Source: Pseudomonadota bacterium (GTDB lineage: Bacteria > Pseudomonadota > Alphaproteobacteria > Rhodobacterales > Rhodobacteraceae). Taken from it: 64,000 nt of DNA. The notes under the pieces are model-generated. The model worked only from the letters and a program-made list of their open reading frames with translations, did no database searches and was not told the origin of the DNA. Position 1 is the first letter of the stretch; each line of letters opens with the position of its first letter. Location of the stretch: the NCBI GenBank assembly GCA_039184865.1, contig JBCDAV010000014.1, positions 21,549 through 85,548 of the forward strand, written 5' to 3'. This document shows positions 1 to 64,000 of this stretch, piece after piece. The position numbers and the translations under genes were made by a program.

Positions 1-198
1 TGAACCGGGCACTGCGACGCATGACGGGATCGGTTCGCGGATATCACTCATCCGGTCAGCGATCCGACGCGGCATGGCGGCGTGATCGCACGTTCCGGGT
101 GGCCGGGTATGGTTAACCGCGACATGGTGCTGTCGCAGCGCGACCCTCAGGCGCCAAACCGATGCCATCATACGCCCGTCGAAAGGAAATTCCGCCGC

Positions 199-1122
199 AT
201 GACCGCCAGCCCGCCTCCCCCGCAGATGTCCGGACGCGCATGGTTCGAGCTGGCGCTGCTTTCGCTGCTCTGGGGTGGTTCGTTTCTGTCGATTGCGATC
301 GCCTTGCGGGAAATCGGACCGTTCACTGCCGTTCTGCACAGGGTCGGGTGGGCCTGCGTCCTGCTCTGGATCGTCGTTCTGGTGCGCGGCCTGCGCCCGC
401 CGGGTGAGCTTCGGGTCTGGGGTGCTTTTCTGATCATGGGATGCCTGAACAACGTCATCCCGTTCTCGCTGATGAGCTGGGGGCAACTTCATGTCGAAAG
501 CGGTCTCGTGAGCATATTCAACGCGATGACCGCGCCGCTCGGCGTTCTCGTCGCGGCAATGCTGTTGCGTGACGAGCGCCTCACGCCGCGCCGTCTCGGC
601 GGCGTGCTGCTGGCGTTCGCCGGGGCCTGCGTGATCATCGGCATCGACAATCTCGGCACGCTCGACCTGCGGGCGCTCGGCCAATGGGCGGTGATCGCCG
701 GTGCGCTATCCTATGCGTTTGCAAGCAGTTGGGCGAAGATCACCCTGCGCGGGATCGATCCGATGGTCGCGGCGGCCGGCATGCTCACGGGCTCGACCCT
801 CGTCATGTTTCCCTCGGCGGTCGTGCTCGAGGGCTGGCCGAGCCTTTCGCTGTCCGTGGCGACCTGGGGGTCTATAGGATACTACGCAGTTTTCGCGACG
901 GCGGCGGCCTATCTGCTGTACTACCGAGTTCTCCGCATGGCCGGTGCGGGCAATCTGATGCTCTGCACCTTGCTGATCCCGCCCGTTGCGATCCTGCTCG
1001 GCTGGGCCGTTCTCGACGAGCGCCTGCCGACGTCGGCATTCGCCGGATTCGCACTGATCGCCAGCGGGTTGATCATCATCGACGGCAGAATTTTCAGGCT
1101 GGCCCGCATGCGCACTGCCTAA
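199..1122 (+). CDS. DMT/EamA family inner-membrane transporter
   Basis: About 10 hydrophobic helices in two EamA-like repeats (LSLLWGGSF...; LLIPPVAILLGWAVLDE). Start moved from 82 to the in-frame ATG at 199, which follows an AAGGA-type sequence. Confidence 0.9.
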   Translation: MTASPPPPQMSGRAWFELALLSLLWGGSFLSIAIALREIGPFTAVLHRVGWACVLLWIVVLVRGLRPPGELRVWGAFLIMGCLNNVIPFSLMSWGQLHVESGLVSIFNAMTAPLGVLVAAMLLRDERLTPRRLGGVLLAFAGACVIIGIDNLGTLDLRALGQWAVIAGALSYAFASSWAKITLRGIDPMVAAAGMLTGSTLVMFPSAVVLEGWPSLSLSVATWGSIGYYAVFATAAAYLLYYRVLRMAGAGNLMLCTLLIPPVAILLGWAVLDERLPTSAFAGFALIASGLIIIDGRIFRLARMRTA

Positions 1123-1141
1123 ACGGGCCAGGTGCAGGACC

Positions 1142-2044
1142 TTAGCCGGAGCCTTCGTCGCGCAGCAATTGCCGGAACCATCGGTTGCGCATCGAGGCAT
1201 CCATCCGTCGATGCCAGATGAGATCGTGCGAAACCGCGGGCATCCGGACCGGAACGGCGCATGTCTCGAACCCGGCAAAGACCGAACTCGTCAGATCCGA
1301 CTGGAACGTCGCAACCATGGGCGTTCCGCGCATCAGTTCGGCAAGGGCATGCATGTCGGGCGCCGTGACTGCAATATGGCGTTCATGCCCCGCACGCTCC
1401 AACGCAAGCGTCACGTTGCTCTTGCGCGATCCGCCAAAGTCCAGGGCCGCGTGCGGCGCCGCGCTGTAGCTCTCGATCGTGTCTGGCGCCGTCCTCTGGG
1501 CCGGATCGTAGAAGCAGACCAGCTGGTCGATTGAAAACACCTCGGCGACGAGCGAGGCCGCATAGGCCGCGGCTCCGACCGACAGGACGAGATCCGCCTC
1601 ACCGGTGTCGAGAAGCCGCTCGATCCGGCTCCGCGACCCGAGTTCGAGGAAACGGACCGGCATCGACGGCGCGACACGCGCAAGCGTTCTCTGCAACCGC
1701 TTCAACAGGGGCAGATGTTCGGCCGTGTTCGTCGCCAGCGAAAACGGCCGCGTATCTGTCGCCGGATCATAGGAGATGTCTGCCGTCAGCCCTTCGAGCC
1801 CGGCGACGAGCGTGCGCACGCGATCCGCCACGCCGATAGCGTGATCCGTCGGCGTGATCCCCTTGCCGAGCTTCACGAACAGCGGATCGCCCAGGCTTTT
1901 GCGCAGCCGGTCGAGGTGGTGGCTGGCCGTCGACTGGTTCATTCTCATGCGATCCGCAGCCTCGCTGACCGAGCCGGAATCGAGGATTGCGAGGAAGAGC
2001 TTAAGTTGGCGCCCGTCGAGTTGGAGCGTATCGAATTTCTGCAT
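1142..2044 (-). CDS. LysR family transcriptional regulator
   Basis: N-terminal LysR HTH (LKLFLAILDSGSVSEAADRMRMNQSTASHHLDRLRKSLGDPLF) plus substrate-binding domain; 300 aa; divergent from the 2095/2667 genes. Confidence 0.95.
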   Translation of the reverse strand: MQKFDTLQLDGRQLKLFLAILDSGSVSEAADRMRMNQSTASHHLDRLRKSLGDPLFVKLGKGITPTDHAIGVADRVRTLVAGLEGLTADISYDPATDTRPFSLATNTAEHLPLLKRLQRTLARVAPSMPVRFLELGSRSRIERLLDTGEADLVLSVGAAAYAASLVAEVFSIDQLVCFYDPAQRTAPDTIESYSAAPHAALDFGGSRKSNVTLALERAGHERHIAVTAPDMHALAELMRGTPMVATFQSDLTSSVFAGFETCAVPVRMPAVSHDLIWHRRMDASMRNRWFRQLLRDEGSG

Positions 2045-2094
2045 GGTAGATATGTCTCACATCGATTGCTTCAATTCAAACTTCTGATACGGTT

Positions 2095-2559
2095 TTGCGC
2101 GTGGGGGATTTTCAGAAAGATGTTCCGTGCGTCGAAGACGCTCAGGCTGCTGCCCGGCCGGTGCCGATCAGCACGGCGGGATTTGCGGTGCCGAACTACC
2201 TCCTGATTGCCGGTGGCGCGCCCGCGGGCCGGGCGCCGCTCGTCCAGGCAGCCGAGCGGCGCGGATGGTTCGTTCAGACCTGCGGCACCGGCGGCGAACT
2301 GGCCGCGCGCATTGCGCAAATGCCGAGCGGCGGCATTCTCGTCCTCGACACCTCGATCGTCGCGGAGCCCGAGGGCATCGAACGGCTCGCCGGACTGGCC
2401 GATCTGCCGGCGCTGCCGCGCCTGCATCTCATCTCCGATGAAATCGACACCAGCGCACTGGTCGCCCGAGAGATTTGCGTCGCCGCCGGGATCGAGGTCC
2501 ATGACACACTGGTCAGACCGATACCCGCGCCGATCATCGATCAGTTGCTCGGCACCTGA
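2095..2559 (+). CDS. Hypothetical protein, degenerate stand-alone receiver (REC)-like domain
   Basis: Pattern LLIAG...GILVLDTSIVAEPEGIERL...LHLIS...DTLVRPI follows the beta/alpha order of receiver domains. TTG start uncertain. Confidence 0.5.
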   Translation: MRVGDFQKDVPCVEDAQAAARPVPISTAGFAVPNYLLIAGGAPAGRAPLVQAAERRGWFVQTCGTGGELAARIAQMPSGGILVLDTSIVAEPEGIERLAGLADLPALPRLHLISDEIDTSALVAREICVAAGIEVHDTLVRPIPAPIIDQLLGT

Positions 2560-2666
2560 CGCCACGCGATAGAGTTATCACGCTCCTGCACGGGCTGCGT
2601 CGCCACGGGCTTGCCGACGCCGCGCGCGCTTCATAACCTCGCGGTTCGGATCATGGGAGGTTCGCG

Positions 2667-4382
2667 ATGCTCGACGGACAGGACACCGACGCCCGCGCGC
2701 TGGTGCAAAATTGGCTCGACCGGTTCGATGCGGGCCGGACCTCCGGTTCTGTCAGTGATCTCTTCGTGGCCGATTGCCACTGGCGCGATCTGGTCGCGCT
2801 GACCGGAGAGATCCGGACGCGCAGCGGCCGTGACGGCGTCGCGCAACTCCCTGAGTTGCTGTCCGCTGCTGGCGCGACGCGTCTCGTGCCGCATCCCGGC
2901 ATGGTCCCGCCCCAGCGCGTCGCCCGCGCCGGGGAGACTGTCATCGAGGCAGCGATTGCTTTCGAGACGGATCATGCGAGCTGCAACGGCGTCGTCCGTC
3001 TGCTGCCGGATGGCCGCGCCTGGACTCTGTCGACAGCGATCGATGCGCTGCGGATGCCCGAGCAACCCGAGGAACCGGCCTACGCCAAGGATGTCCGCGC
3101 ACCGAACTGGCTGGACAATCGCGAGGCCGAGCGCGCCTATGCCGACCGGGACCCGACCGTGCTCGTGGTCGGCGGCGGCCATGCCGGGATCACCATCGCC
3201 GCCCGGATGCGCGAACTGGGCATCGACACGCTGATAGTCGACCGCGAGACGCGCATCGGCGACAACTGGCGTCTGCGCTACCACAACCTGAAGCTCCACA
3301 ACCAGATCGGCGTGAACCACATGCCGTATCTGCCGTTCCCGAAGACCTGGCCGCGCTACATCCCGAAGGACATGATTGCCAACTGGCTGGAGTTCTACGT
3401 CGAGGCGCTGGAGCTCAATTTCTGGACCGAGACCTCGTTCGAGGGCGCCGACTGGGACGAGGCCAACCGCCGCTGGACTGCCCGCCTGAAACTTGCCGAC
3501 GGCACGATCCGCGAGATGCGCCCGCATCACATCGTCATGGCAGCCTCGGTCAGTGCGGTGAAAAAACTGCCCGATATTCCCTCGCTGGCGAACTTCGAGG
3601 GCGTGAAACTGCACTCCTCGGAATTCGAGGTCGGTTCGGAATGGCGGAACAGGCCGGTCATGGTGCTCGGCACCGGCACCTCGTCGCACGACATTTCGCA
3701 ACACCTGCATGCGCACGGTGCCCACGTCACGATGGTCCAGCGCTCACCGACCATGGTGGTCAGTGTCGAGCCAACGGCGCAACTCTATGACGGGCTCTAC
3801 CTCGGCGACGGCCCGACGCTCGACGAGCGCGATCTGGTCAATTCCTCGTTCACGCTCGACCTGATAAAGCGCGCCCACAAGATCCTGACCGAGGAGGTCA
3901 AGCAGATCGACCGCGAGACTCTGGAAGGTCTCGAGCGCGCCGGGTTTGAACTGGAATACGGCGAGGACGGCACCGGCTGGCCGCTGAAGTACCGGACGCG
4001 CGGCGGCGGGTACTACTTCAACATCGGATGCTCCGAACTGATCATCGACGGCGAGATCGACCTGATCCAACATCGCGACATCGACGAGTACATCGCCACT
4101 GGGGTCCGGATGAAGGACGGGACCGAGCGCCCGGCCGAACTGGTCGTCATGGCCACGGGTTACGAGGGCCAGGGCTATCTGCTGAGGCAACTGTTCGGCG
4201 AAGAGATCACCGAACGCGCGGGTCAGGTCTGGGGCTTCCGCGAAGACGGCGAGATGTCGAACATGTGGACCCGCACCGGCCAGCCCGGCCTCTGGTTCAC
4301 TGCAGGCGCGTTCTCGCAATGCCGGATCTACTCCAAGTATCTCGGCTTCCAGATCGCGCTGGACGAGATGGCACGCGAGTGA
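2667..4382 (+). CDS. Flavin-containing monooxygenase (type II FMO-like) with N-terminal SnoaL/NTF2-like extension
   Basis: GGGHAG FAD motif, FEGVKLHSSEF FMO fingerprint, GTGTSS second Rossmann motif, ATGY motif; GGAGG RBS upstream. Confidence 0.9.
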   Translation: MLDGQDTDARALVQNWLDRFDAGRTSGSVSDLFVADCHWRDLVALTGEIRTRSGRDGVAQLPELLSAAGATRLVPHPGMVPPQRVARAGETVIEAAIAFETDHASCNGVVRLLPDGRAWTLSTAIDALRMPEQPEEPAYAKDVRAPNWLDNREAERAYADRDPTVLVVGGGHAGITIAARMRELGIDTLIVDRETRIGDNWRLRYHNLKLHNQIGVNHMPYLPFPKTWPRYIPKDMIANWLEFYVEALELNFWTETSFEGADWDEANRRWTARLKLADGTIREMRPHHIVMAASVSAVKKLPDIPSLANFEGVKLHSSEFEVGSEWRNRPVMVLGTGTSSHDISQHLHAHGAHVTMVQRSPTMVVSVEPTAQLYDGLYLGDGPTLDERDLVNSSFTLDLIKRAHKILTEEVKQIDRETLEGLERAGFELEYGEDGTGWPLKYRTRGGGYYFNIGCSELIIDGEIDLIQHRDIDEYIATGVRMKDGTERPAELVVMATGYEGQGYLLRQLFGEEITERAGQVWGFREDGEMSNMWTRTGQPGLWFTAGAFSQCRIYSKYLGFQIALDEMARE

Positions 4383-4500
4383 CGGCGAACGAGCAAGCGC
4401 CGACCCGGCTCGCAGGCTGAAGTCGCATGACCGCGCCGCCCAAGGCACGGGCGGTGACCCACCTGTGAGTACTCGTTCCGAACCCGCAGGAGAAGATCAC

Positions 4501-4848
4501 ATGATGCGAATGCCTGAAGACTTTCGCACGGACCGCGAACACCTGCTATCGTTGGCCAATTCTATCGAGGGAGGACCTTGCGTGGACAGGACAGGAAAAC
4601 AGGGCTGGCGCGGGCTCGACATCACCAGCCTGCTGATCGGTGCCGGCGTGGCGTTCGTCATAAGCTGGTCGGGCCAGACCATCGCCGCCGATGACGGCGA
4701 CAGGACCCTTGCCGTGCAGGGATTTCTCTATGCGATCAGCGAACTGGCCATCGACACCGAGGTCAACGCGTCGCGGATCGTCGACCTCGATGATCGCCTG
4801 GACGCGCTTGAGGCAAAACTGGCCGAACTCATCAAGAAGGACGAATAG
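4501..4848 (+). CDS. Hypothetical protein with one hydrophobic segment and C-terminal coiled coil
   Basis: AGGAG RBS before ATG 4501; hydrophobic ITSLLIGAGVAFVISW; heptad-like tail RIVDLDDRLDALEAKLAELIKK. Confidence 0.55.
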   Translation: MMRMPEDFRTDREHLLSLANSIEGGPCVDRTGKQGWRGLDITSLLIGAGVAFVISWSGQTIAADDGDRTLAVQGFLYAISELAIDTEVNASRIVDLDDRLDALEAKLAELIKKDE

Positions 4849-4854
4849 GCGTCG

Positions 4855-6126
4855 CTAGGGTTTCGACTTGATCGTCTCGAGCTTCCGCTTTGCGGCGACC
4901 ACCCAGGAATCGGAAGAATCGAGCTTGCTCAGGTTGGCCTCGATCTGCGCCAGCAGTTCGTCGGCATTGTCGATCCGCGCGACCGTGTCGCGTCCGGTCT
5001 TGTTCCCGAACACGCCGAGTTCGGCGAAGAACGATATGCCGAAGTAATAGGCCTCTCCCACCGTGCCGTATGGCCCCGGGTCGAACTCGCCCCGGTCATT
5101 GATCGACAGGGCGAGCGCCCGCGTGCCGAGAAGGAACAGCGTCGCCCGCGCGTAGGACCGTGACGACGGCGCCAGTTCGTCCCAGGTCAGATTGATGATC
5201 CGCGCCACGTCATATGCGTGGTGGTTGTTCTGCGTGCCGCCGGTGTTCCAGCCATAGGGGTACTTGACCCGCCGTATCGCCCCGGTCGTCGCGGCGATGC
5301 CGCCGAGGTTCGGGACGTCTCCCCCGCGGTAGGACAGGATGTGGAACGTCATGCTGAGGTCGTTGGTCTTCTTGATCCCGTCGGATGTCTTGAACCACGC
5401 GCCCCAGTAGCCGGTCTCGGGATCCTGCCACTCGTTATCGACGAAGTCCGAGAGCGCCTGGGCGAGCGCGTCACGGTCCAGTTCGGCAGGGAAAACCGAC
5501 GCCGTGTAGTCGAGCCAGAGGAGTTGCCCCAGCGCCGTGACAGCGAGGTTCAGTTCCTTCCTGCGGTTCAATCCGGATTTGACGTCCGAGACCAGCAGGT
5601 CCTGCATCAGGCCCCGGATCTCTTCCGCGCTGTCGACGGGCTCCCAAATCTTGAGCGGAACTTCCGGGGTCTCACCGCGCTTGGCGATTTCCTTCAGCGG
5701 ATCGACGCTTGAGAAGAACCGCCAGATCCAGGTCTCGTAACACGGCCCGAACGAACCGTCTTTCGGATCCTGGCGCGCCGCAAACGACTGATCGGCGACC
5801 TCAAGACTTTCGCGCAGGTCTTCGATCCGGCGCTCGATCCGCTCCGGCTCGCTCGTGTAGTTCACCAGCCAATGCGCTTCCTTGAAGATCTGCGCCGAGC
5901 AGACGAGATTTTCGCCACCGGCCATGCGTTCATGAAGCTGGTGCTGAAGCTGGTTGAGCGCGGGGCGGTACGTCCGGTTCATGCGCTTCTTGGCGGGGAA
6001 TTTCGGGATGTAGCTTTCGACCCGGTTGAGACGGATCTCGAGTTGCGCCTCCGCTACCGGCGCCCATGCCGCAACCAGCACGAACAGCGAAACAGCGAGC
6101 CATGCACACGGTCTTTTTTTCGACAT
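4855..6126 (-). CDS. Secreted hypothetical protein, probable alpha/alpha toroid fold
   Basis: Sec signal peptide (MSKKRPCAWLAVSLFVLVAAWAPVAEA); helical, aromatic-rich, with QDPKDGSFG and WQDPETGYWG motifs; ordinary protein composition unlike the shadow ORFs. Confidence 0.8.
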   Translation of the reverse strand: MSKKRPCAWLAVSLFVLVAAWAPVAEAQLEIRLNRVESYIPKFPAKKRMNRTYRPALNQLQHQLHERMAGGENLVCSAQIFKEAHWLVNYTSEPERIERRIEDLRESLEVADQSFAARQDPKDGSFGPCYETWIWRFFSSVDPLKEIAKRGETPEVPLKIWEPVDSAEEIRGLMQDLLVSDVKSGLNRRKELNLAVTALGQLLWLDYTASVFPAELDRDALAQALSDFVDNEWQDPETGYWGAWFKTSDGIKKTNDLSMTFHILSYRGGDVPNLGGIAATTGAIRRVKYPYGWNTGGTQNNHHAYDVARIINLTWDELAPSSRSYARATLFLLGTRALALSINDRGEFDPGPYGTVGEAYYFGISFFAELGVFGNKTGRDTVARIDNADELLAQIEANLSKLDSSDSWVVAAKRKLETIKSKP

Positions 6127-6201
6127 CGCGCTTCACCCGGCGTGTTGCTAAGGTCCTCTCCAGCTACTGATAGTCGATATCTGCGAGGCCGAAAACTCGA
6201 T

Positions 6202-8253
6202 ATGCGTCAACTTCTCGTCACGACCCTGCTGCTCGGATTTCTGCTGCCGTCGCTTGCAAGCGGATCGACTGTCTTCGTCGCGTACGATTCCGCCGAGCCG
6301 CCATTCGAGCGTGACATGAGCGCCTGTCCGGAGAGCGCGGTCGATGGCGTCTACGGCTTTGTCGGAGAGCGCCGGGTCTGTGCCGATGGCCTGACGACGG
6401 ACCTGCGCGCGATCGAAGCGGTGGTGGATGGGCAGACCGACGAGATCGTCCTGCTGACGAGCCGTCCCGCCGAGAAGACAGTGTATCGCGCGACTGAGCG
6501 GCGCGAACCGATCCTTTCGTTGGTCAACATCATCCGCGGCCGTCCGCTGATCATTCGCGGCCAATCGGATGCAGAGGGTCAGCCGCTGGTCTGGCTCGAA
6601 GGTCTCGACCTGACGGACACCGTCTGCGACCCCGAACGGGTGCACGATCTGGCGGCATGCAGGGCCGGCAGACCCTCGGAGAGCGACGCGCCCGTCACCA
6701 AGAACCTCGATCGCCGGTATGAACTCACCAGCCTCGCCCTGATCGAGCACGCAGCCGTAACCCGCGCGATCCGAACCGCCGACACGTCGCTGGCGGCGGT
6801 CAGCACGAAAGGTCCGCGCAGTTACTGCATCCGGATGCGTCAGGTCGCGTCGATCTCGATCGAGGATCTCGGTTTCCAGGACTGCTGGATCGCCGCGATC
6901 GCCCTGATCAACGCGCGCGATGTGTCCGTGCGTCGCGCACGGATCCACGGATCGACCTTCGGCGTGCTCGCACTCGCCACGGGCGGCATGGAACTCGGCG
7001 CCCACACCTACCGCGTCGAGGACAGCGTTTGGCTCCAGAGCCCGAGCGCCTATCGACCGGATGCCGAGCCCTGCCGGGACCCCCATCTCAACCTCGAATG
7101 CGCGGTCGACGTCTGGCACGATGTTCCCTGGGGCGTCACGCACCATCACCTCTGGCGGGTTCTGAACGGCGCGCTGTTCGGCTCATACAACATCGCCGGG
7201 AACGTCCTGATCTCCGGCAATCTGATCGAGCGCGCCTATAACGGCGTGCGCATGATCTCGGATCTGCCGGGCACGGGCCGCAACGTCGAGATCCGCGACA
7301 ACCGCTTCCGTTTCGTGCGCGACAACGCGGTCGAACCCGAAACCCACGCCGACGGCTGGGTGATCAAGAACAACGTTTTCGACCATGTGCACGCGTGGAT
7401 CGCCAGCGACGGCGTGCGCGGGGGGTCGATGTACGTGTTCGGGAATGTCGGGTTCTACGACGCCGAAAACCTGTCGGGACAAACCTGCCGCGACGATGTC
7501 GACTGGTCGATCTCGCCGAGATTCCACGGGATGGCGAGCGATGACGGCCACTACAGGCTGGTCGATATCGCCTATGATCCGACCTCGGTGACCTGCGACG
7601 GCCACCGACGCGGCGTCGTCCTGAAGGGCGGAGACAAGCGCAAGTCCGAGTTCCCGTACATGGACTGGATCTCGATCTTCAACAACAGCTGGCGCACGCG
7701 TTCGCCGCTGTTCTCGGGCAAGCACGCGGCACCGCTGTCGCATTTCAACAACGCGGTTGCCTTCACCGGATGCGGTCTGGACGGACCGGATGCCTGCCGT
7801 CAGGTTCCGGCACCTGAGCAATACTGCCGGGCGGGCAACAAGCGCACCCGCGGGCGAGTGGCGCTCTCACAGTTCTGGACGGCCGACGACGCGGCACTGG
7901 TGGCCGATTGCTTCACCTTCACGCCCGGCCCTGCCGAACCCGACGACCGGGTCGATGACCTGAGAGCCGTGAGTCACCGGTTCTGCCGCGATGTCTTCGA
8001 TCGCGAGATCGACAGCCTTCCGTACCCCCACGGGTCATGCGATCGATCGGTGGTGGCGGGCTTGTTCGCGGATGGAAAGGGTCTCGACGCGCCCCAGCAG
8101 ATAGCTGGATGCACGCCGGTCGTGAGCGACGGCCGGGTTGAACCCAATTGCGAACGGGGCGGCACCTTGGTCGGCGCCGTTCAGGAAGACGGGTCACTCT
8201 TCGACATGGAAATCCGAGGTGCCGGTTTTCTCGGTGATGCTTTCATGCCGTAG
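6202..8253 (+). CDS. Secreted right-handed parallel beta-helix (pectin lyase-like) protein
   Basis: Signal peptide MRQLLVTTLLLGFLLPSLASG at in-frame ATG 6202 (the track start at 5872 overlaps the opposite-strand gene); Asn-ladder coils NVLISGNLIE, NVEIRDNRF, WVIKNNVF, ISIFNNSW. Confidence 0.8.
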   Translation: MRQLLVTTLLLGFLLPSLASGSTVFVAYDSAEPPFERDMSACPESAVDGVYGFVGERRVCADGLTTDLRAIEAVVDGQTDEIVLLTSRPAEKTVYRATERREPILSLVNIIRGRPLIIRGQSDAEGQPLVWLEGLDLTDTVCDPERVHDLAACRAGRPSESDAPVTKNLDRRYELTSLALIEHAAVTRAIRTADTSLAAVSTKGPRSYCIRMRQVASISIEDLGFQDCWIAAIALINARDVSVRRARIHGSTFGVLALATGGMELGAHTYRVEDSVWLQSPSAYRPDAEPCRDPHLNLECAVDVWHDVPWGVTHHHLWRVLNGALFGSYNIAGNVLISGNLIERAYNGVRMISDLPGTGRNVEIRDNRFRFVRDNAVEPETHADGWVIKNNVFDHVHAWIASDGVRGGSMYVFGNVGFYDAENLSGQTCRDDVDWSISPRFHGMASDDGHYRLVDIAYDPTSVTCDGHRRGVVLKGGDKRKSEFPYMDWISIFNNSWRTRSPLFSGKHAAPLSHFNNAVAFTGCGLDGPDACRQVPAPEQYCRAGNKRTRGRVALSQFWTADDAALVADCFTFTPGPAEPDDRVDDLRAVSHRFCRDVFDREIDSLPYPHGSCDRSVVAGLFADGKGLDAPQQIAGCTPVVSDGRVEPNCERGGTLVGAVQEDGSLFDMEIRGAGFLGDAFMP

Positions 8254-8361
8254 GACCATGAAACACCGCAGGTTCGCCTCGCTCTGCGCGGCAAAGGTTA
8301 ATCCGGCGAATGGGCCCCAGACATAACGCAAGCTCGTTCTCCGCGTTCTCTGGTTTGTCCC

Positions 8362-11300
8362 TCACACTGTGAATTCGAACTGATCCTCGGTCAGTTGCGC
8401 GGCCGTGATGCCCGGCAGGGTAATGCTGTCCAGCCCATAGCGGACCGATGCGCCTTGCGGTCCGTCGTTGATCATCAGATCCGAGAAGCCCAGCCCGGTC
8501 GCGGAAAGATCGATCGTATCGACCCCAAGCTCGAAGTCCCGGATGACGTCGGCGCCGTCGCCGAGCGAGAACGCGAAGACATCGGCCTCGGTCCCGCCGA
8601 ACATCACATCGTTGCCGAGACCGCCGATCAGGAGGTCGGTTCCGCCTTCGCCACCCAGACGGTCATTGCCGTCCAATCCGCTGAGCGTATTGCTCTCGCC
8701 GTTGCCGAAGATCTGGTTCGCCATCGCGTTGCCGGTCAGATCGATTGCGGCCCCGGATCGGGCGGCGGCAAACTCGATGTGGCCGGCGAGCGTCAGATCG
8801 ACCGCGCTGTAGACCCGGTCGTAGCCCTCGCCCGCCAACTCGGTGATGACCGTACCGGACTCGTAGACCTGATAGATATCGTCGCCCGTGCCGCCGGTCA
8901 GCGTCGCCTCCCCGTTGAACACGCGCAGCACATCGTTGCCGCCGAGGCCCTGCAACTCGACCGGCCCGGCCGTGAGCGAGAGCACGTCGTTGCCGGCGGT
9001 GCCCGTCACCACACGAACCGGGCCCGCGCCCGTCGCCTCGATGAAGTTGCTCGCAGACAGGTCCACCGAGGCCACGCCCTTCAGGATCGCAGTGCCGGAT
9101 GCATGGGCAACCACCGCGTCGCCGCCGCGATCCTCGATGAACATGTCTGTGAAGCGCGCCCCCAGTGCGGAGATGTCGATCAGGTCGACGCCGAGTTCGA
9201 AATCAAGGATCGTGTCGATCCCGGTATCCACCGAAAGCACGAACACATCGGCTCCCGACCCGCCTTCGAGAATGTCGTTCGCGCCTGCGCCGTCCAGCGT
9301 GTCATTGCCGGCGCGGCCATCGAGCCGGTCGGACGAGGCGCCCCCGGTGAGCTCGTTGTCACCGGAATTGCCGGTGATCCAAGTCCCCGTCGAACCCGCC
9401 GTCACGTCCAGGTCATCCGTTCCGCGCAGGGTCGCGGCTTCGATGTTGTCGGCCAGCGTGACCGAGGTGAACACCAGCGCGCGGTCGTAACCGCCGCCCG
9501 GAAGCTCGACCAGCACATCGCCCGCGTCATCGATGGCAAACGTGTCGTCGCCCGGCCCGCCAGCCATGGAGTCCGCTCCCGGTCCGCCGATCAGCGAGTC
9601 GTTGCCGGCACCGCCGTCAAGCGAGTCGGCCAGCGCGCCGCCGGTCAACGTGTTGTCGTCGGCATTGCCGATCAGCGTGTTGATGGCGCCGGCAGCGCCG
9701 ACGACGTTTTCGATCTCGTTGAGGTCGTCGCCCGCAGCGTCTCCGGTGTTCTGCGAACTGTCGCCGAGGTCCACCGTGAGCGGTGACGTTGAATCGAGGT
9801 AGGCGACCGTGTCCACGCCCGGTCCGCCAAAGACCTGATCCGGTTCCGGGCCCGGCGCAATGACGTCGTCGTCGGGGCCGCCATAGATCAGGTCTTCGCC
9901 CGGCCCCCCGACGATCAGGTCGTTGCCCGGTCCGCCGGAGAGGGTATCGCTGCCCTGCTCGCCGGTGATTGCGTCGACGTCGGCACCGCCGGATACGCTG
10001 TCGTTGCCCGTGCCAGCGAAGACGAGATCATCGCCCGCATCCCCGCGCACGGTGTCGTCTCCGCCCTCGGCACGGATCGTGTCGCCGCCACCGGCTCCCG
10101 CGATGACCTCTCCTACCGGGGTGCCGTCGAGCTCTTCCGCGGTGTCATCGCCCTGGATGTCGGCCGGCGGGACCGAGACAGTCGCCTCGCTCAGGCGCAG
10201 GTCAAGTGTCCCCTCTACCGTGTCCGTGCCATCCGTGACCTCGTAGGCGATCGTCTCGAAAATCTCCGTCGCGTCGGTGCGCGTGAACATCAGCTTGTCG
10301 TTGACGATCTCGAATGTCCCGCCGGTGGCGAAGCCGACGGACACCAGCGAAAGCACATCACCATCGATATCAAAATCGTTGTCGAGCACGTCGATTTCGA
10401 TCGGGTCGAGATCGTCGCTGCGCACGATGTCGAGGAACGCGACCGGCGCGGAGTTGACAAACGGGATCAGGTTTAGTGTCAGGCTTCCGGTGTCCTCCGG
10501 CGCGCCCGCGAGATCGGTGTCGTCGACTTCGAGACCGACGATCAGTTCGGCATCCGTCGCCGCGTCGAGAACGGCATCACCGCGCAGGAAAAGCTGATCG
10601 CCGACCACGCGGAAGAAGCCCGCGTCCGCTCCGGTGACCGAGAAGACATGCGTGCCGATGCCGTCATCGTCGAGCAGCAATTCGGCGATCAGCCGATCCG
10701 ATCCATCGGCGCTGCGGTCCTCGACCTCGGTCTCGAGCTGGTCGATGACCAGTATCGGCGCGGCATTTCCGACGCTGACCGACAACGTGGCCGTGGCGAC
10801 CGAGGTGCCGGTGGTGACCTGATAGGTGAGTTGGTCGATCCCCTCGAACCCCAGATCCGGGGTGTAGAGGATCGTGCCGTCTGGCGTCAGGTCGGCCTCG
10901 CCGTTCTCGGCTGCGCCGACAAAGCTGACGGACAGCTCGCGCAGATCTAGATCGCTGTCATTGGCGAGCACGTCTACCTCGACAGCGGTATCGACAGCCG
11001 TTGCCGCCGAGTCGTCGACCGCGTTCGGATCCGGGTTGCCCGCCAGCACGCTCACCGCGACGGTCGCGGTGTCGGTATCACCTGCCCCGTTGGCCACGGT
11101 GTAGGTGAAGGTGTCCACGCCGACGACATTGACGTCCGGCGTGTAGCTGATCGCACCTGCGGGTGTGATCGAAGCCGATCCGGCTGCAGGATCGCTCACC
11201 GCCGTGATCGTGAACGGATCGCCCGGTTGTCCGAGATCGTTGTCGAGAACCGGAATCTCGATGGTCTGATTGCGCGTGATCGTGGCCGCATCGTCGAGCG

Positions 11301-14300
11301 CGCCGAAATCGTTGTCGATAATCGTCACCACAGCACCCCCGACAGCCACGGTGGTATCGCTGCCGAATGCGTTCAGATAGACGGTCAGTTGCTCGTCGCC
11401 CTCGATCTCCAGATCATCGGCGATATCGACGGTGATGAATGCGAAATTGTCGAAACCCGGAACGACCGCAATGTCCGTGAAGAAACCGCCGAGAACATCT
11501 GCATTCTCGGCCGGGTTCTCGCCAAAACCCTCGACCACGAACTCGAAGTTCGCATCGAAGAACGGGGTGAAATCGGTCTCGATCTGGAAGGTCGCGGTCC
11601 CGCCCTCCAGCACGGTTCCGTCCGGGGCGTCGATCAGCGTCAGCGATGCCTGAACGTCATCGATCGAGAAGATCGGATCGTCATTGAAGATATCGCCGAA
11701 CAGGTCGTCGGCGAACGGGTTGATCGTGCCGCCGGTCGCACCGGTCAGGATCAGATCGAATGTCTCGAAATCGTCGAGAATGTCGAACTCGCCGATTTGC
11801 ACCTCGCCGAAATCGTCGGTGTAGAACTCGCCGTCGAAGAACAGGTCCGAGAAAGACGGGGTCTCACTCAGGGAATCGCCGAACGCTGCAAGCTCGAAAG
11901 TCGCGACGTTCTCTCCGGGCTCGAAAACCACGGTGCCAGACGGGGTGATCCCGCCGAAATCGGAGGGCTCGGTATCGAAATGGCGAAGCTCCCACGTCAC
12001 TTCGGTCCGGCCCGAAAGGTCGCCCTGGCGCAGCAGTTCGACAGTCTGAAACTCCGGTCCGAACTCGCCTTCGAAGAGCGATATGAAACTGTCGATGAAG
12101 CCAACTTCGGGCAGCGTGGCGTCTCCGGCGGGTGCCGTGCCGTCATCATCGTTCAGGATCGTCGCGGACGCCGACGGGACGAGGATCTCAGTTCCGACCG
12201 CGTTGCTGAGGATGATCTCGAACGTCTCGTCGGCTTCCTCGGCGAAATCACCGACGACATCGATCTCGATCAGCTTGCGTTCCTCGCCCGCGGCAAAGGC
12301 GATGCTGCCCGACGGCAGGCGTCCGGCGAAATCCGCGAGGTTGACCGGGTTGGCCCCGGTCGGGCCAACGGCCCAGTCGACGCTCGCCGGTTCCGACAGA
12401 TCGCCAAGTCGATAGACGTCGAAGCGGAATGTGCTCGCCGCGGCCGTACCTTCCGCCTGACTTCGGTCGATGGCCGAAACGATCAGCCCCTCGATCGCGG
12501 GATCGGGCGCGTCGACCGTGATTGTGAAGGTATCGGACGCCGACAGACCGGTCCGGTCGGTTGCCGTGACCGTGACATCCGTAGCCCCGACATCGCCCAG
12601 ACCGGGCAGCCCGTAGAGGAACTGGTTTTCCGGATCGGAGGCGTCGAGGTTCAGCCACGACGGCAGGCCGGAGAAGTCCAGCGTCAGCACCTCGCGCCCG
12701 GTGAGCTGGCTTCCGTCAGGCAGCGTAGTGAAAAACGATGACGACGAGAAGTCGGAGTCCGTGAACACCCCGAACACACCGACCGAGCGGACCGGGTTCG
12801 TGACTCCGAGCGACTCGTTGGTCGGGTTCAGGAATTGCAGGTTGAATGGCAGACCGGCGGACAGGAACTGGTCCGCAACCGGATCGGTCACCTCGGGTGC
12901 ATCGGGCGTGTTCTCGATGAGGATCAGAAATCTCTCGGAGTTTGTAGCACCCCGGTCGTCTGTCGCCTGGAACTGGAAGAAACCGCCGTCCTGTTCGGTT
13001 TCCGGCGTTCCCGAGATCGTGCGGGTCGCTTCGTCGAAACTCGCCCAGGCAGGGGCGCTGAACATCTCGAGGCTGACGATCGTGCCGTCATTGTCCGTCG
13101 CGAAATCTTCGGGCAACTGGAACGAGAAGAACTCGCCCTCGACCAAATCGGGGAGGTCGGCGAAGGAAAGCCGCCGGATCAGCGGGATGCTGTTGGGCTC
13201 AGGCGGGTCCGGCGGTCCCGCCGGGTCGTTCAGGACCAGGGTCGCGTCGTCCTGTTCGCCGACGACGCCGTTGCCGACCTCGAAGCGCGTGACGGTCTCG
13301 ACCAGTTCGACCAGCTCCGCCGTGATCGTCAGCGGCGTGTCGTCGAGCACGTTCAGCGTCAGCTCCAGCGCCCGGCCGTCGGCGGACGTGGTCTCGTCAG
13401 TGACCGCGTCGAGCTGCCAGCGCCCGGTCAGCGGATCGAAATCGAGCTGGTCGCTCTCCGGCGAATTGTCCAGTTCGTCGTCCCCGTTGATCGTGTTGTA
13501 GAAACGGAAGTTCGTGATCTCCAGACCGTCCGGGATCTGCACGTCGATCACCGGGTTCGCCGTGGCGCCGCCGCTTGTGCGCATGAACACCGTGACGGTG
13601 ATCTCTTCGCCGATCAGCGGTGCGAAGTTCGAGGTTTCGATGTCGACCGTGACGTTCGGCTCCTCGGTGCGGCTGAAGCGCCGGACCTCGACGTCGTAGA
13701 GCTGCGAGGTGCTGTCATTCGAGCGGTCAGGATCGTCGCCGTCATGCGAGACCGTGGCGGTGAACTCGAACTCGGTTTCGAGTTCCGGGCGCCAGCGCAT
13801 CGGAATGGCGATGCTCGCTCCGGCACGCAACGGTTCCGTCAGTTCGACCGTCGTGCTGTAGTTCTCGAACGTCACATTCTGCCAGGGCGATCCGGTATAG
13901 CTCGTCGCGGCGACCGAGCCGGGGTCGATGACCTCCGGGTTCGGGAGATTGGACAGAATGTTGGGTGGCGGGCCGAGGTCTTCGACGACGGTGGCGCCGG
14001 TCGCATCCAGCAGCGAATTATTGGTGACGACCAGTTCGTAGAAGATCTCGCCCGTTCCAACACCGGTCTGGTCGCCAAGCGGGCGGCGCTCGATCGAGAG
14101 ATCGGCATCGTTCGGCACGGGGCTTTCGATCGGGGTCTGGAGCGAGGCCTCGTTGTCCGACGTGAAGGGATCGAAGCTGTCAGACGTGACAAGCGCGTCA
14201 ACCAGCAACGTCTCCCGGCCGTCGTCCGGGACCTCGACCTCCAGCGCGACCCGCCGCGTTTCGCCGGGCGCCAGCGGATCGAGCGCGAAGCTGTAGAAGA

Positions 14301-17300
14301 AGTCGCCATCGGCGGTCAGCACGACATCGCCGTTCCCATCGGTCGTCGCCGTCTCGCGCTGCGCGAACCCGATCGGCGTCACCCCGTCCAGAGCCTGGCG
14401 CACGACGACGCTGGGTTCGGCCGTAAAATCGGCCAGTTCGATCTCCAGCACCATGCCTGACGAGAAGTCGGGCCCGACATTGGTGATCTCGAAATCGTAG
14501 GACGCAGATGCGCCCGCTTCGATCGCACCGGCGGGCCCGAAGGCCACCAGTTCGAGATCTGCCTCGGACGGTCCTGCAAGTTCTTCGGAATACGCCGAGA
14601 AGACCGGCGCGTTGTCATCGTCGAAGATCTGCGCATAGACGAAGTAGCTTCCGGCATCGAGACCGGCGGTCGAGAACGTCACCGTGCCGGCACCGTGGCT
14701 TTCGGTCAGGAAGGCCGCGTCCTCGATCAGTTGTCCGTCGAAGCCGGTGTTGTCGGTATCGAAGAAGAAGTTGAGCGTCGCATCGGAGTCGGGGTCGATC
14801 GCCGTGTAGTCGATGACATAGGTCGGTGCGCCCGGCGACGAGTTCGGATCGAGCGTGATCGCATCCAGTGTCACTTCCGGTTTCGACGCCGGAATGAAGG
14901 CATCGTAGGTGACCGCGCCGAGGCCGGTCTCGTCCACGACCTGGATATCCCAGACGCCCGCGATCGGGTTGGTCACAAACACCGCACGGCCGAAGCTGGA
15001 CGACAGTTCGAGCGGCGCCTCGATCCCGTTGGCAGCGAACTCGTCCAAGGTGAACGTCTGCAGGATCGGACCGCCGACGGTCTCCTGATAGGTGACGATC
15101 ACGTCGACATCGCGCCCAGCGACGTTCTCCCAGAGCGCGTGCATCTCGAGATAGTCTTCGGTGCCAGCGACCTCCCAACTGCCGACCGCCAGCGCCGGTT
15201 TCGTGCTGGCGAACGTATCGAGGCCGTTCGCACTGTCGTAGCGAATCCCGATATCCTTGTTGCCGAAGCCGAACGGAACGTTCAGCACGCCAGCCTGCAA
15301 GGCGAAGTCATCGCCCTTGCTGGCCCCTTCGAAGAACGCGACCTGATCGAACTTGAACCCGGCATAGGGTCCGAATTTCGAGGTGTTCGGCACTGCGAAG
15401 TTTCCGTTCGCGGTGACGGTCGCGCTCCCGTCGCCGAGGGCGGCCTTGAGGCTTCCGGTGCCGGTGAAGGCATCGAACAAGGCCCGGAACTTGATGTTGC
15501 TGGCGTTGAACGAAAGCTGACTGAGGTTGAGCAGCGAGTCGACCGACAGCGAGAGAATCTGTTCCGCGCCAAAGATCACCTGGCCGTTGATCTCGAAGCT
15601 CGTGTCACCGGCTTTGGTTCCGAGCGTGGCGCTGGAACCGCGGTCGATCCGCAGATTGGCCGCAAGGTTGGCGGTGAATGCACGGATATCCGTCGGCTCC
15701 GTGAAGAAGACACCGTCGGGCTGTGCGGTCGCGGACTTGCCCAACCCGAGACCGAGTGCGCCACCGAGCTTGAACGGAAGCTGCGATGCCCCGCCGGGGC
15801 CGGAGAAGTCCGGGAAGATGTTCTCGAGTGTGAAGCCCAGCCGCGTCAGGAACAGTGGCGCAGCCAGATTGTTCGGGATCGGAACCTCGCCGTCGATGGT
15901 GACGGAAAAGCCGTTCGGCGTGATGCTTGTCGGGCCGTCCGGCACCAGAAAGTTCACGCGCGCGGAGATCGCATCTATCGCGCTGAACAGCGTACCTTTG
16001 GGAAACTTGAAGGCGCCGCCCAGCGTGAATGCCGTGATCTGGTTATCGGCGAGGGTCAGATCGGCACTCAGGTTCTCTGCCTTGAAGCCGCCGAACGTGG
16101 GCGTTGGCCCGATCACACCGAGCAGGCTGCCTTCGAGAACGCCGTCGGAGATCTTCACGCCGCGCGGCGGCGCGAGATCGATGATCAGTTGCGGGTCTTC
16201 CTCGGTGTCGAACAGCGGCGTCGAGACCGTCAGTTTGCCGTCGACCGTGATGTCCGGGAACAGCGCGGAATCATTTTGTGTGAACGTCGCGCCGAAGTTC
16301 TCGGGAGTTACGACGAACGCGTTGAAAGCGCTGAACGTCGTGTTCGCGAGCTGGAAACGACCGCCATCGATCCCGACGCCGGTCGCATCGATGCGCAAGG
16401 CGTTTACCGAGCCGGTGACACCAAGCCCGCCGGAGGAGAGCCCAAGGTTGATCCTGTCGCCCCCGAGTTCGTCGGGCAGCACGAACCCGCCGCCGACCTT
16501 GATGGTGTTGGGATCGAGCTGGATCGTCCCGACCTCGAACGACAGACCGCCGAGTTCGAGAGCCCCCGGCGACGGAAGCGTGATGTTCGAAGGCGCGCCG
16601 CCGCCTGCTGGCAGGTCGAAAGCCCCCGTGAAAAGCAATGTCCGTTCGTCGCCGACAACGCTGAAGACCTGACCTCGCTTGACGCTGATCTTGGTCGCGT
16701 CGATCTCTGCGGAGCCGCCGACAACCTCGATCAGCGCATCTGTGCCGTCGCGTCGACCGATGGTGAAGGTCCCATTGACGATGCACTTGGCGGGTTGCGA
16801 ATCGTCGATCGTTCCGCCCAGCACGACATAGGGGGGCACGCCGACGCATTTCGCGTCGATGAAGACCGTCGCCTCTTCAGAGACGTTCCCGGTTTGATCG
16901 GTGATCGTGTAGGTGAATTCGTCGCCGCCATTGGCCTCGAACGCGTCGAAATCGCTCGGCGTGTAGACGACGTTGCCGCCGACGATCAGGCTGCTCGGAT
17001 CGCCGGTGAAGAATTGCGGACCGGTGACGATGGTGAAGGACGACGGAACGATGTCGTCATCCTTGTCGCTGTCATTGGCGAGAAGCTGGCTGATCGGAAC
17101 GATGAGCGGGGCATCCGATGCTTCGGACAACTCGCCTGCTTCATCGTCCTCGGCGACCGGCGTGCTCTCCTTGTCATCATAGGTGATCGAGCCGCTGATG
17201 TTCCAGGCGGTGCCGGGGAGCGGCGCGTTCACGAGCACCGAAAAGGTTTCGGTCTCGCCCTCCTCCAGCGTGAAGACCACCTGGTCGCCGCCGCTGCCGC

Positions 17301-17478
17301 CGACGAGACCGGAGTCAAAAATGACCGTGTTACCGAGCCGCGCCAGCGTCTCGTCCTGGATCGTGAAGTGAGTGTAGTCCCACTGGATCAGGTACTCACC
17401 CGGCTCGCTGAGAACGAATGACCGAGATCCGCCGCCCTGATTGCCCGCAAAAGAAATATCCGTGACTTCGAGCGACAT
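8362..17478 (-). CDS. Giant RTX-repeat adhesin-like protein (cadherin/Big_9-like, DUF11-like, dystroglycan-type Ig, Calx-beta, RTX), probable type I secretion substrate
   Basis: About 3040 aa, very acidic, no signal peptide. PVAEDD/LANDSD cadherin-like units; ADLEL/ADLSI DUF11-like units; PAWASFDEATRTISGTP-type Ig units; Calx-beta units (FAAGEERKLIEIDVVGDFAEEADETFEIILSN); many GGxGxDxxx repeats; C-terminal DVFxF...DxIxDFELGVDxID blocks. Start at MSLEV (GGGAG RBS). Confidence 0.93.
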   Translation of the reverse strand: MSLEVTDISFAGNQGGGSRSFVLSEPGEYLIQWDYTHFTIQDETLARLGNTVIFDSGLVGGSGGDQVVFTLEEGETETFSVLVNAPLPGTAWNISGSITYDDKESTPVAEDDEAGELSEASDAPLIVPISQLLANDSDKDDDIVPSSFTIVTGPQFFTGDPSSLIVGGNVVYTPSDFDAFEANGGDEFTYTITDQTGNVSEEATVFIDAKCVGVPPYVVLGGTIDDSQPAKCIVNGTFTIGRRDGTDALIEVVGGSAEIDATKISVKRGQVFSVVGDERTLLFTGAFDLPAGGGAPSNITLPSPGALELGGLSFEVGTIQLDPNTIKVGGGFVLPDELGGDRINLGLSSGGLGVTGSVNALRIDATGVGIDGGRFQLANTTFSAFNAFVVTPENFGATFTQNDSALFPDITVDGKLTVSTPLFDTEEDPQLIIDLAPPRGVKISDGVLEGSLLGVIGPTPTFGGFKAENLSADLTLADNQITAFTLGGAFKFPKGTLFSAIDAISARVNFLVPDGPTSITPNGFSVTIDGEVPIPNNLAAPLFLTRLGFTLENIFPDFSGPGGASQLPFKLGGALGLGLGKSATAQPDGVFFTEPTDIRAFTANLAANLRIDRGSSATLGTKAGDTSFEINGQVIFGAEQILSLSVDSLLNLSQLSFNASNIKFRALFDAFTGTGSLKAALGDGSATVTANGNFAVPNTSKFGPYAGFKFDQVAFFEGASKGDDFALQAGVLNVPFGFGNKDIGIRYDSANGLDTFASTKPALAVGSWEVAGTEDYLEMHALWENVAGRDVDVIVTYQETVGGPILQTFTLDEFAANGIEAPLELSSSFGRAVFVTNPIAGVWDIQVVDETGLGAVTYDAFIPASKPEVTLDAITLDPNSSPGAPTYVIDYTAIDPDSDATLNFFFDTDNTGFDGQLIEDAAFLTESHGAGTVTFSTAGLDAGSYFVYAQIFDDDNAPVFSAYSEELAGPSEADLELVAFGPAGAIEAGASASYDFEITNVGPDFSSGMVLEIELADFTAEPSVVVRQALDGVTPIGFAQRETATTDGNGDVVLTADGDFFYSFALDPLAPGETRRVALEVEVPDDGRETLLVDALVTSDSFDPFTSDNEASLQTPIESPVPNDADLSIERRPLGDQTGVGTGEIFYELVVTNNSLLDATGATVVEDLGPPPNILSNLPNPEVIDPGSVAATSYTGSPWQNVTFENYSTTVELTEPLRAGASIAIPMRWRPELETEFEFTATVSHDGDDPDRSNDSTSQLYDVEVRRFSRTEEPNVTVDIETSNFAPLIGEEITVTVFMRTSGGATANPVIDVQIPDGLEITNFRFYNTINGDDELDNSPESDQLDFDPLTGRWQLDAVTDETTSADGRALELTLNVLDDTPLTITAELVELVETVTRFEVGNGVVGEQDDATLVLNDPAGPPDPPEPNSIPLIRRLSFADLPDLVEGEFFSFQLPEDFATDNDGTIVSLEMFSAPAWASFDEATRTISGTPETEQDGGFFQFQATDDRGATNSERFLILIENTPDAPEVTDPVADQFLSAGLPFNLQFLNPTNESLGVTNPVRSVGVFGVFTDSDFSSSSFFTTLPDGSQLTGREVLTLDFSGLPSWLNLDASDPENQFLYGLPGLGDVGATDVTVTATDRTGLSASDTFTITVDAPDPAIEGLIVSAIDRSQAEGTAAASTFRFDVYRLGDLSEPASVDWAVGPTGANPVNLADFAGRLPSGSIAFAAGEERKLIEIDVVGDFAEEADETFEIILSNAVGTEILVPSASATILNDDDGTAPAGDATLPEVGFIDSFISLFEGEFGPEFQTVELLRQGDLSGRTEVTWELRHFDTEPSDFGGITPSGTVVFEPGENVATFELAAFGDSLSETPSFSDLFFDGEFYTDDFGEVQIGEFDILDDFETFDLILTGATGGTINPFADDLFGDIFNDDPIFSIDDVQASLTLIDAPDGTVLEGGTATFQIETDFTPFFDANFEFVVEGFGENPAENADVLGGFFTDIAVVPGFDNFAFITVDIADDLEIEGDEQLTVYLNAFGSDTTVAVGGAVVTIIDNDFGALDDAATITRNQTIEIPVLDNDLGQPGDPFTITAVSDPAAGSASITPAGAISYTPDVNVVGVDTFTYTVANGAGDTDTATVAVSVLAGNPDPNAVDDSAATAVDTAVEVDVLANDSDLDLRELSVSFVGAAENGEADLTPDGTILYTPDLGFEGIDQLTYQVTTGTSVATATLSVSVGNAAPILVIDQLETEVEDRSADGSDRLIAELLLDDDGIGTHVFSVTGADAGFFRVVGDQLFLRGDAVLDAATDAELIVGLEVDDTDLAGAPEDTGSLTLNLIPFVNSAPVAFLDIVRSDDLDPIEIDVLDNDFDIDGDVLSLVSVGFATGGTFEIVNDKLMFTRTDATEIFETIAYEVTDGTDTVEGTLDLRLSEATVSVPPADIQGDDTAEELDGTPVGEVIAGAGGGDTIRAEGGDDTVRGDAGDDLVFAGTGNDSVSGGADVDAITGEQGSDTLSGGPGNDLIVGGPGEDLIYGGPDDDVIAPGPEPDQVFGGPGVDTVAYLDSTSPLTVDLGDSSQNTGDAAGDDLNEIENVVGAAGAINTLIGNADDNTLTGGALADSLDGGAGNDSLIGGPGADSMAGGPGDDTFAIDDAGDVLVELPGGGYDRALVFTSVTLADNIEAATLRGTDDLDVTAGSTGTWITGNSGDNELTGGASSDRLDGRAGNDTLDGAGANDILEGGSGADVFVLSVDTGIDTILDFELGVDLIDISALGARFTDMFIEDRGGDAVVAHASGTAILKGVASVDLSASNFIEATGAGPVRVVTGTAGNDVLSLTAGPVELQGLGGNDVLRVFNGEATLTGGTGDDIYQVYESGTVITELAGEGYDRVYSAVDLTLAGHIEFAAARSGAAIDLTGNAMANQIFGNGESNTLSGLDGNDRLGGEGGTDLLIGGLGNDVMFGGTEADVFAFSLGDGADVIRDFELGVDTIDLSATGLGFSDLMINDGPQGASVRYGLDSITLPGITAAQLTEDQFEFTV

Positions 17479-17581
17479 TGTCTCCCCCCGACGCACTCAT
17501 CCACGAAGAAATTGTCCAGTATGATGCGGTTCAGAACAAGACCGGTGCGGCAATTTGTTATAGAGTATCGTGACGGCTATT

Positions 17582-17596
17582 TGATTTGGCAAATCA
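17582..17596. promoter_or_regulatory. Perfect 15-bp palindrome TGATTTG-G-CAAATCA, candidate operator upstream of the adhesin
   Basis: Read directly; lies about 105 bp upstream of the adhesin start in an AT-rich intergenic region. Confidence 0.4.
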
Positions 17597-17629
17597 GCGG
17601 ATCTGTGAGCCGAATTTCCGAATCACTAA

Positions 17630-17662
17630 AGAGAATTACTTGCAGGTCGAGAATCATTCTTA
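17630..17662. promoter_or_regulatory. Two adjacent Fur/Irr-like 7-1-7 boxes
   Basis: AGAGAAT-T-ACTTGCA (17630-17644) and CGAGAAT-C-ATTCTTA (17648-17662). The second contains AGAA-TCA-TTCT, the core of the Irr ICE consensus. Confidence 0.35.
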
Positions 17663-17728
17663 GGTTGTATTGTGGAGGTCAGCTTCTCGTCGGCGGGCCG
17701 CTGGCGCACATCCAGGCGCCTTGGCGTG

Positions 17729-18199
17729 CTACCAGTGCTCGGTCCCCGGCGCACCCTTGGGCGATCCTTCCAGGTTGGGCGTCCACCATCCGCCATAGAA
17801 GTCTCCGGCCTGCGGAATGACGGCGACGCCGGCAACACGGCACTTATCCATCAGCGCCGGGTAGATCGCGATCATGTCGACCAGATCGCGGAACCGCTTC
17901 GTGGGCGCCCGGTAGGTCCAGGCCGCGCGCGCTGCCGTCCGGCCGCCGGCGCGGATATCGAAATAGGTGGCGGCGCCCTTCCACTCGCAGAAGCTGCGGC
18001 CAGCGACCTCGATCAGGTCGGCGGTGACATCGGCGCGCGGCAGGTAGTAGGTCGGCGGGTGATGCGTCTCGAGCACGCGCAACGCGCCGGTCGTGTCGGC
18101 AACGCTCTGCCCTGCAAAGACGACCTCGATGCGCCACGGTGCCGGCTCCAGCGCCGGAGGCCGCGGATAGTCCTGAACGTTTTCGGTCGGCAGGGTCAT
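17729..18199 (-). CDS. DUF427 domain protein
   Basis: ENVQDYPRPP, VLETHHPPTYYLP, SFCEWKGAATY, GDFYGGW are hallmark DUF427 motifs. Confidence 0.88.
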   Translation of the reverse strand: MTLPTENVQDYPRPPALEPAPWRIEVVFAGQSVADTTGALRVLETHHPPTYYLPRADVTADLIEVAGRSFCEWKGAATYFDIRAGGRTAARAAWTYRAPTKRFRDLVDMIAIYPALMDKCRVAGVAVIPQAGDFYGGWWTPNLEGSPKGAPGTEHW

Positions 18200-18209
18200 C
18201 GATTGGCTC

Positions 18210-18599
18210 TCACAGAAAGCGCGCCAGCACGTAGGCTGCGGCGGCGATATGGATCAGCGTGACAACGACCGAGACCGTGTGCAGCACGGCGAAGCGTTTC
18301 TTCCGGCCCGTGTCCGTCGCGTCATTGATCGCGGGCATCAGCACCTGCCGCGTCGGCGCCGTGGTGAGCGCGACGAGGCCGAGCAGGATCGCGGCCGTCG
18401 GGTCGGTCCGGAGCAGCAGCAGGGCCGCGACCGCCGAGGCGGCCATGACGAAGACGTAGAAATGCGGGAAGGCGCGCCGGATGGTCGGGCCGGCAACATC
18501 GGCCGGAAGCGCCGAGAAGACGAAGGCTGCAAAGCCGAACGAATAGAGCACCATGCCGCCGAACAGCAGGGCGGTCATCAGAAGCGCTGCGGTTTCCAT
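18210..18599 (-). CDS. Small membrane protein (DUF4149/TMEM205-like)
   Basis: Four hydrophobic helices; IRRAFPHFY and KKRFAVLHTVSV motifs; start overlaps the upstream gene's 3' end. Confidence 0.75.
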   Translation of the reverse strand: METAALLMTALLFGGMVLYSFGFAAFVFSALPADVAGPTIRRAFPHFYVFVMAASAVAALLLLRTDPTAAILLGLVALTTAPTRQVLMPAINDATDTGRKKRFAVLHTVSVVVTLIHIAAAAYVLARFL

Positions 18600-19456
18600 T
18601 CCTTTTCCTCCGGTTTCTCACGCGCGAGCCCTGTGCGGGCGACTGCGCCACTTGCGAGCCGCGGCAGAACGTAGGGCACGTTCGCCCGATAACGATGGAA
18701 GCGGTCGCCGTAGCGCTTGGCGAACCGGCGTTCCTTCAGTCGCGGCGCGAACAGGCAGTAGGCAGTGAAGCTCAGCGCAAGGGCAAGCTGGTCCGGCGTC
18801 CAGACCGGCACTGTCCACAAGGTCAGCGCGAAGGCGACGTAAATCGGCTGGCGGATGACCCGGAACAGGCCCTGAGTCGGCATGTCGGGAAAGACCGGGC
18901 GGATCCGCGCCAGCAGCGACATCCATCCGAGCGCGCCGGACTGGACCTCGGCACCGGCATCGAAGCTCGCCTTGGCCAGCAGCAGCCACGCCGCAGCGTA
19001 GAGACCGCAGATCAGCCAGAAAAATGCGCCCTCCGCCTGCCACCAGATCACGCCGGACGGCGTCCAGAGCGTGAAGAGTGCGAGAAGTTGCAGCGAGGCG
19101 ATGATCGCGTAGGTCGTCGTGGCAAGCGTCCGGCCGTGCGGGCCGGGTATCAGGCGCGACAGCAGGCGCCCGCCGCGACCGGTCAAAAGCCACGAATGCG
19201 CGAGCGGGAACTGCGCGATCAGCAGGGCGTTTGCCAGCACCGCCCAGGGCCATGGCACAGAACCCAGCCCCTCGCTCATGCCGAAGAACATCGCGGCAAT
19301 CATCGACAGGACCGCGAGCGCGAAGACGATGTGGCAGACCAGACCCATCGTCACCGCAAGAGCGATCCGACCAGTTCCGCGCGGAGCGCTGAGCAGGCCG
19401 TGTGCGAGGGTGATCAGCCGCGCGATCCGCGGGTCGTCTGCAAAGCTCAGACGCAT
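18578..19456 (-). CDS. ICMT-family membrane methyltransferase, MddA (methanethiol S-methyltransferase)-like
   Basis: Multi-TM; GLFRVIRQPIYVAF equivalent to the RHPxY motif; KERRFAKRYGDRFHRYRANVP tail. Start taken at MRLSFADDP (19456), overlapping the photolyase stop. Confidence 0.75.
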   Translation of the reverse strand: MRLSFADDPRIARLITLAHGLLSAPRGTGRIALAVTMGLVCHIVFALAVLSMIAAMFFGMSEGLGSVPWPWAVLANALLIAQFPLAHSWLLTGRGGRLLSRLIPGPHGRTLATTTYAIIASLQLLALFTLWTPSGVIWWQAEGAFFWLICGLYAAAWLLLAKASFDAGAEVQSGALGWMSLLARIRPVFPDMPTQGLFRVIRQPIYVAFALTLWTVPVWTPDQLALALSFTAYCLFAPRLKERRFAKRYGDRFHRYRANVPYVLPRLASGAVARTGLAREKPEEKEWKPQRF

Positions 19457-20664
19457 TCGAGCTCGTTCAGGATCTTCGGGATCTGCTGTTTGACCTTGAA
19501 GAAACCTGCCGTCGCGTGGCGCCAGATCGCCGTGTCCCAGTCGCGGCGCCACTCGCACAATGCGATCCCGGCGCGGCTCAACTCAGGCTTTGCGCGCTTC
19601 AGCCAGTCGTGGAGCGGTCCTTGCGGAAAGTAAGCCGTCGCGATCTGCTGCACGCCCGCGCGCTTGGCCCAGGCGACCAGATCTTTCGGCGACCCGGCCG
19701 TCATCGATTGGGCCGTGAGACCGAGCCGTCCTGCGGCGTCGGCCAGCGCCTCGGCCTCGAAGGATTTGACGTGGTCCGCGACGGTCCGCTCGGAGCGCAG
19801 ATGGCTCGCCGCAAGCGTGGCTGAAGCCCGGATATCGAACTCCGATGGACGGAAGGCTTCGAGGTGCAGATCCTCCTCGGTGATCAGCAACGCTGTCGGC
19901 AAGGTCAGATCGGGCGCTTGGATCTCGCGCACCGGCAAGGTCGGCGGCAGACCGGAAGGCTCGCTCGCGTCGAGTGAGACAGCGTCCGAGGCAAAGTCGG
20001 AGTCCCGGGGCGTGAAGCGCTGGCTGGTGAATTTCGCGATGTTCCAGGCCTTGGCCTCGTAGATCTTGCCGCGCGTGTGCAGTCCCGCGACCCAGCGCCA
20101 ACCCAACGTGTTCGAGGCGGAATCGCCGTCGAGCAGGTGGCGATGGAAGAAATCGGCGCCAGTCCGCCACGGCAGGCCGAGCGTGAAGATCCAGATCGAG
20201 GCGAACCACATCCGGGCGTGATTGTGCAGGTACCCCGTGTCGACCAGCTCCGCGACCCATGCGTCGAAGCACTCCAGACCGGTGGCGCCGCTCTCGGCTA
20301 TGTCGACGCGCTTGCGCAGGCGCCGGTCGCTTTCAATCGCGGCGAGGTCGGAAGCGAGCCCGTCGCGGTAGCTCGTCCAGACTTCCGGGCGCCGTTCGAG
20401 CCATCCCTTGAAATAGCCGCGCCAGAAGACCTCCTGCACGAATTTTTCGGCGCCATCCAAGCCGTGATGTTCGACGGCGGCCGCCGTGACTTCTTCCTCG
20501 GTGACAAGGCGGCGGCGGATATGGGGCGAGAGTTGCGACACGGCCTTGTGGCGCCCGGGCCCGTGATCATAGTTCCGCCCGGACGCATAGCGCCGCCCCA
20601 TGCGCGGGGCGAATTCCTCGATCATCTCCAGCGCGTGCTGGCGGGTCGCCGGTGTGAAATCCAT
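19447..20664 (-). CDS. Domain-inverted DNA photolyase (NewPHL type; FAD-binding domain N-terminal)
   Basis: VSQLSPHI, EKFVQEVFWRGYFKGWLE, GYLHNHARMWFASIWIF, HLLDGDSASNTLGWRWVAG all lie in the N-terminal half, followed by a shortened alpha/beta domain; 405 aa. Confidence 0.88.
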   Translation of the reverse strand: MDFTPATRQHALEMIEEFAPRMGRRYASGRNYDHGPGRHKAVSQLSPHIRRRLVTEEEVTAAAVEHHGLDGAEKFVQEVFWRGYFKGWLERRPEVWTSYRDGLASDLAAIESDRRLRKRVDIAESGATGLECFDAWVAELVDTGYLHNHARMWFASIWIFTLGLPWRTGADFFHRHLLDGDSASNTLGWRWVAGLHTRGKIYEAKAWNIAKFTSQRFTPRDSDFASDAVSLDASEPSGLPPTLPVREIQAPDLTLPTALLITEEDLHLEAFRPSEFDIRASATLAASHLRSERTVADHVKSFEAEALADAAGRLGLTAQSMTAGSPKDLVAWAKRAGVQQIATAYFPQGPLHDWLKRAKPELSRAGIALCEWRRDWDTAIWRHATAGFFKVKQQIPKILNELECV

Positions 20665-20966
20665 GGCTGCCTCGTCGTTGCGTCGCGGGGAAACTGGATC
20701 GGCAACGCCGCCTTTCCACGCCCTGCGTCAGCGTGCCGGGGCGGGGCGATTGCTGCGTCGGCAGGGACAAGCGTGCGCTGCAGACTGACTACGCAAACGA
20801 TCTTTTGTCGTGCAGATACTCATTGCGGCAGGACCGCTGGTTCAGGGTGCGTTATCCCGTATGCCGAGGCGGGAGATAATCACCTCCCATCAACAGGAAA
20901 TGACTTGAAAATCTCGCACCCGGCGCACCTTTCGGGTGAGTGTGCACTCAGATGGGAGCGCAAGGC

Positions 20967-21734
20967 ATGACCGCGAAGACTGTCCGACGACTTATCGCAA
21001 CAGCCGGTCTGATGGCTCTGTTGCCGATAACGGCAGCATCCGCCGCCGAGGACCTGCAGACGGAACAGGTCGGATACAGGGTCGCGCTCGCGGGCATCAA
21101 TGTCGCGGATCTCGATCTCCAGATCAGACGCTCAGGCGACCGGTATGACGTTCAGGCGCAGGGCAGCTACCGTGTCCTCTTCTGGAGCGGTGCATTGTCT
21201 AGCACGGTCAGCGGCAAGATCGTTCCGAACGGTTTGCAGCCCGACCGGTACAAGGTGTCGACCGAAAGTTCCTCACCGTCGACGACCGTGATCGAGTTTG
21301 AACCGGCACAGGGACCGACATCGTGGGAGCGGACGCCTGTCGCTCCGAGCGAGTGGACCGAGGGTCGTGTCCCGCTGGAGCGCGATCACCTGAAGCCCGC
21401 GCTCGACCCGATCAGCGCGATCGTGGTCTCCGCCCTGTGGTCAGCCAATGGTGCCACGCCGACGGTCTGCGAGGAGGCGATCCGGATCTTCACCGGGCTC
21501 ACGGTCTTCGAACTCGATTTCGACGGCGCTCAGCCCGATGGCTATGACCGGGTGATCTGCGATGTCACGTACCGGGCCTTGTCCGGTCACCGCGCCGAAA
21601 GCAGCGGCGTGAAGCGACTTTCCGGGCCGGGCACCATAGAAATCGCATTCGACCGCCTGCCGGGCGGGAACTGGTTCCCGGGCTATATCTCGCTTCCGAC
21701 AGGTGTCGGTAAGCTCACCATACAGCGATCCTGA
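20967..21734 (+). CDS. DUF3108-like secreted beta-rich protein
   Basis: Signal peptide; YRVALAGINVA, LDPISAIV, IFTGLTVFELDF pattern. Confidence 0.7.
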   Translation: MTAKTVRRLIATAGLMALLPITAASAAEDLQTEQVGYRVALAGINVADLDLQIRRSGDRYDVQAQGSYRVLFWSGALSSTVSGKIVPNGLQPDRYKVSTESSSPSTTVIEFEPAQGPTSWERTPVAPSEWTEGRVPLERDHLKPALDPISAIVVSALWSANGATPTVCEEAIRIFTGLTVFELDFDGAQPDGYDRVICDVTYRALSGHRAESSGVKRLSGPGTIEIAFDRLPGGNWFPGYISLPTGVGKLTIQRS

Positions 21735-22187
21735 AACGCCAGCACCCTTCCTCCCGCCTTCAGAAATCTCCGGTCACCGGCACCGTCCCACCCAGGCGTC
21801 TGAGCACGGTTGGTCCAATTCGCACGGCGAATTCTGGTTGCCAAAAATCTGTTTCGAGTCGCCCGATGGGCGTGCCTACGGCGCGGGCAAGGCCCAAACG
21901 TGACCGACTTCTGCCGACGTTAACCAAACACTGTCCGAAAAACGCACCTCTCAGCCTGCGCAAACACGCGTTCGGGATCGCTTAACCTTACCCGATGCGG
22001 CCACGCCTTGACGCGCCGGGTCGAAATCAGTGACTGTTCTTTGAGCAGGTGGGATGTCCAGCGAGGCATCTCATTGAAACAAGAGGCAGGTTCATCTCGG
22101 GGCCGCAAGAACGCGGCTTCCATACACGGCATTCCAATCGTGCGGCCAATAAGTCTCCTCGAGAGACGCAACACGGGAGGAAAAGCA

Positions 22188-24119
22188 ATGCGTGTGGTAA
22201 CTGTCCTAGGCCCCTCGCAGTCCGGCAAGACAGAGCTGACGGCGGCCTTGGCAGGTCTCGACGCCAGTCAGACCGGCCGAATGGAAGCATCCGGGGGCGT
22301 GGCGGCCCTGCAGGTGTTTTCCTATCTTGAAGACGACTGGGCGGCGATCGACATTGCCGGCGGGTCCGACAACATCGCCCAGGCCGGACCGGCGCTGGCT
22401 GCCAGCGACGCGGCCGTGCTCTGTGTCCCGCCCGAGGCGGACGCAGCCGTGCTCTGCGCGCCCTATCTGCGGCTCATCGAAGAAGCCGAAATCCCGTGTT
22501 TTCTGTTCATCAACCGCATGGATCAGGCCACCGAGCGGGTCCGCGACGTGGTCGCGGCACTCCAGAGCTTCTCGCAGCACAGCATTGTTCTGCGCCAGGT
22601 TCCGATGCGCGACGGCGGCACCGTGGTCGGCGCGGTCGATCTGATCTCGGAGCGCGCGTGGCGGTATCAGGATGGCCAGCCCTCCGCCCTCATCGAGATG
22701 CCCGAAGAAATCAAACCCCGCGAAAGCGAGGCGCGGTCCGAACTGCTCGACTCGCTCGCGGATTTCGACGACGCGCTGCTCGAACAGTTGATCGACGATC
22801 AGGAACCGCTGACCGGCGATCTCTATCAGACAGCGACGGAGGTTCTGCGCAGCAACAGCGTCATCCCGTGTTTCCTCGGATCTGCGGCGAACGGCAACGG
22901 CGTGACGCGGCTGATGAAATCACTGCGGCACGAAGCGCCGGAATACGAGGTCGCCCGCGAGCGGCTCGGCGGCGACGCCCTGGCTGTGAGCTGCCTCGCC
23001 GACAGTGCCAAGCATCTCGGCAAGTTCGTGGTTCTCCGCGCACTTGGCGACGGCGTCGCAAGCGGCTCTCACCTCGGCGGTCAGAATGTCAGCACGATGA
23101 CGGCAATCGACGCGAAGACACCCCAGCCGAGCCTGTCCGCCGGCAGCATCGGTCTGATCCTGAAGACGGATCATATCAGCGTCGGCGAAATCCTCGGCGC
23201 TGAAACATCGGAACCGCTGCCGGAATGGGCGGGTGCCCGGCCGCCGGTGTTGAAACAGATCGTGCGTCCGGTGCGCGAGCGCGACGAGGCCCGGCTGTCA
23301 TCCGCGCTTGGCCGAATGGGTGAAGTCGACCCCGGCCTGACCGTGGGACACGACGATCGCTCCGGCGAAACGTTGCTGGGGCTGCAAGGACAGCAGCATT
23401 GCCGGCGCGTCGTCGAGCGGCTTGCCGACGAGTTCGGGATCGAGACAGAACTGGCCAACGTCGTACCGGCGTTTCGGGAAACCATCACCAAGGAAACGAC
23501 GCTGCATCACAGACACCGCAAGCAGTCCGGCGGTGCAGGCCAGTTTGCGGATGTCGTCATGAAGATCCGCCCGAGGCCGCGCGGCGAAGGGCATCACTTC
23601 GACGAGGAGGTCAAGGGCGGTGCGGTCCCGCGCAAGTTCATTCCGGCCGTCGAAACTGGCGCGCGCGAAGCGCTCGAGGAAGGCCCGGGCGGGTTTCCGG
23701 TCGTCGATGTGGCGATCACACTGATGGACGGCAAACACCATGCCGTCGACAGTTCGGAGTTCGCCTTCAGAACGGCGGGACGGAACGGGGTCCGGGAGGC
23801 ATTGACCTCGCTGAGCACGCAGGCGCTTCAGCCGATCAACAGCGTTCACATCCACATCCCGTCGGTCTTTGTCGGAGCGCTCGTTCCGGTGATCAGCAGT
23901 CTCAGCGGACAGGTGCTCGGGTTTGACAGCCATCCGGAGGCGAAGGGATGGGATGTCTTCAACGCGCTGCTTCCAGCAGCGGCGGAGGAGGATCTTGCCC
24001 GGTCGCTCGGCCGGTTGTCGCGCGGCACGGGCTGGTACGAGTCGAGCTTCGACCATTATGAACCGTGCCGTTTCGAGGATACGACGGCGGCGACAGAGGA
24101 CGCGCGGGTCCACGCTTAG
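22188..24119 (+). CDS. Elongation factor G-like protein (EF-G paralogue, degenerate GTPase centre)
   Basis: GPSQSGKT (G1), DIAG (G3), NRMD (G4); domain IV motifs HRKQSGGAGQFADV, GGAVPRKFIPAV, DGKHHAVDSSEFAF; GGGAGG RBS before ATG 22188. Confidence 0.92.
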   Translation: MRVVTVLGPSQSGKTELTAALAGLDASQTGRMEASGGVAALQVFSYLEDDWAAIDIAGGSDNIAQAGPALAASDAAVLCVPPEADAAVLCAPYLRLIEEAEIPCFLFINRMDQATERVRDVVAALQSFSQHSIVLRQVPMRDGGTVVGAVDLISERAWRYQDGQPSALIEMPEEIKPRESEARSELLDSLADFDDALLEQLIDDQEPLTGDLYQTATEVLRSNSVIPCFLGSAANGNGVTRLMKSLRHEAPEYEVARERLGGDALAVSCLADSAKHLGKFVVLRALGDGVASGSHLGGQNVSTMTAIDAKTPQPSLSAGSIGLILKTDHISVGEILGAETSEPLPEWAGARPPVLKQIVRPVRERDEARLSSALGRMGEVDPGLTVGHDDRSGETLLGLQGQQHCRRVVERLADEFGIETELANVVPAFRETITKETTLHHRHRKQSGGAGQFADVVMKIRPRPRGEGHHFDEEVKGGAVPRKFIPAVETGAREALEEGPGGFPVVDVAITLMDGKHHAVDSSEFAFRTAGRNGVREALTSLSTQALQPINSVHIHIPSVFVGALVPVISSLSGQVLGFDSHPEAKGWDVFNALLPAAAEEDLARSLGRLSRGTGWYESSFDHYEPCRFEDTTAATEDARVHA

Positions 24120-24263
24120 CCCGCATTTTTGACGGTTTCAGACCGTCCGGGAATACAGCTTCATGGGCGGCGGGCTTCTCGCCTCCCTAAACTGTTTCAA
24201 CGGTAGAGAACCGGGCTGAAGCGTCGGGCCGTCGGCGTGTATCCGGTGTGAGGGCGTCCGGGT

Positions 24264-25514
24264 CTATTCGGCCGGTTCGACTGACAGGCTGCTCGGCAGG
24301 CTCACATGCTTGACGACCTCCGGCAGCGTGAAGACGTCGAGCTGCCGGTCGAGATCCGAAATGTCCACGCGCCCGCAGGCTTCCCAGTTCCCCGGTGCCG
24401 CCTCTGCGAACTTCTTCAGCGCGAGCACCGGTATTCCCGTGGACTTCGTGGCCGCCTCGACGCGCTGCACGGTGTTCACGATCTTGCCGATGCCCGAGAA
24501 CGCGAGCCGCGCCGGGACGCCGATATTTCCGTACATCACGTCGCCGATCGCCAGGCCGATCCCGAAATCGAGCGGCGCATTGCCGGGCGTTCCGGTCTCG
24601 ATTGCCTCTTCGCGCAAGCGCATCGCATCGCGTACCGCTTTCTCGGCCTTGGCCACCGCCCCCATCGGGCAGTCGGCCTCGATCGGAAAGATCGCGAGCA
24701 CGCCGTCGCCGATGAAGTTCAGAATCTCGCCGCCATGTTCGATCACGGGTCCGGCAGTACATTCGAAATAGCGGTTCAGGAGCGCGAGGTAGCTGTCGCC
24801 GTCCATCGTGTCGGACAGACGGGTCGAGCCGCGAAGGTCCGAGAACCAGACCACGGCGGGAATCCGCTCGCCGTCACCGCGCTTGATCTCGCCTGCCAGC
24901 ACCTTCCAGCCCGCCGTCGGTCCCAGATAGGCGTTGGCCAGGTTGGACATCACCCGCTTCTGGATCGCCGCGTGGACCGCGACCGCGAGGATCTTCTGGA
25001 TGTGCTTGAGTGCCGCGAGGTCGTCGTCGGTGAACCCGCCCTCGCGCATCGTCATCCAGCTCGTCATCATGCCGGTCGCACCGCCCGAGAAGTGCTCGAC
25101 CTCGGCGATTTTGAAGTTGGTCCGGGTCAGCAGGTAGTCCGTGTAACCCTGCTCGACGAACGAATCGAACACGTCGAAATCGAGCATCGCGTTCTCGCCG
25201 ACCAGCGTGCGCCGCAGGGTTTCAAGATTATTCGTCTGAGCATGATAGAAAGGGCTCTTCAGCCAGTGCTCGTTGCCGGCGGTCGAGTGATAGTATTGCT
25301 CAAGCTCGGCGCCCTTGTCGGGATACCAGAACACCTGCTCGGCCCGGAACAGCGGGTGCAGCACCGGCCAGCTCAGCGCGGTGCGATCCAGCGGAATGCC
25401 GATGGCCCGCAGGCGCTGGCAGAGTTTCTCGAACAGGATCAGGATGTCGGGGTCGATCAGCGCCTTGCCGAGCAACCAGTCCTCGATTTCAGCCGTCAGC
25501 GTCGAATGAGACAT
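24264..25514 (-). CDS. Class III nucleotide (adenylate/guanylate-type) cyclase with N-terminal sensory (GAF-like) domain
   Basis: WFSDLRGST and FIGDGVLAIF metal-binding Asp motifs; GDVMYGNIG; NTVQRVE transition-state motif. Confidence 0.9.
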   Translation of the reverse strand: MSHSTLTAEIEDWLLGKALIDPDILILFEKLCQRLRAIGIPLDRTALSWPVLHPLFRAEQVFWYPDKGAELEQYYHSTAGNEHWLKSPFYHAQTNNLETLRRTLVGENAMLDFDVFDSFVEQGYTDYLLTRTNFKIAEVEHFSGGATGMMTSWMTMREGGFTDDDLAALKHIQKILAVAVHAAIQKRVMSNLANAYLGPTAGWKVLAGEIKRGDGERIPAVVWFSDLRGSTRLSDTMDGDSYLALLNRYFECTAGPVIEHGGEILNFIGDGVLAIFPIEADCPMGAVAKAEKAVRDAMRLREEAIETGTPGNAPLDFGIGLAIGDVMYGNIGVPARLAFSGIGKIVNTVQRVEAATKSTGIPVLALKKFAEAAPGNWEACGRVDISDLDRQLDVFTLPEVVKHVSLPSSLSVEPAE

Positions 25515-25562
25515 CGACCCGATATAAGATCACTTGGAAGGCAGTCCAACCACCTAGATAAA

Positions 25563-26360
25563 TCAGGCTGCGAGCGTATCCTGTGACGGCGGGCCGATCT
25601 CTCCGAGTGGCGGCCCGGGGATGTGCACGCCGAAGATCTGGACACTGTTTGAAACCTTGGCGGCGATGTCGCGGGTGACCAGCGCGTTGAAAGCCTGGCG
25701 CAAGCGCGGCTGGCGCTCGAGCAGGTCCTGCAGTTCTTCGCGATCCCACGCAATGTAGCTGCCGCCGGACGGCAAGGATGCGGTGGCAGACGCCGGCCGG
25801 TCGAGCAGAAAACCGATCTCGCCGATGAACGTGTGGTCCGACACCTTGAAGTGATTGCCCGACTTTTCGATGTCGATCTGCCCGGTCAGAACAAAGAAGA
25901 GATGCTCGGCCCGGACGCCCTCCCGCGTCATCTCAAGCGGCTCGGAGCAGAAGATCATCTCTCCGGCCTTCATGAGTTGGCGGAACTGACCCGGCTCGAG
26001 CGTATCGAATTTCGCGAAGATCTCCCGGTCGGTCTTGGAGAAACCAATGGGAAACCGGCTGTAGATCAGCAGCACCAGACCGTGCGTCGTAGCGATACCG
26101 ATCAGGACCGAGCCGAAGATCGCGTCCCAGAGCGGCGTCGCCGTGTGGAAGTAGTAGTACAGGATGTACATGACGGTCCCGATCAGCACCAGCAGCCGCA
26201 GGACGATCTGGTTGCGGAACGCGAAGCCGAGCACGTAGGTCAGCGTGGCCGCGTGGACCAGAAGAGATGTTTCAAACAGATACTGCGTCATGACAGGCTC
26301 CCCGTCCGGTCTTTCGTTGGGCGCGACCTTGAGGGATTCGGCGATGCGGGACTGTGACAT
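25563..26360 (-). CDS. Membrane protein with cyclic-nucleotide-binding domain (Popeye-like)
   Basis: Three to four N-terminal TM segments (VLGFAFRNQIVLRLL...), then EMTREGVRAEHLFFVLTGQIDI and FIGEIGFLLDRPASATA CNBD motifs. Start 26360 or 26291. Confidence 0.85.
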   Translation of the reverse strand: MSQSRIAESLKVAPNERPDGEPVMTQYLFETSLLVHAATLTYVLGFAFRNQIVLRLLVLIGTVMYILYYYFHTATPLWDAIFGSVLIGIATTHGLVLLIYSRFPIGFSKTDREIFAKFDTLEPGQFRQLMKAGEMIFCSEPLEMTREGVRAEHLFFVLTGQIDIEKSGNHFKVSDHTFIGEIGFLLDRPASATASLPSGGSYIAWDREELQDLLERQPRLRQAFNALVTRDIAAKVSNSVQIFGVHIPGPPLGEIGPPSQDTLAA

Positions 26361-26457
26361 TCGTCTCACAGCCCCCTGAGATTTCGGAACAATTTACGTA
26401 TGCGGCGCTCGCGCCCGACTTCTGATCGCCGCCGCACTGCGCCGCGCGCTGGAAATC

Positions 26458-28185
26458 CTAGGCCGCACCCGCGAATTGCGCCGACATGGCATCCCGCGCG
26501 TCATCGGTGATCTTGTTGAACATGTTCTCCGGCACCGAGAAGGCATGGCCGGGCTGCAGGGCCTCCATCGCCGCGGCGACATCGTCCGGCCACGGCGTGT
26601 CGCCCGGCAGGTTCAGGGCGCGCAAACCGTCCTCGCAGGTGTTCGGAATGAACGGCTGGGACAGAACCATGTAGAGCCGCGTCAGGTTCAACGCGCAACG
26701 GATGATCGCGCCGGCGCGCTCGGGATCGGTCTTGAAGACCGCCCAGGGCTCCTGAACCTGCAGGTATTCGTTGCCGATCACCCAGATCGCGCGGAGCTCG
26801 GCCGCGGCCTTGCGAACCTCGAACTCCTCCCAGTGCTGCGCATAGGCCGCCACGCGTTGCGCCAAGTCGGCGATCAACGCCTGCTCGGCGTCGCCATAGT
26901 CGCCCTCGGGCACCGCTTCACCGAATTTCGAGCGGCAGAACTTGGTGACGCGGCTGACGAAGTTGCCCAGCACGTCGGCGAGATCCTTGTTCACGCCGGT
27001 CTGGAAGCTCTCCCAGGTGAAGTCGCTGTCTGAGCCTTCCGGCGCGTTCGAGAGCAGCCACCAGCGCCAGTAGTCCGCCGGCAGGATATCGAGCGCCTGA
27101 TCCATGAAGACGCCGCGCCCCTGAGAGGTCGAGAACTTGCCGCCTTCATAGTTCAGCCAGTTGAACGACTTGATGAAGTCCACGAGCTTCCACGGCTCGG
27201 CCCCGTCCTGGTTCGCGCCCATGCAGGTCGCCGGGAACGACAGTGTGTGGAACGGCACATTGTCCTTGCCCATGACCTGAACATAGCGGACGTCAGCAGC
27301 CCCCAGATCTTCCCGCCACCAGCGCTGCCAGGCAGAATCGTCCTGCCCGGTCGCGTCGGCCCACTCTGCCGTTGCCGCGATGTATTCGATCGGCGCATCG
27401 AACCAGACATAGAAGACCTTGCCCTCCATGCCCGGCCAGTCCTCGGCTCCGCGCCGCACCGGAATGCCCCAGTCCAGATCGCGCGTGATGCCACGATCCT
27501 GCAATCCGTCGCCGTCATGTAGCCACTTCTTGGCGATGGAGGTCGACAGGACGGGCCAGTCGGTCTTTGTGTCGATCCAGGCGTCCAGACGGTCCTTCAT
27601 CGCCGACTGGCGCAGGTAGAGATGCTTGGTCTCGCGCGGTTCCAGATCCGTCGAACCGGAGATCGTCGAGCGTGGATTGATCAGGTCGGTCGGGTCGAGC
27701 TGCTTGGTGCAGTTCTCGCACTGATCGCCGCGAGCCCGCTCGTACCCGCAGTTCGGGCACGTACCCTCGATGTAGCGGTCGGGCAGGAAACGCCCGTCCG
27801 CATGAGAATACACCTGCTGCTCGGTGATCTCCTCGATCAGCCCGGCATCTGCGAGCCGGCCGGCCATGTGCTGGGTCAGCACGTGGTTGCGCTCGGACGA
27901 CGAGCGGCCGAAAAAGTCGAAGGACATGGCGAAGCCGTCCGCCAGATCTTTCTGGACCTTCCAGAGCCGCGCGCAATACTCGGCGACAGGCTCGCCTTCC
28001 TTCGCCGCGGCCAGTTCTGCGGGCGTGCCGTGCTCGTCGGTCGCGCAAATCAGCAGGACCTCGTGGCCGCGCAGGCGCATGTAGCGGGCATAGGCGTCCG
28101 AGGGCAACTGGCTACCGACCAGATTGCCGAGATGCTTGACCCCGTTGATGTACGGGAGCGCCGATGTGATCAGGATGCGCGCCAT
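26458..28185 (-). CDS. metG: Methionine--tRNA ligase
   Basis: [10 protein letters not shown]...HLGN (HIGH-like), ICATDEHG, Zn-knuckle CPNC...CENC, GKFSTS (KMSKS-like), [10 protein letters not shown]. Confidence 0.98.
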
Positions 28186-28256
28186 GCTGGCCTCCGAAAG
28201 CGGACGCGCTCTCTATATGGGAACACCCCCCACCGTCAATTGCGACGCGCCCGTCT

Positions 28257-28282
28257 CGCGGCATCGGTGCGCGGCATCGGTG
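28257..28282. repeat. Perfect 13-bp tandem direct repeat CGCGGCATCGGTG x2
   Basis: Read directly in the divergent metG / HTTM intergenic region. Confidence 0.7.
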
Positions 28283-28355
28283 GATCATACTTCCGCCATG
28301 CTTGTGCAAGAGCAACCGGCGACGTAGGTCACAGCTTTAGACAAGGGACGGAACT

Positions 28356-30212
28356 GTGGCACAGGCGCTCGACATCGACCGAAACGACGGCACGCTCGCC
28401 GGGCGCGTGCGTACGCTGTTCTCGATCGACGTGAGATCGCTCGCCGCGATGCGCGTGCTGCTCGGCATCACCGTCGTCTACTGCCTGTTGATGATCTTCC
28501 CGGATCTGCGCTGGTTCTACACCGACCAGGGATTTCTCACGCGGGCCGAGGCGCTGTCCGACACGCCATACGCCAAGGCGTCGCTCCTGTTCTTCAACGG
28601 CAGCTACACCTTTGCGGTCGTGCTCTGGGTCCTCGCGCTGCTGGCGGCGGCGTCCTTCATGGTCGGGTTTCGAGCGCGGCTTTCCGCGCTGCTCTGCTGG
28701 ATCCTCTACATGTCGTTCGTCGGCCGCAATCCGCTGGTCGGACAGGGCGGCGATGCGCTGATCCTGCTGTTGCTGTTCTGGTCGATGTTCCTTCCGGTCG
28801 GCCGCGCATTCTCGATCGATGCGGCCTTGTCGGACAATCCGCGCCCGAGCGGAAAGGACAGAGAGGTCTGCTCGGTCGCGACCGTCGGCCTGCTCCTCCA
28901 GGTTCTCTACGTCTACGTCTTCGGCGCCCTCCTGAAGACCGGCCCGCAATGGATGCCGGACGGCAGCGCGGTCTACTTCGCGCTGCATCTCGACACCTTC
29001 GCGACCGAACTTTCGATGTGGTTCCGCCAGTTCTTCGCGCCGACCCAGATCCTGACCTACTTCGTCTTCTGGCTGGAACTGCTCGCCCCCGTCCTGCTGT
29101 TCTTCCCGGACAAGCGGATGCTGGTCCGCACGGCCACACTGGCCCTGCTGATTGCCATGCACCTGGGCTTCCGCGTCTTCATCCGCATCGGGCATTTCTG
29201 GATGGCGAGCCTGTCGTCGCTGTGCACATACATCCCGGGCTGGGTCTGGGACTGGATCGAGGCGCGGTACTGGACCGACGGTCAGCGCTCGATCGAGATC
29301 TACTACGACCGCGATTGCGGCTTCTGCCGGAAGGTCGCCCTGATCCTGCGGGAGTTCTTCCTGCCCATCAGCGTCCCGATCCGCCCGGCGCAGGATTTCG
29401 GCCCCATCGGTGAGGTGTTGGAGCGCGAGGTGAGCTGGGTCGTCATTGATCACACGGGCAAACAAAGGCTGCACTGGGATGCGGTCGCTTATGTGATGTG
29501 TCAGTCTTGGTGCCTGTTGCCGCTCGGCTGGATCGCCGTCGCGGTCGGCAAGATCGGCGTCGGGAAGTTCCTCTACGACAGGATCGGCGCGAACCGGAGA
29601 CCGCTTGGCAGGCTGACCGCGTGGCTGACCCCCGAGACGGGAATCGATGCCCGGCTGGGCGGCGTGACGCGGGCGGGCCTATGCGCCGTGATCGCGGTCT
29701 GCTTCATCTGGAACTTCGACATGATGTCGGGCCAGACCCGCGTCGAGGTTTTGAAGGGAAGCCCGCTCGAACGTCCGATGGCCTTTCTTGGTCTGACCCA
29801 GCGCTGGGGCATGTTCGCCCCGTTTCCTGCGACGGATGAGGGATACATCATCGCCGAAACGATGACCGAGAACGGCGATCATCTGGACGTCGCGCATCGT
29901 CAGCCGGTGCCTTATGTCGACGGTGCGCCGGAAAACCTTTTCTCGCACTTCTCGAATTATCGCTGGCGGCGCTACCAGAACCGCGTGATCCTTTTCGAGA
30001 ACAAGGAGCGGTTCAAGCAGCTATCGCGATTTGCCCGGGCCGCGTGCGCGCTCCACAACCGTGGGCGCGGCGAGGGCGAACGGATCGTGCAGATGTCGAT
30101 CCGCGCCCCGATGAAGCGCCAGTACCTCGACTTTCAGCAGGAGCACATCGTCGCCGACTTCGGCGCATGGAACTGCGTCTTCCCGAACACGGAAGCCCCG
30201 AGCACCGGATAA
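28356..30212 (+). CDS. HTTM-domain membrane protein with inserted DCC1-like thiol-disulfide domain
   Basis: FSIDVRSLAAMR, LFWSMFLP, LLKTGPQW and LGLTQRWGMFAP HTTM-family motifs; internal YYDRDCGFC (DxxCxxC) with SWVVID...HWDAV of the DCC/DUF393 type. Confidence 0.85.
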   Translation: MAQALDIDRNDGTLAGRVRTLFSIDVRSLAAMRVLLGITVVYCLLMIFPDLRWFYTDQGFLTRAEALSDTPYAKASLLFFNGSYTFAVVLWVLALLAAASFMVGFRARLSALLCWILYMSFVGRNPLVGQGGDALILLLLFWSMFLPVGRAFSIDAALSDNPRPSGKDREVCSVATVGLLLQVLYVYVFGALLKTGPQWMPDGSAVYFALHLDTFATELSMWFRQFFAPTQILTYFVFWLELLAPVLLFFPDKRMLVRTATLALLIAMHLGFRVFIRIGHFWMASLSSLCTYIPGWVWDWIEARYWTDGQRSIEIYYDRDCGFCRKVALILREFFLPISVPIRPAQDFGPIGEVLEREVSWVVIDHTGKQRLHWDAVAYVMCQSWCLLPLGWIAVAVGKIGVGKFLYDRIGANRRPLGRLTAWLTPETGIDARLGGVTRAGLCAVIAVCFIWNFDMMSGQTRVEVLKGSPLERPMAFLGLTQRWGMFAPFPATDEGYIIAETMTENGDHLDVAHRQPVPYVDGAPENLFSHFSNYRWRRYQNRVILFENKERFKQLSRFARAACALHNRGRGEGERIVQMSIRAPMKRQYLDFQQEHIVADFGAWNCVFPNTEAPSTG

Positions 30213-30293
30213 AGCGCGTCCGGAAGACATCGGACAGGTTGAACAACGCCTCTCTGCACTGCAACATGACCTGAAACCATCACGGCGAGGTTC

Positions 30294-32060
30294 ATGGCCG
30301 TAAGCTCCGGAGTAGATCCGTTACTGGTGGACGCAGCGACCTACCTCGCCGCGGCCGTCATCGCCGTGCCCGTCTTCAAACGGCTGAAGCTCGGATCTGT
30401 CGTCGGATATCTCGTCGCCGGTGCAATCATCGGACCCTCCGGCGTCGGGCTGATCGAGGAAGCGCAGTCGGCGCTCAGCTTTGCCGAGTTCGGGGTCGTG
30501 CTGCTGTTGTTCGTGATCGGGCTCGAGCTGCAGCCCGCGCGGCTCTGGCGCCTGCGGACGGAAATCTTCGGGCTCGGTCTCTTGCAGGTCGCGATCACGA
30601 TGATCGTCCTCGCGGTTCTGCTCGGCGGTGTCGGGCCGTTCGTGACAAACTCGGCGATCGCGATCGGCGGCGCGCTGGCGCTTTCCTCGACGGCGTTCGC
30701 GATCCAGATCCTGCGCGAACGCGGCGATCTGACCACGCCCTGGGGCGACAGGGCCTTCTCGATCCTGCTGTTCCAGGATCTCGCGATCGTCCCTTTGCTG
30801 GCGCTTGTGTCGCTGCTCTCGCCGTGGGGCGGCGGCGGCGCAAGTTTCACCCTGTCCCAGATCGCCATCGGCCTCGGCGCGATCTGCGGGCTCGTCGTGG
30901 TCGGGCACTACCTGCTTCGCCCGCTCTTTCACATTCTCGCGGCAACCAAATCCGACGAGATCTTCACGGCAGCGGCGCTTCTCGTGGTGATCGGTTCGGC
31001 TATCGCGATGCAGGTCGCGGGTCTCTCCATGGCGCTCGGCGCCTTTCTCGCTGGTGTCCTGCTGGCCGAAAGCGAGTTCCGCCACCAGCTTGAGTCGGAT
31101 ATCGAGCCGTTCCGCGGTCTGCTGCTCGGCCTTCTGTTCATCGCAATCGGCGCGACGGTGTCGCTCAATGCGGTGGCCGAGAACTGGACGATTGTGCTTC
31201 TCGGCGCGCTCGGTCTGGTCGCTCTGAAGTTCTCACTGTTGTTCGGTCTCTGCCGCGTCTTCGGATCGCCGAATGCAGACGCCCTACGGATCTCGAGCGT
31301 TCTGAGCCAGGGCGGCGAGTTCGGCTTCGTCCTGTTCACCGTGGCGATGGGCGTCGGGTTGATCACCCAGCGCGAATCGAACCTCCTGACCGCCATCGTG
31401 ACCGTGACCATGGCCATGACACCAATCGCGATGCTGCTGGCCGACCGGTTCCTACGTCAGGGCAGCGACGACATGAGCGAGATCGACCTTGCCGAGCACG
31501 CCGAGGCCGCACCCGTGATCGTCGTTGGGTTCGGCCGCTTCGGTCAGGTCATCGCGCGGATCCTGAAACTGCGCGGCTACGAGGTGACCCTGATCGACAG
31601 CTCGGCCGAACGCATCCGCATTGCCCGCACGTTCGACAACAAGGTGTTCTTCGGCGACGTCGCCCGCGGCGACATCCTGCGCATCGCCGGCGCCGACCAG
31701 GCGCGCGCGATCTTCCTCTGCGCCGACGAGCACGCCTCCGTCGTGCAGGCCACGCGCATGCTGCGCGAACGCTTTCCGCACGTCCTGATCTTTGCGCGCG
31801 CGCATGACCGGGTCGCCAAGGTCGAACTGCGCAAGGCGGGCGCGGACGTGGTCATCCGCGAGATGTTCGAATCCAGCGTGGCGATGGCGCGCGAGGCGCT
31901 GGATCGGTTCGGAGACGGCGAGATTGCCGAGGAGATCGTCGAGGAGTTTCGTCGACGCGACGCCGAGCTACTGCGGCTGCAGAGCGAATTCGGCTCCGAA
32001 AAGGGCTATGAGAAAATGCGCGAGGAGTTCGATCTGCAGAATGAGAACGCCACGACCTGA
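30294..32060 (+). CDS. CPA2 monovalent cation:proton antiporter, KefC/KefB-like with KTN domain
   Basis: AEFGVVLLLFVIGLEL, ALSSTA, LLFQDLA, LAESEFRHQLE, SQGGEFGFV; C-terminal GFGRFGQ Rossmann domain. Confidence 0.95.
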   Translation: MAVSSGVDPLLVDAATYLAAAVIAVPVFKRLKLGSVVGYLVAGAIIGPSGVGLIEEAQSALSFAEFGVVLLLFVIGLELQPARLWRLRTEIFGLGLLQVAITMIVLAVLLGGVGPFVTNSAIAIGGALALSSTAFAIQILRERGDLTTPWGDRAFSILLFQDLAIVPLLALVSLLSPWGGGGASFTLSQIAIGLGAICGLVVVGHYLLRPLFHILAATKSDEIFTAAALLVVIGSAIAMQVAGLSMALGAFLAGVLLAESEFRHQLESDIEPFRGLLLGLLFIAIGATVSLNAVAENWTIVLLGALGLVALKFSLLFGLCRVFGSPNADALRISSVLSQGGEFGFVLFTVAMGVGLITQRESNLLTAIVTVTMAMTPIAMLLADRFLRQGSDDMSEIDLAEHAEAAPVIVVGFGRFGQVIARILKLRGYEVTLIDSSAERIRIARTFDNKVFFGDVARGDILRIAGADQARAIFLCADEHASVVQATRMLRERFPHVLIFARAHDRVAKVELRKAGADVVIREMFESSVAMAREALDRFGDGEIAEEIVEEFRRRDAELLRLQSEFGSEKGYEKMREEFDLQNENATT

Positions 32061-32130
32061 CGCGGCCCCAATCGTCTGGCAGGCGTCCCGTCTACTCTTG
32101 TTGAGGCACTCGGTCGCCGACGCCGGGAAA

Positions 32131-34008
32131 TCAGCGTAACACGAAATATGCCAGTGACACCCTGAGGTCACTTCCACTCAACGTCTTTGCCGCGCCCAGG
32201 TTGGCGAGAACCGACGCGGCGGGGCCGTCGAGCGCGAGCGTCCCCAGCGACGCAATGCTGTCCAGTGCCATCAGGATATGCGGCCCCGGCACGGTCGGGC
32301 GCAGAGCGGCCCGGACCTGCCCGTCCTGACGCGCCAGAGCCCTGGTGATATCGATAACATAGCCATTGGGATCGACCACCAGCAGCCAGGTTTGACGGTC
32401 GGGCCGGTCCGACATCACGATCCGCGCTGTCTCACCCGCGGACAGTGTCCTGTCGGGATCGTCGACACCGATTTCCCGCGCGCCGCGTCCCGGAAACAGC
32501 CGCGCGAACGACAGTGCCGCACATTGCGGCGGCGTGATCATCCGGCCGCCGACATTCGCCTCGATGCCGACCGATGCCTTGAACGCGCCATCGAAATCGT
32601 AGAACGGCGCGGTATCGTCCGAGAAAGCCTCGATATCTATGCGCTCGGCCGACACCTGCGACGGCTGCGCGAGAAAGCACTCCTCACCGACGAAATCCGT
32701 GAGAAAGTCGCGGACCTGATGATCGAGGGATCGCTCGGCCGAGGCCGCTGTCCCTGCCCCGCCTTGCGCGTTGAGCGCGACAACCGGCAGAAACACGCGT
32801 TGCCGTTCGCGCTCGGAACCGCGCCGCTCCGCCACGATATCGAATTCGAAGTCGCCCTGTTCGGTCGGCGTTCCGGACAGAAGACCGTTGCCGTTTCCCC
32901 GATCGACAAAGCGCAGCCCGGCTGGCAGCAGTCCGGCGATCTTGAGACCTACGGCCTGTTTCTGCGCTGCATTCAGATCGACCGTCGGTCGCCAGAAATA
33001 CGCGGTGCCGACGAACCCGTCATGGGCGCGCTGTATCCCGCCCGGAAAGATCGGCAGCCGCGCCTCTGGCTCCGGCTCGACCCCAGCGACGTCGAAGGTT
33101 TCGGCACCCTCGTCTGAAAGCACCGCGCCGCAGACCTTCGGCAGATCGTCCATCGTGAGCACACGCTTAGCAGATCGGGCCTGCTGGTTGCCCGTGGGTT
33201 GCTGAGCTTCCTCCCAGCGGCGCGTCAGACCGATCGACCGCGATTTCTGTCCGCGCGGAAACCACTTCGACAATTCGGCACCGCACCCCGTGCCGGAGGG
33301 GGGCGGTGCCTGATCGCGGCATCCGGGAGAACCCGCTGGACACGCGAGACGGACATGAAAGTGAGCATTGTGCCCATGCCAAGGGCGCACCTTGCGCAAC
33401 CACGGCGCCTCTATGCGCCCGTTGCGAGCTTTCTCCTCCCGACACATCGCCCGTTTGATCGCGGCGTTGACGAAGATCCGTGCGACGGCAGAGTCCTCGG
33501 CGGCGGCACGGATGACCTCGTGATGCGACTGGGTCCAGTACCGGTTCATCGATATGCCGTCCTTGGCGACAACGACGTGACTGCCGATGCGCTCGCGATC
33601 CTTGCGGCTCAGCTTTTCGATGCTTGGCTGTCGCAACCAGATATCGACGTCCAGACCGATCTGATGCGAGCGGTGACCGGATTTCATCGGCCCGCCGCGC
33701 GGTTGCCCGATATCGCCCACATAAAGGCGCGGCCAGCCGATCTGTTGCGCCTTCACCGAAAGCCGCTCGATGAAGGCAATCATCTCCGGATGGCCCCAGT
33801 TGCGGTTGCGGCTGAGCCGCATCGCCTGCCATCCGCTGGCTGTCTCGCGCAGTTGCATCCCGCCGGACAGGCAGCCCCGCGCATAGCTGCCGAAGGCCGC
33901 CGGTGCCGCTGCGCTGGGTGCCTTGTGCCGGCCAAACAGCGTGTGCGCGGGTTCGGCGAAGGCAGATGTCGCGATCAATGCGGCAATTGCGGCGGTGGTC
34001 CAATTCAT
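32131..34008 (-). CDS. mepA: Penicillin-insensitive murein endopeptidase MepA fused to an Ig-like domain and an uncharacterised C-terminal domain
   Basis: Signal peptide; GSYARGCLSGG, RNRNWGHP, GHRSHQIGLDVDIW and HNAHFHVRLAC give intact LAS Zn ligands; then LPAGLRF...LLSGTPTEQGDFEFDI (Ig) and about 200 further residues. Confidence 0.88.
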   Translation of the reverse strand: MNWTTAAIAALIATSAFAEPAHTLFGRHKAPSAAAPAAFGSYARGCLSGGMQLRETASGWQAMRLSRNRNWGHPEMIAFIERLSVKAQQIGWPRLYVGDIGQPRGGPMKSGHRSHQIGLDVDIWLRQPSIEKLSRKDRERIGSHVVVAKDGISMNRYWTQSHHEVIRAAAEDSAVARIFVNAAIKRAMCREEKARNGRIEAPWLRKVRPWHGHNAHFHVRLACPAGSPGCRDQAPPPSGTGCGAELSKWFPRGQKSRSIGLTRRWEEAQQPTGNQQARSAKRVLTMDDLPKVCGAVLSDEGAETFDVAGVEPEPEARLPIFPGGIQRAHDGFVGTAYFWRPTVDLNAAQKQAVGLKIAGLLPAGLRFVDRGNGNGLLSGTPTEQGDFEFDIVAERRGSERERQRVFLPVVALNAQGGAGTAASAERSLDHQVRDFLTDFVGEECFLAQPSQVSAERIDIEAFSDDTAPFYDFDGAFKASVGIEANVGGRMITPPQCAALSFARLFPGRGAREIGVDDPDRTLSAGETARIVMSDRPDRQTWLLVVDPNGYVIDITRALARQDGQVRAALRPTVPGPHILMALDSIASLGTLALDGPAASVLANLGAAKTLSGSDLRVSLAYFVLR

Positions 34009-34126
34009 CCGTGAATTCGTGCTGCTCTATCTGTGGGCGAATCTTACCCGAGCACCGGATGGCGTGCTAGTATCTGGGCGATCGTACCGCGTCGGGCGAG
34101 CGTGAACCCCGATTGGAGCCTGCACC

Positions 34127-34687
34127 ATGCCAAGAGCAATCATCGCCGGTCTGTTCGTCATGCTCGCGACCGCCTCAACCGACGCGCAGCAATCGAACTA
34201 TTCGGCGGAGGACATTGTCGAACACTTCCGGAACCAGGCGGGTTCCTCCGGCACCGCCCAGCAGACCCGAGGCGTCGTTATCGGTGCTGCGGGTTTCGGG
34301 AACAGCACGCAGTCCTCGGCGGGGACTGCTGCGACCGAGGCGCCGCCCGACCCCGGCGCCTACAACCTGATGGTCACGTTCGAGCTCAATTCGGACCGCC
34401 TGACACCGATTGCGCGCAGCAATCTCGACGAGTTTGCCAAGGCGCTGAGGGCTCCGGACCTCGCCTCGCTGCGTTTCGCGGTGGACGGGCACACGGACTC
34501 GAGCGGGTCGGACACCTACAATTTCGGTCTCAGCGCCCGCAGAGCAGATGCGGTCGTGCGGTATCTGACGCGCAACGGGATCGACGGCAGCCGGCTCGAG
34601 GCACGCGGGTTTGGCGAAACGCGGCCGGTCAATGCAGACCCCCGCCATCCGAGCAACAGACGGGTCGAGACGCGGCTGATCAGATAG
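34127..34687 (+). CDS. Secreted OmpA-like peptidoglycan-binding domain protein
   Basis: Signal peptide; VTFELNSDRLT, DGHTDSSGSDTYNFGLSARRA, NRRVE. Confidence 0.92.
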   Translation: MPRAIIAGLFVMLATASTDAQQSNYSAEDIVEHFRNQAGSSGTAQQTRGVVIGAAGFGNSTQSSAGTAATEAPPDPGAYNLMVTFELNSDRLTPIARSNLDEFAKALRAPDLASLRFAVDGHTDSSGSDTYNFGLSARRADAVVRYLTRNGIDGSRLEARGFGETRPVNADPRHPSNRRVETRLIR

Positions 34688-34888
34688 ACGTTTCCGCGCC
34701 GGTTCGCCAAGGTCGGGGCAATCGAGGCAACGGGGGCAGGTGTCGATGCCGCAGTGCGAAGAAATTTGTGCACTGCATTGACGCGGCGGGGAATCGCTGC
34801 GTAGGGTTTTTACCAACAAGACAAAAAATCGAGCAGGCGACGAGACCGCAGTGTCTGAATGGCACCGCGTTGCGGGGGAGAATGACCG

Positions 34889-36508
34889 TTGACCTGGTTC
34901 GTCACACTCGTTGTGATCCTGATCGCAGCGATCCTGCTCATCCTGTTTCTGAACCGATACTATCGCAAGGCCACGCGCGAGGTCGCGCTGGTCCGGACGG
35001 GCTCCGGCGGGCAACTCGTGGTGCTCGATGGCGGCTGCATCGCGGTGCCGTTCCTCCACAAGGTCTCCGAGATCAACATGCGCACGACCAAGCTCGAGAT
35101 CGAGCGCGTCGGGCCGAAATCGGTGATCACGAAGGACCGCTTGCGGGTCGATGTCGGCGCAGAGTTCTATGTCCGCGTCGAGGCCACGGATGACGGTGTC
35201 GCAACTGCGGCGCAGGCGCTGGCCGGCAAGACGTTTCGGGCATCCGAACTCGCCGACACGCTGGAAGGCAAGCTGGTCGATGCGGTGCTCTCGGTTGCCG
35301 CCGGCTACACGATGGACACCCTGCAGGACGAGCGTGGAAAGTACACGGCCGCCGTCGCGAACGAACTGAAAGACGATCTCGCGCAGAACGGTCTCGTCCT
35401 CGAAAGCGTCTCTTTGACCCGCCTCGACCAGACCCCGTTCCAGGCGCTGGATGAGAACAACGCCTTCAACGCGCTTGGTATGCGGCGCCTCGCCGAGATC
35501 ATCGCGACGAACAAGAAGGAACGCGCGGAGATCGAGGCCGACGCCGAGGTTTCCGTGCGCCAATCTGAATTGGACGCGACCAAACGGAAACTGGTGATCA
35601 GCCAGGAGGAGGAGGAAGCGGTCATCGCCCAACAGCGCGAGATCGAAACCTCGCGCGCCAAGAGCCAGGCCGACATCGCCGAGGAACAGGCGACCTCCGA
35701 GAAACGCCGGGAAGCCGCACGCATCGAGCGCGAGCGCGAGACCCGGATGTCCGAGATCGAAAAGGACCGGGCGCTGCGAAAACAGCAGCTTGAGGCCGAA
35801 CTGGCCACGGAAAGCGCAAAGTCAGAGAACGTGGTCAAGCTCGCCGCGAAACGGATCGAGCAGGCCGTCGCCGAAGCCGAGGCGCAGCGCGCGCGAACGC
35901 AGGAGGTCGAGGCGGAAACGCAGGTCGAGACGACCCGTCAGACCGCAGAGGCCGAGCGCGCGAAAGAGATCGCCCTGATCCGCGCGCGCGAACAGGCCGA
36001 GGTCGACGATACCCGCGTGGCATCCGAGGCCGGAACGATCGTCTCGATGGCCGAAGCGCAGGCCAAGGCGACGCTGGAGCAGGCCGAGGCGGCAAAGAAT
36101 GAACTGCTGTCGCGCGCCGAGGGCACCGCCGCGCTGATCGCTGCCGAGAACGCGCAATCGGCCGAGCTGATGAAGCTCAAGCTCGATCAGGATCGCCTGC
36201 GCACCTTGCCGGGCGTCGTCGAACGGCTGATGAAGCCCGCCGAGAAGATCGAGACGATCCGGATCAACCAGATCTCCGGTCTTGGAAATTCCGGTGGCAC
36301 CGCTGGCGAAAGCGGCGACAAATCCGCGATCAATCAGGCGGTCGACGGCGTGCTGAACATGGCGCTGCAGCTTCCGGCCGTGAAGAAGCTCGGCGAGGAG
36401 GTCGGCCTGAATGTCGGCGGCGGCCTCGACGGCATCACGAAATCGCTGACGGACGCCCCGGAGACGGGCGACGGCGCACCGAACAAGGACACGTCGCAGG
36501 ATACGTGA
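34889..36508 (+). CDS. Flotillin family (SPFH/band 7) protein
   Basis: N-terminal TM, SPFH domain (ITKDRLRVDVGAEFYVRV; LESVSLTRLDQT), FNALGMRRL, long AEA-rich coiled coil, EKIETIRI tail; TTG start 8 nt after GGGGAG. Confidence 0.93.
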   Translation: MTWFVTLVVILIAAILLILFLNRYYRKATREVALVRTGSGGQLVVLDGGCIAVPFLHKVSEINMRTTKLEIERVGPKSVITKDRLRVDVGAEFYVRVEATDDGVATAAQALAGKTFRASELADTLEGKLVDAVLSVAAGYTMDTLQDERGKYTAAVANELKDDLAQNGLVLESVSLTRLDQTPFQALDENNAFNALGMRRLAEIIATNKKERAEIEADAEVSVRQSELDATKRKLVISQEEEEAVIAQQREIETSRAKSQADIAEEQATSEKRREAARIERERETRMSEIEKDRALRKQQLEAELATESAKSENVVKLAAKRIEQAVAEAEAQRARTQEVEAETQVETTRQTAEAERAKEIALIRAREQAEVDDTRVASEAGTIVSMAEAQAKATLEQAEAAKNELLSRAEGTAALIAAENAQSAELMKLKLDQDRLRTLPGVVERLMKPAEKIETIRINQISGLGNSGGTAGESGDKSAINQAVDGVLNMALQLPAVKKLGEEVGLNVGGGLDGITKSLTDAPETGDGAPNKDTSQDT

Positions 36509-36539
36509 CGGTCAACGATCGACAGACAGGAGAGAACTC

Positions 36540-37787
36540 ATGGTGACCACCCGCAGACGCTTCCTTGCCGGATCCTCGGCCCTCGCGCTGGCAGCACCGG
36601 CCCTGACGGGTCGCGCGCTGGCCGATGACATCACCTTCGTCTCGATCCTCGACCAGTCGGGCGGGCTCGACATCTATGGCAAGCCGATGGTCGACGCGAC
36701 GCGCATGGCGATTGACGAGATCAACAAGGCCGGCGGCCTCAACGGCGCCATGGTCGACCTGAAGGTCTACGATCCGCAGTCGACCATCCAGTTCTACACG
36801 CAGTTCGCGACCCAGGCCGCCGCCGGCGACCGCGCAAACGTCGTCCATGCCGGGATCACTTCGGCCTCGCGCGAGGCGATCCGGCCGACCTTCGCGCGCT
36901 TCCAGACGCTCTATTTCTACAACACGCTCTACGAAGGCGGCGTCTGCGACATGAACAATTTCTGCACCGGTTCGACGCCGGCGCAGACCGTCGAGAAGCT
37001 GGTCCCCTACACGATGAACAAGTGGGGCAAGAAGGTCTACATCATCGCGGCCGACTACAATTACGGCCAGATCACCGCGCAGTGGGTCCAGAAATACGTG
37101 CGCGACAATGGCGGCGAGCCGGTGGCGACCGAATTCTTCCCGCTCGACGTCACGAACTTCGGCCCGACGATCAAGAAGATCCAGGCGGCCAAGCCCGACA
37201 TGGTGATGTCGGCACTGGTCGGCGGCGCCCATGTCAGCTTCTACCGCCAGTACGCGGCGGCGGGGATGAACAAGTCGATCCCGATCGCCTCGACGACGTT
37301 CGGCGTCGGCAACGAGCACAAGCTGATCAGCGCCGAGGAAGGCGACGGCATGATCTGCGCCTACTCCTATTTCGAGGAGATCGAGAGCGCGGCCAACGCG
37401 GACTTCGTCGGCCGCTTCAAGGCGTTCGTCGGCGACGGCGCGCCCGCGCTCAACGAGCTTGCGGCACGATCGTACGAAGGCGCGATGCTCTGGGCAGAAG
37501 CCGTGAAGGCGGCCGGGACCGCCGACCGGATGCCGGTGATCGAGGCACTTCGCGGCGGGCTGTCCTATGCCGGACCGTCGGGACCGGTGACGATCGAGCC
37601 CAAGACCAACCACGCGCTGCAGAACGTCTATCTCGCCGAGTTGAAGGACCAGAGCTTCGACATCCTCGAGACCTACGAGTCGCAGCCGCCGACCGACACG
37701 CTGCTGGTGTGCGATCTCGTCGCCGACCCGAGCCAGTCGACCTTCAAGTTCGAGAACGGTCTGGAAGCGGCAGGGATCAAGCTCTGA
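36540..37787 (+). CDS. Urea/short-chain amide ABC transporter substrate-binding protein (UrtA/AmiC-like)
   Basis: Tat signal TRRRFL; SASREAIRP, YFYNTLYEGG, IAADYNYGQ motifs. Confidence 0.9.
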   Translation: MVTTRRRFLAGSSALALAAPALTGRALADDITFVSILDQSGGLDIYGKPMVDATRMAIDEINKAGGLNGAMVDLKVYDPQSTIQFYTQFATQAAAGDRANVVHAGITSASREAIRPTFARFQTLYFYNTLYEGGVCDMNNFCTGSTPAQTVEKLVPYTMNKWGKKVYIIAADYNYGQITAQWVQKYVRDNGGEPVATEFFPLDVTNFGPTIKKIQAAKPDMVMSALVGGAHVSFYRQYAAAGMNKSIPIASTTFGVGNEHKLISAEEGDGMICAYSYFEEIESAANADFVGRFKAFVGDGAPALNELAARSYEGAMLWAEAVKAAGTADRMPVIEALRGGLSYAGPSGPVTIEPKTNHALQNVYLAELKDQSFDILETYESQPPTDTLLVCDLVADPSQSTFKFENGLEAAGIKL

Positions 37788-37834
37788 GGTACCCGTAGGA
37801 TGGGTGAAAACCCATCCTGCATCCGGGAACGCAG

Positions 37835-38704
37835 ATGGACCTCGTAATCGCCCTTGGCCTGCAGATCCTCTACGGGATCGCCAACCTCGCGCTGATCAGC
37901 CTGGGGCTGGCGATCATTTTCGGGATGATGCGGGTCATCAACCTCGCCCACGGCGAGTTTCTGATGCTCGGCGGGTATACGGTCGTGGTTGCGACCAACA
38001 ACGGCGTGAACATCTGGATCGCCATGCTGGTGCTCGCCCCGCTGGTCGTCGGCGTGATCGGCGTGATCGTCGAGCGTTTGCTGATCCGATGGCTCTACGG
38101 ACGCATGGTCGACACGTTGCTCGCCACCTGGGGGCTTTCGCTGCTCTTCATCGGGCTGGTGACCACGATCTTCGGGGCATCGACGGCCACGACAATCTCC
38201 CCGCCCCTCGGCGTGATCGAGATCGGTGATTACTCGTCATCGGGCTATGAGCTGTTCCTGATCATCGTGACGGTCGTGCTGCTCCTCGCGGTCTGGGCTA
38301 CTCTGAAGCTGACACGGCTCGGTCTCGTCGCACGCGGCACCATGCAGAACGCCGAAATGGCCTCGGCGCTCGGCGTCTCGACCAACCAGACGTACATGAT
38401 CACGTTCGGCCTCGGCGCGGCGGTCTCCGGGCTTGCGGGCGGGCTGCTGGCACCGATCACCGGCGTTCTGCCGACCATCGGGGCGATCTACATCGCCAAG
38501 GCGTTCATCACCGTCATCTCCGGCGGCATGGCCATCCTCGCCGGGACGACCTCGGCCTCGGTGCTGCTCGGCGGCGTCAACGGCATCACCGCCTTCCTGA
38601 CGGGACCGACCATGGGCGAGGTCGCCCTGCTTCTGGTCGCGATCATCCTGTTGCGCCTGATGCCACGCGGGATCACCGGCACCTGGTTCAGGAAAAGCCT
38701 GTGA
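37835..38704 (+). CDS. Branched-chain/urea ABC transporter permease (UrtB/LivH-like)
   Basis: GLAIIFGMMRVINLAHGEF motif, multi-TM. Confidence 0.93.
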   Translation: MDLVIALGLQILYGIANLALISLGLAIIFGMMRVINLAHGEFLMLGGYTVVVATNNGVNIWIAMLVLAPLVVGVIGVIVERLLIRWLYGRMVDTLLATWGLSLLFIGLVTTIFGASTATTISPPLGVIEIGDYSSSGYELFLIIVTVVLLLAVWATLKLTRLGLVARGTMQNAEMASALGVSTNQTYMITFGLGAAVSGLAGGLLAPITGVLPTIGAIYIAKAFITVISGGMAILAGTTSASVLLGGVNGITAFLTGPTMGEVALLLVAIILLRLMPRGITGTWFRKSL

Positions 38705-39759
38705 GCGTCGACCGGGAGTTTCGTGGAACGCTGATCATCGCGGTCTTGGCCGTGATTTTCACGCTGGCCGCCCCTTCGGTGTTCGAGCTCTTCACGATCA
38801 TCAACCTCACGACGGCGATCGCGCTTGCGATGCTCGCGCTCAGCCTCGCGCTGGTCTGGGGATACGGCGGCATCCTGTGCTTCGGGCAGACCGCGTTTTT
38901 CGGGATCGGCGCCTACGCCTACACGATCGCCGCGATCAATTTCGGAGGATCGACCGGCGCGATCCTCGTGGCGATCCTCGTGGCCGCCGCCGCCGCCGCG
39001 ATCCTCGGCTATGTCGTGTTCTATGGCCGCGTGTCGGATGTCTACCTCGCCGTCATCACGCTCACGGTCGCGCTGATCCTCTACAGCCTGATCCGGCGCA
39101 CCTCGGGTCCCGAATACAAGATCGGCAACGCGCTGCTTGGCGGGTTCAACGGCGTGACCTCGCCACCGATCAACGTGCCCTGGGCGCCCTACTCGATGCT
39201 GTTTCCCGAGCATCTGTTCTACGTCGCCATGGTCGCCCTGATCCTGGCGTACATCTTTTGCGGCTGGCTGGTTCGGACCCATTTCGGCCGGGTCTGCATC
39301 TCGATCCGCGAGAACGAACTGCGCGCCGAGCTGATCGGTTACGACACGCGCCTCTACAAGCTCGGCATCTTCACCATCGGTGCCGCGATCGCGGGACTGG
39401 CCGGGGTGCTGTTCTCCAATGGGATCGGCCGGGTCACGCCGGATGTCTTCAACCTCTACAACTCCGCGCTCACGATCATCTGGGTCATCGTCGGGGGGCG
39501 GGGCACCTTGATCGGACCGATCCTCGGCGCCTTCGGGCTGTTTTATCTGACAGCGTCGCTCGGCTCGCAGTCGGTCCTGAACAACAACCTGGTGCTGGGC
39601 GTCATCCTGATCGTCTTCGTCCTCGGGGTCCCGAAGGGCGTCGTGCCGACCGTCACCGACTGGCTCTCGTCGCGGCGCAGGCTCAAGGCATCGCGCGCAC
39701 GCGAGCGGCGGATGCGCCTGCGCAGGTCGCGCGCCGGAACCGTGGAGCCGGCCGAATGA
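38701..39759 (+). CDS. Branched-chain/urea ABC transporter permease (UrtC/LivM-like)
   Basis: WGYGGILCFGQTAFFGIGAY, IRENELRAELIGY, GGRGTLIGP; GTGA overlap with the upstream stop. Confidence 0.93.
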   Translation: MSVDREFRGTLIIAVLAVIFTLAAPSVFELFTIINLTTAIALAMLALSLALVWGYGGILCFGQTAFFGIGAYAYTIAAINFGGSTGAILVAILVAAAAAAILGYVVFYGRVSDVYLAVITLTVALILYSLIRRTSGPEYKIGNALLGGFNGVTSPPINVPWAPYSMLFPEHLFYVAMVALILAYIFCGWLVRTHFGRVCISIRENELRAELIGYDTRLYKLGIFTIGAAIAGLAGVLFSNGIGRVTPDVFNLYNSALTIIWVIVGGRGTLIGPILGAFGLFYLTASLGSQSVLNNNLVLGVILIVFVLGVPKGVVPTVTDWLSSRRRLKASRARERRMRLRRSRAGTVEPAE

Positions 39760-40478
39760 AGCGGGGCGAGGTGGTGCTCGAGACACGCGGACTGTCGATG
39801 TATTTCGGCGGCGTGAAGGCCGTCGACCGCGTCGACTTCTCGCTCTGGGCCAACGAGTTGCGCTGCCTGATCGGGCCGAACGGGGCCGGAAAATCGACCT
39901 TCTTCAAGTGCCTGACGGGGCAGCTTTTGCCGACGGCGGGCGACGTGGTCATCCGGGATGTGCACGTCGCGGGACGCGAGCCGCACGAAATCTCGGCCCT
40001 CGGCGTCGGCATCAAGACCCAGGTTCCGAATGTCTTCAACGGCCTCAGCGTCGAGGAGAACGTCTGGCTCTCGGCCCGGCGCTGGCACGGCAACGCGCGG
40101 GCGCGCGCTCTGACCGGCGAAACCCTCGAACGCCTGCAACTGACCGAGATCCGCAGCAACTCCGTCGATGCGCTGTCGCATGGCCAGCGCCAGTGGGTCG
40201 AACTCGGCATGGTCGTCGCCGCGGAACCGTGGCTGGTTCTGCTCGACGAGCCGGCTGCCGGAATGACCCATGAGGAGACCCAGCGCACGGCGGATCTGAT
40301 CCGCGAAATCAACAAGACAGCGACCCTGATCGTCGTCGAGCACGACATGCAGTTCATCCGGATGATCTCGAAGACCGTGACCCTGTTCCATGAAGGCCGC
40401 ATCCTGATGGAAGACACGATGGAGGCGATCTCAGCCGATCCGAAGGCGCGGGAAGTCTACCTGGGAACGCGGGCATGA
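39756..40478 (+). CDS. ABC transporter ATP-binding protein (UrtD/LivG-like)
   Basis: [32 protein letters not shown] 39756 overlaps the upstream stop; the track ORF from 38877 is an over-extension. Confidence 0.93.
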
Positions 40479-42829
40479 GCGCACTGCTGGAAGTTCGCGG
40501 GCTGACCTCCGGCTACGGCCGCGTCCCGGTGCTGCACGGGATCGACTTCTCGGTGCAGGACGGCGAGATCATCGGCATTCTCGGCCACAACGGCATGGGC
40601 AAGACGACGCTCCTGAAGACGGTCATGGGCCTCGTTCCGGCAACCGGCGGCGTGATGACCTTTGCCGGGCTCGACCTCGCGGGCGAACGGACCTCCGAGC
40701 GCGCCAAGCTCGGCATCGGCTATGTCCCGCAGGGCCGCGGCATTTTTCCGAACCTCAGTGTTTTCGATAACATCCGCATGGGGATCGCGGCCCACGAGGC
40801 CGACGAAGAGGACGCCGTCCGCCGCATTCTGCAGGAGTTTCCACGGCTTGAGCGCCTGCTCGAGCGCGAGGGCGGGGCGCTCTCGGGCGGCGAGCAGCAG
40901 CTTCTGGCGATTGCCCGCGCGCTGATCTCGGAACCGGAACTGATCCTGCTCGACGAGCCGACGGAAGGCATTCAGCCGAGCATCATCGACGAGATCATCG
41001 ACCTGCTGAAAGACCTCAATCGCAAACGCGGTCTGACCATCGTTCTGGTGGAGCAGAACCTCGACTTCATCCACGAGCTTTCGGACCGCGTGCTCCTGCT
41101 GCAGAAGGGCGTGATCGAGGGCGAGATGTCCGGCTCGGATGCAGCCGACCCCGCCCTGATCGACGAATTCACCGGCTTCGGCGGCGGCAATGGCGCGCGT
41201 CCCGCGCAGATCTCGAAACCCAAACCGAAAGACGAGCCACGGCCCGACCCGGTCACCAGACCGGCCCCGGACCGCGCTCCGCCCGACACTTCGCTCAATG
41301 GAAGGATCAGCTACATGACGGCACAGCGACCGACCCTTGCGCAACTGAAGGACATCACGCTCGAACTGGGCATGAGCCTGTCCGAGACCCGTATCCGCGA
41401 GTTCCACGAGGTCATGCAGGGCACGCTCGACGCCTACGACATCGTCGACGCCCTGCCCGACTACCTGCCGCCCGTCCTCTATCCCAGAACCGCCGGCCAT
41501 CGCCCGTCCGAGGAGGAAAACCCGCTCAACGCCTGGTACGTGAAGACCGAGATCAGGGGCGCACCGCGCGGCAAACTGCACGGCAAGACCGTCGCCCTGA
41601 AAGACAATGTCTGCCTCGCGGGCGTGCCGATGATGAACGGCGCCTCGACGCTCAAGGGCTATACGCCGGACGTCGATGCAACAATCGTGACCCGGCTTCT
41701 GGATGCCGGCGCGACGATCACCGGCAAGGCCCATTGCGAGTATTTCTGCCTCTCCGGCGGCTCTCATACCAATGCGACCGGCCCGGTCCACAACCCGCAC
41801 AAGCACGGCTTTGCGGCGGGCGGGTCGTCCTCCGGTTCCGGCGCGCTGGTCGGCGGCGGCGTCGTCGACATGGCGATTGGTGGCGACCAGGGCGGGTCGA
41901 TCCGCATGCCCGCCTCGTTCTGCGGCTGCTACGGTATGAAACCGACGCACGGGCTGGTGCCTTATACCGGCGTCATGCCGATCGAGGCGACCATCGATCA
42001 CACCGGGCCGATGACCCAGACGGTCATGGACAACGCGCTGATGCTCGAGGTCCTTGCCGGACCGGACGGCCTGGACCCCCGCCAATACGACGTTGTTACC
42101 GATAACTATTCGGCTGCCGTGACCCGCGGTGTCTCCGGGTTGCGGATCGGCGTGGTCAAGGAGGGCTTCGACCGCGCGGAGTCCGAGTCCGATGTCGATG
42201 CCAAGAACCGTGCCGCAGCCGAGATGTTCCGCCAGATGGGGGCGACCGTCGACGAGATCTCGATCCCGTGGCACCTGAAAGGCCCCGCGATCTGGACGCC
42301 GATTGCAGTCGAAGGCCTGACCAACCAGATGATGCACGGCAACGGCATGGGCACCGGCTGGGGGGGCATGTACACGACCTCGCTGCTCGATTTCCACGCG
42401 AACTGGCGTCAGCGCGCAGACGAACTCAGCGACACGCTCAAGATCTGCATGTTCATCGGCCAGTACTATCTTAAGCACCACCGCGGCCACTACTATTCGA
42501 AGTCGCAGAACCTCGCCCGGCAGCTTCGCGAGGAATACAACAAGGTGCTGGCGTCATACGACCTGCTGCTGATGCCGACGACGCCGATGAAAGCCCAGCC
42601 GATCCCGCCCGCGGACGCGCCGCTCGAGCTCTGGTGCCAGCGCGCCTTCGAGATGCTGAACAACACCGCGCCCTTCGACGTGACCGGGCATCCTGCCATG
42701 GCGCTTCCCTGCGGAATGTCGGACGGGCTGCCGGTCAGCGTGATGCTGGTGGGACGGCGCTACGAGGAGAGCACGATCTACCGCGCTGCCGGGGCGTTCG
42801 AGGCCGCAGGCGACTGGCGTAAGATGTGA
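40475..42829 (+). CDS. Fusion: ABC ATP-binding domain (UrtE/LivF-like) plus amidase-signature family amidase
   Basis: Residues 1-~235: [24 protein letters not shown]. Pro-rich linker. From Met281 (nt 41315): [25 protein letters not shown] (Ser-cisSer-Lys triad) and CEYFC (CX3C). No stop in between. Confidence 0.9.
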
Positions 42830-42844
42830 GACCGGGGCAACCCA

Positions 42845-42872
42845 ACCGGGCGCGCACTCGGACGCGCCCGGT
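42845..42872. terminator. GC-rich hairpin between convergent genes
   Basis: ACCGGGCGCG-(8 nt)-CGCGCCCGGT perfect 10-bp stem, 15 nt after the amidase stop; no U-tract. Confidence 0.55.
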
Positions 42873-42880
42873 GCGCCCCC

Positions 42881-43162
42881 TCAGGCGACCTCTTTGCCTC
42901 TGACAGATGCAGAGGTATCTGCTTGCTCGAGATAACGCAGAGCCTGCGCCACTGCGGCTTTCGGGTTGAAGACAGCCGTCACCACGTTCTGGACGACGCA
43001 TATCCACGGCAATCCGTTGCGCCGTGCGACGGCGCGCGCCTCGCCCAGCGCTTCGTGGATCTCCGCTGCGTGCCGACGGGCATATGTCTCGATGGTGTCA
43101 ATCCGGACCAGAAGAACCTTCAGGCTCTGGCGAATGGTCTCGGCGTAGTTTGCATCCGGCAT
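42881..43162 (-). CDS. Small hypothetical helical protein (93 aa)
   Basis: AGGGGA RBS 6-7 nt upstream; amphipathic helical composition; fills an otherwise empty gap. Confidence 0.5.
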   Translation of the reverse strand: MPDANYAETIRQSLKVLLVRIDTIETYARRHAAEIHEALGEARAVARRNGLPWICVVQNVVTAVFNPKAAVAQALRYLEQADTSASVRGKEVA

Positions 43163-43430
43163 GGCGGTTCCCCTGATCGATGAAACCCAAATTAACCTGA
43201 CGAATCAAAGCGGTCTGTACCGGATGATACACCTGAGGTTGCGCGGAACGTCATGGCGACGCCTTGGCCCCGCCAGCGGTCTGGCAAGGCTCAGCTTGCA
43301 ACGCCCCAACGCATCGGAACGCCGGCCGATCCCGCGCGATAGAAATGTGTATGATCGGGGTCCGTTCCGTTTGACCGCAACCACCCGGCAGGCTAGGTCT
43401 CCCCCCCGATAACAGGACCGGAGAACGCGC

Positions 43431-43997
43431 ATGTTCAGATCATTGATCCTCGCAATCACGCTCATGTTCTCCCTGACGCCGGAGGCACAGGCAGTGGACG
43501 AGAAATACCTGCTCATCGAGCTGGAAAACGGAACGGTGAAGATCGAGATGCTGGCCGATGTGGCACCGAAACACGTCGCGCAGATCACCGCGCTCGCCAA
43601 GCGCGGCGAATACGACGGCGTCGCGTTCCACCGCGTCATCGACGGGTTCATGGCGCAGACGGGCGATGTCGAGCACGGCAAGGTCGCCGATGACGGCTCG
43701 GTATCCACGCGTGCCGGGACAGGTGGCTCGGACCTCGGCAATATCGAGGCAGAATTCTCGAGCCTGCCATTCGATCGCGGCGTGGTCGGCATGGCGCGGG
43801 CGCAATCGCCCAATTCGGCCAACTCGCAGTTCTTCATCATGTTCGAGGACGGCCACTTCCTGAACAACAACTACACGGTCTGGGGCCGCGTTGTCGAAGG
43901 CATGGAACTGGTCGACAACATCAAGCGCGGGGCCGGTGGCAGCGGCGCCGTGACCGACCCGGACAAGATGGTCAAGGTCACCGTCTCGGCGGACTGA
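43431..43997 (+). CDS. Cyclophilin-type peptidyl-prolyl cis-trans isomerase, exported
   Basis: FHRVIDGFMAQTGD, GMARAQSPNSANSQFFI, YTVWGRVVEGM; N-terminal signal peptide. Confidence 0.96.
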   Translation: MFRSLILAITLMFSLTPEAQAVDEKYLLIELENGTVKIEMLADVAPKHVAQITALAKRGEYDGVAFHRVIDGFMAQTGDVEHGKVADDGSVSTRAGTGGSDLGNIEAEFSSLPFDRGVVGMARAQSPNSANSQFFIMFEDGHFLNNNYTVWGRVVEGMELVDNIKRGAGGSGAVTDPDKMVKVTVSAD

Positions 43998-44088
43998 CCC
44001 GCCCCCTCGCGACATCGTGAGCAGATTATCAGAGCGCGTCCCCCGGGCGCGCTCTATGCTTTCCCGCAATCGATAACGGGAGGCATCA

Positions 44089-45069
44089 ATGCGGATCACA
44101 GCGCTTCTCATCGCTCTTCTGGCGGCAGGACCGCTTCTGGCCGCCGAAGTGCCGGACCACTGGAAGCGTGCCTGGCCGAAGACGGACTTCAGCAAGATCT
44201 CGGTCGACCCGTCCGAGGTCTTCTCCGGCGGCCCGCCGAAAGACGGTATCCCGGCGATCACCGGCCCGACGATGATCCCGGTGGCGTCCGAGACGGAACT
44301 TGACCCGCGCGAGCCGGTCATGAGCGTCGAGGCCGAGGGCATGCCCGCGCGGGCCTACCCCATTCGCTATCTGATGTGGCATGAGATCGTGAATGACCGC
44401 ATCCGGGACGTGCCGATCGCGGTCACCTTCTGCCCGCTCTGCAATTCCGGGCTGGTGTTCGATCTCAGGATCCCGTCGATCGAGGGCCACATCGAGGTGG
44501 AACTGGGCGTGTCCGGGCTGCTGCGCCATTCGGACATGATCATGTACGACCGGCAGACCGAAAGCTGGTGGCAGCAGTTCACGGGCGAGGCGATCGCGGG
44601 CTTCATGACGGGTGCAAAGCTGGTGCCGCTGCCCGCACTGCTCGAGAGCTGGGACGCTTTCCGCACGGCCAATCCGAACGGGGTCGTGATGGCGGAGCCC
44701 GAGGAACATTCCCGGCGATACGGCTCCAACCCCTACAGCGGATATGACAGCGGCGTGCCGTTTCTCTACCGCGGCGAAAATCCCCCGCACGGCATCAATC
44801 CGCTCGTGCGTGTCGTGCGGGTCGGCGACCGGGCATGGCCCCTGCCCCGGCTGATCGAGTCTCCCGTCATCGAGGAGGCCGGTGTCCGCATCTCGTGGCA
44901 GGAGGGCCAGGCGTCCGCGCTCGACACCGGGGAGATTGCAAAGGGCCGCGAGGTCGGCAACATCCGCGTAACCGATGCTGCCAGCGGGGAACTGGTCGTG
45001 CACGAGATCGTCTTCGCCTTCGCGTTTCACGCCTTCACACCGGACGGAGAGTGGATGCTCGGCAACTGA
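44089..45069 (+). CDS. DUF3179 domain exported protein
   Basis: SGGPPKDGIPAI, RAYPIRYLMWHEIVND, TFCPLCNSG, SGLLRHSDMIMYDRQTESWWQQ. Confidence 0.88.
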   Translation: MRITALLIALLAAGPLLAAEVPDHWKRAWPKTDFSKISVDPSEVFSGGPPKDGIPAITGPTMIPVASETELDPREPVMSVEAEGMPARAYPIRYLMWHEIVNDRIRDVPIAVTFCPLCNSGLVFDLRIPSIEGHIEVELGVSGLLRHSDMIMYDRQTESWWQQFTGEAIAGFMTGAKLVPLPALLESWDAFRTANPNGVVMAEPEEHSRRYGSNPYSGYDSGVPFLYRGENPPHGINPLVRVVRVGDRAWPLPRLIESPVIEEAGVRISWQEGQASALDTGEIAKGREVGNIRVTDAASGELVVHEIVFAFAFHAFTPDGEWMLGN

Positions 45070-45204
45070 GCGTTCGGGGGCTGTCGGCTCGTTTAATGGC
45101 GCTTGCGGGAAACCCCTTCCACAGCGCACGGAACCGCCGATCACATGGCGGGTGTCTGGGGCTCTCGTATAGCGCCGCCTGACCGGCGGCCCTAAGCTTC
45201 CGCG

Positions 45205-46398
45205 ATGGCGGAACGTTCCTCATTCGCGATCTGGATGATCATCCTCGGCCTTTCGCTCGGCCCGGCGATCTCCAACGGCTTCGCCCGGTTCGCCTACGGT
45301 CTTATCCTGCCGGCGATGCGAACGGATCTCGCATGGAATTTCACCGAGGCGGGATGGATCAACACGGCCAACGCAATAGGGTATCTCATCGGCGCTATGC
45401 TGGCGCTCTCGCTGGTGAACCGGACGGGACCGAGGGCCCTCTTCATCTGGGGCTTCGCGCTCACGACCATCACCCTGGCACTGTCCGCCACGACCCGCGA
45501 TCTCTGGATGCTGTCGCTCTGGCGCATGCTGGCCGGGATCGGCGGCGCGCCGGTGTTCATCGCAGGCGGGGTGATTGCCTCCGGTTTGTTCGCCGACGAC
45601 AAATCCCGCAACGCGCTCGCGATTGGCGTCTACTTCGGCGGCGGCGGGCTCGGCATGTTGCTGACCGCCGTCTCGATCCCTCAGTTCATGGACTGGTTCG
45701 GAGATCCGGGCTGGCCGTTGGTCTGGATGGCTCTGGGTGTCGCGACCTTCGTCGCGTTTTTACCTGCATGGTTGGCCGCCGAGGCGATATCCGAACCCGC
45801 CTCGCGCGCGGCCGAAGCTCAGGCCCAGCCCCTGCCGGTCTTGGCGATGCTGCCAGCCCTGGCGTGCTATTTTCTGTTCGGGCTCGGCTACCTGATCTAC
45901 ATCACATTTCTGATCGCGTGGATGCGCGCGACCGGGGCCGGGACTGCCACGGTCTCGCTCACCTGGGCGATCATGGGCGTCGGCGTGATGCTTTCGCCCT
46001 TCATCTGGCAACGGGTGCTGGCCCGCGCGCAGGGCGGCCGCGCGATGTTCCAGACAAGCCTCGCCATCGCGGTCGGCATCCTCTTGCCGATTGCGGTTGA
46101 CCACCCGGCCGGACCGCTGGTCTCGGCAGCCATCGTCGGCGGCACGTTCTTCATGGTGCCGTCCTCGGTGACGACATTCAGCCGCAAGAACCTGCCGCCA
46201 GCACAGTGGGGCCGCGCCGTCTCGCTGTTCACGGTCATCTTTTCGATCGGGCAGATCATCGGCCCGGTCGGCGCAGGTGCGATCTCGGACATCACGGGCG
46301 GGACAACCATGGGCCTTGCCATCAGCGGCGCAATCCTGTTCTGCGGCGCGTTGATCGGTGCCGTGCAGGCGCCACTGGTCACGGGAGACGCAGCATGA
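45205..46398 (+). CDS. MFS transporter, YbfB/YjiJ family
   Basis: GFARFAYGLILPAM, GWINTANAIGYLIG; about 12 TM. Confidence 0.9.
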   Translation: MAERSSFAIWMIILGLSLGPAISNGFARFAYGLILPAMRTDLAWNFTEAGWINTANAIGYLIGAMLALSLVNRTGPRALFIWGFALTTITLALSATTRDLWMLSLWRMLAGIGGAPVFIAGGVIASGLFADDKSRNALAIGVYFGGGGLGMLLTAVSIPQFMDWFGDPGWPLVWMALGVATFVAFLPAWLAAEAISEPASRAAEAQAQPLPVLAMLPALACYFLFGLGYLIYITFLIAWMRATGAGTATVSLTWAIMGVGVMLSPFIWQRVLARAQGGRAMFQTSLAIAVGILLPIAVDHPAGPLVSAAIVGGTFFMVPSSVTTFSRKNLPPAQWGRAVSLFTVIFSIGQIIGPVGAGAISDITGGTTMGLAISGAILFCGALIGAVQAPLVTGDAA

Positions 46399-47519
46399 CA
46401 GATGCAACGGTGATGATCAGCCGCGCGAGAGACTTCGCACGCGATACCCTCGCGCCGAATGTCGAAGCCTGGGAACGCGCGCGGCAGTTTCCGCTTGAAG
46501 CCTTCGCGGCAGCGGCTGAGGCCGGTCTGACGGCGATCGAGACGCCGTCGGCATTCGGCGGGCTCGGGCTCCCGTTTTCTGTGAAGGCCGAGATTGCCGA
46601 GATCCTCGGCGGCGTCGATTTCGGCCTCGCCATGGCAATCCTCAACACCCAGAACGTCGCGGCAAAGATCACGCGCGATGCACCGCGCGGCGTGGCCGAA
46701 CGCTATGTCCCCGATATCCTTGCCGGGCGCCGTCTCGGCTGCACTGCCCTGACCGAACCCAGCGCGGGATCTGACTTCGCGGCAATCACGACCCGGGCCG
46801 AACGCGACAGTGACGGATGGGTGCTCCACGGTGAGAAGGCGTGGATCATCAATGCCGCGGCGGCGGACGTGATCGTGCTCTATGCCCAGACCGAACCCGG
46901 ATCGGGCGGAAAGGGCATCGCGGCCTTTCTGATCGACGGGCAGCGCGAGGGTTTTCGCCGCCTTCCGGCATTCGACGTCGCCGGCGAATTCACAATCGGG
47001 TCGGGCGGGTTCCGCCTGGACGGCTACCGCGCCAGCGCCGATGAACTGCTGCAGCCACCGGGACAGGCCTTCAAATCGGCTCTCGGCAGCATCAACGGCG
47101 CACGGATCTACGTCGCGGCCATGTGCTGCGGGATGGTCGCTTCATGCTTGAAGACCGCAGCGGTCTACGGCCGAGCGCGCCAGACCTTCGGAAAGAGGCT
47201 GGTCGACCACCAGGGCTGGCGATGGGCGCTGGCAGAGGCCGAGACGGATCTTGCGGCGGCGCGCATTATGGTGCGCGAGGCGGCCAGCCTCATCGACAAC
47301 AGCGTGCCTGCCATGACCGAAGCCGCGCGCACCAAGATATTCGCCACGCGCATGGCCACCCGTCACATTCCCGCGCTCGCACAGCTCATGGGCGCCGAGG
47401 GCCTGCGATCGCACTATCCCTTCGGGCGCCATCAGATCGGCGCGCGGATGGCGAGCTTCACGGATGGGTCGACCGAGATGTTGCTGGAGCGCCTCGCAGC
47501 CGCCTACCTCAAGGACTAG
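46395..47519 (+). CDS. Acyl-CoA dehydrogenase family protein
   Basis: ALTEPSAGSD, GEKAWIINA, QTFGKRL, GAEG, FTDGSTEM; ATGA overlap with the MFS stop. Confidence 0.92.
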   Translation: MTDATVMISRARDFARDTLAPNVEAWERARQFPLEAFAAAAEAGLTAIETPSAFGGLGLPFSVKAEIAEILGGVDFGLAMAILNTQNVAAKITRDAPRGVAERYVPDILAGRRLGCTALTEPSAGSDFAAITTRAERDSDGWVLHGEKAWIINAAAADVIVLYAQTEPGSGGKGIAAFLIDGQREGFRRLPAFDVAGEFTIGSGGFRLDGYRASADELLQPPGQAFKSALGSINGARIYVAAMCCGMVASCLKTAAVYGRARQTFGKRLVDHQGWRWALAEAETDLAAARIMVREAASLIDNSVPAMTEAARTKIFATRMATRHIPALAQLMGAEGLRSHYPFGRHQIGARMASFTDGSTEMLLERLAAAYLKD

Positions 47520-48541
47520 GCTCCGCTCTCGCCCGTGACCCGCCAGGCCTGTAGCGCGCGCAATGCAAGCGCCGATGCGCGCGGCGCGTCGCGCTCGATG
47601 AACGGCAGCGGCCGGCAGATATCGATTGCAGCCACGCCGACGCGCGCGGTCAGTGCGCCGTTCACAGCGCCCTCGCCGAAGCGTCGCGACAGCTTGCCCA
47701 GAACGCCGCCTCCGATCAGGGGGCCGAGCAGATCGTCGGCGACCGCGACGGCCCCGGTTGCGACCAGGTGCGCAGCGACCGCCCGCATCAGCCTGAGCGA
47801 CCCGAACCACCCGGCACGGCCGCCATAGATCTCGGCGATCTCGCGCACCATTCTCAGATTGCCGGTTAGCGCCGCGAGAACGTCCACGAGCGCCAGCGGG
47901 ATCAGGGCCGTCGCCGCGGCGACCTGCCGGCTCGTCCGAACGATCACCTCCTCGGCCTCGGCATCGAGTTGCGTCATCAGATTGCGCTCGGCGAGAGCGA
48001 GCCGCCCCGACCCGTCCGGCGTATCCGCCAGCGCAGTCTCCAGCTTTTCTCGGCCCCATTGCAGATCGCGCCGCCCGCGATAAAGGCGATTGAGCGCGCT
48101 CAGGACCTCGGCCGCCGCACCGGTTGAGCCGGTATCAACAGCTTCCATCGCCCTTTCGCGGAGCGACTCGATCCGGCCCAGGCGCGCAAGGGCCGCCATC
48201 TCTCGAACGCAGATCAGCATCAGGACCACCGCCAACCCCAGCAACAGCGCGACGGCAATCCAGCCGAGCCAGTCCGACCGGGCGAGAAGGGCAACGGCGA
48301 AATCCACCGCCGAGGTGCCGGCCCAGAGTGCCGCCAATGCCACGATCAGCCCGATGGCAAGACGCCCAAGCGTCCAGCCGCCGGACGAAGCGGCCGCCGT
48401 GATCATCCGGCCCGACGCTGACTGTTCCCCGGCCCCCAGCACACGGTCCGCCAGCGGCGGCGCATCGGCGGGCGCGGGCGCATCGGGCAGCGCTTCCGCC
48501 TCGACTTCGATGATTACCGGGCCCTTGGGCGATCCGTTCAT
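47516..48541 (-). CDS. ycjF: YcjF family membrane protein (TIGR01620-like)
   Basis: TALIPLALVDV, SRRFGEGAVNGALTARVG, CRPLPF; directly downstream of ycjX. Confidence 0.92.
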   Translation of the reverse strand: MNGSPKGPVIIEVEAEALPDAPAPADAPPLADRVLGAGEQSASGRMITAAASSGGWTLGRLAIGLIVALAALWAGTSAVDFAVALLARSDWLGWIAVALLLGLAVVLMLICVREMAALARLGRIESLRERAMEAVDTGSTGAAAEVLSALNRLYRGRRDLQWGREKLETALADTPDGSGRLALAERNLMTQLDAEAEEVIVRTSRQVAAATALIPLALVDVLAALTGNLRMVREIAEIYGGRAGWFGSLRLMRAVAAHLVATGAVAVADDLLGPLIGGGVLGKLSRRFGEGAVNGALTARVGVAAIDICRPLPFIERDAPRASALALRALQAWRVTGESGA

Positions 48542-48545
48542 GGTC

Positions 48546-49988
48546 TCAATCCAACTTGTCGCCGATCAGGAATTCCAGCGCCCGATCGAGCCTGATATGG
48601 GGCGGCCCGTCCCCGGCTGCATCTCCCCAGCGCGGCGGGGCAAGCACCGGGCGCGCGAATGCGTGGCCGCCCGACCAGTCCGCCGGCGCTAGGCCCGGCG
48701 CCGAAACGCTCGCGCCATTCAGCACCTCGGTGACATCTGTGGGCACATCGCCTGGATAAAGCGCGATCTCCTTGCCATCGGACATTCTGGTGCCGCGCAC
48801 CAGCGCAAGCTCCGATCCGTCGCGCGTCAGTCGTTGTTCCGAACTCGCGCGGATGGCCGCGATCGACATCGCCGCCGTCTCAGCCCCTGCAAAGGCCGCC
48901 GAGGCACGTGCGCGATCGAGCATCGCCTCGGTCAACTGAGTCAATCGACCGTGCTGTTCGTGGTGCAAATGATCCGCCTTCGACGCCGCGAACAAGATGC
49001 GATCGATCCGGCGCCCCCCGAGGATCCTGTCGAGCCAACCGTTCTGGCCATGGCGAAACACGCTCAGCGTCTCTCCCATCGCCGCCGTCAGGTCGCCGAG
49101 CGCGCGCGGTCCGGCGGCGAGCGCGCCGAGCACATCGACGAGAACCACCTGCCGATCGAGCCGGGCGAAGTGGTTCTGGAAGAACGGCTTCACGACGACG
49201 CGCTTGTAGGCCTCGAAACGGCGAGACATTTCGCCCGCCAGGCTTCCGCGTCTGGGCCGCCCATCGACGGGGACCGGTGCAAAGGTGAGCGCCGGAGAGC
49301 CGTCGAGATCTCCCGGCATCAGAAACCGCCCGGGTGCCAGCGCAGACAACCCCGCCTGGCGGCACTGTCCGAGGTATCTTCGGAACTCTTCCGAGAGGCG
49401 CGCGGATACGCTCTCGTCATGCGGCAAATCGGCGTCGATGCCGGCGAGACCATCGAGATATGGCCCGCCGAATTCCTGCCGCGCAGGCTCGCTCGCGATG
49501 CGCAAGGCGTCGCGGGACCAGGTCTCGTAATCGACATCGAGGAGCGGCAGATCCAGCAACCACTCGCCGGGATAGTCGACGATATCGATGTGCAGCGTGC
49601 GGGTGCCAGTCACGACGGAAAAAAGCCCAGCAGGCCGGACTTTCATCGAAAGCCTGAGCTGGCTGATCTGGCGGGTCGATTCCGGCCATTTCTGCGGCGT
49701 TCCCGTCAGCGACGCCACGTGATCCTCAAAGGCGAAGCGCGGCACGTCTGGGTCGGGCTGCGGGCGCAGCATCGCTGCGAGAATGCGATCCTCGGCCTCG
49801 GCTTTCAGCAATCGCATGCGGCCCCGGCGCAGAAGGCTCGCAACCAGCGACGTTATGAAGACGGTCTTGCCAGCACCGCTCAGGCCGGTGACGCCCAGGC
49901 GAAGCGTCGGCTCGAACAGTTCGTCTACGCTGCGCCACGCCTGACCCGCACCGTGCAGCAGGTCGTCTGTCCAGTCTGCGATCCCCAA
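48546..49988 (-). CDS. ycjX: YcjX family P-loop NTPase
   Basis: LRLGVTGLSGAGKTVFITSL, DIVDYPGEWLLDLPL, FARLDRQVVLVD, PHIRLDRALEFL; TTG start after GAGG at 49988. Confidence 0.93.
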   Translation of the reverse strand: MGIADWTDDLLHGAGQAWRSVDELFEPTLRLGVTGLSGAGKTVFITSLVASLLRRGRMRLLKAEAEDRILAAMLRPQPDPDVPRFAFEDHVASLTGTPQKWPESTRQISQLRLSMKVRPAGLFSVVTGTRTLHIDIVDYPGEWLLDLPLLDVDYETWSRDALRIASEPARQEFGGPYLDGLAGIDADLPHDESVSARLSEEFRRYLGQCRQAGLSALAPGRFLMPGDLDGSPALTFAPVPVDGRPRRGSLAGEMSRRFEAYKRVVVKPFFQNHFARLDRQVVLVDVLGALAAGPRALGDLTAAMGETLSVFRHGQNGWLDRILGGRRIDRILFAASKADHLHHEQHGRLTQLTEAMLDRARASAAFAGAETAAMSIAAIRASSEQRLTRDGSELALVRGTRMSDGKEIALYPGDVPTDVTEVLNGASVSAPGLAPADWSGGHAFARPVLAPPRWGDAAGDGPPHIRLDRALEFLIGDKLD

Positions 49989-50088
49989 GCCGTCCTCGCC
50001 CGCTGCTCGTAGTCCATAAATGGGCTCGACAGGCGGGAATAGAAACCCGCCCTTGCCGAAAACCGCCAATGCGCTCTATTGCGCGCCC

Positions 50089-50835
50089 ATGGCAAGGTTC
50101 AAGCTCACGGTCGAGTACCATGGAGGTCCGTTTGTCGGCTGGCAACGCCAGTCCGACGGTCTCTCGGTTCAGGGCGTGATCGAGACCGCGCTCGGCAAAC
50201 TTGCGCGGGGTGCGCAAGTCCCAAGCATTGCCGGTGCGGGCCGCACGGATGCCGGGGTCCACGCGACGGGCCAGGTCTGTCACTGCGGTTTGCCGGATGA
50301 CTGGGATCCGTTCAGGCTCTCCGAGGCGCTGAACCATCACATGAAGCCCCATCCGGTCTCGGTCGTGGCTGCAGAGAGCGTGGGCGACGATTTTCACGCG
50401 AGGTTCAGTGCGGTGCGCCGGCACTATCTCTATCGCATCGTCAACAGGCGCGCTCCGCTTGCTGTCGACGCGGGTCTTGCATGGAAGGTGGCAAATCCGC
50501 TGGATGTCGATGCGATGCATGCGGCCGCGCAGGCGCTGGTCGGTCGCCATGACTTCACGACGTACCGGTCCTCGCAATGCCAATCGACGTCACCCGAGAA
50601 GACGCTGGATCACCTGTCAGTCAGCCGAGAAGCAGATGATGTGGTCTTCCGGCTTCATGCGCGCAGCTTTCTGCACAACCAGGTCCGCTCGCTCGTGGGC
50701 ACGTTGGAGCGCGTCGGTGCCGGGAAACTTCCGATCGATGGTCCACGCAAGGCGCTCGAGGCGAGAGACCGGTCCGCTTGCGGACCCGTCGCGCCGCCCG
50801 ACGGTCTTTACCTGACTGCCGTCGATTACGAATAG
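50089..50835 (+). CDS. truA: tRNA pseudouridine(38-40) synthase
   Basis: [37 protein letters not shown]. Confidence 0.97.
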
Positions 50836-50868
50836 AGATCTTTCAGACGGCGAGCCCGCCGCCCGGGA

Positions 50869-52149
50869 TCAGGAGACAGTCAGCAACAGAGCCGAAATGT
50901 CGTCATCGAATTGATTGGTCCCGGCAAAGCGCTCCATATCGCCCAGAATCCGTTCGAGCGTCGCGCGCTCGCCGTAACCGGAATGACGCTCCAGCATGTC
51001 TTTCAGGCCGTCTTCGTCGAGCATGTTTCCCTTGGCATCCTCGGCCTCGGTGATGCCGTCCGAATACATCATCATACGGTCGCCCGGGTCGAGACGCACG
51101 ACCGAGGTTTCGTAATCCATGCCCGGGATCAGGCCGATCGGCGCGCCGCCGCCGCCGACAAACTCGACCTTGCCCGATGCACGGATGATGGCCGGGTTCG
51201 GCTGGCCTGCCTGGCAGAACCGGGTCAGCCCCGAGTCGAGATTGATGTCGGCGAAGATCATCGTGAAGTACTGGTCGCTGTCCACTTCGTCCTGCAGGCG
51301 CTCGTTCAGTTCGGACGCAATGGCCGACGGATCGCGCGAAACGAACTCGCCATTGGGCAGGCGCCGGATCGCGATGTTCTCGTCGAGATGCTGTGCGTTG
51401 AAATAGTTCGACAGGCGCGCAGTCATCAACGCCGATGAGACGCCGTGCCCCGACACATCGATCGCGTATGCCGCAATCCGGCTGTCGGATATCTTGAAGA
51501 AGCCGAGCAGGTCGCCGCCGACATGGTGCGAGGGTTGGTAGATCAGGCCGATCTTCACGGGCCCGCAATAGGTCTGCGCCTCCGGGATCAGGGACTTCTG
51601 CAGCCGCGCTGCCGCTTTCAGATCGCGATCGATGCTCTGATAGATCGCGTTCAACCGGTCGAACGCATCGGTGATCCGCCGGTTCTTGTCGACGAGATCG
51701 TCCTGCATCATGATCAGCCGCTGACCGGCCCGGAGCCGGGCGTGCAACTCGCCCATGTCCATCGGCTTCGTGAGAAAGTCGTCGGCGCCGGCATCGAGAC
51801 CCGCGGTGACCTCTTCCTTCGAGGTCTTCGAGGTCAGCAGGATGAAGTAGATATAGTTTTCCTGTCCCAGCGCCCGCACCTCACGGCACAGCTCGGGACC
51901 CGACATCTCGGGCATCATCCAGTCGCTGATGACGAAATCGATGCTCTGGGACCGAACGGTCTCGAGCGCGCTGACGCCGTCGGACGCCTCGACCACGTCG
52001 AAATTCCACTTTCGCAAGAGCAGTTTGAGCATCTTGCGCTGCGCCGACGAATCGTCGACGACCAGCGCGACGAGTTTACGAAACGCACGGGTCTCGTTGG
52101 CGTCGAATACGGAGTCCTCGGTGTCTTCGTTTATCTCGGGCGCCATCAT
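50869..52149 (-). CDS. Response-regulator receiver plus PP2C/SpoIIE phosphatase (RsbU/RbaY-like)
   Basis: LVVDD, ISDWMMPEMSG, DDFLTKP; then VGGDLLG, IDVSGHGVSSA, YSDGITEA, DDISAL. Confidence 0.93.
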   Translation of the reverse strand: MMAPEINEDTEDSVFDANETRAFRKLVALVVDDSSAQRKMLKLLLRKWNFDVVEASDGVSALETVRSQSIDFVISDWMMPEMSGPELCREVRALGQENYIYFILLTSKTSKEEVTAGLDAGADDFLTKPMDMGELHARLRAGQRLIMMQDDLVDKNRRITDAFDRLNAIYQSIDRDLKAAARLQKSLIPEAQTYCGPVKIGLIYQPSHHVGGDLLGFFKISDSRIAAYAIDVSGHGVSSALMTARLSNYFNAQHLDENIAIRRLPNGEFVSRDPSAIASELNERLQDEVDSDQYFTMIFADINLDSGLTRFCQAGQPNPAIIRASGKVEFVGGGGAPIGLIPGMDYETSVVRLDPGDRMMMYSDGITEAEDAKGNMLDEDGLKDMLERHSGYGERATLERILGDMERFAGTNQFDDDISALLLTVS

Positions 52150-52198
52150 CAACGCTCTCCATCCCTGTGCTTTGATAGCTTGGTTCGGATACCTGGCA

Positions 52199-52642
52199 TC
52201 AGGCGCTGAATGTCTTTTCCAACCGCAGAATGTTGCAGCCGTCGCGACGTTCGTATTCGACCGTGTCCATCTGGCTGCGGATCAGCATCCAGCCGAAGCC
52301 CCCTTCGGGCAATTCGTCGAGTTCGTCGGAGTCGAATTCGCAACTGCCATCCGGCAGCTTGCCGCCGGGCATCGGCTTGCCCTCGTCGATCAGCATCACC
52401 TCGTAGCGGTCGGATTTCAACCGGACGTCGGCGAAGATCGGGCGACCCTCGGCACCCTCGTAGGCGTGCTCGACGATGTTGTTCAAAGCCTCGGCGAGGC
52501 AAAGTCTGAGCACGTCGATCGCGTCCGGGCTGGACACCTTGCGGTTCTTGCAGAGATCGCTGACCTCTTCCGCCAGCGTCGCCACATTCTCGAAGGAACT
52601 TCCGATGGAGAAGCGAACCTGATCTCCCGCAGTAGCACTCAT
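52199..52642 (-). CDS. Anti-sigma factor / GHKL Ser kinase (RsbW/RbaW-like)
   Basis: EALNNIVEHAY (N box), IDEGKPM (G1), EGGFGWMLI (G2); start at MSATAG. Confidence 0.9.
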   Translation of the reverse strand: MSATAGDQVRFSIGSSFENVATLAEEVSDLCKNRKVSSPDAIDVLRLCLAEALNNIVEHAYEGAEGRPIFADVRLKSDRYEVMLIDEGKPMPGGKLPDGSCEFDSDELDELPEGGFGWMLIRSQMDTVEYERRDGCNILRLEKTFSA

Positions 52643-52665
52643 CAAAAAGCCCTCGCCTTTCTCAC

Positions 52666-53031
52666 CTAGCCACGCGCCCGCGATGCCGAGCGCAGCGACC
52701 GTGACGCTGCAATGCACGCCTCTTTCGAGTCGCGTATCGTGAAGACCTTCTCGAGACGGGTGAGCCGGAAGATCTTGCGGACCGTGGGCTTCAGTCCGCA
52801 CAGTTCGAGCCTGCGGTGGCGTCCAAGATACTTGAGCAATCCGACGAGCGCGCCCACACCCGCACTGTCCATGAAGCCGACCGCCGACAGGTCCAGAACG
52901 TAGAAACCGCAATCGTCGCGAAACGCTTCCCGCGCTGCTTCCCGGAATTCGGCGACCGTTCGGCTGTCGAGGCGCCGTTCTTCGAGCGACATGACGACCA
53001 CGTCGCCAACCTTTTCCGAGGCAAAACGCAT
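52666..53031 (-). CDS. STAS-domain anti-sigma factor antagonist (RsbV/RbaV-like)
   Basis: VLDLSAVGFMDSAGVGALV with the phospho-acceptor Ser; IFRLTRLEKVF. Confidence 0.93.
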   Translation of the reverse strand: MRFASEKVGDVVVMSLEERRLDSRTVAEFREAAREAFRDDCGFYVLDLSAVGFMDSAGVGALVGLLKYLGRHRRLELCGLKPTVRKIFRLTRLEKVFTIRDSKEACIAASRSLRSASRARG

Positions 53032-53158
53032 TTCGCCATGCTCCTGAGTTCTGACGTCTCAGAAACGCTAGGGCGAAAGGGTAACTATCCCCTTATCTGA
53101 TCGAACAATCGCGGAGGAGCACAGAATCGATGGGCCGACGTGGCCCCGCACCGCCAAG

Positions 53159-53188
53159 ACCGGACTTTCGGCGCGCGCCGGTCCGGTC
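53159..53188. terminator. Hairpin at the 3' end of the DadA-like gene
   Basis: GACCGGAC ... GTCCGGTC inverted repeat abutting the stop at 53187. Confidence 0.4.
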
Positions 53189-54431
53189 AGTCGAACCGCC
53201 CGACCCGAAACGGCTCCAGGTCGGTATTCGGCGTCCGGCCGCCGATCAGATCGGCGATGATGCGCCCGGTCTTCGGCCCCGTCGTCAGGCCGATATGCTG
53301 AGCGCCAAACGCGAAATAGACACCGTCCGCTTTCGGGCTCGGGCCGATGAAGGGCACGCTGTCGACGGTCGATGGGCGGTGCCCGAGCCAGCGTTCCTCT
53401 CCGTCCCATTCCAGATCCGGATAAAGCTGGCGCACCCGCTCGTGCACGATCCGGAACGGCGCCTCGGAGGGCGCGGCGTCGAGCCCACCGAACTCGACCT
53501 GTCCGGCACAGCGCAGCCCGCCATCCATGGGCGTGGCGACAAACTTGCCGTCCGTGAGCATGTAGGGAAACGGCGGGCGGCGGCTCGGTTCCTTGAGGAC
53601 GAGGTGATAGCCGCGCTCGGTCTCCAGCATCGGCTTGTGCCCGAGGCGCTTCGCCAATTTCGCCGACCACGCCCCACCTGCCAGGATCACGCGGTCGAAC
53701 CCGTGCGCATCACCGCCAAGCCGGACGTCAGCGCCGTTCTCGCGCGGACTGATGTCGTCGACCTCGCCCTGCAGGAAGCTGCCGCCCTCGGACCTGAAAT
53801 GCCCGGCGAGCGCCGCCACATAGGCTCCGGGGTCGCTGATCCACCCGTGATCGATGTGACAGGCGGCGTAGCAGTAGTGCTCTCCGAGGTGCGGGTCCTC
53901 CTCGAGCAGCCGGGCGCGATCCCGAAACTCGACCCTGGCACCGTGTTCGCGCCGGATCGCGTGGGTCCACTCGTCGGCCTCGCACGCCGCCTGAGAGGTA
54001 TAGAGAAAGGCGTATATACCGTCCTCGATGAAGCGATCGGCCGGCGTGCCCGCGGCGATGGCCTTGTGCTGATCGACGGCATCCGTGACGATCGTCGCCA
54101 ATGCCCGCGCCGTCTTCTCGACATCCTCTCGCGTCGCGCGCCGCAGGAACGGGATCAGCCAGGGCAACAGGCGCGGCAGGTAACTCCACTTGAGATGCAG
54201 CGGACCCATGGGATCGAGCAGCATCTTTGGCACCTTCGCGAGCAGACCGGGGACCGGCACCGGGACAATCGAGCTTGCCGCCAGAATACCGGCGTTGCCG
54301 TACGAGGTTTGCGCCGCATCGCCCGGGTCATTGCGGTCGATCAGCGTCACCTGATGACCGTCGCGGCGCAGCCATTCGGCGCTCGAAACCCCGACAATGC
54401 CGGCACCGACGACGCCGATCCGCAGGCTCAT
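53187..54431 (-). CDS. FAD-dependent D-amino acid dehydrogenase/oxidase family protein (DadA-like)
   Basis: GAGIVG, TSYGNAG, ERGYHL, WLGHRPSTVDSVPFIG, GAQHIGLTTGPKTG. Confidence 0.9.
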   Translation of the reverse strand: MSLRIGVVGAGIVGVSSAEWLRRDGHQVTLIDRNDPGDAAQTSYGNAGILAASSIVPVPVPGLLAKVPKMLLDPMGPLHLKWSYLPRLLPWLIPFLRRATREDVEKTARALATIVTDAVDQHKAIAAGTPADRFIEDGIYAFLYTSQAACEADEWTHAIRREHGARVEFRDRARLLEEDPHLGEHYCYAACHIDHGWISDPGAYVAALAGHFRSEGGSFLQGEVDDISPRENGADVRLGGDAHGFDRVILAGGAWSAKLAKRLGHKPMLETERGYHLVLKEPSRRPPFPYMLTDGKFVATPMDGGLRCAGQVEFGGLDAAPSEAPFRIVHERVRQLYPDLEWDGEERWLGHRPSTVDSVPFIGPSPKADGVYFAFGAQHIGLTTGPKTGRIIADLIGGRTPNTDLEPFRVGRFD

Positions 54432-54601
54432 TCCAGACCCTCCGAGAGCAAGGCCAGCACGATGCCCAGCCCGGCGACCGAAATCAGACCGAGGCGTACC
54501 GGGCGGCCCATGAAGAAGTTCGTGACCATCCGTGCGCCGACGTAGATCATGATGCAGAGCGCGAGCGTTCTGAGCGGCGTCTCGACAATCGGCCAGTTCA
54601 T
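54428..54601 (-). CDS. Small two-helix membrane protein (57 aa)
   Basis: ATGA overlaps at both ends (with the TPP enzyme stop and the DadA-like start); two hydrophobic segments. Confidence 0.65.
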   Translation of the reverse strand: MNWPIVETPLRTLALCIMIYVGARMVTNFFMGRPVRLGLISVAGLGIVLALLSEGLE

Positions 54602-56298
54602 GCGACCCACTCGCTGACCGGAGCGGCCGCGTCCTGCAGCGGCTGGGCGATCACGTCGACCAGCGTCGGGCCGTCATGCGCGATGGCCTGGCGGAGAACA
54701 CCGTCGAGGTCCGCCGGATCCTCGACGCGCCAGCTTTTCACGCCGTAGGCCGCCGCGACCGCCGCGTGGTCGGTCCGGTTGAAGTCGACCGAAAAGTAGC
54801 GCGCGCCAAAACCCGATTTCTGCCCGGCCTTGATCCAGCCGAAAACGCTGTTGGAGAACACGACCGTGGTGATCGGCAGGCGATAGCGCGTGATGGTTTC
54901 GAATTCCCCGACGCACATGCCGAAACTGCCATCGCCTGTGGCGCAAACGACTTTCGCGTCGGGTCGGGCGAAGGCCGCCCCGATTGAAGCGCCGAGAGCA
55001 TAGCCCAGCGCACCATGTGCGCGGTTCGAGATGAAGTGGCGGCCGGGTTGGCGGATCGTCCAATAGGCCGAGAAGTACGGGCACGGCGTTCCGGGATCGG
55101 CGCAGATCACGGCCTCGGGCGGCAACAGGCGGTTCAAGGCATCGATCACGCGCTCAGGCTTGATCGGACGCTCGGTGCTGTCGGCCAGTGGACGGAAATC
55201 GGCATCCTTCAGGCGCCGGGCCTCGGCCGCGCGCTGCGCACCTTTGAAGTCCGGCATCTCGTCGACCTCGCGCAGGATCTCGTTCAGCCCTTCGAGGCAG
55301 GTCTTCGCATCGCCGATCCACGCGGCCCGCGTCGGATAGCTCGCGCCGATCACGGCCGGATCGCAGTCCATGTGCAGGATATCGGCGCCGGGAGCGGGAG
55401 AGCGCCACCGCTCCGTCGTCACCGACCCGGCCCGGCACCCGATGAACAGTACGACATCGGCCGCATCGACGACCGCGCGCGTGCCTGGACGACCGCCATT
55501 CGATCCGACGACACCCACCGCATTGGCATGGGTTTCCGCGATCCCGCCCTGCCCGCTCACGGTGGTCGCGACCGGCAGGTTCAGGCTCTCGGCGAGACGC
55601 TGAAGCTCCGCTTCCGCGCCCGAAAGCACGACACCTCCGCCGCAGATGACGACCGGATTGGAAGCATTCAGCAGTGCAGCCACGAACTCGGCGATCTGAG
55701 AGTCCTCGAGACCGATCTCGCTCCTTTGCGCCGGAAACTGACCGAAGCGCGGATCGGCCCAGATCTCGTCCTCCGGCACGGCTGCCTTCTGGGTGTCGAA
55801 CGGCAGGGCGAGGTGTGCCGCACCCGGCCGCCCGGTGGTCATCTCGCGGAAAGCGCGGCGGACGACCCGCGGCAGCGCACCGGGCTGGTCGAGCACCGCG
55901 TTCCATTTCGTCAGCGGCCCGAACAGCGCCTTCTGATCCAGCTCCGTCAGCGGGAACCGTCCGGCCGACGTCGTCGCAACATCTGTCGTGATCGCGAGGA
56001 CCGGCACCGAGCTTTCGTTCGCCTCGACAAGGCCCGGGGCGATATAGGTCGCGCCGCCGCCCGAGGGGCCTTCGCAGACGCCGACTTTGCCGGTGAGCCG
56101 CGCATAGGCATCGGCCATGTAGGCCGCGTGACGCTCGTCGCGGGTAAGGATGTGCTGCATCGGATGATCGAGGCGCGCCAGCGCATCGTAGAACGGCAAC
56201 GACGTGTCGCCGCACAGCCCGAAGACGTGCCGCACGCCGTGATCGGCGAGCAGGCGGACCATGGCCTCGGCACCGGTCGGTTGATTGGATGCGGTCAC
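54598..56298 (-). CDS. Thiamine-pyrophosphate-dependent enzyme (acetolactate synthase/decarboxylase-like)
   Basis: RDERHAAYMADAYAR, GDGSFGM...FSNSVFG TPP motif; GTG start 6 nt after GGAG. Confidence 0.92.
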   Translation of the reverse strand: MTASNQPTGAEAMVRLLADHGVRHVFGLCGDTSLPFYDALARLDHPMQHILTRDERHAAYMADAYARLTGKVGVCEGPSGGGATYIAPGLVEANESSVPVLAITTDVATTSAGRFPLTELDQKALFGPLTKWNAVLDQPGALPRVVRRAFREMTTGRPGAAHLALPFDTQKAAVPEDEIWADPRFGQFPAQRSEIGLEDSQIAEFVAALLNASNPVVICGGGVVLSGAEAELQRLAESLNLPVATTVSGQGGIAETHANAVGVVGSNGGRPGTRAVVDAADVVLFIGCRAGSVTTERWRSPAPGADILHMDCDPAVIGASYPTRAAWIGDAKTCLEGLNEILREVDEMPDFKGAQRAAEARRLKDADFRPLADSTERPIKPERVIDALNRLLPPEAVICADPGTPCPYFSAYWTIRQPGRHFISNRAHGALGYALGASIGAAFARPDAKVVCATGDGSFGMCVGEFETITRYRLPITTVVFSNSVFGWIKAGQKSGFGARYFSVDFNRTDHAAVAAAYGVKSWRVEDPADLDGVLRQAIAHDGPTLVDVIAQPLQDAAAPVSEWVA

Positions 56299-56385
56299 GA
56301 GTTGCTCCGTTGGGACGCAGCGACGCTTACGCGCGCCCCGGAACATGTCAAGCGGCGGGCAGCGACGTGCCCCCTGTGCGGAGAC

Positions 56386-57120
56386 TTAGTTCAGGATGCT
56401 GATTTCCACCCGGCGGTTTGCCTGACGGCCTGCCGCCGTCGCATTGGACGCGACCGGCTCGCGCTCGCCGCGCCCTTCGGTCTGCGTGACGATGCCGAAC
56501 CTCTGGCGCAGGAACGCGGCGACCGCGGCGGCACGCCTGTCCGAGAGCGACTGGTTGTAGGCATCCGAGGCCCGCGAGTCGGTGTGCCCGACGACCAGCA
56601 CCTGGTTCTTGCCAAGCTGCCCCAGCCGCTGGCCGAATTCGGTCAGTTCCGAAACGGCCGCAGGCCGCAGGTCGGCCTTGTCCGTGTCGAACAGCGCATC
56701 CGCGGCCAGCGTGACGGTCTCGCTCGGTGCCGGCTGCACGGCGCCGGGACAGACCGGGCGCCCCTGACGATCCAGGCGCGGCGACATGTAGCCCTCGGCA
56801 AACGTGTCACGCACCCAGTGCTGGCATCCGCGCTGATCGGTCCACAGCGTCATCTCGAGCGGGCGCTTGGCGACCGAGGCCGGGGCGCCACCCGGTCCCT
56901 TGCAGACCGGACGGCCATCGCGGCCGAGCCGAGCGGTCAGATAGCCCTCGGCACCGTCATCGATCACCCAGTGATCGCAGCCTCCGGGATCGGTCCACAG
57001 CGTCGCCTGCAAGGTCGAGAGCTTCTTGCTGTCGATGCCGTAATCCTCACCCGGCTGAGACGCGCAGGCGGAAAGTGCTGCCGCTGCTGCAACGCAGGCA
57101 ATCCGGTGAAGCAATGCCAT
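56386..57120 (-). CDS. OmpA-domain lipoprotein with two N-terminal two-Cys repeats
   Basis: Lipobox LSAC; two W-x-D-x-x-GC-x-HW repeats; ALFDTDKADL, GHTDSRASDAYNQSLSDRRA, NRRVEI. Confidence 0.92.
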   Translation of the reverse strand: MALLHRIACVAAAAALSACASQPGEDYGIDSKKLSTLQATLWTDPGGCDHWVIDDGAEGYLTARLGRDGRPVCKGPGGAPASVAKRPLEMTLWTDQRGCQHWVRDTFAEGYMSPRLDRQGRPVCPGAVQPAPSETVTLAADALFDTDKADLRPAAVSELTEFGQRLGQLGKNQVLVVGHTDSRASDAYNQSLSDRRAAAVAAFLRQRFGIVTQTEGRGEREPVASNATAAGRQANRRVEISILN

Positions 57121-57151
57121 GAGACGCTCTCCTGTATCGCGTGCGGATGCC

Positions 57152-57382
57152 TCAGACGCAGTCCGGCGTGCCGTCGAGATTGAGCACCGGGCTCATGTAG
57201 CCCTCGACACCGTCGTCGATGATCCAGTGCTTGCAGCCGTCCGGATCGACCCAGACCGAGGCCTGCATGCTCGCTAGGCTGTGGCTGTCGATGCCGGTAT
57301 CGGCGGCCGGATTGTTCAGACAGGCTCCGGTCATCGTCACCAGACCGAGAGCGGCAGCGAGCCTCAAAGACCTCAGCGTCAT
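57152..57382 (-). CDS. Small lipoprotein consisting of one two-Cys repeat
   Basis: Signal with TGAC lipobox; WVDPDGCKHWIIDDGVEGYMSP...C matches the repeats in the next gene. Confidence 0.85.
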   Translation of the reverse strand: MTLRSLRLAAALGLVTMTGACLNNPAADTGIDSHSLASMQASVWVDPDGCKHWIIDDGVEGYMSPVLNLDGTPDCV

Positions 57383-57501
57383 CCGCGTATCCCCCGTTGC
57401 GACATCCCGGGAGAGGGTGCGCTTCGAGGGAATCATGACCGGGAAGAGCGTAGATCGCGTTAAGCGCTATGCTTCAGGAAGGGTAAATCCAGCGGCGGGC
57501 T

Positions 57502-58320
57502 TCAGCCGCGCGTAACGTCGATGTCCGGTGCGTCCTCGGCCTTCATGCCGACGACGTGGTATCCGCAGTCGACATGGTGGCATTCGCCGGTGACGCCCGA
57601 GGACAAGTCGGACAGCAGATACAGCCCCGCCTTGCCGACATCGTCCTGGCTGACATTGCGGCGCAGCGGCGAATTCAGTTCATTCCACTTGAGGATATAT
57701 CGGAAATCCCCGATGCCGGAGGCCGCGAGCGTCTTGATCGGTCCGGCAGACAGCGAGTTCACCCGAATGTTCTTCGGGCCGAGATCCATCGCCATGTAGC
57801 GCACCGAGGTCTCGAGCGCGGCCTTGGCGACGCCCATCACGTTGTAATGCGGCATGACCTTCTCGGCGCCGTAATAGGTCAGGGTCAGCATCGACCCGCC
57901 ATCGGTCATCAGCTTCTCGGCGCGCTGCGCGAGCGCCGTGAACGAGTAGCACGAGATGTTCATCGACATCGCGAAGTTCTCGGCCGAGGTGTCGACATAG
58001 CGCCCCTTCAATTCGGCCTTGTCGGCGTAGGCGATGGCGTGGAGCATGAAATCCAGCCGGCCCCATTTCGCTTCGAGTTCCGAGAAAACCGCATCGACCG
58101 AAGCCGTATCGGTCACGTCGCAGGGAAGGACGATCTCGGATCCGACCGAGGCGGCGAGCGGGTCGACGCGCTTCTTCAGGGCGTCGCCCTGAAAGGTGAA
58201 GGCAAGCTCGGCGCCCTGTGCGTGGCAGGCCTGCGCGATCCCCCAGGCGATCGACTTGTCGTTGGCGACGCCCATGATCAATCCGCGTTTGCCTGCCATC
58301 AGCGGCGTCGTCATGACCAT
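57502..58320 (-). CDS. fabI: Enoyl-ACP reductase
   Basis: GVANDKSIAWGIA, YNVMGVAKAALE, ISAGPIKTLA-like LSAGPIKTLA, HVDCGY. Confidence 0.97.
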   Translation of the reverse strand: MVMTTPLMAGKRGLIMGVANDKSIAWGIAQACHAQGAELAFTFQGDALKKRVDPLAASVGSEIVLPCDVTDTASVDAVFSELEAKWGRLDFMLHAIAYADKAELKGRYVDTSAENFAMSMNISCYSFTALAQRAEKLMTDGGSMLTLTYYGAEKVMPHYNVMGVAKAALETSVRYMAMDLGPKNIRVNSLSAGPIKTLAASGIGDFRYILKWNELNSPLRRNVSQDDVGKAGLYLLSDLSSGVTGECHHVDCGYHVVGMKAEDAPDIDVTRG

Positions 58321-58414
58321 TCTCCCGACTGTCGCACTTCCTTGTTTCGCGGCGATTTAGGCTAAACTACAAGGCCAAGCAAGCAGAACGGCACGGGTGA
58401 GTCGAGGGAGAACG

Positions 58415-59053
58415 ATGCCGACAATCAGTGAAACCGGACGGCGCAGCGGCGCCTTTGCAGGCGACGATCCGTACGCTCTCGCGCAGGCCTGGCTGACGGA
58501 AGCCGAGGCGAGCGAGCCGAACGATCCGAACGCCATGGCGCTGTCGACCGTGGACAAGAACGGCCTGCCGAATGTCCGCATGGTGCTCCTGAAGGAGATC
58601 GAGCCGAGCCTGAAGAAGGGCGGCTTCGTGTTCTACACGAATTACGAAAGCGCCAAGGGACAGGAGCTCGACGCCAACGCAAAAGCGGCCCTCGTCTTCC
58701 ACTGGAAATCGCTGCGCCGACAGATCCGGATTCGCGGGATCGTCGAGCGGGTCGGCGGCAAGCAGGCCGACGACTACTACAACAGCCGGAGCTATCCGAG
58801 CCGTCTCGGCGCCATCGCATCGAAGCAGTCCCGCCCGCTGGCCAACCGGCGCACGCTGATGGCCAAGGTCGCCAAGCTTGCAGCCAAGTACCCGACCAAA
58901 CCGCCGCGACCGGCGCATTGGGGCGGCTTCCGCATACGCCCGGTCGAGATCGAATTCTGGGCCGACGGCGCCAACCGCCTGCACGACCGGTTTCGCTGGA
59001 CGCGGATGAAACCGGACGCGGACTCGTGGACGGTGCAGCGGCTCAATCCCTGA
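58415..59053 (+). CDS. pdxH: Pyridoxamine 5'-phosphate oxidase
   Basis: [40 protein letters not shown]; GAGGGAG RBS before 58415. Confidence 0.97.
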
Positions 59054-59199
59054 TGCCGGCGCTGGCGTTCGATCGGCTAGGCGCGCGGCGAGCCGCGCAC
59101 AGGCCAGATCGCAGCGGCATCCTTTAGGCCGAATTGGCGGGCGCACCCTTGGGCAAGACTTCCCCGGCAGAGACCACCGAGCGGCATCCGCCGCCGCGG

Positions 59200-59850
59200 A
59201 TGATGGTAGATTACAATCCTCCTGCCGGTCCGCTGGCGGTCTTGCACCAAGACGCGGATCTCCTGCTGGTCGACAAACCCTCCGGGCTGCTGAGCGTTCC
59301 CGGCAAACCGCTCAACCATCGCGACTGCCTCGAAGACCGGGTGCGGGCCGCGCATCCCTCGGCCCTGCTGATCCACCGGCTCGACCTCGAAACCTCTGGC
59401 GTCATGGTTTTCGCGCTCAACCCAGCAGCACAGCGACACGTCAATCTGCAGTTCGAACGGCGTATCGTGCAGAAGACCTACGTCGCCCGGGTCGCCGGAA
59501 ATGTTATCGATAACAAAGGCGAGATCGATCTGCCGCTGATTGCCGACTGGCCGCGCCGCCCGATGCAGAAGGTCTGCCTGGAGACCGGCAAGCCCGCCCG
59601 GACCAGATGGCGAGTTCTGGAGCGTGAAGGCGATATCACGCGGCTGGAACTCACGCCCGAGACGGGCCGCAGCCATCAGCTCCGCGTGCACCTCAAGGAA
59701 ATCGGTCACCCGATCCTCGGCGATCCGTTCTACGCGCCCGATGCGATCTTCGAGGCCGCCGACCGGTTGCAACTCCATGCCGAGCGTCTGGATCTGCGCC
59801 ACTCGGCGACAGGCGACTGGCTGAGCGTCACCGCGTCCTGTCCGTTTTAG
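59200..59850 (+). CDS. rluA: RluA family RNA pseudouridine synthase
   Basis: DKPSGLLSVPG, HRLDLETSG, TGRSHQLRVH, GHPILGD, LQLHA. Confidence 0.9.
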   Translation: MMVDYNPPAGPLAVLHQDADLLLVDKPSGLLSVPGKPLNHRDCLEDRVRAAHPSALLIHRLDLETSGVMVFALNPAAQRHVNLQFERRIVQKTYVARVAGNVIDNKGEIDLPLIADWPRRPMQKVCLETGKPARTRWRVLEREGDITRLELTPETGRSHQLRVHLKEIGHPILGDPFYAPDAIFEAADRLQLHAERLDLRHSATGDWLSVTASCPF

Positions 59851-59901
59851 GGAACTCCGCCCCCTGACCTTAGAGCAGCCAGTTGGTACGACGCGCGCCC
59901 G

Positions 59902-60801
59902 TCAGGCGGCGCCGGCGACCGGCCCGATCTGATCCCATTGCAGCGTCCGCGCCGTGTCGAGCGCGTGCTTTACGGGACCGGTGTGGCGGCGTCCTGCCCG
60001 GGTCACCACGCTGACCGTGCGGCTGACCTCGGGCTCGATGATCGGGCGCGTCTCGATGCCCGGAATGATCGGCAGGAACTGCGGCATCAGGGTGAAGCCC
60101 AATCCGGCCGCGACCATGGCCTGCACCCAGTCCTCGCGCTCGGTCGCGTAGCGCACGCGCACCGATTTGTAGGGCTTGGCAATCCCCAGCTGCATGAAGT
60201 TCGAGGGGAACTCGCAGTGCATGCGCTTGACGTAATCCTCGCCCTCGAACTCGACCATCGGAACGGCATTCATCTGCGCGAACCTGTGTCCCTTGGAGAA
60301 GGCGACGAGATAGGGCTCGTGATACAGCGTCTCGGCCCGGAACTGCTCGGCATAGTCCGGCATGGTCATCAGGGCGATGTCGATCTCCCCGTTCTCCAGC
60401 GCCTGTGCGATGTCGGCGCAGTGGCTCTCCCAGATCTCGAGATCGAGCTCCGGCGCGACCACGCTCAGCGCCTGCAGATAGGCGACCAGATGGCTCGCCG
60501 ACATGGTTGCAATCACGCCCATCTTCAGCTTGGTGTCGGCGGCTGCATGTTTCGCCGCTTCCGCCTTCGCGGCCTCGGCTGCCAGATGCGCGGCGCCCAG
60601 ATGCCCCTGCATCAGCCGTCCGAGATCGGTGAGGTGGGTGAGATGACGCTCGCGCCGGAAGAGATCGCCGCCGAGTTCATCCTCAAGTTTCTTGATGGCC
60701 CGCGTCAGCGTCGGCACCGCAACATCGCAGGCCCCGGCCGCCCTGCTGAAATTCAGAGTTTCGCACGCTGCCAGAAAATACCGGACCTGGTGCATTTCCA
60801 T
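59902..60801 (-). CDS. LysR family transcriptional regulator
   Basis: MEMHQVRYFLAACETLNFSRAA...LTRAIKKLEDELGGDLFRRER; AAGGGG RBS. Confidence 0.95.
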   Translation of the reverse strand: MEMHQVRYFLAACETLNFSRAAGACDVAVPTLTRAIKKLEDELGGDLFRRERHLTHLTDLGRLMQGHLGAAHLAAEAAKAEAAKHAAADTKLKMGVIATMSASHLVAYLQALSVVAPELDLEIWESHCADIAQALENGEIDIALMTMPDYAEQFRAETLYHEPYLVAFSKGHRFAQMNAVPMVEFEGEDYVKRMHCEFPSNFMQLGIAKPYKSVRVRYATEREDWVQAMVAAGLGFTLMPQFLPIIPGIETRPIIEPEVSRTVSVVTRAGRRHTGPVKHALDTARTLQWDQIGPVAGAA

Positions 60802-60962
60802 GATGTCCCCCTTTCGTCTCTGCGAGACAGCTTTGAGCGGGGTCATCATAGCGCAAACGGCTTTGCTCTGCGCGCAACGAACCGTTAGCCGGCACGATCT
60901 GGCGGCGCTCCGACCGGCCGATACACTGCTCCGCAGGGAAAACGAATAAACGGAGCTTCAAA

Positions 60963-62219
60963 ATGAGCCGGATGGAGAACTTCACTGGACCGCTGCGTGA
61001 ACTGGGCCATTCCGCCAAGACCGCAATGCATGATGTCGGGCACTGGTTCGGCGGAAACACCGGGGTCAACGGTCTCGATCTCGGCGGCCTGAACGGTGCG
61101 ATCGCCGACAGCGGACTGCTGATCGGCAACCTCGCCAAGACGACCATATCAGACAGCGGTGGCTCCGCAATCCTCGCCAAGCTTCCCTCGGCAGCGCTGG
61201 TCAATGTCGCCGACCTGGAAGAGGTCGCGACCGATGCGATCCGGCTGGCCGCAGCGGCCGACGCGAAGACCGGCGGACACGCCGCCTCGGCAAAGCAGAG
61301 GGTCGAGGAGAAGGCCCGCGCGGCGAAGAGCAACATGGCCAATGCCCCACTCGACAGCACGAAACGCAAGATCCATGACGTTCTGAAAAAGCTATACGAC
61401 GATGTCGTCGGCGCGTTCCGGAGCTTCACCAACAAGCTGCCGGACTGGCTCAAGTTCATCGGGCGCGAAATCCTGGATGGGCTGACGACGACCTCGGCGC
61501 AATTGCTCGAGGCGATGGCCCGGACGCTGATGTCGGCGGCACCGGTGCTCGGCTATGTCGCCGATGGTATCCAGATCGGCGGCGGCATGTATCAGGCGAT
61601 CAAGAACGCCTACTTCTTCGGCAAGATGGAGATCCGCACAATCGGCTGCGAGGTGAAGAACGGTGTCCCGTCGCTGGTGATGAAGGCGCTCGAACGCCAC
61701 TACATCGCCCGGCAGTTCAACGGCCTGAAGAACGCAGGCGTCGGCAGCCTCTCGATCGGTCTCCGGGCGACGCTGGACGGCATGGCGGGCGGCTCAGGCG
61801 CGATCGCGGGCCTGATCATCGCCGCCGTGACCGCGGTGATCTCGTTCATCGACCGGCTCTTCGAGCGGTCTGCGCTGAGCTTCTTCTTCTACCAGGCGCG
61901 GCAGAAGGCACTGGTCGGCAGCCACAACGACCTTCAGGCGGCCAAGCGCGAATACAAGGGCTTCATGGACTGGCTGCAGAACTGGATGGCGGTCTGCCCC
62001 GTCGTGGCGGCGCTGGTGTTCCAGACGAACTATCACGACAGCGGCAGCTTCTTCAAAGACCACGTGCAGCAGACCGGGTCAGAGGAGACCGCGTTCGTGC
62101 GGGTGCGCCGCGACGCGTCGAAGTACCTGCGCCAGCACCAGTCGGAATACGCACTGAAGTTCACATCCGGCGACGACGAACTGCGCAACAAGATCAACGC
62201 GGGCTACGTCCGCGTTTGA
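60963..62219 (+). CDS. Hypothetical all-helical protein with Gly/Ala-rich hydrophobic segments (possible pore-forming/effector protein)
   Basis: 418-aa ORF with GGAG RBS, ordinary composition, no signal peptide; hydrophobic stretch GMAGGSGAIAGLIIAAVTAVISFI. Confidence 0.8.
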   Translation: MSRMENFTGPLRELGHSAKTAMHDVGHWFGGNTGVNGLDLGGLNGAIADSGLLIGNLAKTTISDSGGSAILAKLPSAALVNVADLEEVATDAIRLAAAADAKTGGHAASAKQRVEEKARAAKSNMANAPLDSTKRKIHDVLKKLYDDVVGAFRSFTNKLPDWLKFIGREILDGLTTTSAQLLEAMARTLMSAAPVLGYVADGIQIGGGMYQAIKNAYFFGKMEIRTIGCEVKNGVPSLVMKALERHYIARQFNGLKNAGVGSLSIGLRATLDGMAGGSGAIAGLIIAAVTAVISFIDRLFERSALSFFFYQARQKALVGSHNDLQAAKREYKGFMDWLQNWMAVCPVVAALVFQTNYHDSGSFFKDHVQQTGSEETAFVRVRRDASKYLRQHQSEYALKFTSGDDELRNKINAGYVRV

Positions 62220-62235
62220 GGACCTGCATGTGATA

Positions 62236-62262
62236 GGGCTTCGGCAACCGGTGCCGGAGCCC
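62236..62262. terminator. Hairpin between convergent genes
   Basis: GGGCTTCGGCA-ACCGG-TGCCGGAGCCC, 11-bp stem with one G.U pair. Confidence 0.6.
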
Positions 62263-62290
62263 ACGCCCAGTTCAGGCCGTGAGGCGAGGA

Positions 62291-63742
62291 TCAGAGATAG
62301 CGCGAGATCTTCAGTCCGACCTCGGACGCCCAGGCGTTGACCACCGACCATTCCTCCGACGTCGGATCGCAGTTCGCCAGACCGCGGCACTGCACGATCT
62401 CGCCCTGCTTGGTGACCTCGATCGTCTGACGACGCTCGTACGTGTCTCCGACGCTCGCCGACAGGCTCCAGATCGAGCAATGCCCCTGTGCACAGGACCA
62501 GTGATAGCTGGCCACGCAGTGGCGCAGCGCGTCGCCTTCGAGTGCCAGATCCCGTGCCGAGCGCAGTTGCCGGATCGCGAATCGGGTCTTGCGCGGTCCG
62601 AGCCAGCGGTCGATCTCGATGCCCGTAAACGCCGCCGCCGGATAGACGGAACCGGGCAGATCGCGAACCTTGCCGAGCGAGGCATGCCAATCCGCAACCT
62701 GTCGCAACACTGTCGCGACCGTGCGCCCGCGCATGGTCAGGCCGGGCTGCGCCGGAGGCTCGCGGCGCCACTCGCCCGGGCGAAGCTCGACGTCGTTGCC
62801 CTCGAACCGCTGGTTCTGCAGGTAATCGACGATCGGACCGATCTGGCGCGGGTCCAGCATCGGGTTCTCGGCAAAGAAGCGCAGGACCGTCACCCAGAAC
62901 GCCTCGTTCATGAACGAACGTCCGATCCGGGTCGCCGCGACGGCGTGAACGGTGGCCGTGCCGGCACCGAAGGCGCGGAGCTGGCCCCAGCGGACAGCCT
63001 GCTCGACCGTGTAGTCGGCGGGCGCGCGCAGAAATTCGTGCGCGATGCGCTTGGTGACCCTGACGGGAGATTTCGCCGTGCGCAGGTTGTGCCCCCGGCC
63101 AAGATGGACATACCAGTCGCGGAACCGCCAGCTTGGGCGGTCGGTGCGCAGCCAGGCACGCTCCATGAAGACCGGCACATCGCCAAACCGGTCGAACAGG
63201 TGATGCGTCAGTTCGCCGAACTGGCGTTCGGCGTTCTTCGACCGTGGCTTCCAGTCGGCAAGCGGGCGCAGCCACAGCACCTTGCGGTCGTGCAGCTTGA
63301 TCAGGCCGCGAATGAACGGGATGCCGTCCGGGGTCGCCCCGAAGATCAGGGAATCGTACCGGAGCAGCGCCAGCAGCATGTCCTTGAGCGACCGGCGATA
63401 TGCCGGGTCGTCTTTTGCCGCGCCGATCTCCTCGGTCACGGCCTTGAAGGCCGGCCGGTCGATTTGATGGGCATGAATTTCGCCGGCGCAAACGGCTTCC
63501 AGAAAAGGTTTCGGCTTCTTGTGCAGGCGCGTCTGTTTGGCGCGCGCCGCAAGGATCTCTGCGTGCCGGTCGCGTTCCAGCGCCATCTCCTGGCGCGACT
63601 TTTCCAGCCACGGGTCGAAGCCGTTGTGCTGGCACCAGTCGAGGTAGGCGCGCGTGCTCTGGAAGCCCATCTCGGTGATGTGCCGCTCGACGGCGGCCGG
63701 CAGCGGCGTCCCGTCCAGATGGATCAGCGGTCGTCTGGCCAA
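62291..63742 (-). CDS. PcfJ-like domain protein
   Basis: C-terminal IRQLRSARDLALEGDALRHCVASY...TIEV...IVQCRG matches the PcfJ pattern; central WFRDWY-like WRFRDWYVHLGRG and AVRWGQ; TTG start after AGAGGA. Confidence 0.85.
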   Translation of the reverse strand: MARRPLIHLDGTPLPAAVERHITEMGFQSTRAYLDWCQHNGFDPWLEKSRQEMALERDRHAEILAARAKQTRLHKKPKPFLEAVCAGEIHAHQIDRPAFKAVTEEIGAAKDDPAYRRSLKDMLLALLRYDSLIFGATPDGIPFIRGLIKLHDRKVLWLRPLADWKPRSKNAERQFGELTHHLFDRFGDVPVFMERAWLRTDRPSWRFRDWYVHLGRGHNLRTAKSPVRVTKRIAHEFLRAPADYTVEQAVRWGQLRAFGAGTATVHAVAATRIGRSFMNEAFWVTVLRFFAENPMLDPRQIGPIVDYLQNQRFEGNDVELRPGEWRREPPAQPGLTMRGRTVATVLRQVADWHASLGKVRDLPGSVYPAAAFTGIEIDRWLGPRKTRFAIRQLRSARDLALEGDALRHCVASYHWSCAQGHCSIWSLSASVGDTYERRQTIEVTKQGEIVQCRGLANCDPTSEEWSVVNAWASEVGLKISRYL

Positions 63743-63767
63743 TGTCCCGTCCTCTTGGCGTCCGCGT

Positions 63768-63793
63768 GCCCGCCCCCGCGCACGGGGACGGGC
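63768..63793 (-). other. Strong RNA hairpin between the slipin and PcfJ genes
   Basis: On the transcribed (-) strand: GCCCGTCCCCG-TGCG-CGGGGGCGGGC, 11-bp stem with one U.G pair, ending about 10 nt upstream of the PcfJ RBS. Confidence 0.55.
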
Positions 63794-63806
63794 GAGTTTA
63801 CATCGA

Positions 63807-64000
63807 TCACTCGCGCAGGCGCACGAGATCGTTGAGAAGGCCCTCGGTTCCGTTGTGGACCGTCAGGCGCTCGACCTTGCCGGCAAGCTCGGTCAGGGCC
63901 TCGAGTTCCTTCAGCCGCAGCATCACCGGGTTCTCCTGCATCACCTTGGCGGTGTTCAGGAGCGACCGGGTCGCCTGGGTCTCCTCGCGCCGACGGATGA
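63807..64000 (-). CDS. Slipin/SPFH (band 7) family protein, 3' end only (truncated by window edge)
   Basis: My translation of the - strand: ...IRRREETQATRSLLNTAKVMQENPVMLRLKELEALTELAGKVERLTVHNGTEGLLNDLVRLRE*, the characteristic slipin C-terminus. Not in the ORF track because it lacks a start in the window. Confidence 0.88.
   Translation of the reverse strand, partial: IRRREETQATRSLLNTAKVMQENPVMLRLKELEALTELAGKVERLTVHNGTEGLLNDLVRLRE

Follow-up and report, generated by a model that had tools for sequence, protein, structure and literature searches.

A POPDC-like membrane receptor gene beside a class III cyclase gene, plausibly a lineage-specific cyclic-nucleotide signalling module of marine Paracoccaceae

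The two adjacent genes described here encode a class IIIb cyclase and a membrane CNBD protein, the receptor. On balance we read the locus as one of physiological cyclic-nucleotide signalling, and as neither a defence system nor a pair with co-evolved specificities. It looks like ordinary signalling, not a new messenger or a defence, because the unusual residues of both proteins occur family-wide and the pairing is found in one lineage. A coupling of the two genes into a lineage-specific cNMP module is plausible. An earlier note on this DNA had preferred sensory signalling to classic Pycsar defence, and this preference is supported by cyclase orthologues without a receptor and by a PADLOC control.

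Gene layout

Both genes lie on the minus strand of the window, i.e., the whole 64,000-nucleotide stretch of DNA that was analysed, in the order receptor and then cyclase directly after it:

24264..25514, minus strand: cyclase gene, 416 aa; N-terminal alpha/beta sensor-type domain, long helix and class IIIb catalytic domain
25563..26291, minus strand: receptor gene, 242 aa; three TM helices and a cytoplasmic CNBD; bacterial POPDC-like family
26458..28185, minus strand: metG (methionyl-tRNA ligase), a conserved neighbour upstream

Homologues are numerous for both genes (lowest E: cyclase 1e-252, receptor 1e-114), and both are therefore real genes and not chance ORFs. The receptor ORF covers 25563..26369, with the frame open up to a GTG at 26369. 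Between the receptor stop codon (TGA, 25565..25563) and the cyclase ATG at 25514 there are 48 bp, so the ORFs and the spacing given in the earlier note for two same-strand genes are borne out. The receptor start has to be moved from ATG 26360, as first proposed, to ATG 26291. The latter is most likely the start and ATG 26360 is less likely, judging from a GGGGAG located 7-12 nt before ATG 26291, from close homologues with an MTxY start, and from the database gene call. The nearby genes in the window are housekeeping genes, namely metG and genes for a KefB/C-type exchanger, a photolyase-related protein and an EF-G-family GTPase. Among sequencing runs, this sequence turned up in marine metagenome DNA only and in no RNA run.

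The gap between the two genes carries a promoter-like element:

25515..25562, minus strand: 48-bp spacer; TTGGAC (25544..25549), 17 nt, TATATC (25521..25526), 6 nt, ATG

The spacer contains no Shine-Dalgarno sequence for the cyclase ATG. The -10-like part is conserved: each of the 11 independent orthologues compared has the T at -12 and the A at -11 from this ATG, whether a receptor gene lies upstream or not. This pattern suggests that the cyclase transcript may be leaderless and start from its own promoter, and an operon is not required because the conserved promoter-like element abuts the cyclase ATG. A consensus scan of 24000..26700 for promoters and terminators found nothing; the element was recognised by orthologue comparison only, and its last base, a C, fails the consensus rule of the scan.

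The receptor

The domains of the receptor are arranged as follows:

26055..26288, minus strand: three predicted TM helices, residues 2-24, 28-48 and 55-79 (AlphaFold)
25644..26036, minus strand: CNBD; helices 86-109, beta-roll 110-183, helices 184-216
25782..25829, minus strand: phosphate-binding cassette FIGEIGFLLDRPASAT, residues 155-170

The description of this protein as a Popeye-like receptor with TM helices and a CNBD stands, as it passes the Pfam thresholds for both POPDC1-3 (PF04831; 34.5 bits, gathering score 28.1) and cNMP_binding (PF00027; 30.2 bits, cut-off 27.5) and has three TM helices in an AlphaFold model with a mean pLDDT of 89.6. The TM part alone matches positions 5-82 of the POPDC1-3 profile (17.5 bits, E 0.0047), and most of 109 receptor homologues have a precomputed PF04831 match. 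With Foldseek, the receptor CNBD matched the CNBDs of HCN2, MloK1 and CRP at an rmsd of 2.6-3.7 A over ~125 residues. The family consists mainly of alphaproteobacterial inner-membrane proteins of ~220-240 aa with three POPDC-like TM helices and a CNBD. Near-invariant residues in the TM part are R26, R32, Y42, Y45, P53 and W55, while in the CNBD R104 is conserved in 143 of 145 relatives and K212 in all of them.

The cassette keeps Gly157-Glu158 and Ser168-Ala169-Thr170. F155, G157, E158 and A169 are present in 145/145 relatives, and position 168 is Ser or Thr in 144/145. The earlier note was right that the Arg of PR[ST]AT is missing; the canonical position is Ala167, and the relatives have Arg here in none of the 145 cases and Ala in 127. 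Proteins that lose the cassette Arg usually bind cNMPs less well, so the ligand of the receptor could be something else. POPDC, however, binds cAMP in spite of lacking this Arg (PMC5872366). The nearby Arg165 was considered as a stand-in for the missing residue and rejected, as it is Arg in only 48 of the 145 relatives and thus no family rule.

The cyclase

The features of the cyclase are, from the N-terminus:

25035..25514, minus strand: N-terminal domain, residues 1-160; two helices, six strands and interspersed helices (AlphaFold)
24924..25028, minus strand: long connecting helix, residues 163-197, from sensor to catalytic domain (AlphaFold)
24327..24872, minus strand: class III cyclase catalytic domain, residues 215-396 (PF00211, Foldseek)
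24837..24839, minus strand: metal Asp D226
24702..24722, minus strand: LNFIGDG, with Asn266 (24717..24719) at the Lys/Glu base-specifying position and metal Asp270
24486..24509, minus strand: RLAFSGIG, with R336, Ala338, Ser340 (classical Asp/Thr base-specifying position) and Gly341 (usually Val)
24474..24476, minus strand: transition-state N347
24462..24464, minus strand: transition-state R351

In the AlphaFold model, the N-terminus folds into a six-stranded alpha/beta domain, and the long helix comes next. Profile searches with the N-terminal 200 residues gave no Pfam family (E up to 10) and no significant PDB match. These searches neither back the GAF-like label that the earlier note gave to this domain nor speak against it. 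Conserved residues in this part are G39, R44, H53-P54, W63, D126-Y127 and G160-F161. Foldseek aligned the cyclase over its full length to the sensor-helix-cyclase proteins OaPAC and bPAC, in a search with the full model whose results are dominated by the catalytic domain. The same sensor-cyclase architecture is found in >1000 clusters at 50% identity.

The catalytic domain matches Pfam PF00211 at 29.5 bits (cut-off 21.9), and the structural matches to Cya2, CyaC and CyaB have an rmsd of 3.0-3.6 A. The motifs quoted previously, LNFIGDG and RLAFSGIG as well as the receptor cassette, translate exactly at their coordinates. The metal Asps and the N-x3-R motif are intact as claimed: D226, D270 and N347 are invariant in 59 cyclase orthologues, R351 is nearly so, and both metal Asps are kept in 144/144 representatives of the wider family. 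Because every catalytic residue is kept, the cyclase should make a 3',5'-cyclic nucleotide.

The base pocket is less conventional. Aligned to Cya2 (PDB 2W01), Asn266 stands opposite Glu and Ser340 opposite Gly; in OaPAC, the corresponding residues are Lys and Thr. Glu-Gly is the specifying pair of the guanylyl cyclase Cya2, and guanylyl cyclases are defined by Glu paired with Cys, Ser, Thr or Gly (PMC4215837). Since the Gly of Cya2 aligns with Ser340, this residue and not Ala338 holds the classical Asp position. The earlier claim that both adenine-selecting residues are replaced is therefore correct for Lys, which is Asn266 here, and wrong in taking Ala338 for the Asp position. Class IIIb is marked by a Thr or Ser at the second base position, where classes IIIa, c and d have Asp. 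Such a residue is found in this cyclase as Ser340 and in 135 of 144 relatives in the wider family (T 93, S 42). At the first position, Asn266 is neither the Lys of a class IIIb adenylyl cyclase nor the Glu of a guanylyl cyclase.

Among 142 representatives of the wider family, the residue at position 338 varies in step with that at 266, being Asp in 62 of the 66 with Lys at 266, Glu in 32 of the 35 with Arg and non-acidic in 37 of the 41 with a non-basic residue. Ala338 is thus a genuine pocket-associated position. The N266/A338/S340/G341 pocket is invariant or nearly so in 59/59 orthologues, including those without a receptor, and the closest 50%-identity clusters also lack Lys at the first base position, where they have Asp or Ala. 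As the pocket is fixed in the whole orthologue group, we infer that the product is probably a purine cNMP, made with an altered or relaxed choice between ATP and GTP.

Gene neighbourhood in relatives

Cyclase loci were sampled as 10 orthologues by exact-protein look-ups, and receptor loci (n=43) by a genome scan with an 11-sequence receptor alignment. Conservation of the adjacency, which the earlier note had named as a check, is limited to one clade: the receptor is present beside 3/10 cyclase orthologues and absent beside 7/10, and the cyclase is found at 5/43 receptor-family loci. At the remaining 38 receptor loci, no cyclase of this family lies within 10 kb, nor do these loci share another conserved neighbour. 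Other cyclase domains lie within 10 kb at 3 of these 38, which we judged to be about background.

The clade with adjacent genes comprises the window, L001/2/48, L003-5, L050, L051 and L055. The receptor gene is directly upstream of the cyclase gene, at 48-52 bp, in the window, L001, L002, L048, L050 and L051, and probably also in L055 (46 bp by called gene ends). The distance is 188-250 bp in L004 and L005, and in L003 an opposite-strand formate/nitrite-transporter gene lies between the two. Genes for a TM protein and a TIR protein are inserted in the metG-cyclase spacer of L050, upstream of the receptor. The same spacer holds a DJ-1/PfpI gene and an 89-aa ORF in L053, and a 50-aa ORF in L054. 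The cyclase orthologues are 58-89% identical, and the synteny of metG and cyclase occurs without a receptor in L044, L045, L046/47 and L054. In neighbour-joining trees without support values, the linked receptors form one clade and the basal cyclase lineages lack a receptor. Where the two were compared, identity was 36-75% for the receptor versus 63-89% for the cyclase, which makes the receptor by far the faster-evolving of the two.

metG followed by the cyclase gene seems to be the older gene order, with the receptor probably having entered this gap once and later been lost in some lines. As far as gene order tells, the adjacency is a lineage-specific arrangement inside a conserved metG synteny. 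Because it travels with this synteny, it does not count as independent evidence that the genes are functionally linked. The pairing was also expected to covary with both substitutions across genomes; this fails, as both traits occur without pairing. Nor can the two substitutions be taken as the sign of a matched, self-contained pair, since the pocket is fixed in 59 orthologues and the Arg-less cassette in 145/145 relatives, most of them unlinked.

Proposed mechanism and alternative explanations

In the signalling reading that we prefer, the cyclase would be a soluble enzyme that evolves slowly and that a marine Paracoccaceae lineage inherits vertically; its alpha/beta sensor domain is joined via the long helix to a presumably dimeric class IIIb catalytic domain. 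The cyclase gene would normally stand directly after metG, seemingly with its own promoter abutting the ATG, as judged from conservation. The receptor most likely still binds a cNMP through a cassette that retains the ribose-binding Gly-Glu and the phosphate-binding Ser/Thr-Ala-Thr, and it would signal to its membrane domain or to a membrane partner. In one sublineage, the receptor gene was probably inserted a single time between metG and the cyclase gene and kept ~50 bp upstream in most descendants. The receptor is plausibly a local effector of the cyclase product there, with the link being optional on either side.

The two genes might also be neighbours by descent only. The receptor would then sit in an insertion-prone spacer and respond to the cNMP of any cyclase in the cell, or to another ligand. 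Unrelated insertions in the same metG-cyclase spacer (L003, L050, L053 and L054) fit this, as does the fact that most members of both families are unlinked, that the cyclase seemingly has its own promoter, and that the pairing correlates with neither of the odd motifs. However, even where receptor identity has fallen to 36-50%, several lineages retain the shared strand and a spacer of only ~50 bp, and the newcomers in L050 sit upstream of the receptor and not between receptor and cyclase. A CNBD protein is moreover a functionally expected partner beside a cyclase (PMC3770947). We regard mere neighbourhood as rather unlikely, though it deserves serious weight.

A dedicated pair with a non-canonical messenger (cCMP, cUMP or another cNMP), selected by the Asn/Ser pocket and read by the Arg-less cassette, seems very unlikely to us. 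The exchange of Lys for Asn and the small Ala338 and Gly341 would reshape the pocket, which is strictly conserved and whose nearest 50%-identity clusters also lack the Lys. Furthermore, class III pocket specificity is evolvable, with few pocket residues sufficing for pyrimidine or guanine specificity (bioRxiv 10.64898/2026.08.12.744502). Yet the two traits do not covary, and the pocket is identical in receptor-less orthologues. The nearest solved relatives (Cya2, bPAC/OaPAC, CyaC and CyaB) are purine cyclases, and the top PDB sequence match is Cya2 2W01 at E 1.8e-19, versus E 4e-3 for the Pycsar cyclase 7R65. In addition, Rv1900c reportedly still uses ATP with a non-Lys residue at the first specifying position, which counts against this explanation.

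Abortive infection of the Pycsar/Pucsar kind, in which a phage-activated cyclase drives a membrane CNBD effector that harms the membrane, is the reading to which we give the least credence, as extremely improbable. The architecture, a class III cyclase with a TM effector, matches superficially; the PADLOC PycC model PDLC00734 gives the cyclase 66.8 bits; there is a weak resemblance between the CNBDs of the receptor and of PycTIR (E 2e-4 for the receptor of the window, 1e-8 for that of L051); and in L050 a Pycsar-type TIR gene adjoins the receptor. Canonical Lys/Asp/Thr cyclases of the same family, however, score 65-93 bits on PDLC00734. In our control, 5/6 cyclases match or exceed 66.8 bits, with all three canonical ones included, and a Glu/Gly-type control scores 61.5. 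The PycC match is thus generic, since canonical cyclases score the same, and the Pycsar reading was rejected after this control. The only PADLOC matches of the receptor are to the CNBD part of the TIR-effector models PDLC00731 and PDLC02371, with no TIR domain and no match to a TM-effector model. The TM effectors of Pycsar and Pucsar are described as pJV1-spdB3 3TM proteins, and PADLOC does not place the receptor in the PycTM family. Fast evolution is reported for immune cyclases, whereas this cyclase is a syntenic core gene by metG with 58-89% identity. The effector is absent at 7/10 orthologues, a search of IMG/VR viral contigs gave no relatives of the receptor, and the neighbours are housekeeping genes and not a defence island.

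Relation to known systems

The cyclase shares its catalytic fold, the two metal Asps and the transition-state Asn/Arg with Cya2 2W01, bPAC/OaPAC, Spirulina CyaC and P. aeruginosa CyaB, the Thr/Ser type of the second base position with class IIIb sensor cyclases, and the sensor, long helix and cyclase layout with bPAC/OaPAC. It departs from its class IIIb relatives in having Asn at the first base position instead of Lys (adenylyl) or Glu (guanylyl), in a sensor domain that matches no described family in Pfam and PDB sequence searches, and from its own family in Ala338 and Gly341, where Asp/Glu and Val are usual.

Like animal POPDC1-3 (PF04831), the receptor has a cytoplasmic CNBD-type domain behind three N-terminal TM helices, and a cassette without the canonical Arg (PMC5872366). 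Unlike POPDC, which has DSPE and FQVT (PMC5872366), its otherwise canonical cassette reads F-I-G-E ... P-A-S-A-T, as is the case across the 145 relatives. It is also bacterial, much shorter, and without a long C-terminal domain. POPDC proteins are further marked by cAMP binding and by contacts with membrane partners (TREK-1, AC9), whereas the receptor is not known to have a partner such as a K2P channel or AC9. MloK1 and SthK channels are likewise membrane proteins with a C-terminal cytoplasmic CNBD, and MloK1 superposes at an rmsd of ~3.6 A, but the TM helices of the receptor number only three, a pore or selectivity-filter region is missing, and so is the cassette Arg present in MloK1.

For the pair, the closest precedent in kind is XC_0250, a class III guanylyl cyclase of Xanthomonas campestris, which adjoins XC_0249, a CNBD-GGDEF effector that binds its product (PMC3770947). 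In both cases a class III cyclase whose pocket residues are non-canonical adjoins a CNBD protein, and the role of the Xanthomonas pair is physiological and not one of defence, as we propose here. The output of the receptor is a three-TM membrane domain instead of a GGDEF enzyme, and its adjacency to the cyclase is limited to one clade. The Pycsar/Pucsar systems (PycC/PucC with PycTM/PycTIR or PucTM/PucTIR) also have a class III cyclase adjoining a small TM effector gene, and PycTIR has a CNBD distantly similar to that of the receptor. The present cyclase differs in being a conserved syntenic core gene with a large sensor domain, and the receptor in belonging outside the PycTM family (PADLOC), having no TIR, lying in no defence island and being missing beside most orthologues.

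For the earlier claim these results are sobering, as the odd motifs mark no co-adapted pair and nothing indicates phage defence or a new messenger. It is improbable that the metG-linked clade with Asn266/Ala338/Ser340/Gly341 makes a non-cAMP messenger (cGMP, a dual-purine product, a pyrimidine or another cNMP) for which the receptor is cognate. If it did, the pair would be a bacterial counterpart of the POPDC-adenylyl cyclase complex of animals, to which it might even be related by evolution, and POPDC-type cNMP reading without the cassette Arg could be studied in a tractable model. Baldwin et al. are said to have reported in 2022 a link between POPDC1 and AC9.

If the pair is coupled, it offers a simple two-gene system for studying two uncharacterised families. 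POPDC reviews confine the Popeye domain to POPDC proteins, with bacterial CRP as the closest relative (PMC6562197), whereas Pfam places the bacterial three-TM CNBD proteins of the receptor family with animal POPDC. The cyclase family is very large, with proteins of ~400 residues in >1000 clusters at 50% identity that have the sensor domain in common, and its base pocket has diversified into covarying pairs, namely Lys-Asp, Arg-Glu and many uncharged ones.

Organization of the locus

The receptor and cyclase genes lie on the same strand among the following genes:

8362..17496, minus strand, 3044-aa ORF with Big_9, cadherin-like, He_PIG, Calx-beta and RTX nonapeptide repeats
22008..24119, plus strand, divergent EF-G-family GTPase gene flanking the pair on one side
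24264..25514, minus strand, cyclase gene (416 residues), downstream of the receptor
25563..26291, minus strand, receptor gene (242 residues, MTQYLF...), in a frame open to a GTG at 26369
26458..28185, metG, flanking the pair on the upstream side
28356..30212, plus strand, HTTM-domain membrane protein with a long C-terminal extension
30294..32060, plus strand, KefB/KefC-type exchanger (Na_H_Exchanger and TrkA_N), after the HTTM-domain gene

We set the receptor start at ATG 26291; GGGGAG lies just upstream, and homologues and the database gene call begin at the same codon. From the receptor stop codon (TGA, 25565..25563) to the cyclase ATG (25514) there are 48 bp, as described in the earlier note, and translation gives exactly the letters of the three motifs it quoted. 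The G+C content is 62-68% across the whole window, and the locus does not stand out as a compositional island. The closest relatives are marine Paracoccaceae and Pseudomonadota MAGs, and the sole sequencing run containing the window sequence is a marine metagenome.

The EF-G-family ORF, which has a listed TTG start and is convergent to the cyclase, matches domains III, IV and C strongly and the GTPase domain weakly (40 bits), and looks like a divergent EF-G paralogue. The 3044-aa ORF is predicted to be a giant secreted RTX-type adhesin. The order exchanger, metG, cyclase is seen again in four relatives (L044, L046, L051 and L055).

Conservation of the pairing

The adjacency expected of a self-contained pair is conserved within one lineage only. 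Scanning one genome per species gave 43 loci that carry receptor relatives, in Rhodobacterales, Sphingomonadales, Hyphomicrobiales, Rhodospirillales and a few Gammaproteobacteria, and the cyclase adjoins the receptor in only five of these (L001-L005), all ordered metG, receptor, cyclase. The other 38 receptor loci had no common neighbor beyond local taxon synteny. A reverse look-up from ten independent cyclase orthologues found the receptor directly upstream in three (L050, L051 and L055) and not in the remaining seven. Among the latter, the cyclase comes next after metG, separated by a 50-aa ORF at most, in L044, L045, L046/47 and L054, two small opposite-strand genes separate metG from the cyclase in L053, and L049 and L052 lack the receptor and have also lost the link to metG.

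In neighbor-joining trees, the linked receptors form one clade, except that the L051 receptor (36% identical) branches outside it. The basal cyclase lineages have no receptor, and above them lineages with and without it are mixed. Most simply, the receptor would have been inserted once between an originally adjoining metG and cyclase and lost again in some lines, a reading that is provisional because the trees carry no support values. Across the linked loci, identity is 36-75% for the receptor, 63-89% for the cyclase and 75-90% for metG; thus, the receptor diverges far faster than either neighbor.

The spacing between receptor and cyclase is 48-52 bp in five lineages and 46 bp in L055 (by gene calls). 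Two lineages have 188-250 bp, and L003 has 1090 bp, a gap that holds an opposite-strand gene:

L003 2169..3032, minus strand, formate/nitrite-transporter gene (287 aa; PF01226, 153 bits)

The metG-cyclase spacer of L053 and L054 also contains other small genes, so this spacer repeatedly accepts insertions. In L050, two genes (3166..4041) are inserted between metG and the receptor; they encode a TM protein of 135 aa and a TIR protein of 150 aa. The TIR protein matches PF10137 (CAP12/Pycsar-effector TIR, 123 bits) and the PADLOC candidate defense gene PDC-S35 (203 bits). Since PDC-S35 models are about 230-280 aa long and carry the TIR C-terminally, a single gene split in two may account for both ORFs; we treat them as another insertion in the metG-cyclase spacer, outside the module.

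The cyclase and its base pocket

Pfam places a class III catalytic domain at residues 222-363 of the cyclase, and three parts can be told apart in the AlphaFold model (mean pLDDT 83.8):

Residues 1-160, N-terminal alpha/beta domain of two helices, six strands and interspersed helices
Residues 163-197, connecting helix of 35 residues
After the helix, the catalytic domain

The best solved sequence relative is the guanylyl cyclase Cya2 (2W01, E 1.8e-19). Next come a phytochrome-cyclase fusion, OaPAC and bPAC (both photoactivated), CyaB and CyaC, and the Pycsar cyclase 7R65 lies far down the ranking (E 4e-3). With Foldseek, the catalytic domain superposes on Cya2, CyaC and CyaB at 3.0-3.6 A, and the full chain aligns to OaPAC and bPAC, which share its layout of sensor, helix and cyclase. 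The N-terminal domain matched no Pfam family and no PDB sequence, profile search included, so the label "GAF-like" given to it previously is a guess. The catalytic set is intact, as first noticed: D226 and D270 (metal), Asn347 (transition-state) and Arg336 are invariant in 59 orthologues and Arg351 nearly so. The enzyme is expected to be catalytically active.

The Lys and Asp that usually select adenine had been described as replaced. This holds for the first position, which is Asn266, while the missing Asp corresponds to Ser340 and not to Ala338 as supposed. The specifying pair of Cya2 is Glu-Gly (PMC4215837), and in a HMMER alignment the Glu stands opposite Asn266 and the Gly opposite Ser340; therefore, the base-specifying pair of the window cyclase is Asn/Ser. 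Its second member is of the Thr/Ser type, as in 135 of 144 relatives. The quoted consensus RLDFTVIG is the true consensus of the wider family; an exhaustive search (E below 1e-30) found over 1000 clusters (50% identity) that share its architecture of about 400 residues. Position 338 is informative in that it covaries with position 266 (chi-square P about 1e-46, phylogeny not corrected for).

Table. Residues at position 338 by residue at position 266 in the 142 aligned representatives of the wider family having a residue at 338.
Lys at 266: Asp 62, Glu 4, other 0
Arg at 266: Asp 3, Glu 32, other 0
Non-basic at 266: Asp 1, Glu 3, other 37

Asn/Ala/Ser/Gly at positions 266/338/340/341 is found in the window cyclase alone among the representatives, the nearest 50%-identity clusters having Asp or Ala at 266, and the same set is constant or nearly so across the 59 orthologues (58-89% identity). 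This combination of uniqueness and constancy argues that the pocket is truly non-canonical and under selection.

Pocket pairs have diversified among the wider-family proteins (P0230-P0379), with Lys-Asp and Thr in about 62, Arg-Glu with Ser or Thr in 32, many uncharged pairs, and a Cya2-like Glu/Gly in three. We know of no characterized member of the Arg-Glu type.

Transcription of the cyclase

A consensus scan found neither a promoter nor a terminator. When the 60 bp before the cyclase ATG were aligned in all orthologues, T at -12 and A at -11 were fixed in 11 of 11 independent orthologues, usually within CTAT. This register is the -10 hexamer position for a transcript starting at the ATG, and it is kept regardless of which gene lies upstream (the receptor, metG or another). 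The element occupies the same position in L001-L005 and L044-L052; in the window it reads:

25521..25549, minus strand, promoter-like element (TTGGAC, 17 nt, TATATC, 6 nt, ATG) abutting the cyclase start codon

We take it to resemble the alphaproteobacterial sigma-70 -10 consensus. No Shine-Dalgarno sequence precedes the window cyclase ATG, and the alignment suggests a leaderless cyclase mRNA from its own promoter. As no terminator was found, transcription from the receptor gene may also read through into the cyclase.

The receptor

The receptor scores above the Pfam cut-offs for both POPDC1-3 (34.5 bits, cut-off 28.1) and cNMP_binding (30.2 bits, cut-off 27.5). When the protein was split, the TM part alone matched POPDC1-3 profile positions 5-82 (17.5 bits, E 0.0047) and the CNBD part positions 101-135 (12.2 bits), and distant family members also show the full-span match. 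The AlphaFold model (pLDDT 89.6) has long helices at 2-24, 28-48 and 55-79 followed by the CNBD, which superposes on the CNBDs of HCN2, MloK1, PKG and CRP at 2.6-3.7 A; no POPDC structure was among its top structural matches. Reviews confine the Popeye domain to POPDC proteins and name bacterial CRP as their closest relative (PMC6562197; PMC5872366). Our literature search found no paper on this bacterial receptor family, and some members are already labeled "Popeye protein conserved region" in databases.

The phosphate-binding cassette lacks its Arg, as the first reading stated. In 145 family members, the canonical column 167 is Ala in 127 and Arg in none, Ser or Thr occupies position 168 in 144, and F155, G157, E158, A169 and K212 are invariant. 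The cassette thus retains the ribose and some of the phosphate contacts, without the Arg in any member. POPDC proteins likewise have no cassette Arg and yet bind cAMP (PMC5872366), although their motifs (DSPE/FQVT) are unlike the cassette of the window receptor.

Some genomes carry a tandem pair of receptor-family genes (L006 9084..10651; L013; L020 10001..12474). The second copy in L020 aligns as two pieces, which suggests frameshift or decay.

Signaling, defense and the messenger

The PADLOC PycC model PDLC00734 scores 66.8 bits on the window cyclase, which could be taken as a sign of Pycsar. However, the model scores alike on three canonical Lys/Asp/Thr family members (65-93 bits), on an Arg/Glu/Ser and an Asp/Thr/Ser member (83-84 bits) and on a receptor-less orthologue (75.7 bits). 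The match is therefore generic to the domain, and we rejected it as evidence of defense. The receptor resembles TIR effectors weakly and in its CNBD part only. The TM effectors of Pycsar and Pucsar are reported to be pJV1-spdB3 3TM proteins, and immune cyclases to evolve faster than physiological ones (bioRxiv 10.64898/2026.08.12.744502), whereas the window cyclase is a slowly evolving, syntenic core gene. Additionally, the surrounding genes are housekeeping genes and no receptor relative was found in viral contigs. Together with the generic PycC score, this agrees with the preference for signaling over classic Pycsar defense in the earlier note.

Its proposal of a matched pair with a new messenger fared worse. 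The co-variation check was negative, as the pocket is constant or nearly so in the orthologues and the cassette Arg is missing from every receptor-family member, and the idea, which we regard as unlikely, finds no support in this check.

The analysis shows that the class IIIb catalytic set of the cyclase is intact, that its base pocket is fixed and non-canonical and its N-terminal domain of sensor type, that the CNBD protein has three TM helices and a conserved cassette lacking Arg, and that the adjacency is limited to the lineage. On the signaling reading, a signal on the N-terminal domain would set cyclase activity via the long helix, and the product would be a 3',5'-cNMP, most probably with a purine base. 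On binding a cNMP, the receptor would switch its conserved TM domain, or a membrane partner, to another state. In the lineage of the window, the receptor could plausibly read the output of the neighboring cyclase, a step we put forward tentatively. For the locus as a whole, we lean slightly toward physiological cNMP signaling with a plausible receptor-cyclase link. Among known systems, the pair nearest in function is Xanthomonas XC_0250/XC_0249, in which a CNBD effector gene adjoins that of a non-canonical class III guanylyl cyclase (PMC3770947). In structure, the window cyclase is closest to Cya2-type class IIIb cyclases, and the receptor to POPDC proteins and CNBD channels.

Follow-up and report, generated by a model that had tools for sequence, protein, structure and literature searches.

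The effect of bacterial flotillins on their clients is disputed, partly because those studied as models have numerous, poorly delimited clients and show mild phenotypes when deleted. Flotillins of the YqiK/FloT type, such as those of Phaeobacter, E. coli, Shinella and Bosea plasmids, consist of a membrane anchor, an SPFH domain, a long helix and a Flot domain, and are encoded immediately downstream of a YqiJ/OB-fold gene, with no transporter alongside. SPFH proteins enclose clients or patches of membrane in cages (10.1101/2024.05.09.593390, PMC12048511), and HflK/C, a periplasm-facing heteromer surrounding the protease FtsH, is an assembly dedicated both genetically and physically to one membrane client (PMC12048511). 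In the flotillin-associated rhodopsin (FArhodopsin) clusters of the marine bacteria SAR11, HIMB59 and Pseudothioglobus, a conserved flotillin adjoins and is co-transcribed with one particular membrane protein (PMC10308929), a rhodopsin paralogue in a cluster of about 26 kb.

The flotillin described here, found in a 64-kb stretch of DNA (the window), shares the domain layout of the YqiK/FloT type at 36–47% identity, but its lineage lacks the partner gene and is fixed beside an ABC importer with a linked amidase. Unlike HflK/C, it is a lone flotillin with a predicted cytoplasmic orientation, and its neighbor is an enzyme-bearing nutrient importer rather than a protease or, as in the FArhodopsin clusters, a rhodopsin. 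The upstream neighbor encodes an OmpA-family protein and the downstream neighbor a binding protein. The features, in order, are:

34762..34839, + strand: conserved non-coding block 5′ of the flotillin gene; a putative promoter/operator region (TTGACG at 34778-34783) where the 5′ UTR would begin
34889..36508, + strand: flotillin gene, 539 aa; TTG start, with an N-terminus that agrees with homologues
36509..36539, + strand: spacer between flotillin and binding protein, 31 bp, with a GGAGAG ribosome-binding site
36540..37787, + strand: periplasmic substrate-binding protein of the urea/short-amide-binding family (Peripla_BP_5/6), with a Tat-type RRRF signal
37835..38704, + strand: permease 1, UrtB-like (BPD_transp_2), below the cut-offs of the UrtB models
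38701..39759, + strand: permease 2, UrtC-like (Pfam and NCBIfam)
39756..40478, + strand: ATPase 1, UrtD-like (NCBIfam); its ATG at 39756 overlaps the previous stop codon
40475..42829, + strand: ATPase 2-amidase fusion, a single ORF (ABC_tran and Amidase)
42845..42872, + strand: GC-rich hairpin closing the cluster, with a 10-bp GC stem and no U-tract

The gap between the binding protein and permease 1 is 47 bp, and the genes that follow are joined by 4-bp ATGA/GTGA overlaps at 38701, 39756 and 40475. The terminal hairpin has a predicted energy of -34 kcal/mol (61-nt stretch folded; z = -3.0). This layout is as given in the preliminary description, from the 31 bp that separate the flotillin stop codon from the binding protein to the hairpin at 42845, and its statement that no hairpin follows the flotillin also holds, no terminator-like site being found on the + strand of the spacer. 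In 78 relatives the spacer has a median length of about 57 bp.

The flotillin protein consists of an N-terminal membrane helix, an SPFH domain, a helix of about 200 residues and a Flot domain, and is placed in the SPFH superfamily by its Pfam scores (Band_7, 68.6 bits, cut-off 23.6; Flot, 103.3 bits, cut-off 27). Residues 4-22 are hydrophobic and are followed by RYYRK, and both a membrane anchor and a long helix of the coiled-coil-forming kind are present. Since the membrane helix precedes this positively charged stretch, most of the protein is predicted to lie in the cytoplasm, together with the ATPase-amidase. The AF2 model shows a helix at 2-31, an SPFH-like region at 33-205 and a second helix at 212-420; both helices have pLDDT values of 76-92, but overall confidence is low (pLDDT 60) and the model was therefore used for gross architecture only. 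Foldseek with the monomer model gave weak top matches to prohibitin, stomatin and flotillin complexes, those to the flotillin complexes 9L3G and 9BQ2 having E about 1e-3, and a PDB sequence search with the flotillin gave no match. More than 100 homologues share 69-91% identity. The protein is not a FloT equivalog, as the NCBIfam model (NF058507, cut-off 700) gives it 38.3 bits. Just seven residues distinguish ABC-linked from YqiJ-linked flotillins, none of them obviously informative.

The absence of an NfeD/YqiJ partner, claimed earlier, was confirmed with four YqiJ/OB-fold proteins as tblastn queries, which found no match in the window. The same queries, which detect one another, found none at E ≤ 0.01 in 83 of the related loci (L001-L080, L082, L084 and L091), and no partner was found at E ≤ 1e-8 in loci L098-L177. 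The gene pairs YqiK-YqiJ and SPFH-NfeD thus have no counterpart here, as no partner gene adjoins the flotillin. All four of the distant flotillins inspected (36-47% identity) have a YqiJ/OB-fold partner and no transporter. In neighbor-joining (NJ) trees the ABC-linked flotillins form one clade, and so do the fused amidases, which suggests that the flotillin and fusion arose once; if so, the association counts statistically as one event followed by retention. Two independent recruitments of flotillin were also considered, and set aside: flotillins of Sulfitobacter plasmids (37-39% identical) group with the ABC-linked ones in the NJ tree.

Gene neighborhoods of the flotillin clade, a survey of which had been proposed in the preliminary description, were collected from 80 genomes of Alpha-, Beta- and Gammaproteobacteria (flotillins of 48-90% identity). 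The binding protein adjoins the flotillin in all 74 scorable loci, the gene set is complete in 62 of 63, and 64 of 65 retain an undivided ATPase-amidase fusion. A second survey, seeded with the fusion protein and without flotillin as a query, gave 37 fused clusters and 20 in which ATPase and amidase are separate genes (unfused). Flotillin is present in every fused cluster and in none of the unfused: among genome loci there are 32 fused clusters with flotillin and none without, against 12 unfused without and none with; plasmids carry three fused with and eight unfused without; and both fused clusters on ENA contigs have it. Recurring in 74/74 flotillin-seeded and 37/37 fused fusion-seeded loci, the adjacency of flotillin and transporter is far beyond chance. 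The first proposal, that flotillin and ABC-amidase cluster belong together, is borne out by this linkage across three proteobacterial classes and by the flotillin's exact co-occurrence with the fusion. The system had also been named a candidate for an undescribed one, and a literature search found no published description of a flotillin-linked ABC-amidase cluster.

The flotillin ORF is intact in all scorable loci (74 flotillin-seeded, 37 fusion-seeded) with identity down to 37%, whereas flanking genes change even at 88% identity (locus L002 compared with the window). About 22 relatives have the flotillin between an AmiC-like gene, upstream, and the binding-protein gene, two genes that are adjacent in unfused clusters. 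In most relatives the amidase is followed by an acyl-CoA ligase (AMP-binding) gene of the fatty-acid-CoA-ligase family (PRK12583, 801 bits), the typical seventh gene, which is absent from the window, where the hairpin takes its place.

In the fusion protein, a UrtE-like ATPase (residues 1 to about 222) and an amidase-signature amidase (281-783) are joined by a Pro-rich linker (about 225-285). Linkers of 126 fused proteins are 49-140 aa long and rich in A, P, S and G. The amidase fits the PRK07235 subfamily of NCBIfam (802.9 bits, cut-off 545), and its catalytic Lys, cis-Ser and Ser motifs, including GGSIR, are present, with an intact triad. Its closest solved relative is the amidase of Rhodococcus sp. 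N-771 (3A1K/3A1I; E = 6e-144 to 3A1K over residues 15-497), with which it shares the unique N-terminal helical domain as well as the Ser-cisSer-Lys motifs. The Rhodococcus enzyme is a 107-kDa dimer (PMC11732141), free in the cytoplasm and encoded in a nitrile hydratase cluster, whereas the amidase of the window is attached to an ABC ATPase through a tether. The fused family is compact: the best 150 matches in a 50%-identity library include a single full-length fused representative.

The importer has the five-component layout of UrtABCDE, and Urt models are the best-scoring in NCBIfam, yet all equivalogs score below their curated cut-offs: 332.6 bits for the binding protein (cut-off 494.8), 210.7 for permease 1 with UrtB (250.3; archaeal model, 243.4 against 374), 183.6 for permease 2 with UrtC (296.2), 244.9 for ATPase 1 with UrtD (304.1) and 264.1 for ATPase 2 with UrtE (285.8). 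The linked enzyme is also neither a urease nor a urea carboxylase. Relatives of the binding protein in the PDB are 8TG1, the urea-binding 7S6E/8HIC and AmiC (1PEA). The cluster likewise differs from amiEBCRS of P. aeruginosa, as AmiE belongs to the nitrilase superfamily; the window has no AmiC-like or ANTAR gene, and AmiC-like, MarR or ANTAR genes are present only in some relatives. The unfused amide importer and amidase clusters of Aureimonas, Tistrella, Pleomorphomonas, Shinella, Thioclava and Paracoccus methylovorus have a homologous binding protein, permeases, ATPases and amidase (46-64% identity; with the queries used, amidases of unfused clusters share only about 51-79% identity). These carry AmiC-like, MarR or ANTAR regulators but lack the flotillin and an acyl-CoA ligase directly downstream, and their ATPase and amidase are separate genes. 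From the sub-threshold Urt scores, the Rhodococcus N-771-type amidase, and the AmiC-like, ANTAR and nitrile-hydratase genes that adjoin unfused relatives, we infer the substrate class and consider an amide more likely than urea. The original designation as a urea/amide importer is accordingly kept for its amide half, in line with the amidase type, and considered unlikely for urea, given the Urt scores.

Upstream of the flotillin, the block at 34762-34839 is near-identical in the window, L001 and L002, despite a different upstream gene in L002, and TTGAC-N17-TAnnnT-like sites occur about 100-130 nt 5′ of the flotillin start in many relatives. A scan of 34000-43500 for consensus sigma-70 promoters returned no sites anywhere and is thus uninformative on an internal promoter, and no riboswitch or leader was found by Rfam at E ≤ 1 in 34600-36700. 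Two candidate elements were rejected: a sigma-54-like TGGCAC-N4-TTGC at 34860-34873, which is wrongly spaced, sits just about 15 nt before the start codon and has no conserved counterpart in L002; and a terminator-like hairpin at 34781-34802 as an operon boundary, since it is part of the conserved block that resembles a promoter, where it separates the -35-like TTGACG from the T-run. The sequencing runs that hold the window sequence are DNA metagenomes only, and the RNA results come from two homologous clusters (L098 and L028), the flotillin and binding-protein genes of which are both expressed in marine metatranscriptomes. In six runs, the distance from the flotillin stop to the first base of the RNA contigs that cover the binding-protein side is no more than about 25 nt, and these contigs are deeper than those of the flotillin; one contig reads through the stop, from a library of uncertain type ('RNA?'). 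This suggests an RNA 5′ end at the gene boundary in these two clusters, and the ABC genes may have their own promoter or processing site. The flotillin, described as first gene of an operon, is therefore a candidate for that place: the genes are on the same strand with short gaps, but an AmiC-like gene precedes the flotillin in about 22 relatives and the RNA suggests a separate 5′ end.

We consider it reasonably likely that an amide uptake-and-hydrolysis module has this flotillin as a dedicated part, probably as an oligomeric SPFH scaffold or cage that gathers transporter-amidase complexes; its physical association and clustering with the importer are what we infer. In such a module, the Tat-exported binding protein would capture its periplasmic ligand, a carboxamide of small or medium size, and the two permeases and two ATPases would bring it in. 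The amidase, on its flexible tether of about 60 residues, would then cleave the amide to a carboxylate and ammonia where the transporter opens to the cytoplasm, and in most relatives the acid would be activated by the acyl-CoA ligase encoded next. A scaffold or cage on the inner membrane face could gather or enclose several of these complexes, so that hydrolysis is kept coupled to import, and tethered amidase domains might pair between neighboring transporters, the closest solved relative being a dimer. A stricter version, which we regard as improbable, has the flotillin forming a closed SPFH dome at the cytoplasmic membrane face, with importers and tethered amidases inside a membrane-attached nanocompartment. 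If true, a membrane-permeant amide would be hydrolyzed before it could escape, and it would be explained why the fusion of enzyme and ATPase coincided with flotillin recruitment.

The alternative that survives best, though still rather unlikely, is that the flotillin shares the importer's regulation but has the membrane as its target, where it would buffer fluidity or the stress that lipophilic amides or released fatty acids cause. The fatty-acid-CoA-ligase-family gene of most relatives would fit, as would the PspA stress genes that adjoin some non-ABC flotillins; however, the binding protein is of a small-ligand urea/amide family, and such a role leaves unexplained why the flotillin tracks the ATPase-amidase fusion and is missing from all unfused clusters. 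Slightly less credible is a part in assembly or quality control, like that of HflK/C with FtsH or of the FloA holdase, in which the flotillin would stabilize the bulky fused subunit or control its turnover. SPFH proteins often partner FtsH or stabilize unfolded proteins (PMC12048511, PMC13086221) and the long disordered linker may be protease-sensitive, but no linked FtsH or protease gene was found in the loci that were gone through one gene at a time, namely the window flanks, L002 upstream, 11 annotated plasmid loci, L096 and L097, and the NfeD partner, which has been proposed to help such functions, is specifically missing. That the flotillin is a functionally unrelated passenger, fixed once as a neighbor and carried with a mobile cluster, accords with the single origin suggested by the trees and the hint from RNA that the ABC genes have a 5′ end of their own, but is very improbable given an ORF kept intact through such divergence and flanking-gene turnover, its position 3′ of the AmiC-like gene inside the cluster, and the short median spacer.

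This is a rare bacterial flotillin lineage tied genetically to one defined machine, an ABC importer with an ATPase-fused enzyme, and the unfused sister clusters, none of the 20 with flotillin, provide a natural control. With this single linkage, the control and cultured carriers, flotillin function becomes testable by simple read-outs (growth on amides, uptake, amidase activity and localization). Several cultured marine strains carry the cluster, and cultured carriers include Sulfitobacter sp. THAF37, S. alexandrii AM1-D1, Sulfitobacter sediminilitoris, Pseudosulfitobacter pseudonitzschiae SMR1, Marimonas arenosa KCTC 52189 and Lutimaribacter saemankumensis DSM 28010. Its wide occurrence in Proteobacteria of marine, freshwater and soil habitats points to an unrecognized route for organic-amide scavenging.

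The ORF list and the sequence bear out the gene order, gaps and overlaps claimed in the preliminary description, where a flotillin gene heads a urea/amide ABC transporter and amidase operon:

34762-34839, upstream of flotillin: conserved non-coding block of 78 nt, containing TTGACG
34889-36508, plus strand: flotillin gene, TTG start preceded by GGGGGAGAA (ORF list and sequence reading)
36509-36539, plus strand: flotillin/binding-protein spacer, 31 bp, containing GGAGAG
36540-37787, plus strand: binding-protein gene (Pfam Peripla_BP_5/6)
37835-38704, plus strand: first permease (BPD_transp_2), 47-bp gap before its start
38701-39759, plus strand: second permease (BPD_transp_2), 4-bp overlap with the preceding gene
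39756-40478, plus strand: first ATPase (ABC_tran), 4-bp overlap with the preceding gene
40475-42829, plus strand: last gene, 784 residues, ABC_tran and Amidase (Pfam), 4-bp overlap with the preceding gene
42845-42872, plus strand: GC stem of 10 bp (z = -3.0), no U-tract after the stem
42881-43162, minus strand: convergent ORF, 93 aa, no family match

The first gene matches Pfam Band_7 and Flot, and its N-terminus, M-x-W-F, agrees with that invariant in homologues. The window is of marine metagenome origin, and its nearest relatives are a Pseudomonadota MAG (L001, 90%) and a Thermohalobaculum MAG (L002, 88% identity). Upstream of the flotillin gene are an OmpA-family neighbour and a MepA-like murein endopeptidase (34008-32131, minus strand; 625 aa), the Peptidase_M74 match of which is limited to residues 39-297, with ~330 C-terminal residues free of any family match. 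TRAP-transporter and amidohydrolase genes take the place of MepA and OmpA in L002; flanking genes thus vary between relatives, and the conserved unit is the cluster itself. An HTTM-domain protein and a DUF3179 protein (28356-30212 and 44089-45069) are encoded in its distant flanks.

Seventeen flotillin homologues were aligned and used in a scan of one genome per species, giving 80 loci with 48–90% identity from Alphaproteobacteria (Paracoccaceae and other Rhodobacterales, Rhizobiaceae, Hyphomicrobiales, Geminicoccales and Minwuia), Gammaproteobacteria (Immundisolibacterales, Arenicellales and Acidiferrobacteraceae) and Burkholderiales (Limnohabitans and Comamonadaceae). Neighboring genes were scored by tblastn with the proteins of the window. 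Where at least 1.5 kb of DNA follows flotillin (74 loci), the next gene is always that of the binding protein, on the same strand; where at least 6.7 kb follows (63 loci), the complete gene set is present in 62, the single exception (L005) having a degraded amidase. The median spacing between flotillin and binding-protein genes in relatives is ~57 bp. This neighborhood survey is strongly positive for the linkage first proposed from the window alone. The ATPase-amidase fusion is one ORF in 64 of 65 scorable loci. At four MAG loci (L005, L043, L045 and L050) the binding-protein, ATPase or amidase gene is degraded or frameshifted, or the flotillin ORF extends into the gene that follows; misassembly or decay of these copies may be the cause.

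A reverse survey was seeded with the fusion protein, and is hence independent of flotillin. On plasmids, the gene immediately before that of the binding protein bears the annotation 'flotillin domain-containing protein' in all three fused clusters (from Sulfitobacter sp. THAF37, S. alexandrii and Pseudosulfitobacter pseudonitzschiae), and flotillin is found in none of eight unfused clusters, where ATPase and amidase are encoded separately (Aureimonas, Tistrella, Pleomorphomonas, Thioclava, Paracoccus methylovorus, Shinella, Bradyrhizobium CB82 and Rhizobium NIBRBAC). Both long ENA contigs found via exact fusion homologues carry a Band_7 and Flot gene. A metagenome scan with the fusion alignment (80 loci) gave 32 fused clusters with flotillin and 12 unfused without, none of either opposite kind, and five too short to score. 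Over all fusion-seeded sources, flotillin accompanies 37/37 fused and 0/20 unfused clusters.

In neighbor-joining trees, all ABC-linked flotillins form one clade, separate from YqiJ-linked flotillins and including those of the Sulfitobacter plasmids (37–39% identity, long branches), and the fused amidases likewise form a single clade, whose sister is an unfused group. Among the best 150 matches in a 50%-identity library, just one is a full-length fused representative. The simplest reading of these sequences is that 'flotillin plus fusion' arose once, and under a single origin the perfect two-by-two table reflects one event and retention, not many independent events. Retention despite a single origin is still informative; the flotillin ORF is kept intact while identity drops to 37%, over three classes, chromosomes and plasmids, and changing flanks. 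Flotillin is preceded in ~22 loci by an AmiC-like gene, frequently accompanied by a divergent MarR gene, and in unfused clusters the same AmiC-like gene directly adjoins the binding-protein gene, which places flotillin in the interior of the cluster and not at its margin.

Four flotillins from beyond the ABC-linked group (36–47% identical), on plasmids of Phaeobacter, Shinella, E. coli and Bosea, are each immediately preceded by a YqiJ or OB-fold gene, and none has a transporter. These four partners find one another by tblastn and match nothing in the window or any ABC-linked locus searched, in agreement with the earlier statement that an NfeD/YqiJ-type partner is missing. The flotillin is complete, with 531–547 aa in the ABC-linked clade versus 564–571 aa in YqiJ-linked proteins. 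After its hydrophobic N-terminus comes RYYRK, from which the positive-inside rule would predict that the bulk of the protein is cytoplasmic, as is the ATPase-amidase. The AF2 model, built from a shallow alignment, is poor (pLDDT 60), and this low-confidence structure has an anchor helix, an SPFH-like region and a single helix of ~200 residues; its best Foldseek matches, at weak scores, are to complexes of flotillin, prohibitin and stomatin. In solved structures, SPFH proteins assemble into closed or nautilus-like cages above a membrane patch or client (10.1101/2024.05.09.593390; PMC12048511). It is reasonable to infer a scaffold or cage mechanism for the flotillin, and since cultured carriers exist, this is directly testable.

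The amidase domain scores 802.9 bits against NCBIfam PRK07235 (cut-off 545) and contains an 11-residue motif and GGSIR. Among solved structures, it is closest to the amidase of Rhodococcus N-771 (3A1K, E = 6e-144), a 107-kDa dimer (PMC11732141), and the match begins at residue 15, so takes in the unusual N-terminal helical domain. The binding protein is similar to urea-binding proteins and AmiC, every Urt equivalog model scores under its cut-off on the window cluster, and unfused relatives are accompanied by AmiC-like, ANTAR and nitrile hydratase genes. From the amidase type, the Urt scores and this gene company, the substrate is read as a carboxamide rather than urea, so that the amide half of the original 'urea/amide' label is favored and the urea half is unlikely. 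Nitrile hydratase genes (nthBA) lie a few kb from unfused clusters in Tistrella (L085:16639-18401) and Rhizobium (L092:14278-16058), which connects this family of transporters with the catabolism of nitriles and amides. The linker between ATPase and amidase (49–140 residues, median 73, in 126 fused proteins) is Ala/Pro/Ser/Gly-rich and unconserved, and has the look of a flexible tether. Most fused clusters continue with a gene of the fatty-acid-CoA-ligase family (PRK12583, 801 bits, slightly under the cut-off of 832), an arrangement suggesting activation of the acid product to a CoA thioester; the family never occurs at that position in unfused clusters. An acyl-CoA ligase after the amidase is absent from the window, L097 and L128, and in the window (42830-43430, compared with L002:17988-19667) the convergent ORF and GC hairpin occupy its position.

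Literature on flotillin or SPFH in combination with amidase, urea, ABC transporter, operon, Roseobacter or Sulfitobacter yielded no description of the cluster, and it goes unmentioned in a 2026 survey of SPFH gene contexts in Pseudomonas, consistent with the initial view of a candidate undescribed system. The nearest precedent is a flotillin-associated rhodopsin cluster (PMC10308929), where flotillin is likewise fixed beside one client. The description that best fits the present cluster is an amide importer equipped with a flotillin and bearing a tethered amidase, assembled from known parts in a new variant form.

The window itself occurred in no RNA run, and RNA evidence came from metatranscriptome contigs placed on two homologous clusters, L098 and L028. 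In L098 (flotillin stop 4223-4225, binding-protein ATG 4272), contigs on the binding-protein side start at 4221, 4224, 4227, 4228 and ~4234 in five runs, and in all five the flotillin gene is uncovered over its final 170 nt. The flotillin gene body is covered at lower depth, and a contig crossing its stop codon (3828-4260) is from a single library of uncertain type ('RNA?'). The region of contig starts in L098 is 4221-4238, and these starts, like that at L028:11611, lie within ~25 nt of the flotillin stop. The one L028 contig (11611-11909; flotillin stop 11633-11635) has adapter sequence at its 5' side, indicating fragment ends stacked 24 nt before the stop. Contigs on both genes in the two clusters indicate that both are expressed. 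The gene boundary probably has a discrete RNA 5' end, pointing to an internal promoter or to RNase processing within the A-rich flotillin tail codons; this candidate end leaves the functional linkage of flotillin unweakened. Given the likely boundary end and the AmiC-like genes upstream in relatives, the designation 'first gene of the operon' is tentative, and strict co-transcription only putative.

The 78-nt block is common to the window, L001 and L002 although their upstream genes differ, and many relatives have TTGAC-N17-TAnnnT-like sites ~100–130 nt upstream of flotillin. No MarR, AmiC-like or ANTAR regulator genes are found in the window. In L002 (9830-9960) two copies of TTTGTGCA(C/G)TGC, separated by ~40 nt, may form a binding site for a regulator. 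On Sulfitobacter-type plasmids (L082:3314-3445, L084 and L091) an AT-rich inverted repeat, ATTTCCA...TGGAAAT around TTGAAATGGAAAT, is found just upstream of flotillin, between it and the AmiC-like gene and beside a divergent MarR gene, and is probably a MarR operator.

Follow-up and report, generated by a model that had tools for sequence, protein, structure and literature searches.

One gene in the DNA analysed here, a 64,000-nucleotide stretch of a Rhodobacteraceae contig (hereafter, the window), joins the second ATPase of an ABC importer to a complete amidase in a single open frame (40475..42829, + strand, 784 aa), and the recurrence of this fused arrangement among relatives is far above chance. 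As judged from the aligned sequences, the fusion is old, its frame is maintained through the linker, and the catalytic motifs of both halves are intact. On balance, we favor the view that this one gene would supply the amidase in two forms, one tethered to the transporter and one as a free subunit, within an operon for amide uptake and hydrolysis; the two products, the pairing of the subunits in a dimer, the channelling and the class of the substrate are what we infer. A literature search returned nothing relevant on the ATPase–amidase fusion or its link to flotillin (see below), and the arrangement is apparently undescribed.

An earlier note on this DNA had read the frame as a UrtE/LivF-type ATPase followed by a full amidase from Met281, and the Pfam and NCBIfam matches bear this out: in the fusion protein, ABC_tran covers residues 20-163 (E 3.5e-32) and Amidase residues 357-768 (E 2.9e-92). 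The ATPase domain (ATPase 2; residues 1-235; 40475..41179, + strand) carries the features of PF00005, i.e., Walker A (G37-T45), the Q-loop, the LSGGQ-type signature (LSGGEQQ, 136-142), Walker B with the catalytic Glu (LLDE, 158-161), and also a VEQN switch, which is typical of LivF; the motif cores do not vary in any of the 78 fused homologues. Since the UrtE model TIGR03410 (NCBIfam; residues 5-222) scores 264.1 bits against a cut-off of 285.8, the domain is referred to as UrtE-like, not UrtE. It is followed by a low-complexity Pro/Ala-rich linker, variable across the family (residues 236-272; 41180..41290, + strand), and by the 504-aa amidase-signature enzyme of the RhAmidase/PRK07235 type (41315..42829, + strand); the Pro-rich linker string quoted in the earlier note is indeed present. 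The fusion gene and the UrtD-like ATPase gene upstream of it share nucleotides, the ATG of the former and the TGA of the latter forming ATGA at 40475-40478. At the other end, 17 nt 3' of the stop codon, a GC-rich perfect 9-bp hairpin without a T-run (CCGGGCGCG...CGCGCCCGG; 42846..42871, no strand assigned), which the terminator scan did not flag, may represent the transcript end. Annotation pipelines name the protein just “amidase”, which hides the ATPase, so that the transporter seemingly lacks one subunit. The AlphaFold2 model of the whole fusion (45 homologues; mean pLDDT 55) left the amidase half unfolded and was too poor for judging domain contacts.

The amidase half resembles its free-standing relatives from end to end. 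The NF005565 (PRK07235) model matches residues 281-783 with its positions 1-505 of 506 at 802.9 bits (cut-off 545), placing Met281 exactly at the start point of free-standing amidases, and the RhAmidase structure 3A1K aligns over 15-497 (E 6e-144). The Ser-cisSer-Lys triad and the GGSS(S/G)GS signature are present; K376, S451 and S475, invariant in 78/78 homologues, align with K96, S171 and S195 of 3A1K (numbering as in PMC11732141, which also describes native RhAmidase as a ~107-kDa dimer). The CX3C motif, CEYFC (C421-C425; nt 41735-41749), lies 5' of the signature and corresponds in the alignment to CEDLC of 3A1K, the amidase from Rhodococcus N-771; C421 is found in 76/78 fused homologues and C425 in all 78. 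A CX3C subgroup of signature amidases, cleaving both amides and nitriles, is defined in PMC8393822, with reference to Cilia et al. 2005. A split orthologous locus in Agrobacterium adjoins aldoxime dehydratase and nitrile hydratase genes. By this motif, its alignment and this neighborhood, the enzyme is a member of the CX3C, nitrile-hydratase-associated RhAmidase group, in line with the initial proposal.

The comparative set comprised the 120 best protein clusters and 80 fetched genomic loci (~62-91% identity), with motifs counted in 78 loci or homologues, which share kinship, so that the counts do not represent independent events. The fused architecture was found in all 120 clusters and, in one frame, in 80/80 loci, including complete genomes and isolates; its carriers belong to several alphaproteobacterial orders and include some MAGs labelled Gammaproteobacteria. 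None of the 80 loci, which reach down to 62% identity, has the gene split. The idea that two separate genes were joined by a sequencing or assembly error, through an erased stop codon or a frameshift, is already refuted and has a negligible probability: the same architecture recurs in more than 120 protein clusters and 80 genomes, and an independent Logan contig from a marine-metagenome run (word depth ~20) spans the junction with zero differences over 40900-41427, which also provides the read-level check suggested at the outset. Recent loss of a stop codon, the alternative raised in the earlier note, does not hold either: the fusion is kept to ~62% identity in several alphaproteobacterial orders, with the frame held through a hypervariable linker. 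On clustering at 50%, only one other representative combines ABC_tran and Amidase; the longer amidase representatives P0126 (HsdM + amidase) and P0150 (Myb + amidase), considered as ABC fusions, were rejected as unrelated or chimeric architectures. In the amidase tree, the main fused clade forms a monophyletic group; Lutimaribacter saemankumensis DSM 28010, Seohaeicola saemankumensis, Sulfitobacter sediminilitoris and Lacimonas salitolerans are among its cultured carriers. The neighbor-joining tree is compatible with one or two fusion events, and its short internal branches (0.008-0.018) do not allow these to be told apart. The two fusions on Sulfitobacter plasmids form a divergent clade, which keeps the Met and has no recognisable internal Shine–Dalgarno (SD) motif; Sulfitobacter sp. 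THAF37 carries a fusion lacking the SD.

The linker itself is informative as to whether the fusion matters to the cell. Across the family it ranges from 23 to 96 aa, with 32 distinct lengths, a composition dominated by Ala (24%), Pro (18%) and Ser (11%) and a pairwise identity of ~20%, yet frame 0 is free of stops in 78/78 loci vs. 50/78 and 49/78 for the other two frames; this is the outcome of the linker conservation check called for earlier. Such hypervariability, with all 32 lengths in frame, no stops in any of the 78 loci and the motifs of both halves kept, argues for read-through being under selection. It could be supposed instead that the fusion is incidental, i.e., that the free amidase made from the internal start is the functional product, whereas read-through has been tolerated since an old stop-codon loss and the tethering has no role. 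The internal SD, stronger than the fusion's own start, and the split relatives, which clearly work as separate proteins, agree with this supposition. Still, it appears improbable, since neutral read-through would gather stops or frameshifts in a linker of this kind (frame 0 is open throughout vs. ~64% of loci for the other frames), since the 80 loci yielded 0 split genes, and since the fusion strictly co-occurs with a membrane-scaffold gene encoding flotillin.

Within the fusion gene, the SD-like motif GGAAGGA (41300..41306, + strand) precedes by 8 nt the in-frame ATG of Met281 (41315..41317, + strand), aligned with the start of free-standing amidases, exactly as first described. The ATG is present at this position in 78/78 loci, and an SD core at -16..-5 in 77/78 of them, whereas 7.4% of the remaining in-frame ATGs have one; AGG and ATG are spaced by 9 nt in 64/77 loci. 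The motif is retained despite differing residues and codon register (ERM, QEA, PKEY, PREA, MEA), and the Arg codon within it is AGG in 65/69 cases (94%), whereas 20 conserved Arg columns elsewhere use 5-6 codons each, AGG making up 3% (median) and 12% at most. The 60-nt segment around the internal ATG has a folding energy of -9.4 kcal/mol, as against -17.7 for other parts of these genes, and at the internal start GC drops from 0.70 to 0.44. Split relatives carry GAAGGAGG or GAAAGGA 4-6 nt 5' of the amidase ATG, within 83-85-nt spacers. With the CCUCCUUUCU tail of 16S rRNA, assumed rather than read from the host, the SD at Met281 is the strongest among 18 conserved Met columns, a result hinging on the assumed 3' tail, given that no rRNA gene lies in the window; for the starts in the window, the same assumed tail gives -8.9 (internal start), -9.7 (gene of the substrate-binding protein, SBP) and -4.2 (fusion gene). 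When the tail of E. coli 16S is used, the duplex energy sets Met281 apart from the average in-frame ATG, not from Met466, Met478 or Met619. Each of these three codons lies downstream of a Gly-rich motif.

Overall, an in-frame start with an SD at working distance is conserved here beyond what the protein sequence needs, and the comparison establishes, at the level of aligned sequences, selection on the nucleotides of the SD and ATG. The proposal of a retained internal ribosome-binding site (RBS) is thus strongly backed (ATG in 78/78 and SD core in 77/78 loci, AGG at 94%, weak mRNA structure, the spacers of split relatives); the internal start looks functional and probably yields the amidase alone as a second product. 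A search of RNA sequencing runs for the fusion gene returned none containing it. The Sulfitobacter-plasmid fusions, lacking the SD, show that the free isoform is not obligatory for a working fusion, and, as they keep the Met nonetheless, conservation of the Met alone is no proof. These fusions can also be cited for a single-product explanation, according to which only the 84-kDa fusion matters, and the SD-like motif with its ATG is either a relic of the RBS that lay between the ancestral genes or a site of ribosome pausing that aids the folding of the ATPase before the amidase emerges; the fact that some internal SD-like strings of the same gene are by-products of Gly-rich motifs points the same way. 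We consider this explanation unlikely, though worth keeping in view. A relic should decay, and synonymous sites have turned over elsewhere, as the 5-6 codons per conserved Arg column show, while the Arg of the SD stays AGG; the motif has been re-encoded in other registers and residues with its distance to the ATG held; and low mRNA structure centred on an ATG marks initiation sites, not pause sites.

The fusion gene closes a run of genes on the + strand that resembles a urea/amide importer operon. The probable first gene encodes a flotillin with an N-terminal TM helix (34889..36508), followed by a periplasmic SBP of the urea/amide-binding UrtA/AmiC/FmdD-like type (36540..37787; Peripla_BP_5, Peripla_BP_6), a UrtB/LivH-like permease (37835..38704; BPD_transp_2, with TIGR03622 and TIGR03409 below cut-off), a UrtC/LivM-like permease (38701..39759; BPD_transp_2, with TIGR03727 and TIGR03408 below cut-off) and ATPase 1, UrtD/LivG-like (39756..40478; ABC_tran, BCA_ABC_TP_C; TIGR03411 at 245 bits, below cut-off). 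Hence, all five components score under the urea-equivalog cut-offs of the UrtA, UrtB, UrtC, UrtD and UrtE models. The SBP matches urea SBP models below cut-off only, and its nearest PDB relatives are 8TG1, UrtA 7S6E and AmiC 1PEA; a literature search for the code 8TG1 found no paper. A terminator-like hairpin with a T-run (34781..34802, + strand; terminator scan), 3' of an OmpA-family ORF (34127-34687), is the probable upstream boundary of the operon. ORF 34033-35193, overlapping the start of the flotillin gene and devoid of any Pfam domain, was judged spurious. An acyl-CoA ligase gene lies directly 3' of the fusion in 68/76 fused loci and is absent from the window, where searches for an AMP-binding ligase, a second AmiC-like protein, MarR and ANTAR found none, nor any linked regulator. 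A sigma-70 promoter scan found nothing, and an Rfam scan of the 64 kb returned no family, so that the window has neither a riboswitch nor any other known type of RNA.

The flotillin (Band_7, i.e., SPFH, at residues 30-217; Flot at 388-507, in the C-terminal part; Pfam) is tied to this system closely. A homologue on the same strand directly 5' of the SBP gene was found in 70/70 fused loci with upstream DNA vs. 0/8 split or free loci, and flotillin identity follows amidase identity (r = 0.91). No NfeD/YqiJ-family partner stands beside the flotillin in the window, the upstream neighbor being the OmpA-family ORF and then the terminator-like site; in the Sulfitobacter loci, a substrate-binding-domain paralogue occurs upstream of the flotillin instead of NfeD/YqiJ. 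The nearest flotillins outside the system (44-46% identity) occur in YqiJ–flotillin pairs. The function and target proteins of bacterial flotillins are still debated; here, a flotillin subfamily has exchanged its YqiJ/NfeD partner for a single, specific transporter, which is thereby a candidate flotillin client. A tentative extension, which we hold to be possible rather than probable, is a flotillin-organised transport metabolon: flotillin would cluster the importer in a membrane microdomain, where anchored and free amidase subunits, the latter from the retained ancestral RBS, would assemble on the cytoplasmic face and hydrolyse the emerging amide.

The favored reading, that of one gene with a tethered and a free product, can be laid out as follows. 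The six genes, encoding flotillin, SBP, two permeases, the UrtD-like ATPase and the UrtE-like ATPase–amidase, would serve the uptake and hydrolysis of an exogenous carboxamide. Ribosomes initiating at 40475, where translation would be coupled to that of the ATPase gene just 5', would traverse the flexible, poorly conserved linker and produce the ~84-kDa ATPase–amidase, tethering one amidase domain per importer at the cytoplasmic face. Ribosomes recruited by the internal SD (41300-41306) would initiate at ATG 41315 and make the ~54-kDa amidase alone, probably in excess, since the internal SD matches that of the SBP gene in strength and is far stronger than the fusion's own start. An importer of the Urt/Liv type has only one UrtE-type subunit, and the nearest solved relative of the amidase is a homodimer, so that the tethered amidase domain would find its dimer partner in the free subunit. 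Another option is that importers clustered by flotillin dimerise through their tethered domains. The imported amide would be hydrolysed at the transporter exit and, in most relatives, the resulting acid would then be activated by the adjacent acyl-CoA ligase.

The amidase domain may also be viewed as a regulatory appendage. MetN, ModC and MalK are importer ATPases with C-terminal regulatory domains, and the amidase, like these and that of NrtC, might couple the transport rate to the occupancy by cytoplasmic substrate or product, with no channelling involved. Regulation of an importer by a C-terminal accessory domain on one ATPase of a heterodimeric pair is indeed known, e.g., for NrtC and CmpC (PMC10945777, PMC13287603). 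A hypervariable Ala/Pro/Ser linker of 23-96 residues is nonetheless ill-suited to allosteric signalling, and the amidase catalytic residues, all invariant, bespeak an enzyme, not a degenerate sensor. Taken as a full account, this view has a low probability, although regulation and tethering are mutually compatible.

If the tethered-and-free arrangement and its flotillin link are true, the locus would provide a bacterial flotillin with a defined client and show how, in nature, internal initiation solves a stoichiometry problem after gene fusion. Coupling of transport and metabolism at bacterial importers has often been proposed, and clean genetic handles on it are rare; here, a catabolic enzyme is covalently joined to the ATPase of an ABC importer, the internal start can be removed by synonymous mutation, and the split orthologues along with the fused clade lacking the internal SD are natural controls. 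The fusion systems of marine alphaproteobacteria may also bear on the turnover of dissolved organic amides and nitriles.

The closest known systems include operons of split orthologues (Aureimonas pAU20a, Tistrella pTM2, Pleomorphomonas, Agrobacterium pAt, Paracoccus methylovorus, Thioclava), sharing the gene order, with the amidase right after the UrtE-like gene, and the same SD 5' of the amidase ATG. They differ in having a stop codon and a 3-181-nt spacer, the amidase in another frame in 5/6, and no flotillin; their regulators differ as well, some carrying MarR and a substrate-binding-domain (AmiC-like) paralogue, others an ANTAR protein together with a substrate-binding-domain protein. The HAAT importers of urea and short-chain amides (UrtABCDE), to which FmdDEF of Methylophilus belongs, show the same five-component layout of an SBP, two permeases and two different ATPases, and UrtA and the amide sensor AmiC are related to the SBP described here. 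Their partner enzyme is urease, formamidase or AmiE, whereas here it is an amidase-signature enzyme carried on the second ATPase. RhAmidase of Rhodococcus sp. N-771 (3A1K/3A1I) and the PRK07235/NF005565 amidases are homologous to the amidase half end to end, including the N-terminal helical domain, and share its Ser-cisSer-Lys triad and CX3C motif, some relatives being genetically linked to nitrile hydratase; RhAmidase, however, is a free cytosolic homodimer with its own gene, while here the amidase is also encoded as the C-terminal part of a transporter ATPase. Bacterial flotillin operons (YqiJ/NfeD-like plus YqiK/FloT-type) share the SPFH and Flot domains and the N-terminal membrane anchor, but include a YqiJ/NfeD partner, whereas the flotillin of the window, devoid of such a partner there, heads a transporter operon. 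NrtC/CmpC, MetN, ModC and MalK likewise bear an extra C-terminal domain on the nucleotide-binding subunit (in NrtC/CmpC, just one of the two different ATPases has it); their domains serve to bind ligands or regulators, unlike the complete catalytic enzyme on a long disordered tether seen here. Finally, in ClpB, CheA-L/S, IF2 and cyanobacterial CcmM (M58/M35), full-length and short proteoforms arising by internal initiation co-assemble, and the likeness extends to an SD and ATG inside the ORF at a domain boundary, conserved in orthologues. In-frame internal initiation has also been mapped genome-wide (bioRxiv 10.1101/520783). In contrast to those four proteins, the putative short form in the present case would be the whole product of an ancestral gene, and its initiation site the ancestral RBS kept after the fusion.

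The fusion gene forms a single open frame of 784 codons in the window (40475–42829, forward strand) and is the last member of an operon, where it follows the genes for a substrate-binding protein (SBP, 36540–37787), two permeases and a UrtD-like ATPase, the stop codon of the latter overlapping the fusion's ATG (ATGA). In the encoded protein, the Pfam domains ABC_tran and Amidase occupy residues 20–163 and 357–768, respectively. The UrtE model TIGR03410 matches residues 5–222 with 264 bits, slightly under its cut-off of 285.8 bits. The match to NF005565 (PRK07235) spans residues 281–783 with 803 bits (cut-off 545 bits), and since it covers model positions 1–505 of 506, Met281 is the precise beginning of the free-standing amidases of this family. 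The linker between the halves described in the earlier note is present in the sequence, as are the proposed GGAAGGA (41300–41306, 8 nt 5' of the ATG at 41315) and the CX3C motif CEYFC (C421–C425). Most of the gene is also covered by an antisense ORF of 677 aa (40457–42490, reverse strand), most likely a non-coding shadow ORF of this GC-rich sequence. A perfect 9-bp GC hairpin devoid of a T-run (42846–42871) lies 17 nt past the fusion's stop, before a convergent minus-strand ORF of 93 aa with no assigned function (42881–43162).

The suspicion that the fusion reflects an error or a recent loss of a stop codon can be dismissed. An independently assembled marine-metagenome contig, serving as the read-level check of the junction, is identical over 40900–41427, spanning the linker and the internal start. 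Furthermore, ABC_tran plus Amidase is found in all 120 best protein clusters (74–91% identity, mostly 777–838 aa), termed just “amidase” by the naming sources, and in a scan of one genome per species both halves share one unbroken frame in the best 80 of 503 relatives, down to ~62% identity. The hosts of these 80 loci include Rhodobacterales/Paracoccaceae, Rhizobiaceae, Aquibium, Thalassobaculaceae, Geminicoccaceae, Minwuia, Kiloniellaceae and Ferrovibrio; several fused-locus MAGs carry a Gammaproteobacteria label. When the amidase half alone was compared with 1.84 billion representatives, more distant relatives were nearly all free proteins of ~500 aa, and only one other 50%-identity representative (P0122) displayed the ABC plus amidase architecture; hence, within the RhAmidase family, the fusion characterizes one sub-clade. 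The same search returned a 705-aa protein (P0126) in which a partial amidase (64% identity) is attached to HsdM N-terminal and N6_Mtase domains, probably a chimeric metagenomic contig and not a real architecture.

Among 78 full-length fused genes, mean identity is 69% for the ATPase halves and 79% for the amidase halves, and ~20% in the alignable columns of the linker, which is Ala/Pro/Ser-rich and comes in 32 different lengths of 23–96 residues. It is stop-free in the reading frame of all 78 genes; the other two frames are stop-free in 50 and 49 of them. Judging from these sequences, the linker is held open by selection. All catalytic motifs of both halves are conserved in the same genes (Walker A and B, Q-loop, LSGGEQQ, K376, S451, S475 and both Cys of CX3C), and together with the open linker frame this indicates that both activities and their covalent link are maintained. 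Such a long, presumably disordered, fast-evolving linker would suit a tether better than an allosteric connector.

The internal ribosome-binding site claimed in the earlier note appears, on comparative grounds, to be genuinely retained. All 78 fused genes have ATG at the position of Met281, and a purine-rich Shine–Dalgarno (SD) core precedes it in 77 of them vs. 7.4% of 2,445 other in-frame ATGs, with the end of AGG 9 nt from the ATG in 64/77. The SD is kept despite changes in residues and codon register (GAA-AGG-ATG, ERM; CAG-GAG-GCG, QEA; AAG-GAG, KE; AGG-GAG-GCT, REA). Arginine at the SD position is encoded by AGG in 65/69 cases; since 20 conserved Arg columns elsewhere in the alignment use 5–6 codons each, with AGG being rare (median 3%, maximum 12%), synonymous sites turned over freely except at the SD. 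Local structure is weak as well: the 60 nt around this ATG have a mean folding energy of -9.4 kcal/mol vs. -17.7 for windows placed at random within these genes, and GC declines from 0.70 to 0.44. With a 16S tail assumed to end in CCUCCUUUCU (the window harbors no rRNA gene), the predicted SD pairing at Met281 is stronger than at any other of the 18 conserved Met columns; within the window, the internal SD matches that of the SBP gene in predicted strength, and the coupled 5' start of the fusion has a far weaker one. Pairing with the E. coli 16S tail did not discriminate Met281.

The split state was read from annotated plasmids. Between the UrtE-like gene and the amidase gene 3' of it lie 83–181 nt in Aureimonas, Tistrella, Pleomorphomonas and Agrobacterium, and 3–4 nt in Paracoccus methylovorus and Thioclava; in Caballeronia and Bradyrhizobium the amidase gene lies 5' of the transporter genes. 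Three spacers of near-equal length, 83–85 nt (L081, 7703–7785; L085, 6703–6787; L087, 6697–6779), are C-rich, would translate as Pro/Ala-rich peptides and contain GAAGGAGG, GAAAGGAAG or GGAAAGGATG 4–6 nt before the amidase ATG, the same motif as fused genes have at the linker's 3' end. By their sequence, they look like the raw material or a remnant of the linker. In the simplest history, loss of the stop and adjustment of the frame would have turned the spacer into the linker, the ribosome-binding site staying in use. One of these split operons, on the Agrobacterium tumefaciens plasmid pAtAF1_95 (L087, 750–12188), sits inside a complete aldoxime–nitrile–amide cluster, which besides the transporter and amidase genes comprises those for phenylacetaldoxime dehydratase, for nitrile hydratase and its accessory protein, and for cobalt transport by CbtA/CbtB.

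Divergent fusions (~57% identity) are carried by two Sulfitobacter plasmids (L082, 6980–9361; L086, 5983–8364). In natural contrast to the main clade, they keep the Met aligned with Met281 (SMTIRRPT) with no recognizable SD upstream of it; therefore, the protein sequence does not by itself bring about the SD of the main clade, and a fusion can exist without an internal SD. In a neighbor-joining tree the main fused clade is monophyletic, and the placement of the Sulfitobacter clade fits one or two fusion events; this clade may represent either an independent fusion or a secondary loss of the SD.

The operon is preceded, 31 nt before the SBP gene, by a flotillin gene (34889–36508, forward strand) encoding SPFH and Flot domains. 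Every fused locus for which upstream DNA was available (70/70, drawn from L003–L080, L082 and L086, besides the window) has a flotillin homolog directly 5' of the SBP gene and in the same orientation; none of the 8 split or free loci has one there. The closer the homolog is to the window's copy, the closer is the amidase (r = 0.91 between the identities); the nearest flotillins outside the system (44–46% identity) belong to ordinary YqiJ–flotillin pairs, and no YqiJ/NfeD partner was found in the window. Shortly 5' of the flotillin start, a terminator-like hairpin with a T-run (34781–34802) follows an OmpA-family ORF of 186 aa (34127–34687). The region of the latter is overlapped by a domain-less ORF of 386 aa (34033–35193), which is probably spurious. 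Farther upstream, the window encodes a 625-aa Peptidase_M74 (MepA-like) protein (32131–34008, reverse strand; domain at residues 39–297, ~330 C-terminal residues lacking an assignment) and a 618-aa protein (28356–30212) with a weak HTTM (vitamin-K-dependent carboxylase-like) match (E 2.4e-9), flanked by metG and the gene for a Na+/H+ exchanger that contains a TrkA-N domain.

Directly 3' of the fusion, an acyl-CoA ligase gene is present in 68/76 fused loci with room for it, including most of L002–L080 and both Sulfitobacter plasmids (L082, 9373–11136; L086, 8376–10139); the ligase (AMP-binding, PRK12583-like) scores 802 bits against NF009233 (cut-off 832). Seven loci lack the gene (the window, L001, L009, L015, L051, L068 and L074), and no homolog was found anywhere in the window's 64 kb. 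Among solved structures, the SBP is closest to UrtA proteins, which bind urea, and to AmiC, an amide sensor. Some split loci encode a substrate-binding-domain protein with an ANTAR protein; others combine an aldoxime dehydratase gene with genes for nitrile hydratase and cobalt transport. Taken together, the ligase, the SBP relatives and the split-locus neighbors suggest that a carboxamide is imported and hydrolyzed and that the resulting acid is usually activated with CoA.

In the proposed mechanism, one gene would supply the amidase in both a transporter-anchored and a free form. Among solved structures, its closest relative is a homodimer (~107 kDa) whose N-terminal helical domain is specific to the family (PMC11732141). 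Since the two ATPases of an Urt/Liv-type importer are one of UrtD type and one of UrtE type, each importer would carry one tethered amidase domain, and the dimer would be completed on the importer by a free subunit made from the internal start. Alternatively, the tethered domains of importers clustered by flotillin could pair with one another; the SD-less Sulfitobacter clade may depend on such pairing.

A full-text literature search found nothing on the combination of fusion, internal ribosome-binding site and flotillin, which appears to be undescribed; the database label of the protein is only “amidase”. Its interest rests on the strong comparative signal for a retained, working internal ribosome-binding site and on the unexpected, strict flotillin linkage. 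Taken singly, the elements are familiar: a CX3C amidase of the RhAmidase type, a urea/amide importer of the HAAT family, a gene fusion arising from loss of a stop, internal initiation in frame, and a flotillin.
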